64,000 bases of DNA from Prevotella sp. (GTDB taxonomy: Bacteria; Bacteroidota; Bacteroidia; Bacteroidales; Muribaculaceae). A program made the position numbers and the translations under genes. The stretch is from the NCBI GenBank assembly GCA_023662865.1, contig JAMPIK010000009.1, positions 3,791 to 67,790 of the forward strand, read 5' to 3'. The stretch's first letter is position 1. Every line of letters begins with the position of its first letter. This document shows positions 1-64,000 of the stretch, piece by piece. Below the pieces are notes generated by a model. The model was not told where the DNA came from. It saw only the letters and a program-made list of their open reading frames with translations, and made no database searches.

Positions 1-767
1 TATTGGAGGACGGGCAGACGGCTTGGTGCGTGGAGGGTGAATACATACAAACCGTCAAGGCCGCGAGCCTTGGCAGCTTCTGCGGCAGTTGCCACGGAGC
101 TTTCGGGCAGGCCGGCGAGGTCGGCTTTGTCATAAACCAGGATTGAGAAATCGTTGGTGGCTTTCAGCAGGTTCTTGTTGAACTGCATATAGAGCTTTGA
201 GAGTTCGGCGTTTACGCGAACAAGCTCTTTCTTCTGTTCGGGAGAGAGCGCGGCGCCTTGCTCGGCAAACTGACGATAGTATTTCTCGATGAGGCGTTTC
301 TGCACCGGGTTGAGTTTGGACTTTTTCAGGCCCTCTTTGAGAGTCTTGATGCGAGCGAACAGGGGTTCGGAGAGAGCCACTTCGTTTCCGGCCTCTTCAA
401 GCATGGGCATGATAGTTTCGGCGGCTTCGGAGAACTCCGGAGTCTTCATGGCAGAGTCGTAGTGATAGAACACGGCAGCTACTCTGTCAAGGGTGGGGGA
501 GAGGTTCTCCAAGGGCATGATAGTGTTCTCGAAAGTGGGAGCCTCGGGGTTTTCAATAATCTTTTTCAGATTTGCCTGTTGTTCGGCTATGCCGGCCTTG
601 ACAGCGGGCAGGAAGTCGGCAGTCTGAATTTGCTCGAACGGCGGGATTTCATACTGTGCCGTGTAGGGCTGCAGGAATGGGTTTTCTCTTGCTTGCATCG
701 GTTGCGAGTTTGATGCGCACACCATGGTCAGCGCCACGGCGGCAGCTGTTAAAAACTTGTGTTTCAT
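1..767 (-). CDS. dcp: M3 family metallopeptidase (peptidyl-dipeptidase Dcp), N-terminal part; runs off the window edge
   Basis: Not in ORF track. Manual translation from ATG 767: MKHKFLTAAAVALTMVCASNSQPMQARENPFLQPYTAQYEIPPFEQIQTADFLPA...YVFTLHAPSRLPVLQ, a signal peptide followed by the typical Dcp N-terminus. Confidence 0.85.
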   Translation of the reverse strand, partial: MKHKFLTAAAVALTMVCASNSQPMQARENPFLQPYTAQYEIPPFEQIQTADFLPAVKAGIAEQQANLKKIIENPEAPTFENTIMPLENLSPTLDRVAAVFYHYDSAMKTPEFSEAAETIMPMLEEAGNEVALSEPLFARIKTLKEGLKKSKLNPVQKRLIEKYYRQFAEQGAALSPEQKKELVRVNAELSKLYMQFNKNLLKATNDFSILVYDKADLAGLPESSVATAAEAAKARGLDGLYVFTLHAPSRLPVLQ

Positions 768-778
768 GGGCTAATCAG

Positions 779-1909
779 TTAATTATTTATAAGTTGTTTA
801 TTTTTTTTGATTGCGAAAGTTACGGAGACGGGGTAATGATCGGAACTTGGGGTGTGGCCGCGTGTTATCTCGCAGGCGCGCATCCCCTCATCGGGGCGGT
901 ACATTATTTGGTCTATGTGGAAGAAGAATCGGTTTGCGTTGAAAGTAATCATGGGGCCGTTGCCGGCAGTGCAGTAAGCATCTTTCAGCCCGGTGTCCAT
1001 TATTTGACGCCATGCGTAAGAGTTCGGCACATCGTTGAAGTCGCCACAGACAATGAGCGGGCCGGGGACGGACTTAATGAGCTCCGCTACATAATGAGCG
1101 GCTTGTGCACGTGCTATAAAGGCATCGCGCAGTTTGCGGTACAGAGAGCGGCTGTTTCGCTCATCGAACACTTTGCCGGGGTCATGTTTGAGGTCGGAGG
1201 CCAATGCTTTCTGGCTCTTGGAGAGTTCGTAAGAGGTGAGATGCAGGTTGAGGATTGAGATGTCGTGACCTTGAAAACTCATGGAGTACAGCTGATAATT
1301 AAAATACTGCAGTTCTTTGCGCGAGTCGGCCTTTTTCAATTTAACCGGATATTTGGAGTAAATACAAACCTCGGAGGGAGTGGAGGCTATTCGGTAGGGG
1401 TACATGGAATTGAGCGAGTCAATTTGTTCTTCGGTGATTTGAGAGCGAAACAATTTTGCATACTCGGCACCGTAAAATTCTTGAAAGCAGACTACATCGG
1501 CGTTGCTGTTGAGGACGTATGAGAGAGTTCGGGAATAGCCGGGCTGCACGCCGTCAATATCCTGACATCCGGCTACATTGTATGTCACTAATTTGAGCGG
1601 AATTTCATCAGCATCGGGTTCATGAGGGAAAGATATCGGACTTACATTGAGAAACGGCAATGCCGTGAGCAAAAGCACACCGCCACATATGGCCGCAGTA
1701 AGCTTTGATTTAGAGATTAACAGCCAAAGAAGCGCGACAATCAGCGACAAACACCACAGACATGGGAATATGAGGCAGAGCATAGACGGAACAGCCCATG
1801 TGGAGGGCTTTATATAGCCGGCCCAACCGCTGAGTACTGTCATTAGCAGCAAAAGGGCGGTTAATATGCGCGCAGCGGTTCCGATTATATGTCGTCCGGT
1901 GATTTTCAT
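779..1909 (-). CDS. Endonuclease/exonuclease/phosphatase (EEP) family membrane-anchored protein
   Basis: N-terminal TM helices; motifs TYNV, FQEF, GDFND, HIDQI, SDHYP. Confidence 0.9.
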   Translation of the reverse strand: MKITGRHIIGTAARILTALLLLMTVLSGWAGYIKPSTWAVPSMLCLIFPCLWCLSLIVALLWLLISKSKLTAAICGGVLLLTALPFLNVSPISFPHEPDADEIPLKLVTYNVAGCQDIDGVQPGYSRTLSYVLNSNADVVCFQEFYGAEYAKLFRSQITEEQIDSLNSMYPYRIASTPSEVCIYSKYPVKLKKADSRKELQYFNYQLYSMSFQGHDISILNLHLTSYELSKSQKALASDLKHDPGKVFDERNSRSLYRKLRDAFIARAQAAHYVAELIKSVPGPLIVCGDFNDVPNSYAWRQIMDTGLKDAYCTAGNGPMITFNANRFFFHIDQIMYRPDEGMRACEITRGHTPSSDHYPVSVTFAIKKNKQLINN

Positions 1910-2763
1910 TTGGAGACTCGTTTGCTTAATTCTTCCAATTCTGCACGCTCTGCTTTTGTAAGGGATTTGAAGCCTGAGAGATGTATCTTGTCAAGCAGAG
2001 CATCAAGCCGGCGAGCATCTGCCATTTCGAGTTCAGCAGCGTTGTGTGCGGCCGGTCGCTGCCTGATATCGGCGATTTGTGATTTGTCAATATTTTTGAA
2101 AGGATTCTTGCGATGTACGGAGTGCACCTTTGCCGGGCGATGTTTCATGTTTAAGCCGGCAATCACGCCGGTCAGCACGCCGCCCACATGAGCAATTCCG
2201 CCGGCAGCGTTGCCGCCACCCAAGCCGAGGAAAGCCAACAGTATCATTGCAACTGCCATCCATTTGAGCTTTACATCTCCCAAAAAGAACAGATGCAAAG
2301 TATAGTCGGGTATCAGCACGGCGGTAGCAGCCATTATAGCCATTACCGATGCGCTCGCCCCCAAAAGCAGAGGCATCGCACCATAGAAACCGGGGAGCAG
2401 CGGATACAGAAGCATATACAGCAGGCCGCCGCCAAGGCCGCCGCCGAGATACAGCCACATGAGAGTCTTGGTGCTCCCCACCTCCAAAAACATACGGCCG
2501 AACCATAGCAGCCACAGCATATTGAACAGGATATGGAAGAAGTTCTCATGCGTGAACATATATGTGATTATGGTCCACGGATAATGCACCCATACCTGCA
2601 CCGGGGCTGCAAGAGCCAAATTCAGTATCGGCGAAAAGGGGAGTGCGCCTCCGCTCTTTTCGATAATGGCGAATATCATCATCAACACGAACACCAGGCT
2701 GTTTGCACACACCAGGCGAGCAAGCACGCTGTAGCTCCTGAATATGTCAACTACGCCCGCCAT
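1906..2763 (-). CDS. Rhomboid intramembrane serine protease with soluble C-terminal tail
   Basis: YMFTH..FFHILFNMLWL, catalytic GASA, AHVGG; tail LDALLDKIHLSGFKSLT. Confidence 0.9.
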   Translation of the reverse strand: MAGVVDIFRSYSVLARLVCANSLVFVLMMIFAIIEKSGGALPFSPILNLALAAPVQVWVHYPWTIITYMFTHENFFHILFNMLWLLWFGRMFLEVGSTKTLMWLYLGGGLGGGLLYMLLYPLLPGFYGAMPLLLGASASVMAIMAATAVLIPDYTLHLFFLGDVKLKWMAVAMILLAFLGLGGGNAAGGIAHVGGVLTGVIAGLNMKHRPAKVHSVHRKNPFKNIDKSQIADIRQRPAAHNAAELEMADARRLDALLDKIHLSGFKSLTKAERAELEELSKRVSK

Positions 2764-3517
2764 GCAGAGTTCCTTTCTTGTTCCAATACAAAATTATGGG
2801 CAGAGCGAAGAGCATACCGCCGAGATGCGCATAGTGAGCCACGGAGCTGAGAGTGCCGGACATACCGAAGAAGAGTTCCAATACCGCATAACCGGCCACA
2901 AGGAATTTGGCTTTGATGGGAACCGGAATGAAGAACAGATACATCGGCACATTCGGGAAAGTGCAACCAAATCCGAGCAACAGACCGAACACCGCTCCGG
3001 AGGCGCCGATTGTGAGGAACCGGCTTGAAAATGCTTTCATGGCGGCTGCCGCCTCAACGGGGCTTGCGTCAATCATAGCCTGCATTTCCCCGGTTGTGAT
3101 GCCGTTCCGGCGCGCGAGTATATGCAGATAGTCGGAAGGAATCTCAATCAACCACACGATTTCTTGCACCAACGCCGCACCTATTCCGCATGCCATATAG
3201 AAAAACAAAAAACGCTTTGCTCCCCATGTCATCTCCAATATTCTGCCGAACATATACAAGGCAAACATATTGAAGAAGATATGTCCGAGTCCGGCACCGG
3301 AACCCATAGGCGCTTGCAGGAACATATATGTTATAGGTTGTATCGGATTAAAGACCGATGCACCCCAATAGTGCAGCCCCAAAGTGTTGTAAATGGTCTG
3401 GCCGAAACTCGGCATAAAGCTGCAAATCAGCCAGAGAGCTATGTTTATTATCAGCAAGTTGAGAGTCACCGGGGGTATGTTGCTCAAGAAGCCTCCGCTT
3501 TGTCTTGTCTCAAACAT
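2747..3517 (-). CDS. Rhomboid intramembrane serine protease
   Basis: HIFFNMFAL, GASGAVFG, AHLGG. Confidence 0.92.
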   Translation of the reverse strand: MFETRQSGGFLSNIPPVTLNLLIINIALWLICSFMPSFGQTIYNTLGLHYWGASVFNPIQPITYMFLQAPMGSGAGLGHIFFNMFALYMFGRILEMTWGAKRFLFFYMACGIGAALVQEIVWLIEIPSDYLHILARRNGITTGEMQAMIDASPVEAAAAMKAFSSRFLTIGASGAVFGLLLGFGCTFPNVPMYLFFIPVPIKAKFLVAGYAVLELFFGMSGTLSSVAHYAHLGGMLFALPIILYWNKKGTLHGGRS

Positions 3518-3524
3518 ATAAAAA

Positions 3525-4616
3525 TCAATTAATTAGGGAAGGTAACTCTTTCATATCGGTGGCGGATTGGATGAGATCACCTTCTTTGTTGAATATAAAG
3601 TAGACGGGTAATGTCTTGGCGTTGAAAATGTTGTAAGCAATAGCCGCTTTGCCTTGCAGACCCTCGGTGTCGAGCACGGCAGTCCACGGCAGATTTAAGG
3701 CGGCACGTTTCCATGCGAAACGGTCAGCGTCCAGACACACCTCGTAGATGTCAACAAGGCCGGTGTCATAAAGTTTACGCAATTCAATATTGGCGGCACT
3801 CGTTTCAGGCATTGTCAAAGCACCGAACACCAACACAGTGGGCTTCCCTTTGCCGGCAACACTTGACAAAGACACCTCCTCGCCGTTGATATCCGGGAGC
3901 GTAATATCAATAATGCCGGACAAGGTGGCCTCCATTTGAGTCTGCTTCCCTTTTCGGCGGCGGTCTTCGCCCACACCCCACCGCGCGTTCTCCGCCAACA
4001 AGGGTGTGTGCGGGTCGTTCGGTTTGTAGGTTTGGAAAGATGTGGCTACTGCACGGTAAATCGGGTCGGTATATTCTATAAAAAAGCCGTTGCCCATTTG
4101 GCGGGTGAGTACATAATATGAGAAGATGTTTCCTTTTGCCTCTTTGAGCCAACGGTTGAAGACTCTGCGCTTGAACGCTTCCGTTGAGTCCGGATTGTTG
4201 TACTTTTCGATTTTCAGGAATTCCGTTTCAAAGGCAGTCATGGCTTCGGCCTGAGGGGAACCGGCAAGTTTGAAGCCGTGGGAAATGTCAGCAGCCGGGG
4301 CTGTGAGGGTGAATGTCTCCGTGCTGTCTACAGGCAGATAGACGTACTTATCGTTCACACCGATACGAAATAAGTCGGGCACATCCGGGGCGGCAAAATT
4401 TATGTTGAACTTACCGGCGTCATCGGCCGGAACGGCCTTGACTTCAATCCATGAACCGTCTTCCGAAAGACGTTCAAGTCTTACGGAGTCCGGTGCTTCG
4501 CCGGTCAATTTGCCTTCAACTGAGAAAGAGCGTTCTTTGTTGCAAGATGCGGCAACCACCCCAACTAAGGCAATCAGCACAGTCGCAACCAATATTTTAT
4601 GTAATTCCATATTCAA
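3525..4616 (-). CDS. Lipoprotein, DUF4369-like N-domain plus thioredoxin-like (TlpA/AhpC-TSA) domain lacking CXXC
   Basis: Lipobox VAASC; ITLPDINGEEVSLSSVAGKGKPTVLVF; LPVYFIFNKEG. Confidence 0.75.
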   Translation of the reverse strand: MNMELHKILVATVLIALVGVVAASCNKERSFSVEGKLTGEAPDSVRLERLSEDGSWIEVKAVPADDAGKFNINFAAPDVPDLFRIGVNDKYVYLPVDSTETFTLTAPAADISHGFKLAGSPQAEAMTAFETEFLKIEKYNNPDSTEAFKRRVFNRWLKEAKGNIFSYYVLTRQMGNGFFIEYTDPIYRAVATSFQTYKPNDPHTPLLAENARWGVGEDRRRKGKQTQMEATLSGIIDITLPDINGEEVSLSSVAGKGKPTVLVFGALTMPETSAANIELRKLYDTGLVDIYEVCLDADRFAWKRAALNLPWTAVLDTEGLQGKAAIAYNIFNAKTLPVYFIFNKEGDLIQSATDMKELPSLIN

Positions 4617-4626
4617 ATTTTAGCCA

Positions 4627-4658
4627 CAAAAATACGAAATATTCCCCAAACTCGCAAA
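4627..4658 (-). promoter_or_regulatory. Bacteroidetes sigma-A promoter for the lipoprotein-rhomboid operon
   Basis: Minus strand TTTG (4655-4658), 20-nt spacer, TATTTTTG (4627-4634). Confidence 0.75.
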
Positions 4659-4865
4659 TACAAAAGACACCCCTGAATGTCGGCTTACATTCGGAGCTGT
4701 TGTTCAGTGGAAGGTTACTCAAAAAATCTGCTACATCCAAATAATTTTCTTATGTTATAAAACATATTTTTTTGTTAATTAAACTGAAACTTCCGTTGCG
4801 GAGTCAACTTATGCAGTGTACTCCGCGTTTTATTACCGAATTTAAGAAATAAAATTATTAATACT

Positions 4866-5165
4866 ATGGATTGCAACAAAGAAAAACGTTCATATCACTT
4901 CAATGTGACCGAAGTGGTAGAAGGAAAAATTCAAGATGTGATGAGCTTTAATCTTGGCGGACACCATGATTTGGCGGCTCTTGCCGTAATGGCTCAGCAA
5001 AAGGAAGGGCTAAGTGAGAAACACGCTCGTCAGCTTGTCGTGGGATTGCGCCTGCTGCACCACGCTCTCAAAAAGTATCCCGACAATGCTGTCTTCGCCG
5101 GGTTCCTGAAACAGCTTAATGACTTCAAACACAGTCTTAAAGGCTGTGGCTGCGAAGGCAAATAA
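4866..5165 (+). CDS. DUF3861-like small protein
   Basis: SFNLGGHHDL, VGLRLL, FAGFLKQLNDFKHSLK resemble the DUF3861 pattern as recalled. Confidence 0.6.
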   Translation: MDCNKEKRSYHFNVTEVVEGKIQDVMSFNLGGHHDLAALAVMAQQKEGLSEKHARQLVVGLRLLHHALKKYPDNAVFAGFLKQLNDFKHSLKGCGCEGK

Positions 5166-5197
5166 ACAGGCCGCAGGTTTCCCATAACTCAAACCGG

Positions 5198-5233
5198 CCG
5201 CTGTGTGCTTTTAATCGGCACACAGCGGTTTTT
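5198..5233 (+). terminator. Intrinsic terminator after DUF3861
   Basis: CCGCTGTGTGC / GCACACAGCGG 11-bp stem followed by TTTTT. Confidence 0.85.
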
Positions 5234-5273
5234 AGTTAAAATATATTAAAAGTGTGATTTTGACACAAAACAA

Positions 5274-5305
5274 TTTGTGTACTTCTGACATTTATTGTAA
5301 TTTTG
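5274..5305 (+). promoter_or_regulatory. Sigma-A promoter for the vWA gene
   Basis: TTTG (5274-5277), 20 nt, TAATTTTG (5298-5305). Confidence 0.8.
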
Positions 5306-5357
5306 CACTGTCAATCTATTGGACAGACTCTAAATACATCTTTTAACTGAAAAAATT

Positions 5358-6080
5358 ATGGACGCAAAAACAGCAACTGCCAACACTGCCAACACTGCCA
5401 ACACTGTCACAACAATGTTTAATCTCATCATTCTTGATGAGTCCGGCTCCATGAGCTGCGTACGCAATCAAACCCTTTCCGGCTGCAATGAGTTAATCAA
5501 CACCATCAAGAGCACTCAAGAGGTCAACAAAGAAAAAATCCGAAGTCTGGTGTCGATATATGCTTTCCAAAGTTCCGGGTCAGCACCGTCACGTTATATT
5601 GTGAAAAATGCCAAGCCGGAGGATGTACAACACCTCACTGAAAGAGACTACACCCCATGGGGAGGCACACCTCTGCTTGATGCCGTGGGTTCAACTCTGA
5701 GTGAACTTAAAGCGGTGGCTGAAACGCACGACGATTGCACCGGAACGATTACTGTAATGACAGATGGATATGAGAATGCCTCATGTATGTACACTTGGCA
5801 AAAGGTGGCGAAACTCATTTCTTGGTTCAAAGAATTGGGCTGGACTGTCAACCTTGTAGGCGCCAATGTCGATGTTATGGCAATGGCAAAACAAATGAAT
5901 ATTGACTCTGCCAATGCAATGGCCTATAACCAAACTGACGAGGGAGTCGGCAATATGTGGCACGACTACAATATGGCTACCCAAAGAGCCATACAAGAAG
6001 AAGTGGAATGTTGCTGTATGCCTCAAGAGGAAAGAGTGGAGGCGCGCAAGCTGCGCTCGTCAAGATTCTGGAAGAAGTGA
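5358..6080 (+). CDS. Stand-alone von Willebrand factor A (vWA) domain protein
   Basis: MIDAS motif LIILDESGSMS, GGTPLLDAVG, VMTDGYENAS. Confidence 0.9.
   Translation: MDAKTATANTANTANTVTTMFNLIILDESGSMSCVRNQTLSGCNELINTIKSTQEVNKEKIRSLVSIYAFQSSGSAPSRYIVKNAKPEDVQHLTERDYTPWGGTPLLDAVGSTLSELKAVAETHDDCTGTITVMTDGYENASCMYTWQKVAKLISWFKELGWTVNLVGANVDVMAMAKQMNIDSANAMAYNQTDEGVGNMWHDYNMATQRAIQEEVECCCMPQEERVEARKLRSSRFWKK
5376..5406 (+). repeat. 9-bp tandem repeat (ACTGCCAAC) x3.4, in frame, encoding TAN-TAN-TAN-T
   Basis: Read directly from sequence. Confidence 0.9.
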
Positions 6081-6105
6081 CAACTTACCGAACTGCCTTA
6101 AAACG

Positions 6106-6144
6106 AGAAGTCTCGTAGAGTCGACAATACTCTGCGAGACTTCT
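6106..6144. terminator. Long hairpin between convergent vWA and pnp, likely bidirectional terminator
   Basis: AGAAGTCTCGTAGAGT / ACTCTGCGAGACTTCT 16-bp stem (one GU pair), 7-nt loop. Confidence 0.75.
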
Positions 6145-6170
6145 AATTAATATGTCATGCAAGTTCTTAA

Positions 6171-8465
6171 TCAGTGTCTGGGGCTTCGGCCTTCGCCTCG
6201 GTCGTTGCCATCGCGGCGCGGGCTGCGCGGACGGTCTCCGTCACGACGCGGACGGTCGTTTCTGCCTTCTCCGCGGCCTTCGCCTCTGGGTGCGCGCGGA
6301 CGGCGTTCCGGCTCTACCCAGCCTTCCGGCTTGGGCTGCAAAGCACGCATACTCAAGCGATACTTGCCGGTTTTGGGGTCAATCTCAAGGAGCTTGACTG
6401 TGAGTTCATCACCTTCCTTTATACCACTTGCTTCCATGTCTGGCAGACGATCCCATGATATTTCAGAGATGTGAAGCAAGCCGTCCTTGCCGGGCATGAA
6501 TTCAACGAATGCACCGAAGTCGAGGATTGAGCGCACCTTGCCGGTGTAAGTCTCACCAACCTCCGGCATGGCAACGATGGCTTTGATGCGAGCGTATGCA
6601 GCGTCAAGGCTTTCTTTGTTGGCAGATGCGATTTCCACCATACCTACGCCGCGTTCCAAGTCTTCGTCGATTGATACGGTTGCACCGGTTTCTTCCTGAA
6701 TGCCCTGAATGATTTTGCCGCCGGGGCCGATAACGGCACCGATAAGGTCTTTGGGTATCTCAAAGGAGATAAGGCGCGGCACATTGGGTTTGTAGTCTGC
6801 ACGCGGTTCGGGCATTGCCTCGTTGATAAGGCCGAGAATGTGCATACGTCCCTGACGTGCCTGTTCAAGAGCGGTAGCGAGAATTTCATAGCTCAAACCG
6901 TCGCACTTGATATCCATTTGAGTGGCAGTGATACCGTCTTTTGTACCGGTCACCTTGAAGTCCATGTCGCCGAGGTGGTCTTCGTCACCGAGAATGTCGG
7001 TGAGCACTGCGTACTTTTGACCATCAGAGATAAGACCCATAGCCACACCGGCTACGGGGCGTTTCATCTTCACGCCGGCATCAAGCAGGGCAAGTGTGCC
7101 GCCGCATACTGTTGCCATTGAAGAAGAACCGTTACTTTCCAGAATGTCGGAGACGATACGACAGGTGTAGGGGAAACCGTCGGGGAACATACGCTTGAGT
7201 GCACGATGAGCGAGATTGCCGTGACCGATTTCACGACGGCCTACACCGCGTTGCGGACGTGCTTCACCGGTAGAGAAGGGGGGGAAGTTGTAGTGCAACA
7301 AGAAGCGTTCTTTGCTCTTGTTGAGTACATCGTCCACGATTTTCTCATCAAGGGTGGTGCCGAGAGTGGCTGTAACCAAAGCTTGTGTCTCACCGCGAGT
7401 GAAGACAGCGGAACCGTGAGGGCCGGGCAGGTAGTCCGTTTCAATCCAAATGGGGCGCACGGTGGTGGTGTTGCGGCCGTCAAGGCGAATACCTTCATCA
7501 AGCACACAACGGCGCATTGCCTCTTTCTCCACATCGTGGTAATAGCGTTTTACCATTGCGATGCGCTGATCTTCAGTATAGTTGGCGAGTTGCTCTTCGG
7601 TCATTTCCGGCAGAGACTCTATATATTCTTCGCAGATAGCTTTGAAGGAGTCGGCTCTCCAATGCTTGTCGGGGTTGCCGGCTTTGGCTATGGCGTAAGC
7701 CTTGTCGTAGCATTTTTCGCGGACATCGGCGCGGAGAGCTTCATCGTTCACTTCGTGGCAATATTCACGTTTTGCCTCGTGGCCGCTCTCTTTCATGAGT
7801 TCCATTTGAGCCACGCAGTGCTTTTTGATTTCTTCGTGAGCTACGCGCAGAGCTTCAAGTAATTCAGCCTCGCTCACTTCGTTCATTTCGCCTTCCACCA
7901 TCATGATATTATCGTAAGTGGCGCCGACCATCAGCTCGATGTCTGCTTTCTCCATTTGTGCGAAAGTGGGGTTGATTACCCATTTGCCGTCTACACGCGC
8001 CACGCGTACTTCGGAGATGGGACCGTTGAACGGGATGTCGGAGCAAGCCAAGGCAGCAGAGGCGGCTATACCGGCGAGAGCGTCCGGGGCATCTTGCTCA
8101 GAAGCGGAGTACATTGTTACATTAACAAATGTCTCGGCATGGTAATTGTCCGGGAAAAGGGGGCGAAGTACGCGGTCTACAAGGCGTGAAGTAAGGATTT
8201 CATAGTCTGAGGCGCGACCTTCGCGTTTAAGGAAGCCGCCGGGGTAGCGGCCTATTGATGAGTATTTTTCTTTGTATTCTACAGTAAGGGGCATAAAATC
8301 AACGCCCTCGCCGGCTTCTTTAGCCGAGCAAACAGTGGCCAACAGCATAGTGTCGCCCATACGAACTTCCACCGCACCGTCAGCCTGCTTGGCGAGCTTT
8401 CCGGTCTCAATGGTGATTTGGCGACCGTCTGCCAAATCAATCGTTTTCTTAAACGTCTTAAGCAT
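6171..8465 (-). CDS. pnp: Polyribonucleotide nucleotidyltransferase (PNPase)
   Basis: Two RNase PH domains ([19 protein letters not shown]), KH and S1; start moved to ATG 8465 (MLKTFKK) because the promoter covers the longer start. Confidence 0.98.
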
Positions 8466-8502
8466 AAAATTGTATCTATTTTCTTGTCTTTCAAAAATCA
8501 TG

Positions 8503-8534
8503 CAAAGTTAGCACATTTTTTTGAAATAAACAAA
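8503..8534 (-). promoter_or_regulatory. pnp sigma-A promoter
   Basis: Minus strand TTTG (8531-8534), 20 nt, TAACTTTG (8503-8510). Confidence 0.85.
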
Positions 8535-8698
8535 TCTGGAATTTCCGGTCGGTTTCAAAAAAAGTTCATTTTCATCGGATGTTAATATTTTTTAAAAAAA
8601 GTTGGGGATTATGAAAACTTATTGCATCGTTTCGGTGTTATGTAAATAAAACTCTATAATTGTAAATTTTTGTTAAACGTCAAACACAAAATTGTACT

Positions 8699-9511
8699 AT
8701 GAATCTGAAAAACATTCTGAAATTGCGCAATTTGTTCTGCATGGCAGCTTTGTTGTGTGCCGGCTCCATGATGGCTCAAACTGCGCCCGCTCGAAAAGAT
8801 CATTCCACAAAGCCTAATCTATATTTCCTTAATGAGGGAGATGTGGCAAATTCCCTATATCTGCTTCCTCCTCCCCCGGAGGGTGGTTCAATCCTGTTCC
8901 TCTATGACAAGGAACGTTATGATTGGGGCAAGCTGCAGCGTAACACTCCGCGCGGCGATCAGGCTTTCAGCGATGCCAATGTAGAAGGCGACGGTGTGCC
9001 GGCGGCTTTTTCAGAAGCTTTCGGTATAGAAATCAATGAACAGAACACTCCCGAAATCCTCAAGCTGGTAATCGGTATGCGTGAAGATGCCGGTGACCTT
9101 GCCACTCGCGAAGCAAAGAACCACTATATGCGTACTCGCCCCTTTGCTTTCTTCGAGGAAGAAACTTGCAATCCGGCACAGCAGGCCGAGCTTTCCACAA
9201 ACGGCTCATACCCCTCAGGACACACTTCAATCGGCTGGGCAACAGCTCTTGTACTTGCCGAGTTGAACCCCAATCGCCAGAATGAAATCCTCAAACGCGG
9301 TTATGACATGGGCGAAAGCCGTGTGATATGCGGTTACCATTTCCAGAGTGATGTAGATGCCGCTCGCCTCGTAGCCTCCGGTGTTGTAGCTCGTTTGCAC
9401 GCCGACCCCGGTTTCCAGAAGCAACTTGAAAAGGCTCGCAAAGAAATGGCCGACCTGCAAAAGCAAGGTAAAGTAAAAAAGAGTACTCTCGACCTCTCTA
9501 ACTATAAGTAA
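8699..9511 (+). CDS. Class A non-specific acid phosphatase (PAP2, PhoC/PhoN-like), secreted
   Basis: Signal peptide; KNHYMRTRP, YPSGHT, SRVICGYHFQSD catalytic motifs. Confidence 0.93.
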   Translation: MNLKNILKLRNLFCMAALLCAGSMMAQTAPARKDHSTKPNLYFLNEGDVANSLYLLPPPPEGGSILFLYDKERYDWGKLQRNTPRGDQAFSDANVEGDGVPAAFSEAFGIEINEQNTPEILKLVIGMREDAGDLATREAKNHYMRTRPFAFFEEETCNPAQQAELSTNGSYPSGHTSIGWATALVLAELNPNRQNEILKRGYDMGESRVICGYHFQSDVDAARLVASGVVARLHADPGFQKQLEKARKEMADLQKQGKVKKSTLDLSNYK

Positions 9512-9523
9512 ATCAGCAGAACC

Positions 9524-10816
9524 ATGAAAAAGTATATATTACCGATAGCCCTGTTGAGCGTGTGCTCAATGCCGGCAATGGCCGGCCCGGATCCCGACCC
9601 GGCCAATGAAACAAAAACCGTTTCCACAACTACTACAACCAATGCCGATGGCAGTGTAACCACAACCACCGTGACTGAAACAGTGACAACTGCAGCAGAG
9701 GCGAGTGCGTCCAACTCGGCAGAGCCAAAATTTAAGGTGACTCCAACAGGGCGTATCCTCATGGACGGAGCCGTGTTTACTTCCAATGAGATGGAACTCT
9801 TCCCGGCCGGTGTCGCCATACCGGATGCTCGCTTGGGTGTAAAGGCATCATACGGTAAATGGAGCGCAAAGGTTGATATAGGTTTTGCCTACGGCAAAGT
9901 TTCTTTGAAAGACATATTTGTGCAGCACACATTCAATTCCAACAACTTGCTGCGTTTCGGTTACTTCATTCAGCAGTTCGGCCTTCAGAGCGCTACAAGT
10001 TCTTCAATGAAAATCAGCATGGAGGAGCCGCTCGTAAATGAAGCTCTCAACAATCCGCGTGTGCTCGGCGCAATGTATGTGTTTGACAAAGGTCAGTTCT
10101 TCGCAACCGCGTCATTGTATGCAGAGAGCAAAGCGATGACATTCAACACTACACAAATGCGCAAAACCGGCTACGGCGGTATGTCACGCCTTGTATGGCG
10201 TCCGCTTATGGGAGGCTATGAAGACGGCAGAAACATGGCGCAAGTAGGTATGTCATTCCAAGCCGGTTCGCCACAGTTTAACGGCAACCCGGACGCACCG
10301 GACAACCATGTATATTCCATCGCGTCCAACTTCCCTACCCGCGTTGCCAAGGTGCAGGCAGTAGGTGCAAATGTGCAAGACGTGAACTCAATGTTCAAGT
10401 TTACACCCGAGCTCCTTCTTGCTCACGGCCCGATAGCTCTTGAAGCACAGTACTACTATATGCAGCTTCATCGTCTGCGTGACCTTCCCACTTATAAGGC
10501 ATGGGGTGCTTACGGAATGCTTCGTTACCTCGCAATCGGCGGCGATTACAAATACTCACATGCTGATGCCGGCATCGCAACCCCCAATCCGAAGAGCCTT
10601 GAACTTGTACTCGGTTACAACTATATCAATACCACCAGCAAGAAAGCCGGTATCTACGGCGGTCGCGCACAAGACGTTTCTCTTACAGCCAACTGGTACA
10701 TCAACAAGTATATGATTTGGCGTTTCAGAGCAGCTTACACTCACCGCTTTGACAAGCTGGGCGACCCGGACATCAATCTCGGCGCACTCCAAACTCGCTT
10801 CCAGATTATTTTCTGA
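9524..10816 (+). CDS. Phosphate-selective porin (OprO/OprP family)
   Basis: Signal peptide, GRILMDGA, DARLG, amphipathic beta strands, C-terminal Phe (QTRFQIIF). Confidence 0.8.
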   Translation: MKKYILPIALLSVCSMPAMAGPDPDPANETKTVSTTTTTNADGSVTTTTVTETVTTAAEASASNSAEPKFKVTPTGRILMDGAVFTSNEMELFPAGVAIPDARLGVKASYGKWSAKVDIGFAYGKVSLKDIFVQHTFNSNNLLRFGYFIQQFGLQSATSSSMKISMEEPLVNEALNNPRVLGAMYVFDKGQFFATASLYAESKAMTFNTTQMRKTGYGGMSRLVWRPLMGGYEDGRNMAQVGMSFQAGSPQFNGNPDAPDNHVYSIASNFPTRVAKVQAVGANVQDVNSMFKFTPELLLAHGPIALEAQYYYMQLHRLRDLPTYKAWGAYGMLRYLAIGGDYKYSHADAGIATPNPKSLELVLGYNYINTTSKKAGIYGGRAQDVSLTANWYINKYMIWRFRAAYTHRFDKLGDPDINLGALQTRFQIIF

Positions 10817-11031
10817 TGACAAATCTTTTCAGGAAGATATATACACTTTATGCCGACGGATTTCGCTCCATGACCGTGGGGCGAAGTCTGTGGCTTATGA
10901 TTGTCATAAAATTGCTTATTCTGTTTGCCGTGCTTAAAGTGTTCTTCTTCCCTGACCTGCTCTCTTCCGGCTACGACAACGACTCGGATCGCGCTGAAGC
11001 CGTACGCTCCACATTCACAGACAAACGATAA
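10816..11031 (+). CDS. DUF4492 small membrane protein, cydAB-associated
   Basis: LYADGFRSMTVGRSLWLMIVIKLLILFAVLKVFFFP; lies immediately before cydA. Confidence 0.85.
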   Translation: MTNLFRKIYTLYADGFRSMTVGRSLWLMIVIKLLILFAVLKVFFFPDLLSSGYDNDSDRAEAVRSTFTDKR

Positions 11032-11037
11032 ATAAAT

Positions 11038-12609
11038 ATGAATGACTTGATTCAAACCGTAGACTGGTCGCGCGCACAATTCGCCCTGACAGCCATGTAT
11101 CATTGGCTCTTTGTGCCGCTGACTATCGGCCTGTCAATTATCGTGGCCGTTATGGAATCCATATATGTCCGCAAGGGAGAACAAAAATGGAAAAGTATCA
11201 CCAAGTTTTGGATGACTTTGTTCGGCATTAATTTTGCCTGCGGAGTAGCCACCGGCATTATTCTGGAATTTGAGTTCGGCACAAACTGGAGCAACTACTC
11301 ATGGTTTGTGGGCGACATTTTCGGCGCACCGCTTGCCATTGAGGGTATCGTGGCCTTCTTTATGGAAGCTACATTTGTTGCCGTGATGTTCTTCGGTTGG
11401 AATAAAGTCAGCCGCCGCTTTCACCTTGTTTCCACATGGCTTGTGGCGGCGGGGGTTAGTTTGTCGGCTCTTTGGATACTCATTGCCAATGCGTGGATGC
11501 AGAACCCCGTGGGCATGGAGTTTGACCCGGCACAGATGCGTAATGTGATGTCAAACTTCACCGAAGTGGCATTCAATTCCCTTGCCATGAATAAATTCTT
11601 CCATGCCGTATTTTCCGGTTGGGCACTTGCCGGTGTGTTTGTAATCGGTGTGAGCAGTTGGCTGTTGTGGAAGAAGCGCAACAAAGATGTGGCGCTCCCC
11701 TCAATCAAAGTGGGTGCATGTGTAGGGCTTGTCGGCCTATTGCTTACCATTTACACCGGCGATGGTTCGGCAGTGCAGGTAGCTCGGCATCAACCTATGA
11801 AACTCGCGGCCATGGAAGGATTGTACAAAGGCAAGGTCGGTCAGGAGCTTGTAGGCTTCGGTATTCTCAACCCTGACAAAAAGCCCGGTGACAACCAAGA
11901 AGCAATACATGCAGAAATTTCAATACCATATGGGTTGTCAGTCCTTGCAAACCATGATGCCAACAGCTTTGTGCCGGGTATTGATGACCTCATAGACGGT
12001 ATAGAGCTTACACCGCAAGGTGATACAATTTACACCGATTCATATGCAAAACGCATTGAAATGGGCCGCATGGCTCGCCAAGCACTTGCCGATTTCGGCA
12101 ATGCGCAAAAGCAGGGCAACAAAGCCGCCATGGAGAGTGCACAGTCGGTATTGGCCGAGAATTACAAATATTTCGGTTACGGTTATCTTGACAAACCGGA
12201 AGATGCCGTTCCCCCCGTGGGCTTGACATTCTACGCTTTCCGTATTATGGTGACATTGGGCGGTGTGCTGATTCTCATCTTCCTTGTCTCTCTGTTCTCA
12301 TTGAAATGGAAACCTGCGTGGCTTGATATGAGGTGGTACCAATGGCTTGGTATGCTGTCCATTCCAATGGTATGGGTATGCTCGCAAGCCGGGTGGATTG
12401 TGGCCGAAGTAGGTCGTCAGCCGTGGGTGATACAAGACATTATGCCGACCGGAGTGGCCGTTTCAGACATATCCTCCGGTTCAGTGCAGACTACTTTCTG
12501 GATTTTCGCTGTCTTGTTCACTCTCATGCTTGCAGCCGAAATTTCCATTATGCTGCGCTATATAGCACGTGTGTCGAAAACAGATATGTTAAACAATCCT
12601 AAACTCTGA
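11038..12609 (+). CDS. cydA: Cytochrome bd ubiquinol/menaquinol oxidase subunit I
   Basis: HWLFVPLT, EFEFGTNWS, HQPMKLAAMEG, EVGRQPW. Confidence 0.98.
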   Translation: MNDLIQTVDWSRAQFALTAMYHWLFVPLTIGLSIIVAVMESIYVRKGEQKWKSITKFWMTLFGINFACGVATGIILEFEFGTNWSNYSWFVGDIFGAPLAIEGIVAFFMEATFVAVMFFGWNKVSRRFHLVSTWLVAAGVSLSALWILIANAWMQNPVGMEFDPAQMRNVMSNFTEVAFNSLAMNKFFHAVFSGWALAGVFVIGVSSWLLWKKRNKDVALPSIKVGACVGLVGLLLTIYTGDGSAVQVARHQPMKLAAMEGLYKGKVGQELVGFGILNPDKKPGDNQEAIHAEISIPYGLSVLANHDANSFVPGIDDLIDGIELTPQGDTIYTDSYAKRIEMGRMARQALADFGNAQKQGNKAAMESAQSVLAENYKYFGYGYLDKPEDAVPPVGLTFYAFRIMVTLGGVLILIFLVSLFSLKWKPAWLDMRWYQWLGMLSIPMVWVCSQAGWIVAEVGRQPWVIQDIMPTGVAVSDISSGSVQTTFWIFAVLFTLMLAAEISIMLRYIARVSKTDMLNNPKL

Positions 12610-12614
12610 ATACC

Positions 12615-13754
12615 ATGACTGAACTTGCATTATATCAAAACTATTGGTGGCTGATTATCTGTGTGCTCGGAGCAGCTTTGGTATTCATGCTGTTTGTGTT
12701 GGGCGGCCAGTCAATGCTCTTGGGTAAATATAATGAAACCGACAAACAGCTTATGGTTAACTCTTTGGGTAGAAAATGGGAGCTGACGTTCACTACTCTG
12801 GTAGTGTTCGGCGGAGCATTCTTTGCCTCCTTCCCCTTGTATTATTCCACGAGCTTCGGCGGTGCGTATTGGTTGTGGATGGCCATACTTTTCTGTTTCG
12901 TATTCCAAGCGTTCAGCTATGAATTCAGGCGCAAAAAAGGGAACCTGTACGGCACATGCGTGTATGACTTTATGCTCTTTATCGGAGGTGCGTTGGGCTG
13001 CATATTGCTCGGTGCGGCTGTGGGAATGATGTTCACCGGCGCGGAATTTACAGTGACTCGCGGCAACCTTGCCGAAGGCACTAACCCGGTAATCTCGGAA
13101 TGGGCATCCACGCACGGATTTGAAGTGATTTGCTCATGGGAGTGTCTGCTGCTCGGCTTCACAATCTTCTTCTTGGCTCGCACATTGGCAGCACTTTACT
13201 TTATCAACAACATACGTACCGATGGTAATTTTGAGCAGCGTATGCGCCGAGCCGTCTTTATCAACGGACTCATCTTCGCATTGCTCTTTATCGCATTCAC
13301 CGCCATGCTGATTCTGAATACCGGTTGGCAGGCCGACAATAACGGAGATATTACAGCAGTGCCATACCTCTACTTGAAGAACTTTATCGGTATGTGGTGG
13401 TGGGGCATACTGTTCCTGCTCGGCGTGGTGCTTGCACTTGTCGGTATAGGAGTGGGCGCATTGAGCAAGAGCCGTGGCGGCATTTGGTATGCCGGAGTCG
13501 GAGTAATATTAGTTGTGGTCAGTCTGTTGGCAGTAGCCGGATACAACAGCACTGCATATCTGCCCTCGCTTATAGACGCCAACAGCTCGCTGACGCTTGC
13601 CAACTCAAGCTCCTCGCTGTTCACACTCAAAGTGATGAGCATAGTGAGTCTGCTCGTACCCTTCGTGCTCGCCTACATTTGGTACGTGTGGCGCAAAATG
13701 AACGCCAAGCCCCTTGACAGCCGGGACGTTTCCCCCAACGAGCACCAATACTGA
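12615..13754 (+). CDS. cydB: Cytochrome bd oxidase subunit II
   Basis: Downstream of cydA; GRKWELTFTTLVVFGGAFFASFPLYY, FEYR-like YEFR motif. Confidence 0.95.
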   Translation: MTELALYQNYWWLIICVLGAALVFMLFVLGGQSMLLGKYNETDKQLMVNSLGRKWELTFTTLVVFGGAFFASFPLYYSTSFGGAYWLWMAILFCFVFQAFSYEFRRKKGNLYGTCVYDFMLFIGGALGCILLGAAVGMMFTGAEFTVTRGNLAEGTNPVISEWASTHGFEVICSWECLLLGFTIFFLARTLAALYFINNIRTDGNFEQRMRRAVFINGLIFALLFIAFTAMLILNTGWQADNNGDITAVPYLYLKNFIGMWWWGILFLLGVVLALVGIGVGALSKSRGGIWYAGVGVILVVVSLLAVAGYNSTAYLPSLIDANSSLTLANSSSSLFTLKVMSIVSLLVPFVLAYIWYVWRKMNAKPLDSRDVSPNEHQY

Positions 13755-13770
13755 TTGCAGAACATGAATA

Positions 13771-13968
13771 TTAGATTAGTATCCCGGTTTTAAGTATATC
13801 GGAATAAAGGGGATTGCTCTTATCTTCTGTCAACAGTACAGGCTCTATGAGGTTACTGATTTTGCGCTTCAATTTCCAAAGCAAAGGAGTATCGGTAAAG
13901 TAATCGTCATTCAGGTGTTCGACCACAAAGGCTATGTCTATATCACTGTCTTCTGTATAAGTGCCTTT
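13771..13968 (-). pseudogene. 5'-truncated minimal nucleotidyltransferase (MNT, antitoxin-type) remnant
   Basis: Not in ORF track (no start codon). Open frame KGTYTEDSDIDIAFVVEHLNDDYFTDTPLLWKLKRKISNLIEPVLLTEDKSNPLYSDILKTGILI*; has the DxD motif but lacks the upstream GS motif. Confidence 0.85.
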
Positions 13969-16900
13969 ATTTGGTGTTTTTTTTGATGAAAAGCAGGTAC
14001 ATTATGGGGATTATGAAGGCGTTCAGGAGGGTGGCGGAGAGCAGGCCGCCGAGGATTACTTTGGCCATAGGGCTTTGTATTTCGCCGCCGGGTTGGGAGC
14101 CGGCTATTGCGAGCGGAATCAGCGCGAGGGTGGAGGTGAGGGCGGTCATAAGTATAGGGTTCAGACGGTCGGCGGAGCCTTCAAGTACGGCTTGCATCAG
14201 TGTCAACCCTCTGTTGCAGAGGGTGTTGTAGCGGTCTACGAGCAGCATGCCGTTGCGTGTGGCTATGCCGAACAGGGAAATGAAACCGATGATTGCCGGG
14301 ATGCTCACGTTGCCGCCGGTGAACCATATTGCGAACACGCCGCCAATCAGAGCCAGAGGCAGATTGACCATAACCACGGCACTTTGCAGCGCGGAGCGGA
14401 ATTGGCCGTAGAGCAACAGGTATATTGCCAACAGAGAGAAGAGAGAGGCTATGAGCAATGTGCGAGAAGCACTTTCTTCGCTTTCGAACTGACCGCCGTA
14501 GCTTATGCGATAGTCCGGCGGCAATGACACTTTCTCATTAATCTTATTCTTGATTTCGTCAACGGCGGAACGCATATCACGTTCGGAGACGTTTGCGCTG
14601 ACAACCAGCACTCTGCTTACGTCTTCGCGATTTACGGTGTTCGGTCCGGAGGTTGAGCTGATGTCGGCCACAGCTCTCAACGGTACTTTCAAGCCGTCGG
14701 CGCAGTCAATGGGCAGGTTCCCGATTTGCTCAATGTCTTGACGATACTCCGGGGCTATTTTCACTGTGAGCGGATAAACACTGTTGCCTTCGCGGATTTC
14801 GCTTACGGATACACCCGACAGAGCTGTGTTTATGAAATTTGTGAATTCCGGCACGGTAATGCCGTAACGCGCCATCATCTGCGGACGTGGAGTGATGTTA
14901 ATCTGCGGACGGTCTATGAGTTGCTCAACATTGATGTCTTGCAGTCCGTTGACTTTCTCAATGGCTTCTTTTGTCTCTGTGCCGAGGCGGTAGAGGGTAT
15001 GCAAGTCCGGACCGAAGATTTTTATTGCGATGTTACTTTCGGTGCCGGAGAGCATGGCGTCGATTCTGTGTGAAATAGGCTGACCTATCTCAATGTTTAT
15101 ACCGGGAATTACAGACAGCTTTTTGCGTATTTCTTCACTGACCTCCTCTTTGCTTCTTCCGGCGAGTTCGTAGGGGGCTTCCATTTCGGAGGTGTTGATG
15201 CCAAGGGCGTGCTCATCGAGTTCGGCGCGACCCGTCTTGCGCGCTACTCGCTTTATTTCCGGCACACTCAAAAGCATTCGTTCCGCACGTGCGCCTATAC
15301 TGTCGCTCTGTTCAAGCGAAATTCCCGGCAGGGTGGTGACATTCACCGTGAAGGAACCTTCATTGAACGGGGGAAGGAAGTCGCGGCCCAAGAAGCTGAA
15401 CACATATAAGGCCAGAGCAAGAGCACCGGCTGTGATTGCCAGCACAATCCATTTGCAGCGGATTGCTCCTTGCAACAGAAATACGTATCCCCCTTTGAGC
15501 CAACGCACCAATCGTGGCTCGTGAGCTTTTACCACCTTTTGCGGCAACAGAAGCGAGCATAGCACCGGGGTAAGGGTGAGAGCCACAAGAGTTGAGGCGA
15601 AAAGTGCAGTGATAAAGGCGATACCCAAAGGCATGAGCATACGCCCCTCCATGCCTTGCAGGAAGAAGAGCGGCACAAAGCTCACCACAATAATAAGCGT
15701 GGAGTTGAGAATAGGCATACGCACCTCGCGGGAGGCTTCAAATACGATTTTTGTAATTTTCTGCCGTTGCTCTTTGGGGAGTTTGAAGTTTTCGCGCAGC
15801 CGCTTGTACACGTTTTCCACATCGACGATGGCATCGTCTACAAGCGAGCCTATTGCAATGGCCAGACCTCCGAGGCTCATGGTGTTGATGCTCAGATCCA
15901 TAAGCCTCATGGTGATAAGTGTTACCAGCAGGGCAATCGGTATTGTCACCAACGAAATCAGAGTGGTGCGCGGATTCATCAGGAAGATGAACAAAATCAA
16001 GGCTACAAAGATTGCGCCCTCCAACAGGCTGCGTTTTATATTGTCGATTGAAGAATCGATGAAATCGCGCTGGCGATAGAGGTCGGTGCTTACCTTTACA
16101 TCGTAAGGAATGGTTTTCTTGAGCGACTCGAGAGTGTTTTCCAACCGCTCGGTAAGCTCGATTGTGCCTACGCCCGGCTGCTTGGTTACAGTCATAAGTA
16201 CTGCCGGCTTGCCGTTTACAGAGGCGGCACCGGTGAGAGGAGAGGCATTCCCCACCTTGATGTCGGCAATGTCGCGGAGCATTATCGGAGAGCCGGCAAG
16301 AGTCTTGCTCACAACGGCTTGCTCTATTACCGCAGTGTCGGTGGTTGAGACGAGCCCGCGGATTATGAATTCATTTCCGTAATCGTAAGTTATGCCGCCG
16401 GTGGCGTTGCGAGTCATACCTTCGGTGGCTTGTGCGACATCAGCGAGCGTCACTCCAAGAGCGGACATCTTGGTAGGGGAGAGCAGGATTTGGTATTCCT
16501 TTACCTCTCCGCCCAACACGTTGACTTGCGAAACGCCCTCCACGGCAAGCAGAGCGGGAGTGAGTTGCTTGTCGGCGAGGGTACGCAAGTTGCGCATAGA
16601 GGTGGTGTCGGCAGTCAATCCGATAAACAAGACTTCGCCGAGGATTGAAGATTGCGCTCCGAGAGTAGGCTCGCCGGCACCTTGCGGAAGAGTACCGGAC
16701 ATAGAAGCCAACCGTTCGGAGACGGTCTGGCGGGCATGGTACACCTCTGTGTCCCAGTCAAATTCCACCCAAACCGAAGAGAATCCGGTAGTGCTTGACG
16801 AACGCACGCGACGCACCCCGGCGGCGCCGTTCAAGGCAGTCTCTACCGGCAGTGTGACAGTCTGTTCTACCTCCTCAGCAGCCATACCGGGAGCCTCCGT

Positions 16901-17050
16901 CATAACAACCACAGTAGGCGCGTTCAGGTCAGGGAATACGTCCACCTCCATTTTGGAGGCGCACCAACAGCCGCCCACAACAGTGATTATTGCCAATATG
17001 ATGATTGCCAATCTGTTGCGTAGGGAGAACTCTATAATCTTGTTCAGCAT
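13967..17050 (-). CDS. Heavy-metal efflux RND permease (CusA/CzcA family)
   Basis: DVFPDL, GSLVDDAIVDVENV, RLNPILMT; 1027 aa with 12-TM RND layout. Confidence 0.95.
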   Translation of the reverse strand: MLNKIIEFSLRNRLAIIILAIITVVGGCWCASKMEVDVFPDLNAPTVVVMTEAPGMAAEEVEQTVTLPVETALNGAAGVRRVRSSSTTGFSSVWVEFDWDTEVYHARQTVSERLASMSGTLPQGAGEPTLGAQSSILGEVLFIGLTADTTSMRNLRTLADKQLTPALLAVEGVSQVNVLGGEVKEYQILLSPTKMSALGVTLADVAQATEGMTRNATGGITYDYGNEFIIRGLVSTTDTAVIEQAVVSKTLAGSPIMLRDIADIKVGNASPLTGAASVNGKPAVLMTVTKQPGVGTIELTERLENTLESLKKTIPYDVKVSTDLYRQRDFIDSSIDNIKRSLLEGAIFVALILFIFLMNPRTTLISLVTIPIALLVTLITMRLMDLSINTMSLGGLAIAIGSLVDDAIVDVENVYKRLRENFKLPKEQRQKITKIVFEASREVRMPILNSTLIIVVSFVPLFFLQGMEGRMLMPLGIAFITALFASTLVALTLTPVLCSLLLPQKVVKAHEPRLVRWLKGGYVFLLQGAIRCKWIVLAITAGALALALYVFSFLGRDFLPPFNEGSFTVNVTTLPGISLEQSDSIGARAERMLLSVPEIKRVARKTGRAELDEHALGINTSEMEAPYELAGRSKEEVSEEIRKKLSVIPGINIEIGQPISHRIDAMLSGTESNIAIKIFGPDLHTLYRLGTETKEAIEKVNGLQDINVEQLIDRPQINITPRPQMMARYGITVPEFTNFINTALSGVSVSEIREGNSVYPLTVKIAPEYRQDIEQIGNLPIDCADGLKVPLRAVADISSTSGPNTVNREDVSRVLVVSANVSERDMRSAVDEIKNKINEKVSLPPDYRISYGGQFESEESASRTLLIASLFSLLAIYLLLYGQFRSALQSAVVMVNLPLALIGGVFAIWFTGGNVSIPAIIGFISLFGIATRNGMLLVDRYNTLCNRGLTLMQAVLEGSADRLNPILMTALTSTLALIPLAIAGSQPGGEIQSPMAKVILGGLLSATLLNAFIIPIMYLLFIKKNTK

Positions 17051-17064
17051 GACAGTAAACGGGC

Positions 17065-18252
17065 TTAATGGTTATGGGAATGTCCTTGGGGAGCTTTGCC
17101 GGAGTTGGCGGCAAGTTTGAGCAGTGTTGCTCCTTTGCTTACAATAGTCTGCCCGTCTTCAAGTCCGGCGGTAATCTCTACATTCAAGCCGTTGTCGCGA
17201 CCGCGTGTCACCTGCTGCTTACGATAGTGCTCCGGACTTTGCTGTATGTAAACGAAATACACCCCTTCCTCTTCAGTCACAGCCTCGCGAGGCACAGTCA
17301 GCGTGTTGGTTGTTTCCGAAGTAAGGAGCATAACCTCCACCGGTGTTCCACCGATAAGAGAACCGGGGTTGTCGAATTCAAAAGTAACCGGCACATACAG
17401 GCCGTCGGAAGACATTTTGCCGTAATTCACGATACGCGCCGCGAGGTCGGCCAACGAGAGTACCGAGCCATCGGGCAGCTGAATGTTGGCGCTTGTCACA
17501 AGAGAGATTTGCGAAGCCAGCGCGTTCGGTACATCGGCTCGAAGTTGCAAATGATTGTTACCGCTCACAGTGGCAAGCGGAGCACCCAACTCAACATATG
17601 AGCCGGGGGTGACAAGAGTGGAGGTAATATATCCGGAGACCGGGGAAGTTGCCGTTGCGTTTTTTACCGGGGCAATACCGGGGTTGGCAAGTGCGGCGCG
17701 AGCACTGTTGACTTCGGCCACCGCCTGATCATATTCAGCACGCGTAATCAGCCTGTTGACATATTGTTCTTTCACGCGAGCAAGGTTGGCTTGCGCGTTT
17801 GCCAAGTCGGCACGCAGAGCAGCGGTAGGGTCGGCCTGTACTATTTTTGCAGATGAGATATTGAACAATCTTTGTCCGGCAGTCACTTTTGTGCCGGGGG
17901 TGAGCTGCCCGGTGAAAGAGACTTCGCCGGCAAGCGGAGCCGTAATGGTGCGCTCATCGCCTTGCGCGGCAAGGATTTGTCCGGTACAGTTTATCACACC
18001 CGGAGTTGGGGTGAGACTAACTGTGGTCAGTTCCACGCCGCCGGTTCGGGCTTGTTCTTCGGTAAATACTACAATCCCTTCGTGAGAAGCCTCCTCATGT
18101 TCGTCAGCTTCTTCCTCGTGTTCGGTGTGTTCTTCGGCCTCGTGGTCGTGGTCATGTTGTTCGGCGGAGCAACTTGAAAACATCATCAACGCTGCCGCGC
18201 ATATTGCAGATGTAAATTGTCTTAAATTGATAATCAGATGTTTGTAAATCAT
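17065..18252 (-). CDS. RND efflux periplasmic adaptor (MFP), His/Glu-rich N-terminus, probable lipoprotein
   Basis: FSSC lipobox-like; HDHDHEAEEHTEHEEEADEHEE; TAPLAG and TSPVSG lipoyl halves; C-terminal GHSHNH. Confidence 0.92.
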   Translation of the reverse strand: MIYKHLIINLRQFTSAICAAALMMFSSCSAEQHDHDHEAEEHTEHEEEADEHEEASHEGIVVFTEEQARTGGVELTTVSLTPTPGVINCTGQILAAQGDERTITAPLAGEVSFTGQLTPGTKVTAGQRLFNISSAKIVQADPTAALRADLANAQANLARVKEQYVNRLITRAEYDQAVAEVNSARAALANPGIAPVKNATATSPVSGYITSTLVTPGSYVELGAPLATVSGNNHLQLRADVPNALASQISLVTSANIQLPDGSVLSLADLAARIVNYGKMSSDGLYVPVTFEFDNPGSLIGGTPVEVMLLTSETTNTLTVPREAVTEEEGVYFVYIQQSPEHYRKQQVTRGRDNGLNVEITAGLEDGQTIVSKGATLLKLAANSGKAPQGHSHNH

Positions 18253-19172
18253 AGAATTTCCGGCTCGTCCCGGTGCGGGGACGCAATATTATTTTTCAAA
18301 CGAAATTCCGTAGGCGGAATTCCCGTGTGGTGTTTGAAATATTTGCCGAAAAAACTTTGATTTGCGAAATTAAGCTTTGAGCTGATTTCCTGTACCGTCA
18401 TGTCAGTGCTGCCCAAGAGCATCTTAGCTTCCATTACAACGTAATGGTCAATCCAATCGCCGGCTGTGCGACCGCTGATTTCTTTCACAACAGAACTCAG
18501 GTGCTTGGGGGTGACACATAAGTTCTTGGCGTAGAAACTCACCTGCCGTTCAGTCTGGAAATGCTTGCATACTTCAAGAATGAACCGCGCCATGATTTCC
18601 TCCTTGCGAGTGTGTTGCGCCGGCATAGTTTGCGAGTGCATCATGCGTATGTCCATGATTTCGAACAGGGCGGCTTGCAGCAAACACAGCACCTTTTGCT
18701 CTTGGAAAGGAGTTTTTTCCTCTTCCAGTTTCAGCTTCAGGAATGTATAGAATGATTTTATTCCGATAGCTTCCTTCTCTGTCAGTTGCTGAGTAGGCAT
18801 AGTGCGGTGCTGAATAATCAGCGGCAGCATGGCCGACATTTTGGGGAGAATTTGACTGACAACCTCTTTGCTGCACACTACTACATTGCTGCTGAAATCT
18901 TCCGAGCAGCGAGTCACCTGCAAGAAGTTTTCCGGCTGAAGCACCAACAGAGTGTTCTCCTTCAGGTGATACTCCGTCAGGTCGATGACAACAGTCGACT
19001 CTCCTCTTGTGCAGAGCAAAATAGTGAGGGCATCGATGCGCAAGGGGTACTTCGGCATTTCATCGCGAGGGGTGAAAGTGTCGAAAGCCAACACATCTTG
19101 CCGGGTAGAGGTTTTTATGTAATCGGCCAAATCACGCAGCGTAATGCTGACATTCGGGTTCGGGATAATCAT
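18249..19172 (-). CDS. AraC family transcriptional regulator
   Basis: C-terminal double HTH: VSFYAKNLCVTPKHLS...LNFANQSFFGKYFKHHTG. Confidence 0.95.
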   Translation of the reverse strand: MIIPNPNVSITLRDLADYIKTSTRQDVLAFDTFTPRDEMPKYPLRIDALTILLCTRGESTVVIDLTEYHLKENTLLVLQPENFLQVTRCSEDFSSNVVVCSKEVVSQILPKMSAMLPLIIQHRTMPTQQLTEKEAIGIKSFYTFLKLKLEEEKTPFQEQKVLCLLQAALFEIMDIRMMHSQTMPAQHTRKEEIMARFILEVCKHFQTERQVSFYAKNLCVTPKHLSSVVKEISGRTAGDWIDHYVVMEAKMLLGSTDMTVQEISSKLNFANQSFFGKYFKHHTGIPPTEFRLKNNIASPHRDEPEIL

Positions 19173-19206
19173 GTCTATAAAAGAATTTATGGCAAATATC
19201 CGGCTG

Positions 19207-19301
19207 CAAAGGTACAGAAAAGGAAATGCAACCGGGTGTCAAAAATGCGCCGGAGCGGCACGACACTGCAAATATAGCACTTTTTTCGCAGAGCAGAGCA
19301 A
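19207..19301 (-). promoter_or_regulatory. Two tandem -7 boxes upstream of araC
   Basis: TACCTTTG (19207-19214) and TATATTTG (19269-19276, with TTGC 21 nt upstream) on the minus strand. Confidence 0.6.
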
Positions 19302-19423
19302 TTATTGTTGATTGGTGGAATGACGAACTCAATTTTGAGCTACGCGGTAATCAGTATGTTGCCACTGTAACCAAGAAGATTATCATCAAATAATAATCTT
19401 TGTCATGGTTTCAAGCAGGAAAT

Positions 19424-19454
19424 TTCGGTGTTTCGGATTTTTTTTGTACCTTTG
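19424..19454 (+). promoter_or_regulatory. Promoter of the pepP-to-helicase operon
   Basis: TTCG, 19 nt, TACCTTTG (19447-19454). Confidence 0.65.
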
Positions 19455-19493
19455 GGCTTTAAAACTGAAATTAATAAATTTTACCTTATAACC

Positions 19494-21290
19494 ATGGATA
19501 AAATACAGAAAACATATCTTGACGCACTGCGCAAGATGATGACAGCCGAAGGTATTCGCACAGTGATAATCTCCGGCACAGACCCGCATCAGAGTGAATT
19601 GCCGCCCGCTCACTGGCGTGACCGTGAGTGGCTTACCGGCTTTTGGAGTACTAACGGCACCAACGGTACAGCCGTAGTTACTCCCGACAAGGCTCTCTGC
19701 TGGACTGACTCTCGCTACTTCCTTCAAGCAACCGACCAGCTGAAAGGCACCGGCTTTGAAATGATGGAAGAAGATGGCCCGAATGCCGTAAATCTCGTTG
19801 ATTGGGTGACTGAAAACACCCCGGCCGGTGCCACAGTTGCTATCGACGGCACTACTTTCTCAATCTCACAGGCTCAGCAGATGGAGCAGGAATTCAACGA
19901 CAACGGCATACGCTTCAAAACTGATTTCGAGCCCTTCGATGCTCTCAATCCCGAACGTCCGGGTCGCCCCATGAACAAGTTGTTTGTACACGATGAGGCT
20001 ATCGTGGGCGAGACCGTTGACTCCAAAGTGGAGCGTGTAATGACAGAAGTGAAAGCCGAGCTGGCGAATGCAATAATGCTCTCGGCTCTTGATGATATCG
20101 CATGGACTACAAACCTGCGTACCGCCAACGATATATGCTATTCGCCCATGTATATCAGCTACTTGTACTTGTGCGACGAGAAGCGTGTGCTCTTCGTAGA
20201 CGAGCAGAAACTCACCGATGAGGTGAAGGCTCATCTTGACAGATACCGCATTGAAGTAATGCCTTATGAGAGTGTATTCGAGTTTGTGAAGAAGCTGCCC
20301 AAGGCAACCCGTCTGCTCATTGACCCGGCCAAGACATCACGCGCACTTTACGACAACCTCGGTTGCACACCCGTGTTCGGCGGTGTCGGTGTGGCCAAGC
20401 TCAAGAGTATCAAGAACGACAGCCAGATTGCAAGCCTTGACAAAGCTATGGAGAAAGACGGCGTGGCACTCACCCGCTTCTTCATGATGGTTGAGAAAGA
20501 GGCTCCCTCCGGCAAGCTTACCGAGGTGGAATTGGGCAAACGTCTGCGCGCCCTTCGCCTTGCCGACCCGGATTGTGTAGACGAAAGTTTCGCTGCCATT
20601 ATCGGTTGGAACGGCCACGGTGCTATTGTGCATTATGAAGCTACGGAAGAGACTGATGTCGCCATTGAGGGTAACGGCCTGTTGCTTGTAGACAGCGGCG
20701 GTCAGTACAAATGCGGTACTACCGACATCACTCGTACCATAGCCATCGGCACTCCCTCCAATGCCATGAAGCATGACTTCACATTGGTGATGAAGGGTCA
20801 CATCGCTCTGGCGCGTGCCATTTTCCCGGTTGGGACTACCGGCCATCAGCTTGATGTGCTGGCACGTCAGTTCTTGTGGGCCGAGGGCAAAGCATATTAC
20901 CACGGCACCGGCCACGGCGTAGGCTTCTTTATCAATTGCCACGAAGGTCCGCAGAACATTCGCCTGAACATTAATCCCACTCCGCTGGAACCGGGAATGA
21001 TTACCAGCAACGAGCCGGGTTTGTATCTGGAAGACCGCTATGGTATCCGCTGCGAGAACCTTATTGAGACCGTGCCTGCAATGGAAACGGAGTTCGGCAA
21101 GTTCCTCAAGTTCCGCACCGCCACACTCTTCCCGTTTGATCTGAACCTGTTCGATACCTCAATCATGACCGATGAGGAAATCGATTGGCTCAACGACTAT
21201 CATGCCATGGTACGCTCACGTCTGCTACCCTTGCTGACAGCAGAGGAAGCCGACTGGCTCACACAAAAGACAAACCCCTTAACCCGATAA
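19494..21290 (+). CDS. Aminopeptidase P family (M24B, Xaa-Pro aminopeptidase)
   Basis: DSGGQY..GTTDITRT, HGTGHGVG, HEGP, SNEPG, GIRCEN; start set at ATG 19494, downstream of the promoter. Confidence 0.95.
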   Translation: MDKIQKTYLDALRKMMTAEGIRTVIISGTDPHQSELPPAHWRDREWLTGFWSTNGTNGTAVVTPDKALCWTDSRYFLQATDQLKGTGFEMMEEDGPNAVNLVDWVTENTPAGATVAIDGTTFSISQAQQMEQEFNDNGIRFKTDFEPFDALNPERPGRPMNKLFVHDEAIVGETVDSKVERVMTEVKAELANAIMLSALDDIAWTTNLRTANDICYSPMYISYLYLCDEKRVLFVDEQKLTDEVKAHLDRYRIEVMPYESVFEFVKKLPKATRLLIDPAKTSRALYDNLGCTPVFGGVGVAKLKSIKNDSQIASLDKAMEKDGVALTRFFMMVEKEAPSGKLTEVELGKRLRALRLADPDCVDESFAAIIGWNGHGAIVHYEATEETDVAIEGNGLLLVDSGGQYKCGTTDITRTIAIGTPSNAMKHDFTLVMKGHIALARAIFPVGTTGHQLDVLARQFLWAEGKAYYHGTGHGVGFFINCHEGPQNIRLNINPTPLEPGMITSNEPGLYLEDRYGIRCENLIETVPAMETEFGKFLKFRTATLFPFDLNLFDTSIMTDEEIDWLNDYHAMVRSRLLPLLTAEEADWLTQKTNPLTR

Positions 21291-21294
21291 GTTC

Positions 21295-21876
21295 ATGGCT
21301 ATTATAGAATCAGTAAGAGGCTTCACTCCTATAATCGGAAAAGATACATTTCTGGCTACCAATGCAGTGGTGGTAGGTGATGTAGTGATGGGCAGCGAGT
21401 GCTCCGTATGGTTCGGCACCGTGCTTCGCGGCGATGTGAACTCAATCCGCATCGGCGACCGTGTCAATATCCAAGACGGCTCGGTGCTGCACACCCTTTA
21501 TCAGAAATCCACCATTGAGATTGGCAACGATGTCTCAATAGGCCATAATGTGGTGATACACGGAGCCAAGATACATGACCTTGCACTCATAGGCATGGGC
21601 GCAATTGTGATGGACGATGCCGAAGTGGGCGAAGGCGCACTTGTGGCAGCCGGTTCCGTTGTGCTCAGTCGTACCAAAATCGGGGCTCACGAAATGTGGG
21701 CCGGTGCTCCCGCCAAATTCGTTAAAATGGTTGAGCCGGAGAAGGCACGCGAGATGAACCATAAGATAGCTCGTAACTATCTTATGTACAGCAAATGGTA
21801 TGACCGTCAGGCAGATGCCTCCGTTGAAGAGGAAGCTGCCGAGAACGGCTCCGCCGATGCAATGAGACATGAATGA
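21295..21876 (+). CDS. Gamma carbonic anhydrase-like hexapeptide-repeat protein (YrdA/CaiE family)
   Basis: LRGDVNSIRIG..NIQD..VLH, IGHNVVIHG (three metal-binding His). Confidence 0.92.
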   Translation: MAIIESVRGFTPIIGKDTFLATNAVVVGDVVMGSECSVWFGTVLRGDVNSIRIGDRVNIQDGSVLHTLYQKSTIEIGNDVSIGHNVVIHGAKIHDLALIGMGAIVMDDAEVGEGALVAAGSVVLSRTKIGAHEMWAGAPAKFVKMVEPEKAREMNHKIARNYLMYSKWYDRQADASVEEEAAENGSADAMRHE

Positions 21877-22805
21877 TTGGTAAGTTTTTGGCATATCTCA
21901 CCCTGGAGGTCAATGCCTCTAAATGCACGGTAAGTGCATACGGCACAGACTTGCGGCAACTCTCGCAGTGGCTGCGGGGTGAGAATGTCAAAAATACGGA
22001 AGAAGCTGATTTTACATCAGTTACACTCTCTGACTTGCGTGCATGGCTCGCGCATTTGGGCTTACAAGGCTTGAGTGCGCGGACTATGCGGCGCAAAGCG
22101 TTGTCGGTACGCACTTTTTACCGCTTCTTGCTGCGCGAGGGGGTAGTCTCTCACAGTCCGGCCTCCGATTTGACATTGCCCAAGCTCGGCAAGCCTCTCC
22201 CGGCTCTGATTAAGGAAGACGAGTTGGAAAAGATTGTCAGCGATGAAGCCTTTGCCACAGACGACTGGCAGGCCTGTCGCGACAGCCTGATAATCGACAT
22301 ACTCTATTCCACCGGACTTCGCCGAAGCGAACTCGTAGCTCTGAAAGACCGCGATTTGGATTTCGCCAGATGCGAAATGCGAGTATTAGGTAAAAGACGC
22401 AAAGAGCGTATTGTGCCTCTCGCTCCGCAGCTTATAGAGCGAATGAAGCATTATCTGCGATTGCGCAAGGAGCAATGGCCGGAACCGGTCGCCGGCGCCA
22501 ACGGTGCGTTTTTATTAACAAATCAAGGCTTGCCAATGAACAATACCGCCCTCTGGCGCATTGTAAAAGTAGAACTCTCTTCAACGACAGGCAAGAAAAC
22601 GCCGCACACTCTCCGCCACACTTTCGCTACATCGCTGCTGCGCGACGGTGCGGAAATCAACAGTGTGAAAGAGCTGCTCGGCCACTCTTCGTTGGCCACA
22701 ACACAGATTTATACACACCTCTCCTTTAGTGAGTTGCAACATAATTACAAACTGGCTCACCCCAGAGCCACCAAAAAAACTGACCACCATGGAAGTACAG
22801 ATTAA
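21873..22805 (+). CDS. xerC: Chromosomal tyrosine recombinase XerC/XerD
   Basis: SAM-like N-domain; TGLRRSE, GKRRKER, HTLRHTFAT, LLGHSSLATTQIYTH. Confidence 0.85.
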   Translation: MIGKFLAYLTLEVNASKCTVSAYGTDLRQLSQWLRGENVKNTEEADFTSVTLSDLRAWLAHLGLQGLSARTMRRKALSVRTFYRFLLREGVVSHSPASDLTLPKLGKPLPALIKEDELEKIVSDEAFATDDWQACRDSLIIDILYSTGLRRSELVALKDRDLDFARCEMRVLGKRRKERIVPLAPQLIERMKHYLRLRKEQWPEPVAGANGAFLLTNQGLPMNNTALWRIVKVELSSTTGKKTPHTLRHTFATSLLRDGAEINSVKELLGHSSLATTQIYTHLSFSELQHNYKLAHPRATKKTDHHGSTD

Positions 22806-23082
22806 AGCCATTCATTTCGACATCACAGAACGCCTCGTCTCCTTCATAAACAAGAAATTGGATAAACTGGCACGACGTTTTGAAGCCGTTACCGATGCTG
22901 AAGTATCGCTGAAGGTGGTAAAGCCGGAAACCGCGATGAACAAGGAAGCCGGCATCAAACTCATTCTTCCCGACTCTCCCGACTTGTTCGCATCAAAGAC
23001 TGCCGACACCTTTGAGGAAGCAGTAGACAATTGCCTTGAAGCTCTGGAAAAGCAGCTGGAAAAAGAAAAGGGCAAGAAGTAA
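22789..23082 (+). CDS. hpf: Ribosome hibernation factor HPF/RaiA
   Basis: MEVQIKAIHFDITERL...DTFEEAVD; start at ATG 22789, overlapping the xerC end by 17 nt. Confidence 0.92.
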   Translation: MEVQIKAIHFDITERLVSFINKKLDKLARRFEAVTDAEVSLKVVKPETAMNKEAGIKLILPDSPDLFASKTADTFEEAVDNCLEALEKQLEKEKGKK

Positions 23083-23519
23083 TGACCGAAAAGAATGATT
23101 GCGGCACTCCCCTTGACAAGGTGAGAGTGCTTGAATTTCCGAAAATCTGCGACCCCCGCGGCAATCTTTCGTTTGTCGAGGGGGCTCGCCATGTGCCATT
23201 TTCCATCCGGCGTGTGTTCTATATATATGACGTACCCGGCGGAGAAACTCGCGGAGGACATGCACACAAGGAGTGTGCCATAGTATTGCTGGCAATTGCC
23301 GGTTCATTTGATGTGCGCCTCACCGATGGCACAAACGAGAAAGTGGTACGTCTGAACCGTGCCAACAAGGGTGTGCTGATTCCTCCCGGTGTCTGGGACG
23401 TGATGACCGATTTCACAACCGGCACCGTCGCTCTCGCACTTGCTTCTCACCCATACGAGGAGGAAGACTATATCCGCGATTATGATGAGTTTCTTGCATA
23501 TACAAAGGATTGCAAATGA
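23082..23519 (+). CDS. dTDP-4-keto-6-deoxyhexose 3,4-ketoisomerase (FdtA/QdtA cupin)
   Basis: DPRGNL, RGGHAHK, GSFDV cupin motifs. Confidence 0.9.
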
Positions 23520-24616
23520 AATTGATTTCTTTTCTTGATATGTGCAGACTTACGGAGTCTTATGCCTCCGAGCTGAAAGATGCGTGTGCAAAAGTAATTG
23601 ACTCCGGTCGCTTCCTGCACGGCGAACAGACACGTTTGTTTGAATCGGAACTGGCAGCAAGCTGTGGCGCCAAGTATGCAGTTGCCGTGAGCAACGGGCT
23701 TGATGCGCTGCGATTGAGCATGAAAGCATGGATAGAACTCGGCATGGTTTCTCCCGGCGATGAGGTGATTGTTTCTGCCAATACATATATCGCCTCCGTG
23801 CTTGCAATCTGTGATGCCGGGCTTACCCCGGTACTTGTAGAGCCTGAACCGCAGACAATGAATTTGGATCCCGAAAAGGTAGCCGAAGCAATTACAGACC
23901 GTACACGCGCAATAATGGAGGTACATCTGTATGGCACTCCGGCGCGTCATGCGCAAATCAAGGAAATAGCTCGTAAACATAATTTGCTGATTATAGAAGA
24001 TAACGCTCAAGCCATTGGCGCCAAGGAGTTTGACCTTAATACCGGCAATATGGGCGATGTGGCCGCATTCAGCTTTTATCCTACTAAGAACATCGGTGCA
24101 TTAGGTGATGCCGGTGCTGTAACCACCAACGATGAGAGGGTAGCTCAAGCCGTACGCACACTTGCCAACTACGGCTCCGACTACCGTTATCATAACATAT
24201 ACAAGGGCTATAACTGCCGTATGGACGAAATCCAAGCTGCAATGTTGCGAGTTAAACTGCGCCGGTTGCCGGAAGAAACAATACATCGGCAAGCAATTGT
24301 TCTTATATATGAGCAAAACATAAGACATACCGAAGTGATGAAGCCGGCGATAATTCCCGAAATGACACAGGTGTGGCATCAATACGTAATACGCACAGCA
24401 CACCGCGACAAATTACGCAATTATCTGTCAGCCAACGGTGTGCAAACAGACATCCATTACGCCACACCGCCGCATCTACAACCCTGCTTCAAAGATTTGA
24501 GACATCGCCCCTTACCCTTTACCGAGCAATTGGCCACCGAAGTTATAAGCCTGCCGATTGCCTCCCTTATACCCGAAGAAGCAACCTGCATCGCAACCCT
24601 CATAAACAATTTTTGA
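23516..24616 (+). CDS. DegT/DnrJ/EryC1/StrS sugar aminotransferase (FdtB/QdtB-like)
   Basis: [26 protein letters not shown] (PLP Lys), [11 protein letters not shown]; ATGA overlap with fdtA. Confidence 0.93.
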
Positions 24617-24619
24617 CGA

Positions 24620-24964
24620 ATGGATTGGAAAGATATATTGTTGGCAAAGAGTGCCGAAATGGGTATTGCCCCGGATGAAAATGTCGGGACTGTCGCCAAT
24701 GAGTCTGAAACGCCCGTGTTTACCCCGTCCGCTCACCCTGCACTACATGTGGTGGTGGAGCGCAGAGGACGCGGTGGCAAAACAGCTACCATAGTGGAGG
24801 GCTTTGAGTGTGAAGATGCCGAGCTTAAAAAGATTGCGGCTCGCCTGAAAAGCTCATTGTGTACGGGCGGCTCGGCACGCGGCGGCGAGATTTTAATACA
24901 AGGCGACTGTCGCGACAGAGTACGCCAGTGCCTTAAATCCATGGGTTTCAAACTGAAAGGTTAG
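24620..24964 (+). CDS. SUI1/YciH-like translation factor
   Basis: ERRGRGGKTATIVEGF, LKSSLCTGGS, ILIQGD. Confidence 0.9.
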   Translation: MDWKDILLAKSAEMGIAPDENVGTVANESETPVFTPSAHPALHVVVERRGRGGKTATIVEGFECEDAELKKIAARLKSSLCTGGSARGGEILIQGDCRDRVRQCLKSMGFKLKG

Positions 24965-24971
24965 AGGAAAG

Positions 24972-27900
24972 ATGCTTTTACAACGTGCCTCCGCAGGATC
25001 AGGCAAAACTTTTAAATTAGCCAAGACATATATTCGTTTGTTTATCTCCACACGCGAGGACGGCTCGGATTTCTACCGTCTGCTCTCTCCCGGTGAGGTG
25101 CGCGATGCGCATACTCATATATTGGGCATCACTTTCACCAACAAGGCCACAAATGAGATGAAGCAGCGTATCGTTGAGAAACTTGCCGCTCTCGCTGCAC
25201 CGGTGCCGGTTGAGGGTATGGAGCCCCCCGAATATAAATTCCCGGATTATCTACTTGACTTTACCGGCGAGTCGCAGCTTGCCGACCCCCTTGAAGATGT
25301 AATTTATGTATCCAAAGGAATACCGGCACGTCGTCATGAAATTACGGAAACTTGTCAAGCCGCCCTGTCCTCGCTCCTGAATAATTACAGCAACTTCAAT
25401 ATATCGACAATCGACTCTTTTTTTCAAGGCGTGTTGCGTACTCTGGCATATGAATTGCGCATTAACGATACATATCATGTCGAGCTCAACGATGACTACC
25501 TTGCGCAAGCCGGTGTAGACGAGACGCTGAGCGCAGTAAAAGATACTTCCCCCGCCGACTCACTCCGCGCCGATATGGCCAACTATATGAAAAATTGGTT
25601 GGGCACGGTAATGCGCCGCCGCCTTGAACAAGGCGATACTTGGGATGCCTTTTCTCGCAAAAGTCAAACCGGCATCTACAGCGAATTGGTGGCTATGGCC
25701 TCAAAAATGAGTCGTGAGGACTTCAAGAAACATCTTGCCGGGATGCAAGAATATTTTGCTACCCCGGAGCGGTTTATGAATTTCTATAACGGAGTGCTTC
25801 GTGCCTCCGGGCAGGTAAATAGGTTGCATCGGAAAATGAAAGAGGCAGCCACGGCCTTTATGCGCGACACCAATCCCGGGTCTTGGCAAAAAGGTGTGGC
25901 AAGCGTGATTTCAAATATACTTGATTCGCCTCCGTTTGGCAGGGTTAAAATCAACAAGAAAATTGAATGTAACCGCACCGGAGCCGAACAAGGCAAAAAC
26001 GCCCCGTTCATAGACGGTAGGCCCGAACGAAGTAATCCCGCTGCGCAACAGTTGTTTACCGCCGTGTGCGATGCTTTCTTCGAATGGGACGCCCAACGTA
26101 TGTATTGGTCTGCTTTATTGTCCAGATTGCATTATTTGGGAGCGTTGTACTATATAAGCGAGAGCATGGACGCTTTTCTCAATGAGAACAACCTTATTCC
26201 GCTTAGTGCCACCAATGAGATTTTGAACAAAATCATAGGCAAAGACGAAGTGCCTTTCATATATGAACGCACCGGGGTGAGTTTGCAGCATTTCTTGCTT
26301 GATGAGTTTCAAGACACCTCGCGTCTGCAATGGGACAATCTCAAGTCCCTGTTGGCTCAGAGCGATGCCTATGGACATGAGAATCTGATTATCGGCGATG
26401 CGAAGCAAAGTATATATCGCTTTCGCAACGCAGACCCGGAGTTGATTAACTCACAAGTTAAGAAAGACTTTCCGCGTACATGTGTGTTGCCCGATTCGCT
26501 ACCCGCCGACTCCGAGCAACGCCGTGCCGTGAATACCAATTGGCGCTCCTCAAAGCATATAGTAGCTTTCAATAACACATTATTTAATGCAATGGCTCCG
26601 CTTCTTGATGAAGAGGAATCCTCCGGACAAAAGATTTTCAGCTCTCTTTACGGCAATGTTGTCCAAAACATTAAGCACATGGACAAGGCCGGATACGTGC
26701 AAATTAACTTCGGTGACCCCGACAGTTTCAACAAACTAGGGCCGCTGATTGATTCACTGCGCAGTCGCGGCTACAATATGAGCAACATTGCCATACTCAC
26801 CGATACGCAGACCGACGGACAACAGGCAATCCGGGCTATTATTGCGCACAATGAGTCTAAAATTAAGGAGGCACAACAGTCCGATGAAAAATATGCCCCG
26901 ATTGAGTTTATCAGCGAGGAGTCGCTGCTCGTTGGTGAGTCTGCCGCCGTCAAGGTGATACTCGCTGTCATGTCGTTGATAAGCAATGACTTTGTCGTGC
27001 CGGGGAGTACTCACGATCCAAATAATCCGGACCCGGACTCGCCTTTGCATATGCGTCCGCATGAGCTTGCCAAACTGGAAGCAAACTTCAATATAGGTCT
27101 CTCCATGGGTACGATAACTGGATTTTCAGACCTTGACACGCTCAATCAAACCATTACTTCCGAACAAGTGGAAGCACTGTACCGCCGAATGGGTGCTACC
27201 ACGCTCCCGACATTGGTTGAAAATATCGCTTCCGCTTTCCTTACAGATAAGCTGCTCACCAATCAAGTGGCCTATATATCAGCATTTCAGGATATTGTTC
27301 TTGAATATTGTGATGCTTACACTTCGGACCTGTGTTCCTTCCTCAATTGGTGGAAAGAAAACGGCAGTAAATATTCAATAGCCGCCCCGGAGGGTGTCGA
27401 TGCACTCCAGATACTCACCGTTCATAAGTCGAAAGGACTTGAATTTGATGTCGTAATCATGCCCAAGGCAGATTGGAATCTCGCTCCTGCAAAAGAGCAT
27501 AAGGAGATACTTTGGGTGAGTCATATACCCGAAGGCCTTACCGAGAGCGAAATCGCTGATGTGCCTGATTATTTGCCGATTACTCCTAACGGTGCAACAA
27601 TGAACAACCCCGAATCTCCGTTTTATAAGGAATACCATAAATATTTCAACGAGGGGCGTATGGATCAGCTCAATAAAACATATGTAGCTTTTACGCGTGC
27701 TGCGAAAGAGCTGTATGTCACTGCTCCGCAAGGAGGGAAGGACTCTCAAAAAGTAGGCAAATATATGCGTACGGCACTTAACCGAATAATCTCGGACTCA
27801 ACAAACAACAATCCAAATTTAATGGATTTATCGGAACTAACCATTGATGGCGATGTGTACACCTATGGCTCAATCGATGCAGTCGTACCCAACAAAGAGA

Positions 27901-28004
27901 AAGATGAAAAGGAGTCCGACAATGTAATAGTAATAGACCGTTACGCGCCGTCACGCCCACTGACCTCCGCCGATGCTCACTTCACCCTCAAAGACAATAA
28001 CTGA
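24972..28004 (+). CDS. UvrD/AddA-like SF1 helicase with no C-terminal nuclease domain
   Basis: ASAGSGKT, TFTNKATNEMK, LDEFQDTS, GDAKQSIYRFR, NWRS, TVHKSKGLEF, YVAFTRA; ends about 95 aa after motif VI. Confidence 0.9.
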   Translation: MLLQRASAGSGKTFKLAKTYIRLFISTREDGSDFYRLLSPGEVRDAHTHILGITFTNKATNEMKQRIVEKLAALAAPVPVEGMEPPEYKFPDYLLDFTGESQLADPLEDVIYVSKGIPARRHEITETCQAALSSLLNNYSNFNISTIDSFFQGVLRTLAYELRINDTYHVELNDDYLAQAGVDETLSAVKDTSPADSLRADMANYMKNWLGTVMRRRLEQGDTWDAFSRKSQTGIYSELVAMASKMSREDFKKHLAGMQEYFATPERFMNFYNGVLRASGQVNRLHRKMKEAATAFMRDTNPGSWQKGVASVISNILDSPPFGRVKINKKIECNRTGAEQGKNAPFIDGRPERSNPAAQQLFTAVCDAFFEWDAQRMYWSALLSRLHYLGALYYISESMDAFLNENNLIPLSATNEILNKIIGKDEVPFIYERTGVSLQHFLLDEFQDTSRLQWDNLKSLLAQSDAYGHENLIIGDAKQSIYRFRNADPELINSQVKKDFPRTCVLPDSLPADSEQRRAVNTNWRSSKHIVAFNNTLFNAMAPLLDEEESSGQKIFSSLYGNVVQNIKHMDKAGYVQINFGDPDSFNKLGPLIDSLRSRGYNMSNIAILTDTQTDGQQAIRAIIAHNESKIKEAQQSDEKYAPIEFISEESLLVGESAAVKVILAVMSLISNDFVVPGSTHDPNNPDPDSPLHMRPHELAKLEANFNIGLSMGTITGFSDLDTLNQTITSEQVEALYRRMGATTLPTLVENIASAFLTDKLLTNQVAYISAFQDIVLEYCDAYTSDLCSFLNWWKENGSKYSIAAPEGVDALQILTVHKSKGLEFDVVIMPKADWNLAPAKEHKEILWVSHIPEGLTESEIADVPDYLPITPNGATMNNPESPFYKEYHKYFNEGRMDQLNKTYVAFTRAAKELYVTAPQGGKDSQKVGKYMRTALNRIISDSTNNNPNLMDLSELTIDGDVYTYGSIDAVVPNKEKDEKESDNVIVIDRYAPSRPLTSADAHFTLKDNN

Positions 28005-28014
28005 ACATGGGTAT

Positions 28015-28048
28015 AAAAAAATTGATTGTCTCACGACAACCAATCAAT
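28015..28048 (-). terminator. Intrinsic terminator on the minus strand
   Basis: auuga[uugg]uuguc-GUGA-gacaa ucaau followed by a U run (A tract 28015-28021 on the plus strand). Confidence 0.6.
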
Positions 28049-28084
28049 ATTAACCTTAAAATCTAATACCATGAAAAACTGTTG

Positions 28085-28115
28085 CAAATTTACAAGTATT
28101 TTCTGTAATTGCAAA
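28085..28115 (-). promoter_or_regulatory. Orphan consensus sigma-A promoter downstream of cls
   Basis: TTTG (28112-28115), 19 nt, TAAATTTG (28085-28092). Confidence 0.65.
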
Positions 28116-28205
28116 ATGTATTAATGATTTTTGAATTTGTTTAACAAAAAATGACTTGTTGGGTCAAAATGCTCCGAACTGCATCGCACGTGTTCGGGGG
28201 TATCC

Positions 28206-29648
28206 TCAAAGTATGGGTGCAAACAGTCGGATAACGGACTCTCCGAAGCGCAGCGCACGCGGACGTTGCAACCATGTGTTGAGGGTCAGTTTATAGCTGT
28301 GCTGAATGTCTTTGAAAAATTGATCTTTAAGCTCATGGCTCACTCGCGAGTCGTAGATTAACATATTTCCCTCAAAATTATGTTCGAAGCTGCGGAAATC
28401 AAAGTTAGTGGAGCCGATTGAGCAGAACTCGTTGTCAATAATCAGTGTTTTGGCGTGCAGCATACCCGGATTGTACAGATATACCTTGATGCCGGCTTGC
28501 AGACACTCCGTGATATAAGAGAATGAAGCATAACGCAGCATCATGGAGTCCGGTGTTGCCGGGAGCATTACCCTCACATCAATGCGCGTGAGTGCCGCCG
28601 TCTGAAGAGCCTTGAGCAGAGCATCGGTAGGCAGAAAGTAGGGCGTTTGGATATATACGCACTTGCGCGCACTCAATATTGCGCGTTGGAAAAGGTAAGC
28701 AATTGCGGGCCAATGGTCTGTCGGGCCGCTGGTGATGAATTGCGCCGGCAGTTTCACTTCCGGTGCCGGCTCGGTGAGCATAGTCTCGATAGGCTTGATA
28801 TCTGTATGGTGCTTGAGGAAATTCCAATCTACGGCAAATGAATAAATCATGCCTCCCACCACCGGCCCTTCCACACGCAAATGTGTGTCACGCCAACTCT
28901 CGCCCTCATTGAGGCCGCGCACATAGCGGTCGGCAATATTCATGCCGCCGACATATCCTATGGTGTCATCAATAATCACAACCTTGCGGTGGTTACGCCA
29001 GTTTATGCGGTTGGCCAGTAGTTTAAAGGTCACTCGGAAGAAGGGGTGAGCCTCAACCCCGGCTTGGCGCATACGTTCGAAAAATTTGTTGCGGGTTGAG
29101 AATGAGCCGACATGGTCGTATATCACACGCACTTTCACACCCTCTTGCGCCTTTTTGATAAGAATGTCGGCTATTTCGCGTCCCAAATTATCATCGGCAA
29201 ATATGTAATATTGCAGATAAATGCTTCTTCGAGCGTGAGTTAAATCTCGTTTAAGGGCTTCGAACTTTCCTTTTCCCTCGGTGAAGATTTCCATGGAGGT
29301 GGCATAAGAGAGGGGAGTGGCTCCAAGCGAAGAGGCGAGCTTGGTGAGCAATCGGGAATTAGCCTGAAGTTTGTCGGGGGAATATGTGGCCGCAGGGGTG
29401 TGTTGTTTGCTCAACAGCTTGCGCTTGTTGTGGCGCGAAATCATGCGTTTGTTCTTCAAACTGCGACCGAAGAATAAATAAAAAATGAGACCGACAATAG
29501 GCAGGAAAACAAGTGCGATGACCCAGGCCAACGACTTAATGGGGTTGCGTTTTTCAGATAACACCACGGCAATACAGCTCACAATTGTGGCTGCATAAAT
29601 CAAAAAAAGCACCGGGTATATCCAGGGTTGAACGTAGCTTGTCCACAT
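28206..29648 (-). CDS. cls: Cardiolipin synthase
   Basis: Two TM helices plus PLDc_N (LFFGR), two HKD motifs (RNHRKVVIID, LHAKTLIID); start set at ATG 29648 (MWTSY). Confidence 0.95.
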   Translation of the reverse strand: MWTSYVQPWIYPVLFLIYAATIVSCIAVVLSEKRNPIKSLAWVIALVFLPIVGLIFYLFFGRSLKNKRMISRHNKRKLLSKQHTPAATYSPDKLQANSRLLTKLASSLGATPLSYATSMEIFTEGKGKFEALKRDLTHARRSIYLQYYIFADDNLGREIADILIKKAQEGVKVRVIYDHVGSFSTRNKFFERMRQAGVEAHPFFRVTFKLLANRINWRNHRKVVIIDDTIGYVGGMNIADRYVRGLNEGESWRDTHLRVEGPVVGGMIYSFAVDWNFLKHHTDIKPIETMLTEPAPEVKLPAQFITSGPTDHWPAIAYLFQRAILSARKCVYIQTPYFLPTDALLKALQTAALTRIDVRVMLPATPDSMMLRYASFSYITECLQAGIKVYLYNPGMLHAKTLIIDNEFCSIGSTNFDFRSFEHNFEGNMLIYDSRVSHELKDQFFKDIQHSYKLTLNTWLQRPRALRFGESVIRLFAPIL

Positions 29649-29759
29649 AATGCCGCAATTTACAACATATTTCCGATACTTCCAAAAAAGATAGCTGTAA
29701 TTTACGCTTAACTGCCCCAATATTAGCATATTGGTTGCACATTGGTTGAAGATTTGTGC

Positions 29760-29809
29760 AAAAAAAGGAGAACGGATAAGCAATTTCACAATTACCTATC
29801 CGCTCCTTT
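29760..29809 (-). terminator. Strong intrinsic terminator in the cls 5' region
   Basis: AAGGAGCGGATAGGTAATT-GTGA-AATTGCTTATCCGTTCTCCTT followed by a U tract. Confidence 0.85.
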
Positions 29810-29877
29810 AGCATAACTAAATAAATTCTTACATGCTAGGTCCATAGTGCTTGCGTACTATGTTCAATTATCCGTTG

Positions 29878-29908
29878 CAAAATTAATATTTTGTAGAGAG
29901 TTAACAAA
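29878..29908 (-). promoter_or_regulatory. Sigma-A promoter about 230 nt upstream of the cls ATG
   Basis: TTTG (29905-29908), 19 nt, TAATTTTG (29878-29885). Confidence 0.75.
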
Positions 29909-29958
29909 ATTTGGTTATGTTAAAGTATGTTAATATAGCTGTAACAGGTATTCATCCC

Positions 29959-31173
29959 TTACCTTTTGTAAGTTTGAGCTACGGCGAAGATAGCCTCAAA
30001 GATGCGCCGATCATTATCTGTGAGGGAAATGCCCCGGCGTATCATGGCTCTTTCAGCTATATCAAAAAATTTGGTGAGGACTACATCTTTAAACCCGGCA
30101 GTGGGGCTTCCCTCCGAGAATGAGGGAATGAACGGACGTGGAAATCCGGCTCCGTGAATGTTGCAACCCACTCCCACCACGGTGGCTGTGTTGAACATAC
30201 AATTGATGCCGGCCTTGGAGTGGTCACCCATTATTAAGCCGCAAAATTGCAAATCAGTGCGCATAAATGAGCGCTTGGGATAATTCCACAGTCTGATTTT
30301 TGAATAATCGTTTTTGAGATTGGAGGCATTCGTGCCGGCACCGATATTGCACCATTCGCCTATAACGGCGTTGCCCAGATAACCGTCGTGTGCCTTGTTT
30401 GAATATCCGAAAATCACAACGTTGTTGAGCTCACCGCCAACTTTTACATAGGGACCCAATGTGGTGTCGGCATACACTTTCGCGCCCATATTTATTTGGG
30501 CGTGTTCGCAAAGAGCCAATGGGCCGCGCACACAGCTTCCCTCAAGGATTGATGCATCTTTACCTATATAAATGGGACCTCCGGTAACATTGAGTGTAGC
30601 CCCCATTATGACAGCCCCTTCTTCTATAAATAATGAGGGAGTGCCGTCGGGTAGAGTAGCCGGCCCGATAAGCAGGTTGCCTTCAGGCAGGGACATGCTT
30701 TTTCTTCCGTTGGTAAGCCGTTTATAGTCAGACACAATGGCCGCACTGTTGTTGCGGAAAATGTCATACAGATAATGCAGCGGAGTACATTCTCCTTGAA
30801 AAGTGATTGTGGCCGGTTTAAATTTCTCTTCTATAAGTTCTTCAAACTTAGCCATAGTTCCCCGGAAAGCTATATACTCCCCGTTCGGCAGGATTATTGC
30901 TTCGTTTTCATTGAGGGAGAGAATGGCTTTGGCCAAATCGGGCGAAGGCAATGTGTTTGCGGCAACAAACAGGTTGTCTTTTATCGGCTTGGGTTGAAAC
31001 TTGTCACGCAGATACGGAGCTGTATAAACGCTGTATGAACCCGGCAAACAGCTTTGCCATTTTTCAGCAATTGTGGTGATACCCACTCTGAAATCGCTCA
31101 CCGGTCTGGTAAACGAGAGTGGAAGCATATCGGCATGCACTGCCGCCGAGTCATAAAGTATTATATTCTTCAT
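29959..31173 (-). CDS. GlmU-like putative sugar nucleotidyl/acyltransferase
   Basis: MLPLSFTRPVSDFRVGITTIAEKW N-domain, hexapeptide repeats, SNKAHDGYLGNAVIGEWCNIGAGT. Confidence 0.85.
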   Translation of the reverse strand: MKNIILYDSAAVHADMLPLSFTRPVSDFRVGITTIAEKWQSCLPGSYSVYTAPYLRDKFQPKPIKDNLFVAANTLPSPDLAKAILSLNENEAIILPNGEYIAFRGTMAKFEELIEEKFKPATITFQGECTPLHYLYDIFRNNSAAIVSDYKRLTNGRKSMSLPEGNLLIGPATLPDGTPSLFIEEGAVIMGATLNVTGGPIYIGKDASILEGSCVRGPLALCEHAQINMGAKVYADTTLGPYVKVGGELNNVVIFGYSNKAHDGYLGNAVIGEWCNIGAGTNASNLKNDYSKIRLWNYPKRSFMRTDLQFCGLIMGDHSKAGINCMFNTATVVGVGCNIHGAGFPRPFIPSFSEGSPTAGFKDVVLTKFFDIAERAMIRRGISLTDNDRRIFEAIFAVAQTYKR

Positions 31174-31227
31174 GGTATATAATATGAAGGAAATGAGTCA
31201 GAATTGCTCAACTTTCCAAGATGTGTG

Positions 31228-31259
31228 CAAAGTTACCACGCTGAAATTGTTTTTACAAA
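31228..31259 (-). promoter_or_regulatory. Promoter of the glmU-like gene
   Basis: TTTG (31256-31259), 20 nt, TAACTTTG (31228-31235). Confidence 0.8.
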
Positions 31260-31410
31260 ATTTTATGCTCAATTAACTTTTGTTAACATTTTACCTATCT
31301 GACCGGATTATTCTATTTAAACAATTGATATATAGTGCAATGTTAAATCCTTTGCAAAACAATTCCGACTCTGGAAATCATTTTCCAAAAAAAATCTCGA
31401 AATTTTGTTG

Positions 31411-31418
31411 TATCTTTG
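31411..31418 (+). promoter_or_regulatory. -7 box of the dnaN operon promoter
   Basis: TATCTTTG 57 nt before the dnaN ATG; no clear -33 box. Confidence 0.6.
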
Positions 31419-31474
31419 TGGTGAAATTGCCCGTATAGTGGGCATGGAATATGTAATAAAAGTGCACTATATAT

Positions 31475-32623
31475 ATGAAATTTAATGTCTCAAGCAAAGC
31501 GCTGGCCACTCAGCTTTCGGCTGTAAGTAAGGTCATTAACAGTAAAAACGCGCTGTCTATTCTGGATAATTTCCTATTTTCGCTGCAAGGCAACACACTG
31601 AGCGTAACCGGCTCGGATCAGGAGAATGTGATGACTGCAACTCTGGAAGTTTTCGATGTTGAGGGTGAGGGTTCCGTTGCTGTACCCAGCAAGCGTATAT
31701 TGGATATGCTCAAAGAGGTACCCGGTCAGCCGCTTACATTTTATGTGAACGATGAAAACAAGGAGATTGATATTCGTTTCCTTAACGGTCATTTCAACTT
31801 TATGGGAATAGATGGCAACGAGTTTCCCATTCAAGATGAAACACGCGAAGATGCCAAGAGAATAACTCTGCCTGTAGAAGTGGTGCGTCGAGGCCTTGAG
31901 ACAACTCTGTTTGCCGTCGGCACAGAGACGATTCGTCCTATTATGACCGGTGTGTACTGGGATATTTGCCCGGAAGTAGAGGAAGGAAAGACTCTTCACG
32001 GCATTACTTTTGTAGGAACCGACACGCATAAACTGGTGCGTTACATTAACACGTCTGTAAATCCGGCTTTGACTTTCTCTTTCATACTCCCCCCTAAACC
32101 GGCAAACATTTTGCGCGGACTCATTGCCAAAGAGGAAGGCGAAATGGACATTGAGATGGACGAGAAGAGTGCAAAATTCACAATGGGAGACTTTACTCTC
32201 TCATGCCGCTTTATCAACGGACGTTATCCGAACTACAATCGTGTAATACCGGAGAACAACCCCTTCGAACTTACCATTGACCGTGTGAGTCTGCTCAATG
32301 CCATGCGCCGTGTGGCTCTGTTTGCAAGCGCCTCTTCCTCTCTTGTGAGAATGAACATTCGCCCCAATGAGGTGCTCCTCGCGGCTCAAGACCTTGATTA
32401 CACGCTCTCGGCCGAGGAACGCGTGGAGTGTGAATATCAGGGCAATGCAATGACAATAGGTTTCAACGCAACTTACATGATTGAGGTGCTAACAAATATC
32501 GTCGCCGATACCGTAGTGATAAAACTCTCCGACCCGGCACGCCCCGGTATTTTCGTACCACTCACCAATCTGGAAGGTGAAGATTTACTCATGCTTCTCA
32601 TGCCTATGCAGGTAATGGAATAA
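31475..32623 (+). CDS. dnaN: DNA polymerase III beta clamp
   Basis: GTDTHKL, GRYPNY, IGFNATY, LLMPM. Confidence 0.98.
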   Translation: MKFNVSSKALATQLSAVSKVINSKNALSILDNFLFSLQGNTLSVTGSDQENVMTATLEVFDVEGEGSVAVPSKRILDMLKEVPGQPLTFYVNDENKEIDIRFLNGHFNFMGIDGNEFPIQDETREDAKRITLPVEVVRRGLETTLFAVGTETIRPIMTGVYWDICPEVEEGKTLHGITFVGTDTHKLVRYINTSVNPALTFSFILPPKPANILRGLIAKEEGEMDIEMDEKSAKFTMGDFTLSCRFINGRYPNYNRVIPENNPFELTIDRVSLLNAMRRVALFASASSSLVRMNIRPNEVLLAAQDLDYTLSAEERVECEYQGNAMTIGFNATYMIEVLTNIVADTVVIKLSDPARPGIFVPLTNLEGEDLLMLLMPMQVME

Positions 32624-32651
32624 GACATACTCTAATTCCCGCCCCCGACTT

Positions 32652-33440
32652 ATGAAACTAAATCTTGACAGGCCGCTGGTGTTTTTCGATTTGGAAACCA
32701 CCGGTGTTAATATCCATACCGACCGGATAATAGAGATTTCATGTGTGAAAGTCTTGCCCGATGGTACTCACCGCGAGTATACGCAAAGACTCAATCCGGA
32801 GAGGCCGATACCCGCCTCATCTACCGCCGTACACCATATCACCGATGAAATGGTGAAGGACGCTCCGACATTCGCCGACATTGCCGATAAGTTGATGATG
32901 TCTTTCGAAGGTTGCGATATAGCCGGCTTCAACTCCAATAAGTTTGATATTCCGTTGTTGATGAAGGAGTTTGAACGCGTAGGCAAGCAATTCTCTCTGA
33001 AAGGACGCAGACTTATTGATGTGCAGACCATTTATCACAAAATGGAGCAACGCACTTTGAGCGCGGCTTATCGTTATTACTGCAACAAAGAATTGCAGAA
33101 CGCCCATTCGGCAACAGCTGATACAATGGCTACGTACGAAGTGCTGATGGCTCAGCTTGATATGTATCCCGAAACCGATACTTTCGGCAACGATATGGAA
33201 AAGTTGGCTCGCTTCTCCGTTCAGGGTGGAAACGTTGACCTTTCCGGCAGGCTGTCGCGCAATGATGCCGATGAAATCGTCTTCAACTTCGGCAAGCATA
33301 AAGGCAAACCCGTTGAGGAGGTGTTCCGCAAAGAGCCGTCATATTACAGCTGGATTATGCAAGGAGACTTTGCCAAGGATATGAAGGATATTGTAACTCA
33401 AATATTTGTTAAGGCAAATCCCAAAAAGAGGCCGTCATGA
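32652..33440 (+). CDS. DnaQ-like DEDDh 3'-5' exonuclease
   Basis: FFDLETTG, GFNSNKFD, AHSATADT; C-terminal FNFGKHKG. Confidence 0.92.
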   Translation: MKLNLDRPLVFFDLETTGVNIHTDRIIEISCVKVLPDGTHREYTQRLNPERPIPASSTAVHHITDEMVKDAPTFADIADKLMMSFEGCDIAGFNSNKFDIPLLMKEFERVGKQFSLKGRRLIDVQTIYHKMEQRTLSAAYRYYCNKELQNAHSATADTMATYEVLMAQLDMYPETDTFGNDMEKLARFSVQGGNVDLSGRLSRNDADEIVFNFGKHKGKPVEEVFRKEPSYYSWIMQGDFAKDMKDIVTQIFVKANPKKRPS

Positions 33441-34639
33441 CAAGTGTATTAAACGGCAGGCATATTGTACTCGGCATAAGCGGAGGCATTGCGGCATATA
33501 AAAGTGTATATCTGCTGCGCCTTCTTCGCAAAGCCGGAGCTGAGGTGCAAGTGGTAATCACCCCGTCCGGGAAAGAATTCATCACTCCGGTTACACTTTC
33601 CGCACTGAGCGGCAACCCCGTAATCAGCGAATTTTTCACCGCAAATACCGGCGAGTGGCATTCGCATGTAGATTTGGGGCTGTGGGCCGATGCGATGATA
33701 GTGGCGCCCGCCACAGCCTCCACAATTGCGAAAATGGCTAACGGTGTGGCAGATAATATGCTGATTACCACATATCTGTCTGCAAAGGAACATGTATTCG
33801 CAGCTCCGACTATGGACTTGGATATGTACGCCCACCCCTCTACTCAACGTAATCTGGCTACTCTCAAAGCCGATGGCGTAACAATAATAGAGCCGGCGAG
33901 CGGATACCTTGCGTCCGGTCTTGAAGGCAAAGGCCGCATGGAAGAGCCGGAAGGAATTCTCAGAGCCGTGGAGGAATATTTCAGCCGCGCTCAGTCGCTG
34001 AAAGGTGAAAAAATCTTAATAACGGCCGGCCCCACGTATGAAAACATCGACCCCGTGCGTTTTATAGGTAACTATTCTTCGGGAAAGATGGGTTATGCTC
34101 TCGCCTCGAAGGCAGCGGCTCGCGGTGCGGAGGTAGTGCTTGTGAGCGGTCCGGTTTCACTTTCTTGTCCGCAAGGAGTAAGACGAATTGAGGTGACTTC
34201 CGCACAGCAAATGCTTGAAGCTTGTGAAAGGGAATTCTCGGGTGTCAATGTCGCCGTTATGTGTGCCGCTGTTGCTGACTATCGTCCGGCGCAGTGTGCC
34301 GACTCCAAACTCAAAAGAGAGAAAGCGCAGACGCTTTCGCTCGAATTGGTGAGCAACCCTGACATTGCCGCTACACTCGGTGCGCAAAAGAAGCCCGGCC
34401 AAAAGCTGATTGGTTTCGCGCTCGAAACAGACAACGAGTTGCAAAATGCTTTGGCCAAAGCGCGCCGGAAAAATCTCGATTGGATAGTGCTTAATTCTCT
34501 GCAAGACCCCGAGGCCGGTTTTGGGAAAGATACGAACAAAGTCACAATGATTAAGTCTGACACTGCGCAGACAATCCCTTTCCCGGCAAAATCCAAATCC
34601 GAGGTGGCCGCTGATATTTTAGACATTGTTTTTAAATGA
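33437..34639 (+). CDS. coaBC: Bifunctional phosphopantothenoylcysteine decarboxylase/ligase
   Basis: GISGGIAAYK, APATA, GKGRM, TAGPT.E.IDPVRFIGNYSSGKMG, AAVADY. Confidence 0.97.
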   Translation: MTSVLNGRHIVLGISGGIAAYKSVYLLRLLRKAGAEVQVVITPSGKEFITPVTLSALSGNPVISEFFTANTGEWHSHVDLGLWADAMIVAPATASTIAKMANGVADNMLITTYLSAKEHVFAAPTMDLDMYAHPSTQRNLATLKADGVTIIEPASGYLASGLEGKGRMEEPEGILRAVEEYFSRAQSLKGEKILITAGPTYENIDPVRFIGNYSSGKMGYALASKAAARGAEVVLVSGPVSLSCPQGVRRIEVTSAQQMLEACEREFSGVNVAVMCAAVADYRPAQCADSKLKREKAQTLSLELVSNPDIAATLGAQKKPGQKLIGFALETDNELQNALAKARRKNLDWIVLNSLQDPEAGFGKDTNKVTMIKSDTAQTIPFPAKSKSEVAADILDIVFK

Positions 34640-35553
34640 AAATGTTGAAAAGTTACATATTTGCTTTTTTCGCTTGTATTGCAGGCTGTTTTGCCCTTTG
34701 CGCTCAAGAACTCAATTGCACGGTGGAGATAAACTCATCAAAGATTGAGGGCACGGACAAAAGTCCGTTCGAGGAATTGCAAGAGGCTATTACCGAATAC
34801 ATCAACACTCGCAAATGGACCAACACGCAAGTTGCCGTGAATGAAAAAATCGAGTGTCGTATGTTCTTCACCATAAGCAAATATGAAGACGAAAAGTTTA
34901 CAGGCGACCTGCAGGTGCAGCTCTCACGCCCGGTTTACAATTCAACATACACCACCCCCTTGCTGAACTTCAAGGATACCAAAATTGAATTCACCCACCG
35001 GCGAGGCGAACCCCTGAATTTCAACGATGCTGCATGGGAGGACAACCTTACCGGGATTTTAAACTATTACGCTTATCTGTTCCTTGCAATTGACTTTGAC
35101 TCCTTCTCCCCGCTTGGCGGACAGCCTTATTTTGACAAAGTTGCATCAATAGTACAAATGGCTCAGAGCAGCGGCGAAACCGGTTGGCGTGCTTTCGAAG
35201 ATACGAAAAACAGAAGTGCCGTGCTTTCCTCCTATACCGATGCCGCCACTTCCGGCATACGCGAGCTTATATATATATATCACCGTAAAGGCCTTGACGA
35301 AATGGTGACAAGCCCCGACAAGGGACGCGCCGCAATCACGGAGTCTCTCCAAAAGTTGCAGCAGATACATAAGGCCGCTCCAATGAGTGTAGCTCTTTCG
35401 ATATTCAAAGATACCAAGCTCGACGAGCTTGTGAATGTCTACTCTCAGGCTCCGGAGAGCGAGCGCACGGATGTTTATAACCTGCTTAAAGAAATTTATC
35501 CGACAGAAACGGAACGTTTGGAGAAAATCCGAAACCCCGAGCCTGTTAGATAA
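34636..35553 (+). CDS. DUF4835 family protein (T9SS component PorD-like)
   Basis: Signal peptide then QELNCTVEIN; RPVYNSTYTTPLLNFKD. Confidence 0.8.
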   Translation: MKMLKSYIFAFFACIAGCFALCAQELNCTVEINSSKIEGTDKSPFEELQEAITEYINTRKWTNTQVAVNEKIECRMFFTISKYEDEKFTGDLQVQLSRPVYNSTYTTPLLNFKDTKIEFTHRRGEPLNFNDAAWEDNLTGILNYYAYLFLAIDFDSFSPLGGQPYFDKVASIVQMAQSSGETGWRAFEDTKNRSAVLSSYTDAATSGIRELIYIYHRKGLDEMVTSPDKGRAAITESLQKLQQIHKAAPMSVALSIFKDTKLDELVNVYSQAPESERTDVYNLLKEIYPTETERLEKIRNPEPVR

Positions 35554-35564
35554 TCTGAAATAGA

Positions 35565-37256
35565 ATGCTTAAAAGACTGTATATCAGTAATTATGCGCTG
35601 ATAGAGCAATTGGATATACCTCTTAGCTCCGGCTTGACAATAATCACGGGTGAAACCGGAGCCGGAAAGTCTATTTTGCTTGGTGCATTATCCTTGTTGC
35701 TCGGTGCGCGTTCCGATATAAAGAAAGCTCGCAACCCGGAGCAAAAGATTATAGTCGAGGGCACTTTTGATGCCGTCGGCTTTGGCTTGCAAGAGTTGTT
35801 TGCCGAAAATTCGCTCGATTGGGACGATGAATTGATTTTGCGCCGCGAGGTGTCGGCGTCCGGGCGATCCCGGGCTTTTGTCAATGACACACCGGTGACC
35901 ACCACATTCCTTGCCCAAGTCGCTTCTCGCCTCGTTGATATTCATTCCCAACATCAGAACCTGCTTATCGGCTCACGCAATTTTCAAATCTCCGTACTCG
36001 ATGCTTTATCTGACAATGATGCGCAGAGGGAGGCATACACGGTATGTTTCAGAGAATATGTGGAGATGCGCAAGATTCTCGAGTCCAAACGCTCAATGCT
36101 GACTCGCAGCCGTGAGAACGAAGAGTTTTTGCGTTTCCGACTTGAGCAATTACGCAAACTGAAACCGCGGCCCGGCGAGCAAAAAGAACTTGAGCGCCGT
36201 CAGGAGATACTCGCAGACTCCGCATCTCTTTCCGAAACAATCAGTTCGGCCTCCGCACTCTTGAATGTAGGAGACAACTCTGTCCTTTCGCGTTTGCATG
36301 AAGTGAAGTCTCTCATGCAAGGGGTCAACTTCTCTTTGTTTGCTGAAGAAGACTCCGATTCGCAAAGCTTCCTGCCGGCCCGTCTGGAGAGTGCGCTTAT
36401 CGAACTCACCGACATATCGGAGACTCTTACTGACTATCTTGATAAGGTAGATACTGACCCTCGCTTATTAAATAAGGTGGAAGAGCGGCTCTCCTCTTTG
36501 TATGAAGCCTCGCGTCGTTTCAAAGTGTCTGATGCCGATGAGTTGATCACCTTGCTTGAAGAAATGGAACAAGAGTATGCCGCAATAACGGGGGGCGAGA
36601 CCGACATTTCAGAACTTGAAACCCGGGTAAAAGAAAAAGGAAAGCAGCTCAAAAAGCTTGCCGATGACCTGTCGCAAACGCGCCGAGCGACTGCCGAATT
36701 GTTTGCCTCAAAGCTGATTGAAGTCGCCGCGCCGTTGGGTATGCACAATTTGAAATTCTCCATAATCCTTTCCGCCGGTAAGCTTACCGCCTCCGGTCAG
36801 GATCAACCCTCCTTTCAATGTGCCTTCAACAAAAATCAGCCGCTGCTCCCGGTTGAGAAAATTGCTTCCGGCGGTGAAATTGCGCGCCTTATGCTCTGCC
36901 TGAAAGCCATAGTGGCCTCACGCATGAACCTGCCCACAGTGATTTTCGATGAGGTGGACACCGGCGTCAGTGGCGATATTGCAGCGCGAATGGCATTGCT
37001 CATGCGCGAAATATCCGCCAATATTCAAGTGCTGGCGATAACTCACTTGCCCCAGATTGCAGCTGCCGGAGATGCTCATCTCATGGTGTATAAGCAAGAT
37101 TCCGCCGAGGCCACGCATACACATATCCGCGAGCTGAGCCAGGACGAAAGAGTAGGGGAGACGGCTCGCATGCTCGCGGGTACAACGGTTGATGAGGCTG
37201 CTCTCACCAATGCCCGTTCCCTTATTGAACAATATAAAGATTTTGGAAAATGCTGA
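35565..37256 (+). CDS. recN: DNA repair protein RecN
   Basis: GETGAGKS, ASGGEIARLML, FDEVDTGVSG, ITHLPQIAA. Confidence 0.97.
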   Translation: MLKRLYISNYALIEQLDIPLSSGLTIITGETGAGKSILLGALSLLLGARSDIKKARNPEQKIIVEGTFDAVGFGLQELFAENSLDWDDELILRREVSASGRSRAFVNDTPVTTTFLAQVASRLVDIHSQHQNLLIGSRNFQISVLDALSDNDAQREAYTVCFREYVEMRKILESKRSMLTRSRENEEFLRFRLEQLRKLKPRPGEQKELERRQEILADSASLSETISSASALLNVGDNSVLSRLHEVKSLMQGVNFSLFAEEDSDSQSFLPARLESALIELTDISETLTDYLDKVDTDPRLLNKVEERLSSLYEASRRFKVSDADELITLLEEMEQEYAAITGGETDISELETRVKEKGKQLKKLADDLSQTRRATAELFASKLIEVAAPLGMHNLKFSIILSAGKLTASGQDQPSFQCAFNKNQPLLPVEKIASGGEIARLMLCLKAIVASRMNLPTVIFDEVDTGVSGDIAARMALLMREISANIQVLAITHLPQIAAAGDAHLMVYKQDSAEATHTHIRELSQDERVGETARMLAGTTVDEAALTNARSLIEQYKDFGKC

Positions 37257-38011
37257 ACAAATCGGAATACATATTTGGCCTGCGGGCCGTAATCGAAGCA
37301 ATAGATGCCGGAAAAGAGATTGATAAAGTACTCTTGCGAAAAGACCTTGCCGGCGGTGAGTTGAGCCGCGAGCTCCAAGAGAAAATCCGCGAGCGCGGAA
37401 TTGTAGTGCAGCGGGTACCGGTTGAGAAGCTGAACCGTATCACTATGAAGAACCATCAAGGGGTAATTGCTCTGCTCTCAATGGTTAATTATTATTCACT
37501 CTCCCAACTTGTGCCGACTCTCTACGAAGAGGGGTCGCTCCCGTTTATATTGCTGCTCGACGGCATAACCGACACCCGCAACTTCGGGGCAATAGCGCGT
37601 ACCGCCGAATGTGCCGGAGTAGATGCAATTGTTATTCCGGAAAGACACAGTGTCAGTGTAAACGCCGATGCTGTCAAAACCAGTGCCGGAGCTTTGCTGC
37701 ATATCCCGGTGTGTCGCGAGCATTCAATAGCATCAGCGGTACGTTTTCTCAAAGACTCCGGCTTGACGGTTGTCGGCGCTACCGAGAAGGGTGCCGATGA
37801 ATATACCAATGTAGATTATACCGCCCCGGTGGCAATCGTAATGGGGGCGGAAGACACCGGCATAAGTGCCGAAGTGCTTAAACAATGCGATTGCCGAGCT
37901 GCCATACCCATTATCGGTGCCATAGGTTCGCTCAATGTCTCGGTAGCCGCCGGTGTAATGCTCTACGAATCTGTACGCCAACGCCTCGCTTCCGGTTTGT
38001 CTCATTCTTGA
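37250..38011 (+). CDS. rlmB: 23S rRNA (guanosine-2'-O)-methyltransferase, SpoU/TrmH family
   Basis: NHQGV, RNFGAIAR, GAEDTG, SLNVSVAAG. Confidence 0.9.
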   Translation: MLNKSEYIFGLRAVIEAIDAGKEIDKVLLRKDLAGGELSRELQEKIRERGIVVQRVPVEKLNRITMKNHQGVIALLSMVNYYSLSQLVPTLYEEGSLPFILLLDGITDTRNFGAIARTAECAGVDAIVIPERHSVSVNADAVKTSAGALLHIPVCREHSIASAVRFLKDSGLTVVGATEKGADEYTNVDYTAPVAIVMGAEDTGISAEVLKQCDCRAAIPIIGAIGSLNVSVAAGVMLYESVRQRLASGLSHS

Positions 38012-38031
38012 CTGTGCATGAAAAAGTGAAA

Positions 38032-38062
38032 TTTGTTGTTTCAAAGTTTTTTCGTAACTTTG
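38032..38062 (+). promoter_or_regulatory. nusB operon promoter
   Basis: TTTG (38032-38035), 19 nt, TAACTTTG (38055-38062). Confidence 0.85.
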
Positions 38063-38089
38063 CACTTCAATAGCAATAGAGCAATAACA

Positions 38090-39493
38090 ATGATTAATCG
38101 CGTTCTGATAAGAATAAAGGTTGTACAACTCTTGTATTCATACCTGCTGACCGAAAAGTTGTTTACTTTGGAAAGCCAGCCCACTCCTCCCACCAAGGAG
38201 AAGCGTTTCGCTTACCAATTGTATATTGATATGCTGACTCTTATGACACGCATAGCCTCCGAGGTGCAACAGCGCGGTGGCCACAAACCATTGGCCGACA
38301 ACAGATTTATTCGCACACTGTTGGCCGATGAGAAGATAAAGACGCAATTAGCCAAAGATCGACTGAATCCTACTCCTCTAAGCTCCGAGGCATTGGTAAG
38401 TCGCATCAGTGAAGCCGTAAAAGAAACAGCATTCTATAAAGATTACGCCAAGAGCGAGAGCCTTGATATGGCTCATGACTTGAAAGTGTGGCGCGATATC
38501 TTCAATATTATACTCAAACCGGATGCCGGTTTAGCTCGTATATACGCCGAGCTCCCAAACTATTCTCCTCGCGGTGTGGAACGTATGCAGGAGCTTATGG
38601 TGACAACCTTCGCAAATTTCTCATCGTCTCAAGGACATGTGTCCGATGCCTCTAAAACCCTTGACTTCTCTTTGCGTAAAGCCAACGAGCTTTATCACCT
38701 CATCTTGTTGCTCATCGTGGATTTGACGCGTCTGCGTGAGCAAAATTTGGATTCTCGCAGGCATAAATATGTCGTGACAGAGGAAGACCTCAATCCCGAT
38801 ATGCGCTTCGTTGACAATAAACTAGCTCTCCGTATTGCCGAAGATCCGCAGTTTCAAGCATATGCGGAGAAAAACAAACTGTCTTGGTTCACTCATGACG
38901 CAGCCACTCTTGATTACCTGCTCAAAAAGGTGCTTGACAGTGACTTCTACAAAAAATATATGGAAGCACCCGAAGCCTCTTTCCATGACGATTGCCTGCT
39001 GTGGAAAAACTTGCTGCGCTACGTAATCCTTCCGGACGAGGAATTGCAAGACACTCTGGAAAGCAAATCAGTCTTCTGGAACGATGACCTTGACTCGATA
39101 GGTACTTTCGTACTCAAAACCTTGCGCCGTTACGAAGACGGAGAGCCGGAACCACTCCTCCCGATGTATAAAGACGATGAGGATGCACGTTTCGGCAAGG
39201 AACTATTCAACGCGGTAATCAAAGGAAAGGAAACAGCCACTGAAATAATTGAGCAGGCTCTCAACAAAGATTCGTGGGAGTCTGATCGATTGGCCTTTAT
39301 GGATGTCGTGATACTGCGCACCGCTCTGGCCGAGTTGCTCAACTTCCCGAAAATTCCGGTTAGTGTAACCGTAAACGAATACATTGAAATCGCGAAGGCT
39401 TACAGCACCCCAAAAAGTTCATATTTCATCAACGGTTTGCTCGGCGCCGCAGTGGCTAATCTGCGCGAACAGGGCAAACTCCTTAAACCGTAA
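38090..39493 (+). CDS. nusB: Transcription antitermination factor NusB, 467 aa, with an internally duplicated N-terminal domain
   Basis: MINRVLIRIKVVQ start; C-terminal NusB fold WESDRLAFMD, VTVNEYIEIAKAYSTPKS..FING. Confidence 0.93.
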   Translation: MINRVLIRIKVVQLLYSYLLTEKLFTLESQPTPPTKEKRFAYQLYIDMLTLMTRIASEVQQRGGHKPLADNRFIRTLLADEKIKTQLAKDRLNPTPLSSEALVSRISEAVKETAFYKDYAKSESLDMAHDLKVWRDIFNIILKPDAGLARIYAELPNYSPRGVERMQELMVTTFANFSSSQGHVSDASKTLDFSLRKANELYHLILLLIVDLTRLREQNLDSRRHKYVVTEEDLNPDMRFVDNKLALRIAEDPQFQAYAEKNKLSWFTHDAATLDYLLKKVLDSDFYKKYMEAPEASFHDDCLLWKNLLRYVILPDEELQDTLESKSVFWNDDLDSIGTFVLKTLRRYEDGEPEPLLPMYKDDEDARFGKELFNAVIKGKETATEIIEQALNKDSWESDRLAFMDVVILRTALAELLNFPKIPVSVTVNEYIEIAKAYSTPKSSYFINGLLGAAVANLREQGKLLKP

Positions 39494-39512
39494 ATTTAAT
39501 CAATAACTCAAT

Positions 39513-39824
39513 ATGCTTAACACAATTCTTCTCCAAGACCAAGCCGGAGGCGGCTACACCGGAATACTCATGATTGTGGCCATGGTAGTCATCTTCTACT
39601 TCTTTATGATTCGTCCGCAGAACAAGAAGCAGAAAGAGATACGCAAGGCTCGCGAGGCAATGCAGAAAGGTGACAAAGTGGTTACCGCCGGCGGTATCTA
39701 TGGCCGTATAAAAGAGGTGAAAGAAACCACCTTCATGGTTGAAATAGCCGAAGGCGTTATTATCAAAATAGAAAAGACATCTGTTTACGCCGACCCCGGC
39801 ACTCCCGCTCCGGCAGCCAAGTAA
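39513..39824 (+). CDS. yajC: Preprotein translocase subunit YajC
   Basis: YFFMIRPQNKKQK, GDKVVTAGGIYG. Confidence 0.97.
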   Translation: MLNTILLQDQAGGGYTGILMIVAMVVIFYFFMIRPQNKKQKEIRKAREAMQKGDKVVTAGGIYGRIKEVKETTFMVEIAEGVIIKIEKTSVYADPGTPAPAAK

Positions 39825-39836
39825 GCACTCGGTGCA

Positions 39837-40826
39837 ATGGCTAACGACCGGCCTTCTATATGGCGCAAGATGCGCAATTGGATAGTAGCCGCAGGCAAGC
39901 TCAAAAGCCTGTGGCAATACTTATTGTTTGTAATCTTGGCCGGTGTCTTTTGGCTGGTTATGGCTCTCAACGATCAGGCACAGTCCGATTTCACTGTCAA
40001 GGTGGAAATTACCGGTGTGCCCGATTCTGTGACTTTTATCTCCAATCCGCCAACGCAATTTAATGTTACCGTGCGCGATAAAGGCACACTCCTTTTTCGT
40101 CGCAAATTTATGGAGCAGCCGATTGTTCGTATCTCTTTCAGTGAGTTTACCTCTTCTAACAAACTGAGAGTAAGTTCATCTGCCGTGATGAGCCGACTCC
40201 GCGCCATTTTCGGTACTGATGCATCTATAAATGTGACGTCCGTCGACAGTATAAGTGTGGAATATACCACCTCCCCCGGCAAGGTGGTGCCCATACGCGT
40301 GGACGCCGATGTTACCGCCGCATTAGGTAAGGTGGTCAACGGCAGTCCCAAGCTGAACATAAGCAAGGCCACTCTCTACAGTGTGGGTAATCTTGTAGAT
40401 ACCGTAACCTATGTTACCACAATGCCGGTAGTGCGCCGCAACCTGTCAGACCCCTGCAAACTGAATGTGGCTATTCGTCCCATTAAAGGTGTGCGTATCG
40501 AACCGGCAACGGTTGAGGTGACAATACCCGTGGAGCCGCTTGAAAACCGCAAAGTGATGGTGCCGATTGAAGCTGTCGGCGTTCCCGACAACGAGAGCGT
40601 GTCGTTCTTCCCTCAAAAGGTGGAAGTGACATACCTCGTGCCGATGAGCGCACGCGAGGATATCCCCGTCTCTGACTTCAAAGTAGTAGCCGATTATACT
40701 GATGTGGCCGCCTCCGCTTCCGATAAGGTGAATATAAAGATATTGTCTTTGCCCAAGGCTGTGAGCAGTGCAACCGTGTCACACGACAGTGTCGAATACA
40801 CAATAATCCGAAACGTAAGTTACTGA
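39837..40826 (+). CDS. YbbR/CdaR-like domain protein
   Basis: One TM helix then repeated beta domains (VRDKG, P.TVEV..PVE, FPQKVEV). Confidence 0.75.
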   Translation: MANDRPSIWRKMRNWIVAAGKLKSLWQYLLFVILAGVFWLVMALNDQAQSDFTVKVEITGVPDSVTFISNPPTQFNVTVRDKGTLLFRRKFMEQPIVRISFSEFTSSNKLRVSSSAVMSRLRAIFGTDASINVTSVDSISVEYTTSPGKVVPIRVDADVTAALGKVVNGSPKLNISKATLYSVGNLVDTVTYVTTMPVVRRNLSDPCKLNVAIRPIKGVRIEPATVEVTIPVEPLENRKVMVPIEAVGVPDNESVSFFPQKVEVTYLVPMSAREDIPVSDFKVVADYTDVAASASDKVNIKILSLPKAVSSATVSHDSVEYTIIRNVSY

Positions 40827-41410
40827 TGACTATCATTTGTGTTACAGGCGGAATTGGCAGTGGCAAAAGTGTTGTGTGCCGAATATGCGCCCTCAAAGGT
40901 GTGCCGGTGTATGACTGCGACTCAAAGGCCAAACAACTCATGCAGACCGACCCGGAACTAAGGGCTTTCCTTATTGATGAAATCGGGCCGGAGGCATTCA
41001 ACGATGCCGGAGTGCTCAACCGCCAACTCCTCGCTGACAAGATATTTGCAAACGATAGCGTACGCCGGAATGTAGAGACTCAAGTTCATGCGGCCGTGCG
41101 CCGCGACATATCTGCATGGGTAGATGCGTTGGAAACTCAATACCGAGTGGCAATAATTGAAACGGCAATACCCTACAAGTCTTCAATAGACAAAATTGTT
41201 GACGGAATATGGGCAATTTCCGCTCCGGAAGATGTGAGAATACAACGAGTGCAAAGGCGTTCGGCTCTCACAAGCCGACAGATATGTGACCGCATGAACG
41301 CCCAACGTACTGAATTTGCATCGCTTCCCCCCGAAAATACAGATTATATCAACAACGACGGCCTCACTCCTCTTCTGCCCGAAATTTATAGATTACTTTC
41401 AAAATATTAA
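40826..41410 (+). CDS. coaE: Dephospho-CoA kinase
   Basis: TGGIGSGKS, YDCD, LNRQLLA. Confidence 0.95.
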   Translation: MTIICVTGGIGSGKSVVCRICALKGVPVYDCDSKAKQLMQTDPELRAFLIDEIGPEAFNDAGVLNRQLLADKIFANDSVRRNVETQVHAAVRRDISAWVDALETQYRVAIIETAIPYKSSIDKIVDGIWAISAPEDVRIQRVQRRSALTSRQICDRMNAQRTEFASLPPENTDYINNDGLTPLLPEIYRLLSKY

Positions 41411-41414
41411 AAAT

Positions 41415-41843
41415 ATGCTCAAGACAATACTTTCAATCACCGGCAAGCCCGGACTTTTCAAAATAGTAAGCAACGGCAAGAATATGCTGCTTGTTGAAGA
41501 CCTCATCAGCGGCAAGAAGTATCCGGCTCACGGTCGCGATAAAATCGTAAGTCTCGGCGATATTTCCATGTACACCAACGCTGACGAAGTGGCTCTCGCA
41601 GAGGTGTTTGAAAACGCCAACAAACTTTACGAAGGCAAGCCCGTAGACCTCAAAGCGCTTATTGCTGCCGGTCAGCTGCGCGATGAGTTCGCCAAAGTGC
41701 TTCCCGACTATGACCGCGATCGCGTATACGATGGTGACATCAAGAAATTCTTCACATGGTACAATCTCCTGCTCCAAGCCGGTTTCTCCACCTTCGTGGA
41801 CGCCCCGGCCGAAGAAGCCGAGCAACCCGCCGAAGAAAAGTAA
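41415..41843 (+). CDS. DUF5606 domain protein
   Basis: MLKTILSITGKPGLFK, SLGDISMYT, PDYDRDRVY..DIKK...WYN. Confidence 0.85.
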   Translation: MLKTILSITGKPGLFKIVSNGKNMLLVEDLISGKKYPAHGRDKIVSLGDISMYTNADEVALAEVFENANKLYEGKPVDLKALIAAGQLRDEFAKVLPDYDRDRVYDGDIKKFFTWYNLLLQAGFSTFVDAPAEEAEQPAEEK

Positions 41844-41867
41844 TAGAAGTTGATTAGAAACAATCAG

Positions 41868-41897
41868 AAGGGGTGTCGATTTCTTGAACACCCCTTT
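41868..41897 (+). terminator. Terminator of the nusB operon
   Basis: AAGGGGTGT / ACACCCCTT stem followed by T-rich sequence. Confidence 0.7.
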
Positions 41898-41914
41898 GTT
41901 ATATCCGAAAAGAT

Positions 41915-42463
41915 ATGGGTAAATATAAAAATGTGTATAAACAGAGTTTAAAATCAAGCATAATTGCTATGGTTGCGTTGGTGTTACTTCTTTGTTGCAG
42001 CGGTTGCTTTTCTCACTCATCACAGGAAAAACTTGCAGAGGCTGTAAATGAGTTAAACAAAGAGTGCTTTCCCGATTCGGTCCGGCTGTATTCCAACCGT
42101 ACCAAGCAATTATTTGTTTTAGAAAAATTTCAATATGATGAGAAGCACAATAAAGTAGTGGCACTGATGAATGAGGACTTGGTTACCGAATATGATTTGA
42201 AAATGATAGACGATCCTATGCATCGGGAGTTTTGGGACAGGTCTGTTTTGAAGCTTGTCTACAAACACCATCTTACCGCTGATTTATTGAAAGCACTTAT
42301 AGAAGCGGAAAGCTCGCTCTATATTACATTTAAATTACCGACATCTCAAAAAGAGGCGGCAATAATCCTTGAAAGAGTTGCGATATCTGATTTCCTGAAA
42401 AAGAAAGAGAAACAACAATACGACATATTGCGTAAATCCAAAGAAAGCAAAGATTGGCTCTGA
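41915..42463 (+). CDS. Hypothetical AT-rich exported or lipoprotein (start may be ATG 41969)
   Basis: 182-aa ORF with hydrophobic segment and LLCCSGC lipobox-like motif; no family recognised. Confidence 0.6.
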   Translation: MGKYKNVYKQSLKSSIIAMVALVLLLCCSGCFSHSSQEKLAEAVNELNKECFPDSVRLYSNRTKQLFVLEKFQYDEKHNKVVALMNEDLVTEYDLKMIDDPMHREFWDRSVLKLVYKHHLTADLLKALIEAESSLYITFKLPTSQKEAAIILERVAISDFLKKKEKQQYDILRKSKESKDWL

Positions 42464-42569
42464 TGCACATTTTATGAATAACATATTCGGATAAAATGTA
42501 CCGAAGAGTTGCAACGCAATTTACCGACCGTTGTTTTTTATTAAAAAAAATAAAAAAATGCGGGTGGGT

Positions 42570-42601
42570 GTTGCATAATTCATTAAGTATTAGTAACTTT
42601 G
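42570..42601 (+). promoter_or_regulatory. str/S10 operon promoter
   Basis: GTTG, 20 nt, TAACTTTG (42594-42601); leader of about 180 nt to rpsL. Confidence 0.75.
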
Positions 42602-42786
42602 CATCGCTTTTATGGGCTAATTGTGTCTCTGTGACGTTGCTAACAATCTTATTATTAGATGGTTAGTTGTGTCTATGGGCGCGTTAAAATGTGAGTAAAA
42701 ACATCGGCTTATGTTCTGACTTCACCCTGAAAGCCTCTGAAATTGTTAAAAAATATAGTTCTAATATAAATCAAAACAGACAAAGA

Positions 42787-43170
42787 ATGCCTACGATTCA
42801 ACAATTAGTAAGAAAAGGACGTGTTGCTTTGGAAGACAAGAGCAAGAGCCCCGCGCTCGACTCATGCCCCCAGCGCCGTGGCGTCTGCGTTCGTGTGTAC
42901 ACCACCACACCCAAGAAGCCTAACTCAGCTATGCGTAAGGTAGCTCGTGTACGCCTAACCAACGGTAAGGAGGTCAACTCCTATATTCCCGGAGAAGGCC
43001 ACAACCTGCAAGAGCACAGCATCGTGATGGTGCGCGGCGGTCGTGTTAAAGACCTCCCCGGTGTGCGTTATCACATCGTACGCGGCACTCTGGATACCGC
43101 CGGTGTTAACGGCCGCACCCAGCGTCGCTCCAAATATGGTGCAAAACGTCCCAAAGCAGCTAAAAAGTAA
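42787..43170 (+). CDS. rpsL: 30S ribosomal protein S12
   Basis: [33 protein letters not shown]. Confidence 0.99.
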
Positions 43171-43337
43171 CGAGTAGCGGACAAGGTATTTCCGCAGTAA
43201 AACAACACTAAATTTTCTAATTGGTTTTTGATTTATTGGATTATTACAGGTTGAGTAAACGACTCCAAAACGGGGAGCAACGTTGAAGATGCCCGACAGC
43301 AGCCAACAAACAAAAACAAAAAAATTTTCCCACTGCA

Positions 43338-43814
43338 ATGAGAAAAGCAAAGCCTAAAAAAAGAGTGATACTGCCTGATCCCGTGTTCGGCGATGTTCGT
43401 GTCACTAAATTCGTTAACCACCTCATGTACGACGGTAAGAAGAACACTGCATTCACTATCTTCTACACCGCTCTTGAGACAGTTAAGGCTAAAATGCCCA
43501 ACGAGGAGAAATCAGCTCTCGAAATTTGGAAAAAAGCCCTTGAGAACGTTACTCCTACCGTTGAGGTTAAGTCTCGCCGTATCGGCGGCGCCACTTTCCA
43601 GGTGCCTACCGAAATCCGCGCAGACCGCAAGGAATCTATTTCAATGAAGAACCTCATCATTTTCGCTCGCAAACGCGGCGGAAAGACAATGGCCGACAAG
43701 CTCGCCGCTGAAATCGTTGACGCTTACAACGACCAGGGTGGTGCTTTCAAGCGTAAAGAGGATATGCACCGCATGGCAGAAGCTAACCGTGCGTTCGCTC
43801 ACTTCCGTTTCTAA
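43338..43814 (+). CDS. rpsG: 30S ribosomal protein S7
   Basis: [33 protein letters not shown]. Confidence 0.99.
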
Positions 43815-43865
43815 TAAGAGGCTCTCCGAATTTCATTAGATTCTCAAAAGAATTTTTACAGAAAA

Positions 43866-45989
43866 ATGGCTAAAAACGAAGATCTGAATTTAACCAGAAA
43901 TATCGGCATCATGGCTCATATTGATGCCGGCAAAACCACTACCTCCGAGCGTATCCTTTTCTACACCGGTCTGACTCACAAGATTGGTGAGGTGCACGAT
44001 GGTGCCGCTACAATGGACTGGATGGAGCAGGAGCAGGAACGTGGTATTACAATTACTTCCGCCGCTACCACCACTTTCTGGAACTACAACGGCAAGAAGT
44101 ATAAAATCAACCTGATTGACACTCCGGGACACGTTGACTTTACCGTTGAGGTGGAGCGTTCATTGCGTGTGCTTGACGGTGCCGTGGCTGCCTTCTGCGC
44201 CGTTGGCGGTGTAGAACCCCAGTCAGAGACAGTATGGCGTCAGGCTGAAAAATACAATGTTCCCCGTATTGGCTACGTAAACAAAATGGACCGTTCAGGT
44301 GCTAACTTCTTTGAGGTTGTACGTCAGGTGAAAGATGTGCTCGGTGCAACTCCGCTGCCCATCCAGATACCTATCGGTGCCGAAGAAACATTCAAAGGCG
44401 TTGTGGACCTCGTGATTATGAAGGCTATCTTCTGGCACGATGAAACAATGGGTGCTGAATATTCCGTAGAGGAAATTCCTGCAAACCTTCAGGCAGAAGC
44501 CGATGAATGGCGCGACAAAATGCTTGAGACTCTCGCTGAGTTTGACGAGGCTCTCATGGAGAAATATTTTGATGACCCCTCCACTATTACAGTAGACGAA
44601 ATCAAGGCCGCTATCCGCAAAGCTACTCTCGCGATGCAGATTAACCCCATGATTTGCGGTTCATCATTCAAAAACAAAGGCGTACAGACTTTGCTTGACG
44701 CGGTTTGCGCATACTTGCCTTCACCCGAAGACACCGGCGCAATCGAGGGCACCCTGCCCGGCGACCCCGACAGCATTGAGACTCGTAAACCGCTCCCCGA
44801 AGAGCCTATGTGTGCTCTCGCGTTCAAGATTGCAACTGACCCCTATGTAGGTCGTCTTTGCTTCTTCCGCGTTTACTCCGGTGAGATTGAGGCCGGTTCT
44901 TATTGCTTCAACTCTCGTTCCGGCAAGAAAGAACGTATCTCACGTCTGTTCCAGATGCACTCCAACAAGCAGAACCCGAAAGAGAAAATCGGTTGCGGTG
45001 ATATCGGCGCCGGTGTAGGTTTCAAGGATATCCGTACCGGTGACACTCTCTGCGCGGAAGACCACCCTATCGTGCTTGAGGCTATGGAATTCCCCGATCC
45101 CGTGATTGGTATTGCTGTAGAACCCAAGACTCAGAAAGACCTTGACAAACTCGGCGTAGGTCTGCAGAAGCTTGCCGAGGAAGACCCCACATTCCGCGTT
45201 GAGACAAACGAGGAGACCGGCCAGACAGTTATCTCCGGTATGGGTGAGCTCCACCTCGACATCATCATCGACCGTCTGAAACGTGAGTTCAAGGTTGAAT
45301 GTAATCAAGGTCGTCCGCAAGTTACTTACAAAGAAGCTATCACCCGGCCGGTTGAACTTCGCGAAGTATTCAAGAAGCAGACCGGTGGTCGCGGTAAGTT
45401 CGCAGACATTATCGTACGCGTAGAGCCTGCCGATGATGACTTTGAAGGTTCACTTCAGTTTATCGACGAGGTTAAGGGCGGTAACGTACCTAAGGAGTAT
45501 ATCCCCTCCGTACAGAAGGGCTTTACAACAGCAATGAAGAACGGTGTGCTCGCCGGCTACCCGGTAGAACGTCTGAAAGTTACATTGCTCGACGGTTCAT
45601 TCCACCCCGTAGACTCCGACCAGCTTTCATTCGAGCTTTGCGCTATCCAAGCATTCAAGAAGGCTTCCGAGAAGGCCGGCCCGGTACTCATGGAGCCTAT
45701 CATGAAGATTGAGGTTGTGACTCCCGAGGAGAGCATGGGTGACGTAATCGGTGACCTTAACAAGCGTCGCGGTCAGATTGAAGGCATGGAGACAAGCCGT
45801 TCCGGCGCACGTATCGTGAAAGCAATCGCTCCGCTTGCCGAGATGTTCGGTTACGTAACTGCATTGCGTACCATCACTTCCGGTCGCGCTACAAGCACCA
45901 TGTCATTCTCACACTACGCAGAGGTTAGCTCATCTATCGCCAAGAATGTACTCACAGAAGTGCAAGGTCGTGTAGATTTGCTCAAATAA
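43866..45989 (+). CDS. fusA: Elongation factor G
   Basis: [28 protein letters not shown]. Confidence 0.99.
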
Positions 45990-46012
45990 TTTCTAAAAAA
46001 ACAAAACACAAT

Positions 46013-46318
46013 ATGAGCCAAAAAATCAGAATCAAACTCAAATCTTACGACCACAACCTCGTTGACAAGAGCGCCGAGAAGATCGTAAAGACTGTGAAGG
46101 CTACCGATGCAGTAGTGAGCGGCCCGATTCCACTGCCCACCTACAAGCGTATCTTCACCGTAAACCGCTCCACATTCGTTAACAAAAAGAGCCGCGAACA
46201 GTTCCAACTCTCATCTTATCAACGTCTTATAGATATCTATAGCTCAACTGCCAAAACAGTAGACGCGCTGATGAAGCTCGAACTCCCCTCCGGTGTTGAC
46301 GTAAGCATCAAGGTTTGA
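46013..46318 (+). CDS. rpsJ: 30S ribosomal protein S10
   Basis: [23 protein letters not shown]. Confidence 0.99.
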
Positions 46319-46412
46319 TATAACAAATAAATCTCATCGCATGGCGGGGCTACTTGTCGGCTGACATGCCCCCGCCCTGCAAACACAAACAATACAAATT
46401 TTTAATAAAGAA

Positions 46413-47027
46413 ATGCCAGGATTATTAGGAAAGAAAATCGGAATGACTTCCGTGTTCAGTGCCGACGGCAAGAACGTGCCGTGCACTGTTATCGAAGTAG
46501 GTCCTTGCGTGGTGACACAACTCAAGACCGTTGAGAAAGACGGCTACGAGGCAGTGCAGCTCGGCTTCCAAGAGAAGAAAGAGAAGCACACCAACAACCC
46601 CGAAGCCGGACACTTCAAGAAGGCCGGAGTAGCCCCGCAGCGCCACTTGGCTGAGTTCAAATTTGCTACCGCTCCCGCACTGGGTGAGACTCTCACTGTC
46701 GAGCTCTTTGAGGAAGGCGGATTTGTCGATGTTGTCGGCACAAGCAAAGGTAAAGGTTATCAGGGTGTTGTAAAACGCCACGGTTTCGGCGGTGTGGGTC
46801 AGAGTACTCACGGCCAGCACAACCGTCTGCGCGCACCCGGTTCTATCGGTGCCTGCTCCTATCCCGCCAAAGTGTTCAAAGGAATGCGCATGGCCGGCCA
46901 GATGGGCAACGAGCGTGTTACTGTGCAAAACCTGCAGATCATCAAGATTCTGCCCGAGCACAATCTGTTAATGGTGAAGGGTTCAATCCCCGGAGCTAAA
47001 GGTTCAATCGTTATAGTTGAGAAGTAA
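46413..47027 (+). CDS. rplC: 50S ribosomal protein L3
   Basis: [22 protein letters not shown]. Confidence 0.99.
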
Positions 47028-47662
47028 TGGAAGTAGCAGTATATAACATCAATGGTGAAGACACCGGACGCAAAGTAGTGCTCAACGACGCCGTGTTCGC
47101 AGTAGAGGCCTCAAGCGAGTCCAATCCCGCACATGTCGTATATCTCGACGTAAAACAGTATTTGGCCAACCAGCGCCAGGGTACCCACAAGAGCAAAGAA
47201 CGCAGCGAAGTGAGCGGTTCAACCCGCAAACTCGGTCGTCAAAAAGGTGGTGGCGGTGCTCGCCGCGGTGATATCAACTCACCCGTACTTATCGGCGGTG
47301 GCCGTGTATTCGGTCCCAAACCCCGCGACTATCGCTTCAAGCTCAACAAAAAGGTGAAACAACTCGCACGCCGCCTTGCTCTTACAAGCAAAGCTCAGGA
47401 AGGTGCCATCAAGGTTGTGGAGAACATTGTCTGGGATGCTCCCAAGACAAAGAACTTCATCGCCATGACAAAGGCTCTTCAGCTTGACGGCAAAAACGTA
47501 CTGCTCGTGCTCAACTCCGCAGACGAGAACATCGTCCGCTCAGTGCGCAATGTGCCCGGTTCATTCACAATGCTCGCTTCAAACCTGAACGCTTACACAG
47601 TGCTCAACAATCAGGCTATCGTACTGACTGAAGCAGCGGTTGAGACAGTTAACGCACTTTAA
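47027..47662 (+). CDS. rplD: 50S ribosomal protein L4
   Basis: [30 protein letters not shown]. Confidence 0.99.
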
Positions 47663-47693
47663 GTAAAACCACTAATAAGGAGTAAACACTATT

Positions 47694-47984
47694 ATGGACA
47701 TCCAGATTAAACCCATCGTAACCGAAAAGGCTACGAAAGCAAGCGAGAAGAACAATTGCTTCACCTTTGCAGTGTCTCCTGACGCCAACAAATATCAAAT
47801 CAAATCCCTGATTGAGCAGATGTATGGTGTCAAGGTGGTTAAAGTGAACACTGCCCTATATGCAGGCAAGCGCAAACAGCGTTGGACAAAAGGCGGACTC
47901 ATCAAGGGCTCCACAGCAGCATTCAAGAAGGCTTACGTCACAGTAGCCGAAGGACAGACAATCGACTATTACAGCAATTTATAA
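47694..47984 (+). CDS. rplW: 50S ribosomal protein L23
   Basis: PIVTEKA, ANKYQIK, KKAYVT. Confidence 0.98.
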   Translation: MDIQIKPIVTEKATKASEKNNCFTFAVSPDANKYQIKSLIEQMYGVKVVKVNTALYAGKRKQRWTKGGLIKGSTAAFKKAYVTVAEGQTIDYYSNL

Positions 47985-47990
47985 TAGAAA

Positions 47991-48818
47991 ATGGCAGTTA
48001 GAAAATTTAAGCCCACGACACCCGGGCAGCGACACAAAATTATTGGTGTATTCAAAGGAACAATCACTGCTACTACACCAGAGAAATCTCTTACCGTCGG
48101 CAAACGTTCCACCGGCGGACGCAACGCTGCCGGCCACCTTACAAACCGCTATCGCGGCGGCGGCCACAAGCGCAAACTCCGCTTCATCGACTTCAAGAGA
48201 GTAAAAGACGGTGTCCCCGCTACTGTAAAGAGCATTGAATACGATCCCAACCGTTCGGCTCGTATCGCTTTGCTTTACTATGTAGACGGTGAAAAAGCCT
48301 ATATGATTGCCCCCAACGGCCTGGAAGTAGGTCAGCAGGTAATCTCAGGTCCCGACGCAGCTCCCGAGGTAGGTAACGCCCTGCCTTTGGCTAAAATCCC
48401 TGTCGGTACCCTTATCCATTGTATTGAGCTGAGACCCGGTCAGGGTGCTTCCATGGCACGCAGCGCCGGTACATTCGCACAGCTCACTTCCCGTGAAGGT
48501 GACTATGCAATCATCAAATTGCCCTCCGGAGAGACCCGTAAAGTACTGCTCACCTGCAAAGCTACTATCGGTGTAGTCGGCAACTCCGACCACGCCCTTG
48601 AGCAAAGCGGTAAAGCAGGCCGCAGCCGCTGGTTGGGACGTCGTCCCCATAACCGCGGTGTTGTAATGAACCCTGTGGATCACCCCATGGGTGGTGGTGA
48701 AGGCCGTCAGAGTGGTGGTCATCCCCGTAGCCGCACAGGCCTCTACGCCAAGGGTCTGAAGACACGTGCTCCGAAGAAGAACTCTTCCAAGTACATCATT
48801 GAAAGAAGGAAAAAGTAA
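47991..48818 (+). CDS. rplB: 50S ribosomal protein L2
   Basis: [26 protein letters not shown]. Confidence 0.99.
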
Positions 48819-48841
48819 TTGATTAAGTAAAGTCACAACAC

Positions 48842-49111
48842 ATGAGTCGTTCATTAAAAAAAGGACCCTTCATTTCCGTCAAGCTTGAAAAGAAAGTAGC
48901 TGCCATGGACGAGTCCGGCAAAAAGTCCGTAATCAAGACTTGGAGCCGCGCCTCCATGATTTCTCCTGACTTCGTTGGCCACACTTTTGCAGTACACAAC
49001 GGCAATAAATTCATTCCCGTATATGTAACTGAAAACATGGTAGGTCACAAGCTCGGCGAATTTGCCCCCACTCGCAACTTCCGCGGTCATGCCGGCAACA
49101 AGAAAAAATAA
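48842..49111 (+). CDS. rpsS: 30S ribosomal protein S19
   Basis: [20 protein letters not shown]. Confidence 0.99.
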
Positions 49112-49154
49112 GGCCCGAATCATCAAATCACGATAAAAGAAGAAACAAAATACA

Positions 49155-49559
49155 ATGGGTAAAAGAAAAAAAGAATCAGCTGAAGTAATTAAGGCTGCTC
49201 GCAAAAGCCAATACTTCGCCAAGCTGAATAATGTCCCCACTTCTCCGCGCAAAATGCGTCTGGTGGTTGACATGATTCGCGGCGTTGAAGTATTCAAGGC
49301 TCTCGGTATCCTTAAATTCTCAAATAAAGAAGCTGCGCGCCGCGTTGAGAAACTTCTCCGTTCAGCCATTGCTAACTGGGAACAGAAAAACGAGCGCAAA
49401 GCCGAGCAAGGCGAACTCGTGGTTTCTACCGTATTTGTAGACTGCGCTCCCATGCTCAAGCGTCTGCGTCCCGCACCCCAAGGTCGCGGCTACCGTATCC
49501 GCAAACGCTCCAACCACGTGACACTGTTTGTTGACTCAATAGATAACATTAACGCTTAA
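49155..49559 (+). CDS. rplV: 50S ribosomal protein L22
   Basis: [23 protein letters not shown]. Confidence 0.98.
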
Positions 49560-49569
49560 CTAAGACAAG

Positions 49570-50313
49570 ATGGGACAGAAAGTTAATCCTATTAGCAACC
49601 GTTTGGGTGTAATCCGCGGTTGGGACTCAAATTGGTACGGCGGCAAGAAATACGGTGATATCCTGCTCGAGGACTCCAAAATCCGCAAATACCTGCACAC
49701 CCGTCTTGCCAAAGCAAGCGTATCGCGAGTAATTATCGAACGTACCCTGAAGATGGTCACTGTGACTATCTGCACATCTCGCCCCGGTATGATTATCGGT
49801 CGCGGAGGTCAGGATGTTGACAACCTCAAAAAGGAGCTCGTTAAGCTCACCGGCAAAGATGTTCAGGTAAATGTACACGAAATCAAACGCCCCGAGCTTG
49901 ACGCCGAACTTGTTGCCGCCAACATTGCACGTCAAATCGAAAACAAAGTGGCTTACCGCCGCGCTGTCAAGAAAGCCGTGCAAGACACAATGCGCATGGG
50001 TGCCGAAGGTATCAAGGTGCAAGTTTCAGGGCGTCTGAACGGTGCTGAAATGGCTCGCTCCGAGATGTTTAAAGAAGGCCGCACTCCGCTGCACACACTT
50101 CGTGCCGACATCGACTATGCTTTGGTTGAAGCTCTCACCAAAGTTGGTATCATTGGTATCAAGGTGTGGATTTGCCGTGGCGAAGTTTATGGCAAGCGTG
50201 AACTCACTCCGCAATATACAGCTGCTGACAACAAGGGTGGCCGCCGTGACTTCGGCGGTGACCGTCGTGAAGGCCGTCGCGGAGGTTTCCGTAAAAGAAA
50301 CAACAATCGTTAA
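49570..50313 (+). CDS. rpsC: 30S ribosomal protein S3
   Basis: [27 protein letters not shown]. Confidence 0.99.
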
Positions 50314-50332
50314 TCTGTAAATCAACAAGACA

Positions 50333-50764
<432 letters not shown>

Positions 50765-50780
50765 TCATTAGATAATCCTT

Positions 50781-50826
50781 AAAGAGTCGGAACTCTCTTG
50801 CGAGCTCCGACTCTTTTGTGTTTTTA
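50781..50826 (+). terminator. Intrinsic terminator inside the S10 operon, directly after rplP
   Basis: AAAGAGTCGGA / TCCGACTCTTT 11-bp stem plus an inner CTC/GAG pair, followed by T-GTG-TTTTT. Confidence 0.8.
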
Positions 50827-51387
50827 CACAGACAACAACGCTGAATATACCTGACAATATGCTTAAGAACAACCCCGCAGGTAAAAATTTTCTCATGCAA
50901 TTTTTTGCGAACAAGATAGTGCTTTTCAATTTCTTGTTATCGCTGATAATTGCTCTCGGCTTTTATTGGTTTCCCTACATCAGTGACGATCTGATGTTTA
51001 TCGAAAGAGCGTATGCCAACATAGATGTCCTTGCCCCCAAGCTTTTTTCGCAACCTACTCCCGAAATAATTGCTGACTATTTCGTATCTGTCGACGGGCG
51101 ACTGGCTAATACAGTGTTCATGCTGCTGTTATACCTGCCAAAATTCTTTTTCTTTCTGATTTCATGGTCTGCTCTTCTAATTTTATTCCAAATTGGAGGC
51201 AAACTCGCGTCAATAAAAAGTTTCAATGCAAATATTCTGTACACTCTGTATGTTGCGTTGTGCTTTCCATGGACAGACCAAATGTATATAGGTGTATTCC
51301 AAAGTAATTACCTTTGGTCATGTGTCGGAGCAGTGTTATTGCTTTATTTATTGCAGCATAAAAAAGTGAACGGTATAGCCTCATTTA

Positions 51388-52283
51388 GAGCTTGTTTAAA
51401 AACAAATGTGAATAAAAAAGAGCATCCAATCAAGCAATCAGGCATTTACGCTTTTGCGATTGTTTATAAGATAGTAAAAACGCAAACAAAAGTAAAGCGA
51501 TATGTATCTGACCGATTTGACCGATGCTCAAAAAGAGTTTATAAGAGGAACAATTTTGATGGACAATTGGCGTAGCAAATATGACTTTTTTCTCATACTC
51601 GATGCCATAATTTTTATTGATGTCAGTGGGTGTCACTGGCGTCTTCTCCCCAAAGAATATCCAAAGTGGCAGATAGTATATTACTATTTTCGACGATGGG
51701 GCGCTATGGACGCTTTTGCCGCACTTGAGGATGAACTCGTACAGAAGGTAAGGCTCAAACGGGGAGAGTCTGCAACGCCAACCATTGGAGCAATTGACAG
51801 TGAGAGTTCTCGTTCTGCACTTCCACGCTCTCAAAAAGGCATTGATGGCAATAAGAAAGTTAAAGGTGTGAAACGCAATATAATAACCGACAAAGATGGA
51901 GATATATTGGAGGCCACAACCACTCCAGCTAACGTACATGACTCCAAATCCGCCTACGCTTTGGTCGCTCTGCTTGTAGTTGCTTTTCCATGGATTAAGC
52001 GTATTTATGCCGACCGTGGATACAGAGGAAATTTTGTAGAGGCTGCCAAGCATGATTTCGGAATAGACGTGGAAATAACACATTCCAATTATAGCGGCAA
52101 GTTCGTCCCTGCCAAGAAAAGGTGGGTTGTAGAACGCACGTTTGCGTGGCTTGACAATTTCCGACGGCTCTGTCGAAACTACGAGGAGACGACAGCTTCG
52201 GCTAATGAAATGCTCATGGTGGCCGCTGTCGTTATCTCGCTTCGTAAACTGACTTCTGTTAACAATCATTTTTAAACAACCTC
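51388..52283 (+). mobile_element. IS5 family insertion sequence (IS1031-like subgroup), 896 bp
   Basis: 15-bp TIRs GAGCTTGTTTAAAAA / TTTTTAAACAACCTC (one mismatch); TTA target duplication at 51385-51387 and 52284-52286. Confidence 0.95.
51502..52275 (+). CDS. IS5 family DDE transposase, intact
   Basis: MYLTDLTDAQ N-domain, WRLLPKEYPKWQIVYYYF, AIDS, YADRGY, RWVVERTFAWL; stop codon lies in the right TIR. Confidence 0.95.
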   Translation: MYLTDLTDAQKEFIRGTILMDNWRSKYDFFLILDAIIFIDVSGCHWRLLPKEYPKWQIVYYYFRRWGAMDAFAALEDELVQKVRLKRGESATPTIGAIDSESSRSALPRSQKGIDGNKKVKGVKRNIITDKDGDILEATTTPANVHDSKSAYALVALLVVAFPWIKRIYADRGYRGNFVEAAKHDFGIDVEITHSNYSGKFVPAKKRWVVERTFAWLDNFRRLCRNYEETTASANEMLMVAAVVISLRKLTSVNNHF

Positions 52284-53468
52284 TTATATTCGCTTTACTG
52301 TTGGGCGCAACGAATGAGGCGATTTCCATACCATTGTTTTGTGGTATTTTCTTTGCATTGTTGTTTGTTAAGGAATATCGAAACTTTGCAAACCTCTCAG
52401 CTTGCACGGGACTGTTTATCGGCATATTATGGATACTGTTTTGCCACGATTATTTCGCCGCCCACGAATTTGAAGGCTATTTCGCCTCACGCCAATGGGT
52501 ATATCTGCCATATATATTGCCCACTCTGGTATTAGCCTGTATTGTAATAATCCGTTTGATTAAGACCAAGAAGATTGACTCGCAAACAATAATATACCTC
52601 GTAATCTCCTTAGCCTCAGTGTCAATAATGCTTAAAAGTCAATTCGGAGCAAGGGTAGGCAGTTTCTCGATAATTGTTTCAGGTATTGCACTCTTCAGCT
52701 CATTCAAAAAAGTAAATCGTGTACAAAAGAAGTATTTTTCATTGCTATGCATGTTGTTATCCGCATTTTTGATTGTACACTCGGTTACGGTAACATATCT
52801 TTGCTACAAGTCGAAAAGAATGGCTGATTATATGCTCAAGATATATGCAACCATGATTAAACGCGGTGATAAAGATACTACGTGCGTTATGAATATGACT
52901 TTGCGTGTGGATGCACCCGTAATTGCACTTCAAAAGCCTTATTTAGATTGGCTCGCGCATTATACCACGTTAAAAAGGTTTAACTATGTATATGGTAGAG
53001 CCGACAACTATAAAATCAATGTTTTCCCACAACAACTCATTATCGCACTCAATCATGAGGCATATGTCGCAATACCAGGTAATGCCGGATTGAAACGCAT
53101 CGGCAAATATCTTATAGGACCGCCATGTACTGAAAAAGTATTGACTCTTAACACCATACAAAGAGGTAAACCTCGCAAAGAAGATTACCATACCGTCAAT
53201 TTAAAATGGGGTAATGACACAATTGCATGGTATTATCCCGAACACACATCTTTAGCCACACTCATGCCGGGTTACATTGAGAAAGCCGACACATTGTGTG
53301 TTGAATAACAAACCAACTCCCGATTGAGTCGATGTCCTCGTAAAATAAGCGTCAAAATTAAGCACTCTAAGCCATAATATTGCAACATACATTAACATAA
53401 TTTAATAGAATTTAACACTAAAAAATCACCCTTAAAGCGTAAAAATAGCGTGTATCAGAGTAAGATTG

Positions 53469-53500
53469 TTTGGAAAACATGAAAAAAAGTTGTAATTTTG
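53469..53500 (+). promoter_or_regulatory. Internal promoter restarting the r-protein cluster at rpmC
   Basis: TTTG (53469-53472), 20 nt, TAATTTTG (53493-53500); leader of about 150 nt. Confidence 0.8.
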
Positions 53501-53657
53501 TGCGTTTGTTTGGCGAAACTTATGCCCGGAAGCGACAACTCTGAAAGAGTAAATGGCTGACTCTCAATTCGTTCTTGATTTTAAGGGCGATTTTGAGTTG
53601 TGTTGTATGGCGCAAGTTTTAACTGAATAAATGCGAGAAATAATAACTATTTGTATA

Positions 53658-53867
53658 ATGAAAAAGGAAGAAATCAAGGAATTAAGCATTCAAGAACTCC
53701 GCGACCGCTTAGAGGTTGCCGAGAAGGCTTATCGTGAATTGAAAGTAACGCACGCGATATCTCCTATTGACAATCCCGCAAAGATTACATTCGATCGTCG
53801 CGAGATTGCGCGTCTGAAGACCGTGTTGCGTCAGAAGGAAATGGCTGCGGCTGCAAGCAAGGCCTGA
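53658..53867 (+). CDS. rpmC: 50S ribosomal protein L29
   Basis: MKKEEIKELS, DNPAKI..RREIARLKT; start at ATG 53658. Confidence 0.96.
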   Translation: MKKEEIKELSIQELRDRLEVAEKAYRELKVTHAISPIDNPAKITFDRREIARLKTVLRQKEMAAAASKA

Positions 53868-53893
53868 ATCCCACTAAAACTTATCTGTAAGAA

Positions 53894-54151
53894 ATGGAAA
53901 AAAGACATTTAAGAAAAGAGAGAATCGGGGTGGTTTCCAGCAACAAGGGCGACAAGACCATCACTGTAGAAATCAAGTGGAAAGAGAAACACCCCATCTA
54001 TGGTAAGTTTGTCAACAAGACAAAAAAATACCATGCTCATGATGAAAAGAACGAGTGCTCTGTGGGCGACACCGTGCGCCTGATGGAAACTCGCCCTCTG
54101 AGCAAAACAAAGAGATGGAGACTAGTGGAAATAATTGAAAAAGTTAAGTAA
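53894..54151 (+). CDS. rpsQ: 30S ribosomal protein S17
   Basis: [28 protein letters not shown]. Confidence 0.99.
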
Positions 54152-54153
54152 CT

Positions 54154-54519
54154 ATGATACAGACTGAATCTCGATTGACAGTAGCAGATAACAGCGGCGC
54201 CAAAGAGGCCCTCTGTATCCATGTACTTGGCGGTACAGGCCGTCGTTATGCCACAGTTGGAGACATCATCGTAGTCTCTGTAAAGAGTGTTATCCCCTCT
54301 TCTGATGTTAAGAAAGGCACAGTGAGCAAAGCAGTTGTAGTTCGTACAAAGAAAGAGATACGTCGTGCCGACGGTTCTTACATTCGTTTTGACGATAACG
54401 CTTGCGTGCTTCTCAATAATGCAGGTGAGCTTCGCGGCAGCCGTATCTTCGGCCCCGTGGCTCGTGAGCTCCGCGCTACTAACATGAAAATCGTCTCCCT
54501 GGCTCCCGAAGTACTTTAA
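54154..54519 (+). CDS. rplN: 50S ribosomal protein L14
   Basis: [25 protein letters not shown]. Confidence 0.99.
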
Positions 54520-54542
54520 TCACTTAAAAGAACAAAGAAGAA

Positions 54543-54860
54543 ATGGCAAAATTCCATATAAAGAAGGGCGACAACGTTATCGTCATTGCCGGCGATGACA
54601 AAGGTCAGAAAGGACGTGTGCTCCAAGTTATCGTTAAGAAAGGACGCGCCGTGGTAGAAGGTGTCAACATGATTAAGAAAGCTACCAAACCCACAGCGCA
54701 ATATCCTCAGGGTGGCCTCATTGAGAAAGAAGCCCCGATTAATATCTCCAACCTCGCACTCATTGACCCCAAAAGTGGTAAGCCCACTCGTGTAGGTTAT
54801 CGTTTCGAGGACGGCAAGAAAGTACGTTATTCAAAAAAATCAGGAGAGGAGATTAAGTAA
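54543..54860 (+). CDS. rplX: 50S ribosomal protein L24
   Basis: [24 protein letters not shown]. Confidence 0.99.
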
Positions 54861-55405
54861 TGAGCACAACACTTAGCAAAGACTATAAGGAACGTATTGT
54901 TCCGGCTCTCACCAAAGAGTTTGGCTACAAGACAGTAATGCAGGTGCCTCGCCTTGAGAAGATTGTTATCAATCAGGGTCTGGGCGATGCCACTCAGGAT
55001 AAAAAACTCATCGAGACTTCCATCAACGAGATTACAGCCATCACCGGCCAGAAGGCTGTGGCTACTCTCTCACGCAAAGATATCTCAAACTTCAAGCTGC
55101 GTAAGAAAATGCCCGTAGGCGTAATGGTGACTTTGCGCAAGGATCGTATGTACGAATTCCTCGAGCGTCTCGTGCGCGTGGCTCTGCCCCGTATCCGCGA
55201 CTTCAAAGGCATCAATGCAAAGCTTGATGGCCGCGGTAACTACACACTGGGTATCACCGAGCAAATCATCTTTCCCGAGATTAACATCGACAGCGTGCCC
55301 AAACTGAACGGTATGAACATCACATTCGTGACTTCCGCCAAAACCGATGAAGAAGGTTTTGCACTGCTCAAACAGTTTGGTTTACCCTTTAAAACAGAAA
55401 AATAA
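54860..55405 (+). CDS. rplE: 50S ribosomal protein L5
   Basis: [30 protein letters not shown]. Confidence 0.99.
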
Positions 55406-55707
55406 TGGCAAAGGAATCAATGAAGGCGCGCGAAGTAAAGCGCCAGAAAATGGTGGCTAAATATGCAGAGCGTAAAGCTGCACTCAAAAAAGCAGCCCTT
55501 GCTGATGCTGATGGCAACATTGACTACGAAGCTCTTACCAAGCTGCAGAAGCTCCCCAAAAACGCTTCTCGCGTACGTCTGCACAACCGCTGCTCAATTA
55601 CCGGCCGCCCCAAAGGTTATATGCGCCAGTTTGGTATCTCACGTATTCAATTCCGCGAGATGGCAAGCGCAGGTCTTATACCCGGTGTGAAGAAAGCAAG
55701 TTGGTAA
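55405..55707 (+). CDS. rpsN: 30S ribosomal protein S14 (long, zinc-independent type)
   Basis: [31 protein letters not shown]. Confidence 0.98.
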
Positions 55708-55818
55708 TACGGCATTGAGTCCGAAGTCTTAAAAGGGACTCCCACCTAATACAAACACAGAAATCAGAGAGTATTAAATATTGTTCAGAATATCTGAATC
55801 AATTTAAACATCAAAACA

Positions 55819-56217
55819 ATGACTGATCCTATAGCAGATTATCTGACACGACTCAGGAATGCCATCAAAGCGGGTCACCGTGTAGTGGAAATCCCCGGGT
55901 CCAACCTCAAAAGAGAGATTACCAAAATCCTCTTTGAGCAGGGCTACATTCTGAATTACAAGTTTATGGAAGGTGACACACCCTCCGGTGTAATCAAGAT
56001 TGCCCTCAAGTATGATCCCATCGACAAGGTGAACGCCATCAAGGGCCTCAAACGTGTGAGCCGCCCCGGTCTTCGCCAGTACACCGGCTACAAAGATATG
56101 CCGCGCGTACTCAACGGTTTGGGTATCGCTGTCCTCTCTACATCAAGAGGTGTGATGACTAATAAAGAAGCCAAAGAACTCAAAATCGGCGGCGAAGTGT
56201 TATGCTACGTTTATTAA
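55819..56217 (+). CDS. rpsH: 30S ribosomal protein S8
   Basis: DPIADYLTRLRNA, SRPGLRQY, GGEVLCYV. Confidence 0.99.
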   Translation: MTDPIADYLTRLRNAIKAGHRVVEIPGSNLKREITKILFEQGYILNYKFMEGDTPSGVIKIALKYDPIDKVNAIKGLKRVSRPGLRQYTGYKDMPRVLNGLGIAVLSTSRGVMTNKEAKELKIGGEVLCYVY

Positions 56218-56235
56218 TAAAAAGGAGGTATTGAT

Positions 56236-56790
56236 ATGTCAAGAATTGGTAAATCACCCATTGCGATACCTGCCGGTGTAAACGTTCAGGTTAAAGATAA
56301 CACAGTAACAGTGAAAGGACCCAAAGGCGAACTTTCACAGGAGATTAATCCCGATATCAAGGTAGAAGTTGAAGACGGTCATATCGTAGTATCTCGTCCG
56401 AGTGATGATCGCGAGCACCGCGCAATGCACGGCTTGTACCGTGCCCTTATCCACAACATGGTAGTGGGTGTAAGCGAAGGCTACAAGAAGGAGATGGAGC
56501 TCGTAGGTGTCGGCTATCGTGCCACAAGCACCGGCCAGGTTCTCGAACTCGCCCTCGGCTTCTCTCATGCTATCTATATCAAACTCCCCAAGGAAATTAA
56601 AGTTGAAGCCAAGAGTGAGCGTAACAAAAATCCGCTCATCATTCTTGAAAGCGCCGACAAACAGCTCCTCGGTCAGGTATGCGCCAAGATTCGTTCACTG
56701 CGCAAGCCCGAGCCTTACAAGGGTAAAGGTATCAAGTTTGTGGGCGAAATTATTCGTCGCAAGTCCGGTAAGAGTGCAAATGCCAAATAA
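56236..56790 (+). CDS. rplF: 50S ribosomal protein L6
   Basis: MSRIGK, GPKGEL, PEPYKGKGI. Confidence 0.99.
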   Translation: MSRIGKSPIAIPAGVNVQVKDNTVTVKGPKGELSQEINPDIKVEVEDGHIVVSRPSDDREHRAMHGLYRALIHNMVVGVSEGYKKEMELVGVGYRATSTGQVLELALGFSHAIYIKLPKEIKVEAKSERNKNPLIILESADKQLLGQVCAKIRSLRKPEPYKGKGIKFVGEIIRRKSGKSANAK

Positions 56791-56807
56791 TTAAAATTTG
56801 AGAAGCA

Positions 56808-57149
56808 ATGATATCAAAGATAGCAAGAAGAAATAAAATCAAAGCACGCATCCGCGGACGTGTCCACGGCACTGCTTCACACCCCCGTATGAGTGTATTC
56901 CGCTCAAACAAGGCAATTTATGTGCAGCTCATTGATGATTTGGCGGGCAAGACACTCTGTGCAGCCGACTCAAAAGGCATTGCTGAGGGCACAAAAACCG
57001 AGATTAGCGCCAAGGTTGGCGAAAAAGTAGCTCAAAAAGCTATGGAAATGGGTATCACCGAAGTGGTTTTCGACCGAAACGGTTACCTGTTCCACGGCAG
57101 AGTAAAATCATTGGCCGATGCAGCTCGCAAGGCCGGTCTTAAATTCTAA
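56808..57149 (+). CDS. rplR: 50S ribosomal protein L18
   Basis: [24 protein letters not shown]. Confidence 0.99.
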
Positions 57150-57157
57150 ACACAGAT

Positions 57158-57679
57158 ATGGCAACAAAGAACAACAGAGTAAAATCTACAAATGATTTGG
57201 AGCTGCAAGACCGCCTGGTAGCTATCAACCGCGTTACAAAAGTAACCAAAGGTGGCCGCGCGTTCAGCTTCGCAGCCATTGTTGTGGTAGGTAACGGCGA
57301 CGGCGTTATAGGCTGGGGCCTTGGTAAAGCCAATGAGGTAACAGCAGCTATCGCCAAAGGCGTTGAAGCAGCTAAGAAGAACCTTATCCGCGTACCCGTT
57401 CACAACGGTACAATTCCTCACGAGCAAGTTGCAAAATTCGGCGGCAGCCGCATCTTCCTCAAACCGGCTTCTACCGGTACCGGAGTAAAAGCCGGTGGTG
57501 CAATGCGTGCCGTGCTCGAGAGTGTCGGTGTAACCGACGTGCTTGCAAAGAGCAAAGGTTCTTCCAACCCTCACAACCTTGTGAAAGCTACAATCGCAGC
57601 TCTCGGAGAAATGCGCAGCCCCGCCCAAGTAGCTCAAAACCGCGGTATCTCCGTAGATAAAGTCTTTAACGGTAAATAA
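57158..57679 (+). CDS. rpsE: 30S ribosomal protein S5
   Basis: [18 protein letters not shown]. Confidence 0.99.
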
Positions 57680-57692
57680 TTCAGTAAACACA

Positions 57693-57872
57693 ATGGCAAA
57701 AATCATAATCAAGCAAATCAAGAGCCGCATCAATGCGCCTCACGATCAGAAGGCAACTCTCGATGCCCTCGGCCTGAAGAAGATGAACCACACAGTGGAG
57801 CACGAAGACAACCCCTGCATCATGGGCATGGTAAAGAAAGTGCACCACCTTGTTGAGGTGAAAAAGGCCTGA
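57693..57872 (+). CDS. rpmD: 50S ribosomal protein L30
   Basis: Not in ORF track; MAKIIIKQIKSRINAPHDQKATLDALGLKKMNHTVEHEDNPCIMGMVKKVHHLVEVKKA. Confidence 0.97.
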   Translation: MAKIIIKQIKSRINAPHDQKATLDALGLKKMNHTVEHEDNPCIMGMVKKVHHLVEVKKA

Positions 57873-58014
57873 GTAGCCGGTGTGTTTCTGAATGTTTTAA
57901 CAACAAAGATTTAACAAATTACGAGTCCTTCGGCTTCTGCGCTCACATCAATTCTCGGCAATGAGAACACGCCGCAAGCAAAGACAGACAAAGACTCACA
58001 AAATTCAGTAACTA

Positions 58015-58467
58015 ATGAAACTCGAATTAAATAATTTGCAGCCCGCAGTAGGCTCCAACAAGGATCGCAAGAGAATAGGTCGCGGTCCGGGTAGCGGTTA
58101 CGGCGGCACATCTACACGCGGTCACAAAGGTGCCAAGTCTCGTTCAGGCTACAAACATAAAGTAGGCTTCGAGGGTGGCCAGATGCCGCTCCAGCGTCGT
58201 GTGCCCAAGTTCGGCTTCAAGAATATCAACCGTGTTGAATACAAAGCTATCAACCTTGATGTACTTGAAACACTCGCAACGGCAAAAGACCTTGCAAAGA
58301 TTACGGTAGCCGACCTGCACGCAGCCGGCCTTGTGTCAAAGAACAGCCTCGTCAAGATTCTTGCCGGTGGCAAACTGACCAAGGCATTGGAGGTTGAGGC
58401 TAATGCCTTCTCCAAGACTGCAGAAGAGGCCATTGTGGCCGCAGGTGGTTCCGTAATTAAAAAATAA
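58015..58467 (+). CDS. rplO: 50S ribosomal protein L15
   Basis: RIGRGPGSG, GFEGGQMPL. Confidence 0.99.
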   Translation: MKLELNNLQPAVGSNKDRKRIGRGPGSGYGGTSTRGHKGAKSRSGYKHKVGFEGGQMPLQRRVPKFGFKNINRVEYKAINLDVLETLATAKDLAKITVADLHAAGLVSKNSLVKILAGGKLTKALEVEANAFSKTAEEAIVAAGGSVIKK

Positions 58468-58473
58468 TAAACA

Positions 58474-59820
58474 ATGGGATTTGTAAAAACAGTAAAAAAT
58501 ATCTGGAGCGTTGAAGATTTGCGCAAGCGCATTGGTATAACTCTGCTGCTTGTAATAATCTACCGCTTCGGTTGCTATGTGGTTCTGCCCGGTATCAATC
58601 CTGATGACCTGACCAAGCTCAAAGACTTTTCATCAGAGGGCTTGATGCAGCTTCTGGATATGTTCTCCGGCGGTGCATTCTCGCAAGCATCTATCTTTGC
58701 ACTCGGTATCATGCCTTATATCACAGCCTCCATTGTGATACAATTGCTCGGCATGGTTCTGCCCTCGTTCCAGAAGATGCAGCGCGAAGGCGAGAGCGGC
58801 AGAATGAAACTAAACCAATACACACGTTGGCTCACAGTTATTATTCTGTTGTTGCAGTCTCCCGCATACTTGCTTAACCTTAAGGCTCAAATCGGTGCTG
58901 CCGGAGCCCACGAGGCCGCAGCCGCAATCGGCGGATTGAATATTGCGTTCATGACAGTTATTCTGACTGCCGGCTCAATGTTCATCATGTGGCTTGGCGA
59001 ACGCATTGACCAGAAGGGTGTTGGCAACGGTATCTCGTTCATTATCCTTATCGGTATCATTGCACGCTTGCCCGAGGCCTTCATACAGGAATTCAGCCAG
59101 CGCTTGCTCAACTCTGCAGGTGGCGGTCTGGTAATGTTCCTTGTGGAAATCGTAATTCTGCTTGCAGTGATTGCCGGTGCCGTGCTTCTTGTACAAGGTA
59201 CACGCAAAGTGCCCGTACAATACGCAAAACGCATCGTCGGCAACAAGCAGTACGGCGGTGCTCGCCAATACATTCCCCTCAAGGTTAATGCAGCCGGTGT
59301 AATGCCAATCATCTTTGCTCAGGCATTGATGTTTATCCCGATGACACTGGCAGGTTTCAGCACAGAACATACCGGCTTCCTCGGTGCTCTGACAAATATG
59401 TACGGCTTTTGGTATAACCTCATCTATTTCCTGATGATTGTTGCCTTTACTTATTTCTATACCGCCATTACAGTGAGACCATCACAAATGGCAGAGGATA
59501 TGAAGCGCAACAACGGCTTTATCCCCGGTGTAAAACCCGGCAAGCCCACAGTTGAATACTTGGACACCATCATGAGCCGTATCACACTGCCCGGTTCCAT
59601 ATTCCTGGGTATTGTGGCTATCCTGCCCGCGATTGCGTATATTTGCGGTCTTAACCGCAGCTTCGCACAATTCTTCGGTGGAACTTCACTGCTGATTCTT
59701 GTAGGTGTGATTCTTGATACACTCCGTATAGTAGAAGGTCATCTCCTGATGCGCCACTATGACGGATTAATGAAAGACGGTCGCATCAAGGGTCGTACAA
59801 CAGGCAACAGCGCATTCTAA
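58474..59820 (+). CDS. secY: Preprotein translocase subunit SecY
   Basis: SIFALGIMPYITASI, LGERI..KGVGNG, GFIPGVKPG, GGTSLLI. Confidence 0.99.
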   Translation: MGFVKTVKNIWSVEDLRKRIGITLLLVIIYRFGCYVVLPGINPDDLTKLKDFSSEGLMQLLDMFSGGAFSQASIFALGIMPYITASIVIQLLGMVLPSFQKMQREGESGRMKLNQYTRWLTVIILLLQSPAYLLNLKAQIGAAGAHEAAAAIGGLNIAFMTVILTAGSMFIMWLGERIDQKGVGNGISFIILIGIIARLPEAFIQEFSQRLLNSAGGGLVMFLVEIVILLAVIAGAVLLVQGTRKVPVQYAKRIVGNKQYGGARQYIPLKVNAAGVMPIIFAQALMFIPMTLAGFSTEHTGFLGALTNMYGFWYNLIYFLMIVAFTYFYTAITVRPSQMAEDMKRNNGFIPGVKPGKPTVEYLDTIMSRITLPGSIFLGIVAILPAIAYICGLNRSFAQFFGGTSLLILVGVILDTLRIVEGHLLMRHYDGLMKDGRIKGRTTGNSAF

Positions 59821-59931
59821 AGCAGCTTAAATCTGAAGTGAGCCTAAATTTCCGGCTCACTTCAGAATATATCAAATAATCTGAGAATTCAATCCGAATC
59901 GGAACTGTTTCCGACACCGGGAGAAATTAAA

Positions 59932-60759
59932 ATGATATTTCTAAAGACATCTGAAGAAATAGAACTGGTGAGAGCCGCCTCCAATTTGTGCAGTCGCACA
60001 CTCGGAGAAGTGGCGAAATGGGTGGAACCCGGAGTTACAACTCAAAAGCTTGACTACATAGCTCGCGAGTTTATCTGTGACAACGGCGGCACACCCGCTT
60101 GTCTGGGTTATGGAGGATTTCCCGGTACATTGTGCATAGAAGTAAACGAAACGGTTGTACACGGTTTCCCATCAGGATATACTCTGAAAGAAGGAGATAT
60201 TGTAGGTACAGACTGCGTAGTAGAGCTTAACGGCTATCATGGTGACAGCTGCTATACATTCCCTGTCGGTAACGTAGATGAAGCCGTACTTCAATTGCTT
60301 GATGTAACCAAAGAAAGCCTATATAAAGGAATAGCCGCTGCACATGTGGGTCGCCGCATCGGTGATATTGCGAATGCCGTTCAGACATATTGCGAACGAC
60401 ATGGTTACAGTGTGGTTCGCGAGATGTGCGGTCACGGCATCGGACGCAAGATGCACGAAGATCCAGAAGTGCCTAATTACGGGCGCAAAGGTATCGGACC
60501 GGTACTGCGCAATGGTATGTGTATTTGTATTGAGCCCATGATAAATATGGGAAGCAAAAACATAGTCATTGAGCGTGACGGTTGGCAGTGTCACACACGC
60601 GACCGCAAACCCAGTGCACACTTCGAGCATACATTGGCAATGGTGAATGATTATGCTGAAGTGCTGACCACCTTCGAATATATTGAAGATGCGTTGCGTG
60701 CAAAGGGAAGTGTGATACCCGGTGAACCCCGAAACGTTTCACCGAAACAAGAAAATTGA
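59932..60759 (+). CDS. map: Methionine aminopeptidase type I
   Basis: VVHGFP, GDSC, CGHGIG, IEPM, SAHFEHT. Confidence 0.98.
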   Translation: MIFLKTSEEIELVRAASNLCSRTLGEVAKWVEPGVTTQKLDYIAREFICDNGGTPACLGYGGFPGTLCIEVNETVVHGFPSGYTLKEGDIVGTDCVVELNGYHGDSCYTFPVGNVDEAVLQLLDVTKESLYKGIAAAHVGRRIGDIANAVQTYCERHGYSVVREMCGHGIGRKMHEDPEVPNYGRKGIGPVLRNGMCICIEPMINMGSKNIVIERDGWQCHTRDRKPSAHFEHTLAMVNDYAEVLTTFEYIEDALRAKGSVIPGEPRNVSPKQEN

Positions 60760-60792
60760 ACTCGGAATAAGCTGATAAAACAAGAATAATTT

Positions 60793-61011
60793 ATGGCAAA
60801 ACAAGCTGCAATAGAAATAGACGGTGTGATACTCGAAGCCCTCTCAAACGCAATGTTCAAAGTTGAGCTTGAGAACGGCCACGAAATCACGGCACACATA
60901 TCCGGAAAAATGCGTATGCATTATATCAAGATACTTCCCGGCGATAAAGTACGTGTGGAAATGTCACCATACGACCTGACAAAGGGACGCATTTCTTTCC
61001 GATATAAATAA
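60793..61011 (+). CDS. infA: Translation initiation factor IF-1
   Basis: [18 protein letters not shown]. Confidence 0.99.
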
Positions 61012-61069
61012 GTCAACAGACACATATAGGGTCAAGTGATAAATTAATTAAATACATTAATAGGAAACA

Positions 61070-61186
61070 ATGAAAGTAAGAGCCTCAGTCAAGAAGCGCA
61101 CTCCCGACAGCAAGATTGTACGCCGTAAGGGAAGACTTTATGTTATCAACAAAAAAAATCCTAAGTACAAGCAGCGTCAGGGCTAA
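61070..61186 (+). CDS. rpmJ: 50S ribosomal protein L36 (cysteine-free type)
   Basis: Not in ORF track; [38 protein letters not shown]. Confidence 0.98.
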
Positions 61187-61454
61187 TGGTTCTGCTTGCC
61201 GAGAGCAATTTCGGCACATCCCGGTGTATTAATTTGCCTTAAAAAGAGCTAATTCTGCCTTAGATGGCGAATATTGACATTTGGATGTAAAAGAAGGATT
61301 TACTGTGCATATCGGCATATCCCGGGCTTTAGAACTATATTTTGTATGCTTGGAGGGTTTGATTCTGAAATTTAGACTTAATTAACAAATGCTAAAAATC
61401 ATATAAAACAGACCCGAAGGGAATGTTGTGTGCAGATAACTTCAATTTTTTTAT

Positions 61455-61462
61455 TAACTTTG
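61455..61462 (+). promoter_or_regulatory. -7 box of the alpha operon promoter
   Basis: TAACTTTG 25 nt before the rpsM ATG; TG-rich element about 22 nt upstream. Confidence 0.7.
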
Positions 61463-61487
61463 CAACAAAAATTTTTTAGCTAAGTAT

Positions 61488-61868
61488 ATGGCAGTAAGAA
61501 TTGTCGGCGTAGACTTGCCGCAAAACAAACGAGGCGAAATCGCCTTAACTTACATCTACGGCATTGGCCGTAGCGCAGCCAACACCATCCTGCAGAAGGC
61601 CGGTGTAGACCGCGACATCAAAGTACAAGACTGGACAGACGCACAGGCAGCAGCCGTGCGCGAAGTGATTCAAGAGAATTACAAAGTAGAGGGTGACCTC
61701 CGCAGTGAAATCCAGCTGAATATCAAGCGCCTGATGGATATAGGTTGCTACCGTGGTATTCGTCACCGTATCGGTCTGCCCGTACGTGGCCAGAGCACAA
61801 AGAACAATGCTCGTACACGCAAGGGACGTAAGAAAACAGTTGCTAACAAGAAGAAAGCTACTAAATAA
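61488..61868 (+). CDS. rpsM: 30S ribosomal protein S13
   Basis: [30 protein letters not shown]. Confidence 0.99.
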
Positions 61869-61877
61869 AATTAAAGT

Positions 61878-62267
61878 ATGGCAAAAAAGACAGTCGCAGC
61901 AAAGAAGAGAAATGTTAAAGTTGACGCAATGGGTCAGCTTCACGTTCACTCCTCTTTCAACAACATCATCGTATGCTTGACTAACAGCGAAGGCCAGGTA
62001 ATTTCTTGGTCGTCAGCCGGAAAGATGGGCTTCCGTGGTTCAAAAAAGAACACTCCTTACGCAGCCCAAATGGCTGCACAAGATTGCGCAAAAGTAGCAT
62101 ACGATCTCGGCCTCCGCAAAGTAAAGGCTTATGTAAAAGGTCCCGGTAACGGTCGTGAGTCCGCAATCCGTACTATCCACGGTGCAGGCATCGAGGTAGT
62201 GGAAATTGTAGACGTTACTCCGCTTCCGCACAATGGTTGTCGTCCTCCCAAGAGAAGAAGAGTTTAA
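61878..62267 (+). CDS. rpsK: 30S ribosomal protein S11
   Basis: SFNNII, TPYAAQ, PHNGCRP. Confidence 0.99.
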
Positions 62268-62502
62268 TCTTCCGACAGACAGATTTAACCATTTTTCAAG
62301 CTTGTCGTTTTCCAATTTTCAGGCAAGAGCTGTTCACCGCAACTTTCCTTAATTGAGAATGACAATGCCGGAAACAACAAAACAACACAAATAGTAGCTT
62401 TGAATGCGAATAGACTTCCACTTTCACTTTCTCTCGGAAGTCGCGGCTGCGCTAAGGAGCTGCTTTCACAAAGACTTTAATTTATAAAAGTAAATTTTAG
62501 CA

Positions 62503-63108
62503 ATGGCAAGATATACAGGCCCGAAAACTAAGATAGCCCGCAAATTCGGCGAGGCAATTTTTGGTGAGGATAAAGTTCTGGCTAAGAAGAATTATCCCCC
62601 AGGACAGCATGGCCAAAACCGTCGTCGCAAAACTTCGGAGTATGGCATGCAGCTTAAAGAAAAGCAAAAAGCAAAATACACATACGGCGTGTTGGAACGT
62701 CAGTTCCGCAACCTGTTTGAGCGTGCAGCACGCACCAAAGGTATTACCGGTGAAGTGCTTCTGCAATTGCTCGAAAGCCGTCTGGACAATGTAGTATACC
62801 GTATGGGTATTGCACCCACACGTCCGGCAGCTCGCCAGATTGTACTGCACAAGCACATCACAGTCAATGGTAAAGTAGTAAACATTCCCTCATATCAGGT
62901 GCAACCCGGCGATGTAGTAGCCGTACGTGAGAAGAGCAAATCCCTTGAAGTGATTGCAGACAGCCTCGGCGGTTTCAATCACAGCAAATATCCCTGGATT
63001 GAATGGGATGAGAGCATTAAGGGAGGCAAGTTCCTTCACATGCCGCAGCGCGAGGACATTCCCGAAACCATCAAGGAACAGTTGATAGTTGAGTTGTATT
63101 CTAAATAA
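62503..63108 (+). CDS. rpsD: 30S ribosomal protein S4
   Basis: MARYTGP, YPPGQHG, LESRLDN. Confidence 0.99.
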
Positions 63109-63125
63109 TAAATAAATAGAGACCC

Positions 63126-64000
63126 ATGGCTATTTTAGCATTTCAGAAACCCGACAAAGTAATCATGTTGGAAGCCACCGACTCCTTCGGCAAGTTTGAA
63201 TTCAAACCCTTGGAGCCGGGTTACGGTCAGACAGTAGGCAACGCATTGCGCAGAATATTGCTTTCTTCGCTCGGCGGTTTTGCCATCTGCTCTATCCGTA
63301 TCGATGGTGTGGCGCATGAGTTGGGCACCATCCCCGGAGTGAAGGAGGATGTGACCAACATAATCTTGAACCTCAAGAAGGTGCGCTTCAAACAAGTGGT
63401 GGAAGACACTGATATGGAAACAGCTACTGTTACCGTGTCGGGACAAGATGTGTTCAAAGCCGGCGACTTGGGTAAAGTAATAAACGGCTTCGAGGTGCTT
63501 AACCCCGACCTTGTGATTTGTCACCCGGATCCCGCAAAGGGCTTCACAATGCAATTTACAATCAACAAGGGTCGCGGTTGGGTTCCCGCCGATGAAAATC
63601 GCGAGATGATTGGCACCTCCGAGCTAAATGTCATAGCCATTGACTCTATCTATACACCTATTGTCAACGTAAAATATGCGGTAGACAATTTCCGTGTAGA
63701 GCAGAAGACTGACTATGAAAAACTGACTCTCGAAGTCACCACTGATGGCTCTATTTCACCGGAAGACGCCCTTAAAGAGGCTTCAAAAATTCTTATTTAT
63801 CACTTCATGCTCTTCTCAGATGAGAAGATTACTCTCGAAACTCCTCAGGAAGAAGGAGGCGAAGAGTTTGACGAAGAAGTGCTGCACATGCGTCAACTTC
63901 TGAAGACAAAACTCGCAGATATGGACTTGTCAGTTCGTGCCCTTAACTGCCTGAAGAGTGCCGAAGTCGAAACACTTGGCGATCTTGTCGGCTTCAACAA
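63126..64000 (+). CDS. rpoA: RNA polymerase alpha subunit, partial (runs off the window edge)
   Basis: Not in ORF track; [10 protein letters not shown]..., [45 protein letters not shown]. Confidence 0.99.

Follow-up and report, generated by a model that had tools for sequence, protein, structure and literature searches.

The window, by which we mean the whole stretch of 64,000 nucleotides that was analysed, departs from the canonical S10 adjacency in that rplP and rpmC are separated by a gap of 2893 bp. The rplP gene (ribosomal protein L16; 50333-50764, plus strand; Pfam Ribosomal_L16, E 6.8e-54) closes the upstream predicted transcription unit, and rpmC (ribosomal protein L29; 53658-53867, plus strand; Pfam Ribosomal_L29, E 1.5e-16) opens the downstream one, followed by rpsQ (ribosomal protein S17; 53894-54151, plus strand; Pfam Ribosomal_S17, E 4.6e-33). 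The rpmC ATG lies at 53658, and the protein start, MKKEE..., is common to all relatives. A sequence-only reading of this DNA had proposed that the S10 operon is cut in two here by a terminator, a foreign membrane gene and a new promoter; the rplP stop, the terminator-like element (50781-50826), the promoter (53469-53500) and the leader of about 150 nt that it named are all present at these positions.

The intrinsic-terminator-like element (50781-50826, plus strand) is an inverted repeat whose hairpin begins 17 nt past the rplP stop. The hairpin spans 50781-50816 and has a 15-bp stem (50781-50795 pairing with 50802-50816) with one mismatch and a 6-nt loop; immediately 3' of the stem is the T-rich tract TTTTGTGTTTTT (50815-50826), in which 10 of the 12 nucleotides are T and two G interrupt the run. 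Folded as RNA, the hairpin reaches -24.8 kcal/mol (z = -5.1, with 0 of 200 shuffles as stable), and a repeat of the folding gives z = -5.9. It was not called by the simple consensus terminator scanner, probably on account of the one internal mismatch in its stem. Comparable hairpins follow rplP in the related loci L169, L178, L176 and L005 (z -5.5 to -7.9), and we infer that the predicted element would be active as a terminator in the cell.

Downstream of this element lies the gene that we refer to as the cargo gene. The sequence-only reading described it as an AT-rich gene with multiple transmembrane segments, which is indeed present, but as two fragments split by an insertion sequence (IS) of 896 bp rather than as a single reading frame. 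The 5' fragment (50859-51387, plus strand) comprises codons 1-176 plus 1 nt and is similar to the DUF6056 / GT_STM0557_N membrane glycosyltransferases; the 3' fragment (52287-53308, plus strand) comprises codons 177-516 and the stop, including a C-terminal beta-rich domain. When the IS and one TTA are removed, the fragments join in frame into a stop-free ORF of 1551 nt encoding 516 aa. The IS (51388-52283, plus strand) belongs to the IS5 family and is delimited by 15-bp inverted repeats that agree at 14 of 15 positions (IRL 51388-51402, GAGCTTGTTTAAAAA; IRR 52269-52283, reverse complement GAGGTTGTTTAAAAA), outside which the two copies of a TTA target-site duplication can be read from the sequence (left copy 51385-51387, right copy 52284-52286). 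It encodes an IS5-family DDE transposase of 257 aa (51502-52275, plus strand; the start is placed at 51559 in the NCBI annotation), which matches Pfam DDE_Tnp_1 (PF01609, E 1.2e-20) and DUF4096 (PF13340, E 2.2e-13) as well as NCBIfam NF033580, transpos_IS5_3 (167.8 bits against a cutoff of 110). With this type of transposase, inverted repeats starting with GAG and a 3-bp duplication, the element resembles other members of its family and shows nothing unusual. An independent copy with the same ends, and with TTA on both sides, is found at an unrelated site in the related locus L086, and two other samples contain copies, 97-99% identical, that sit between different flanks. Because the IS splits the gene, the cargo is a disrupted pseudogene in this genome, and an annotation of the region as two membrane ORFs and a transposase should be read as one broken gene plus an IS.

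Over residues 23-507 the restored 516-aa protein aligns colinearly with members of its family, which are about 500 aa long. It matches PF19528 (DUF6056, now named GT_STM0557_N) over residues 20-378 with 32.5 bits (E 5.3e-08), a small margin over the cutoff of 27, and the same model is matched by 22 of the 49 aligned homologues. The protein carries the family-invariant positions D43-D44, R81 and P137-W138-D140; in the FPxISDD motif that follows the first transmembrane segment, D43 is invariant among the aligned homologues and D44 is present in at least 90% of them. In an AlphaFold model of the restored protein (pLDDT 91.2), about 14 helices precede a beta-rich domain (residues 373-512). Model and motif agree with the architecture of GT-C enzymes, in which an N-terminal module with multiple transmembrane segments has an acidic motif in its first loop and is joined to a soluble C-terminal domain. 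The top structural matches in the PDB are all GT-C enzymes, namely ALG12, AftA, ArnT and STT3, with EmbA/B and AglB lower; the former four have probabilities of 0.97-1.0 and E values of 1.5e-3 to 3.4e-2, with TM-scores of only 0.32-0.43. Searching PDB sequences with the cargo gave no match, and no sequence-level identity to any characterised enzyme was detectable; PHROGs likewise gave no match for the cargo protein, and NCBIfam none for it or for the acyltransferase found in relatives (see below). Taken from the sequence and the model, these features point to a putative membrane glycosyltransferase with a GT-C-like fold, similar to GtrC. In Salmonella, the gtr locus STM0557-STM0559 glucosylates the O-antigen, with GtrC as the serotype-specific enzyme (PMC3688519). 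The cargo resembles the GtrC and Oac systems of enterobacterial phages and islands, in which single accessory genes alter surface glycans, by its family membership, and the alternative cargo of relatives does so by its match to a phage O-acetyltransferase family (see below); unlike those systems, the cargo has no prophage context, and gtrA/gtrB-type partners are absent from the genes adjoining it.

Two observations bear on the origin of the cargo gene. Its GC content is 38.9%, compared with 48.2% for the window, so that it ranks among the lowest 0.3% when windows of equal size are compared, and its known relatives are remote: an intact copy is absent among 5.8 billion proteins, a word-indexed protein search returned three distant homologues, none of them in a ribosomal context, and an exhaustive HMMER search gave a family of 290 representatives in which the nearest full-length homologue is 33% identical. 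The AT-richness noted earlier thus agrees with the measured composition, and the description of the gene as foreign finds support only in these two lines, composition and the lack of close homologues. It had also been stated that no consensus promoter precedes the gene, and the stretch from the terminator to the ATG of the cargo gene at 50859 contains no TAnnTTTG box.

The 3' end of the cargo gene is followed by a non-coding AT-rich stretch (53309-53468, plus strand), and the whole of 53309-53657 has a GC content of 33.8%. In Bacteroidetes, promoters of the sigma-AB type have a -33 TTTG and a -7 TAnnTTTG element about 19-21 nt apart. The promoter upstream of rpmC (53469-53500, plus strand) is an exact fit to this pattern, with the -33 TTTG at 53469-53472, an N20 spacer and the -7 element TAATTTTG at 53493-53500. 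The window contains 11 matches to the pattern, compared with 1.23 +/- 1.20 expected from shuffled sequences (largest shuffle value 5); between 41 and 64 kb there are only three intergenic -7 boxes on the plus strand, and that of rpmC is among them. Scanning for the sigma-70 consensus gave 8 promoter-like sites with 8.5 expected, a result that carries no information in a Bacteroidetes genome. Orthologues of the rpmC promoter and leader are present in two related loci, L087 and L169: a block reading TAATTTTGTGCGTTT(G/A)TTT(G/A)GCG is common to the three, while its flanks diverge, and in L087 the promoter and leader blocks are kept despite wholly different upstream content. When the two spacer pieces of the window were compared with all loci by BLASTN, L087 was the sole match besides the window's own genome; homology to the cargo-free spacer of L169 is visible only by global alignment (MAFFT), where it extends from about 53385. 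We infer that the predicted promoter is active, with a transcription start predicted near 53506-53508.

The leader of the rpmC-led unit (53501-53657, plus strand; about 150 nt) folds with -38.3 kcal/mol (z -2.55). In the prediction, 53502-53513 and 53623-53634 form a long-range helix around a variable domain, and this closing helix is retained in an RNAalifold consensus of the window, L087 and L169. Conservation of the helix is suggestive only, as the comparison comprises three sequences and the changes are one-sided. Since no Rfam family matched over 45000-60000 at E <= 1, the leader does not correspond to a described ribosomal protein leader.

About 170 related loci were compared at the rplP-rpmC junction. 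In outgroup Bacteroidales the two genes are mostly about 6 bp apart, and 128 loci have 45 bp or less between them; in the Muribaculaceae subclade to which the window belongs, spacers of 16-438 bp are found. The sequence-only reading had allowed that the split might be unique to this assembly, which is contradicted by a second assembly, GCA_023663535.1, that is identical in structure, and by 25 distinct related loci with spacers of 71-438 bp, all of which encode an L29 at least 77% identical to that of the window. A terminator-like hairpin and a -7 box (TAnnTTTG) are both present in 9 of these 25 spacers, and a plus-strand -7 box occurs in 10 of them (shuffle mean 1.65, maximum 6). By the same simple criteria 12 of the 25 contain neither element, so the boundary is not uniform across the clade, and the spacers themselves are highly diverse in sequence. 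In the public collection, 437 indexed blocks contain an L16 protein identical to that of the window; 24 contigs were examined and correspond to 8 distinct places, and genomes with this L16 have cargo-free spacers of 62-381 bp. The cargo-free locus L169 holds a terminator and the orthologous promoter and leader within 381 bp.

Cataloguing the interval in relatives, as had been suggested, revealed different cargo at the same junction. In L005, L176 and L178 rplP is followed by an Acyl_transf_3 (O-acyltransferase) gene, which matches the phage O-acetyltransferase family phrog_3333. In the L005 copy the frame is lost at a C7 tract, the ATG at 2410 being out of frame, and its Pfam match is confined to the correctly framed part. 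In L087 a reverse-strand C10 peptidase gene (Peptidase_C10) occupies the junction, and rplP is absent from the 1.9 kb that precede rpmC. In L178, the acyltransferase gene next to rplP is followed by at least 5 kb of opposite-strand sequence encoding DUF4835, coaBC, an RNase T-like gene and dnaN; the orthologues of these genes lie at 31475-35553 in the window, upstream of the str/S10 genes. Judged from the gene order, L178 is a rearrangement with its breakpoint at rplP|rpmC, the cluster being disconnected exactly there. The proposed partition of the ribosomal protein cluster at rplP/rpmC is therefore borne out by spacers found throughout the clade, an orthologous promoter and the disconnection in L178.

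The reading that we favour, and regard as probable, is that the rplP-rpmC junction is a genuine boundary into which a cargo gene was acquired and later broken by an IS, the site being permissive rather than a working part of the operon. In one Muribaculaceae subclade, which includes Sangeribacter and this genome, a junction of about 6 bp would have been opened into a boundary between transcription units. An intrinsic terminator after rplP would close the upstream unit, and transcription would restart at rpmC from a promoter of the Bacteroidetes type, followed by a conserved leader of about 150 nt. Because the two halves would then be transcriptionally independent, the spacer could tolerate insertions and rearrangements. 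A horizontally acquired DUF6056 / GT_STM0557_N gene of the GT-C fold may have been inserted between terminator and promoter, and an IS5-family element subsequently inactivated it. With the cargo knocked out by the IS, the 2.9-kb interval would represent decaying cargo in a permissive site. Parsimony over a few relatives, in place of a dated phylogeny, suggests that the boundary is older than the cargo.

We suppose that the site is neutral rather than selected. Under selection, the junction would be a platform at which leakage past the rplP terminator, from a very strong transcript regulated by growth rate, expresses surface-glycan enzymes at a low level, with on/off switching by IS insertion or homopolymer slippage. 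The out-of-frame C7 tract of the L005 copy would fit such switching, and several of the post-rplP terminators have weak or interrupted U-tracts. Both plus-strand cargo types start 13-32 nt past the terminator tail with no -7 box between, which leaves no room for a recognisable promoter, and both (GT_STM0557_N and Acyl_transf_3) belong to classes of membrane enzyme by which surface polysaccharides are modified. The acyltransferase has moreover kept its place directly after the terminator across 59-80% protein divergence, a hint that the position is selected rather than purely neutral, and two unrelated surface-glycan-modifying enzymes in one slot may be beyond coincidence. They could also be there by chance, because the accessory genes of Bacteroidales are rich in such enzymes, and an acyltransferase 63% identical to that at the junction is found in an ordinary GT4/capsule locus. 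Against a platform we further note that the cargo of the window is dead and no intact copy was found anywhere searched, that genomes with an identical L16 have no cargo at all, and that the neighbour of rpmC in L087 lies on the opposite strand. The idea of a cargo slot, as originally put forward, has some basis in that different genes occupy the junction in relatives; as to the part that tied it to growth rate, cargo that differs among relatives, in one case on the opposite strand, gives no sign of selection for growth-rate-coupled expression, and in this genome read-through is moot because the cargo gene is broken. On balance we regard a selected read-through platform as doubtful. We also consider unlikely the fuller proposal of a leaky-terminator slot, in which promoterless glycan enzymes would be captured and expressed at a small fraction of ribosomal protein transcription, insertion sequences and poly-C tracts would switch them off, and the rpmC promoter and leader helix would compensate; if true, it would couple surface decoration to growth rate.

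That one junction has at least three different contents among close relatives, and that the insertion starts right after the rplP stop and terminator, could also be explained if a mobile element or recombinase targeted the 3' end of rplP or the spacer, in the manner of tRNA genes, and delivered the cargo there. Such a site-specific integration hotspot seems very unlikely, as the cargo is not flanked by an integrase, a recombinase or an att-like direct repeat (the only flanking repeat, of 16 nt at 50772-50787 and 53425-53440 with 81% identity, is within chance), the sole mobile element is the IS5-family element inside the cargo and not at its edges, and spacer sequences are very diverse. The genome is a MAG, and a chimeric join or a mis-scaffolded IS has to be considered as well; the IS differs by 9 SNPs from that in GCA_023663535.1, with zero in 12.1 kb of flanks, a pattern typical of consensus calling in multi-copy repeats. 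A perfect target-site duplication and in-frame restoration of the cargo gene are unexpected from a chimera, however, two assemblies agree in structure, both junctions between cargo and flanks are continuous on a 516-kb contig, and relatives have orthologues of the terminator and promoter on either side. We therefore regard an assembly artefact as extremely improbable, and retain the reading of a permissive boundary with decaying cargo.

Boundaries of this type are familiar from Escherichia coli, where the S10 and spc operons meet at a terminator/promoter boundary (rpsQ|rplN) within a contiguous ribosomal protein cluster and the downstream unit has its own promoter and leader. The predicted boundary in the window is similar in type; it lies two genes further upstream, so that rpmC and rpsQ would belong to the downstream unit, and it differs in having a promoter of the Bacteroidetes TTTG/TAnnTTTG type and a leader without a match to the ribosomal protein leaders of Rfam.

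The history of the junction can also be compared with a published study of invasion and separation in ribosomal gene clusters. In the route described there, a few unrelated genes enter between two transcription units of a cluster, and the units are later fully disconnected by a second event; the events treated in depth lie between the str, S10 and rpoBC operons or within rpoBC, in Gammaproteobacteria and Bacilli, and rplP and rpmC are unmentioned in the main text of that paper. Consistent with this route, the window has one cargo gene and one IS, L005, L176 and L178 each have one acyltransferase gene, and L178 is disconnected. Close relatives supply the whole series, from a tight junction through a non-coding spacer and an invaded spacer (the window) to a disconnected cluster (L178). 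Unlike the described cases, the break is found in Bacteroidota and lies within the genes that form the S10 operon in E. coli, between rplP and rpmC, with a new terminator, a new promoter and a conserved leader. From the gene arrangement the junction fits the known invasion-separation route, and its position inside the S10 operon is unusual; a search of the literature for genes inserted at the rplP-rpmC junction found nothing specific.

No gene arrangement in bacteria is more conserved than the str-S10-spc-alpha cluster, and instances of its breakage are rare. Here the successive states can be seen together in a single family of gut bacteria, namely a tight junction, a spacer that has a terminator and a promoter, invasion by foreign genes and physical separation of the two halves. 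Since the break falls inside a classical S10 operon and not between operons, it offers a testable case of a new boundary arising and then permitting rearrangement. For the engineering of Muribaculaceae, the rplP-rpmC spacer is likely to be a permissive ("safe harbour") insertion site, and the predicted rpmC promoter and leader are likely to provide a strong native part.

The genes for the ribosomal proteins L16 (rplP, 50333-50764) and L29 (rpmC, 53658-53867) are separated by 2893 bp in the window. Seventeen bases past the rplP stop codon lies a terminator-like hairpin with a 15-bp stem (50781-50816) and, after it, TTTTGTGTTTTT; RNA folding gives an energy of -24.8 kcal/mol (z = -5.1; none of 200 shuffled sequences was as stable). 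A simple terminator scanner made no call on this hairpin, probably because of one internal mismatch in the stem. Towards the other end of the interval, at 53469-53500, there is a full Bacteroidetes-type -33/-7 promoter, TTTG-N20-TAATTTTG. The window contains 11 matches to the underlying pattern (TTTG ... TAnnTTTG), where 1.23 would be expected; between 41 and 64 kb, only two plus-strand -7 boxes (TAnnTTTG) besides that of the rpmC promoter lie in intergenic DNA. The sequence-only reading had thus placed the terminator, the promoter and the leader correctly; it had overlooked that the multi-TM gene between them consists of two open reading frame fragments (50859-51387 and 52287-53308) split by an insertion sequence.

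The insertion sequence is 896 bp long (51388-52283), is flanked by a TTA target duplication, and ends in inverted repeats of 15 bp (GAGCTTGTTTAAAAA and GAGGTTGTTTAAAAA). It encodes a DDE transposase (51502-52275; Pfam DDE_Tnp_1 and DUF4096) that matches the NCBIfam family transpos_IS5_3 with 167.8 bits (110-bit cutoff). Deleting the element and one TTA restores a single 1551-nt open reading frame. An independent copy with the same ends, also flanked by TTA, lies in unrelated DNA of another sample (L086:1-586, SRR18716850), which suggests a TTA target preference. Comparison of the window with a second assembly, GCA_023663535.1, revealed 9 SNPs, all of them within the insertion sequence (51456-52110), and 12.1 kb of identical flanks. 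Since the differences are confined to the element, the window is a second assembly or strain; the structure has been assembled twice, and the element is probably multi-copy, its consensus probably blended from several copies.

The restored 516-aa protein matches PF19528 (DUF6056; GT_STM0557_N in newer Pfam labels) with 32.5 bits, above the 27-bit cutoff. In Salmonella, the gtr locus STM0557-STM0559 glucosylates O-antigen, and the serotype-specific transferase is GtrC (PMC3688519). A word-indexed protein search recovered three distant homologues only and no intact copy; an exhaustive search returned 290 representatives, the best full-length match being 33% identical and colinear over residues 23-507. 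In an alignment of 49 members, D43, R81, P137-W138-D140 and R299 are invariant and D44 and E187 nearly so, and an FPxISDD motif directly follows the first TM helix. The AlphaFold model (pLDDT 91.2, pTM 0.91) comprises some 14 helices, with a beta-rich domain at the C-terminus. Every top-ranking PDB match is a GT-C glycosyltransferase: ALG12, AftA, ArnT and STT3 lead, and EmbA/B and AglB rank lower. The matches score weakly, with E-values of 1.5e-3 to 3.4e-2 and TM-scores of 0.32-0.43 for the first four. The GC content of the gene is 38.9%, compared with 48.2% for the window. The gene is best read as foreign in origin and as encoding a GtrC-like surface glycosyltransferase, whose presumed activity would depend on lipid-linked sugars.

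In order to follow the junction across relatives, we collected 80 genome loci via L16, 80 metagenome loci via L29 and 8 further places via the exact L16 protein. The rplP-rpmC junction measures at most 45 bp, mostly 6 bp, in 128 loci. The split extends beyond this assembly: besides GCA_023663535.1, which has the same structure, spacers of 71-438 bp occur in 25 distinct related loci, in every one of which L29 is at least 77% identical to that of the window. The clade with the opened junction belongs to Muribaculaceae. A plus-strand -7 box is present in 10 of the 25 long spacers (shuffle mean 1.65, maximum 6; 3 on the minus strand), and nine of the 25 have both a TAnnTTTG box and a hairpin with T-tail. 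Genomes whose L16 is identical to that of the window have cargo-free spacers of 62, 272, 326, 327 and 381 bp. In the 381-bp spacer (L169), which looks like the empty site, a hairpin of -28 kcal/mol is followed by AT-rich sequence, then by TAATTTTGTGCGTTTATTTGGCG and by a leader that agrees with that of the window at its 3' end. The promoter and leader blocks are also shared with a woodrat foregut metagenome locus, L087.

Within the leader, a 12-13-bp helix is predicted between the very start of the transcript (53502-53513) and 53623-53634, about 25 nt 5' of the ATG. The window, L087 and L169 all retain it; as these are three sequences with one-sided changes only, its conservation is suggestive only. 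No other leader blocks in these sequences are as conserved as its two arms. The helix, which has no Rfam match, might serve the new transcription unit in regulation or processing.

The spacers differ in their make-up. In L008 (5430-5872) a unit about 30 nt long, cgtagccgctgttgcttgcaac(g/t)gcggtaa, is present twice, and L098 has its terminator hairpin in two tandem copies; local duplication seems to be how spacers lengthen. In short spacers (62-120 bp; L107, L093, L009, L010, L091, L175) a single GC-rich hairpin makes up most of the sequence, with neither U-tract nor -7 box; this may represent an early opening state or an element that acts in mRNA processing or stability. A second, distinct element, GCCGAATTTTT...AAGTAGGCAATATTT, is conserved upstream of rpmC in L111, L094, L108, L104 and L100/L097, positioned like the promoter region of the window.

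Other spacers are occupied differently. In L005 (Sangeribacter sp., L16 99% identical) and L176, rplP and the hairpin are followed by an Acyl_transf_3 gene, starting 13 nt past the hairpin tail, and then by a reverse-strand gene. L178 is arranged in the same way, with an acyltransferase 59% identical, beyond which the opposite strand carries DUF4835, coaBC, an RNase T-like exonuclease gene and dnaN. In the window the orthologous block (31475-35553) lies upstream of the str/S10 genes and points the same way as the r-protein genes; in L178 (6185-11062) it is downstream and inverted. This means a rearrangement resembling an inversion, one breakpoint of which falls exactly at rplP/rpmC, and the cluster is physically disconnected there. 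L087 has a reverse-strand Peptidase_C10/Inhibitor_I69 gene upstream of the rpmC promoter and no rplP within 1.9 kb upstream of rpmC. The junction acyltransferase has a match in phrog_3333, a family of phage O-acetyltransferases, and a 63% identical protein is encoded in an ordinary GT4/capsule locus. In the gene of L005, the closest relative (2410-2495), ATG 2410 is out of frame owing to a C7 tract (2419-2425); one added C would give an open reading frame of about 358 aa that starts with MNTPPP...RIEWLDTLR, as three intact homologues do (P0153-P0155). The frame break may be due to a sequencing error or to slipped-strand phase variation, or the gene may be a pseudogene.

We propose that the upstream unit, from the str/S10 genes to rplP, would stop at the hairpin, and that rpmC and later genes would be driven by the separate promoter with its leader of about 150 nt. 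With the halves transcriptionally independent, there would be little cost if the spacer accepted DNA or became the breakpoint of a rearrangement. This scenario matches the invasion-separation route that PMC8046335 describes for this operon cluster in Bacilli and Gammaproteobacteria; it differs in phylum and in position, since the rplP-rpmC junction is intra-operonic in E. coli. The sequence-only reading had proposed that the inserted gene would be expressed by read-through tied to growth rate. In favour of this, there is no room for a promoter before either plus-strand cargo gene, and the acyltransferase keeps its position across considerable divergence; against it, the gene is dead in the window, the site is empty in the closest genomes and its contents are heterogeneous. 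We regard growth-linked read-through as unlikely. Overall, the sequence-only observation is confirmed in part, and its interpretation is likewise supported in part.

Further downstream in the r-protein region, a 476-bp intergenic gap (61012-61487) contains a -7 box (TAACTTTG) at 61455 and is probably where the cluster has its next promoter. The rpsN-rpsH junction, 111 bp in the window (55708-55818), is wider in the relatives L170 (7813-8575, 763 bp), L172 (7814-8422, 609 bp) and L168 (7768-8162, 395 bp), with no gene called in these expansions; the r-protein cluster seems to have been loosened at more than one point in the clade.
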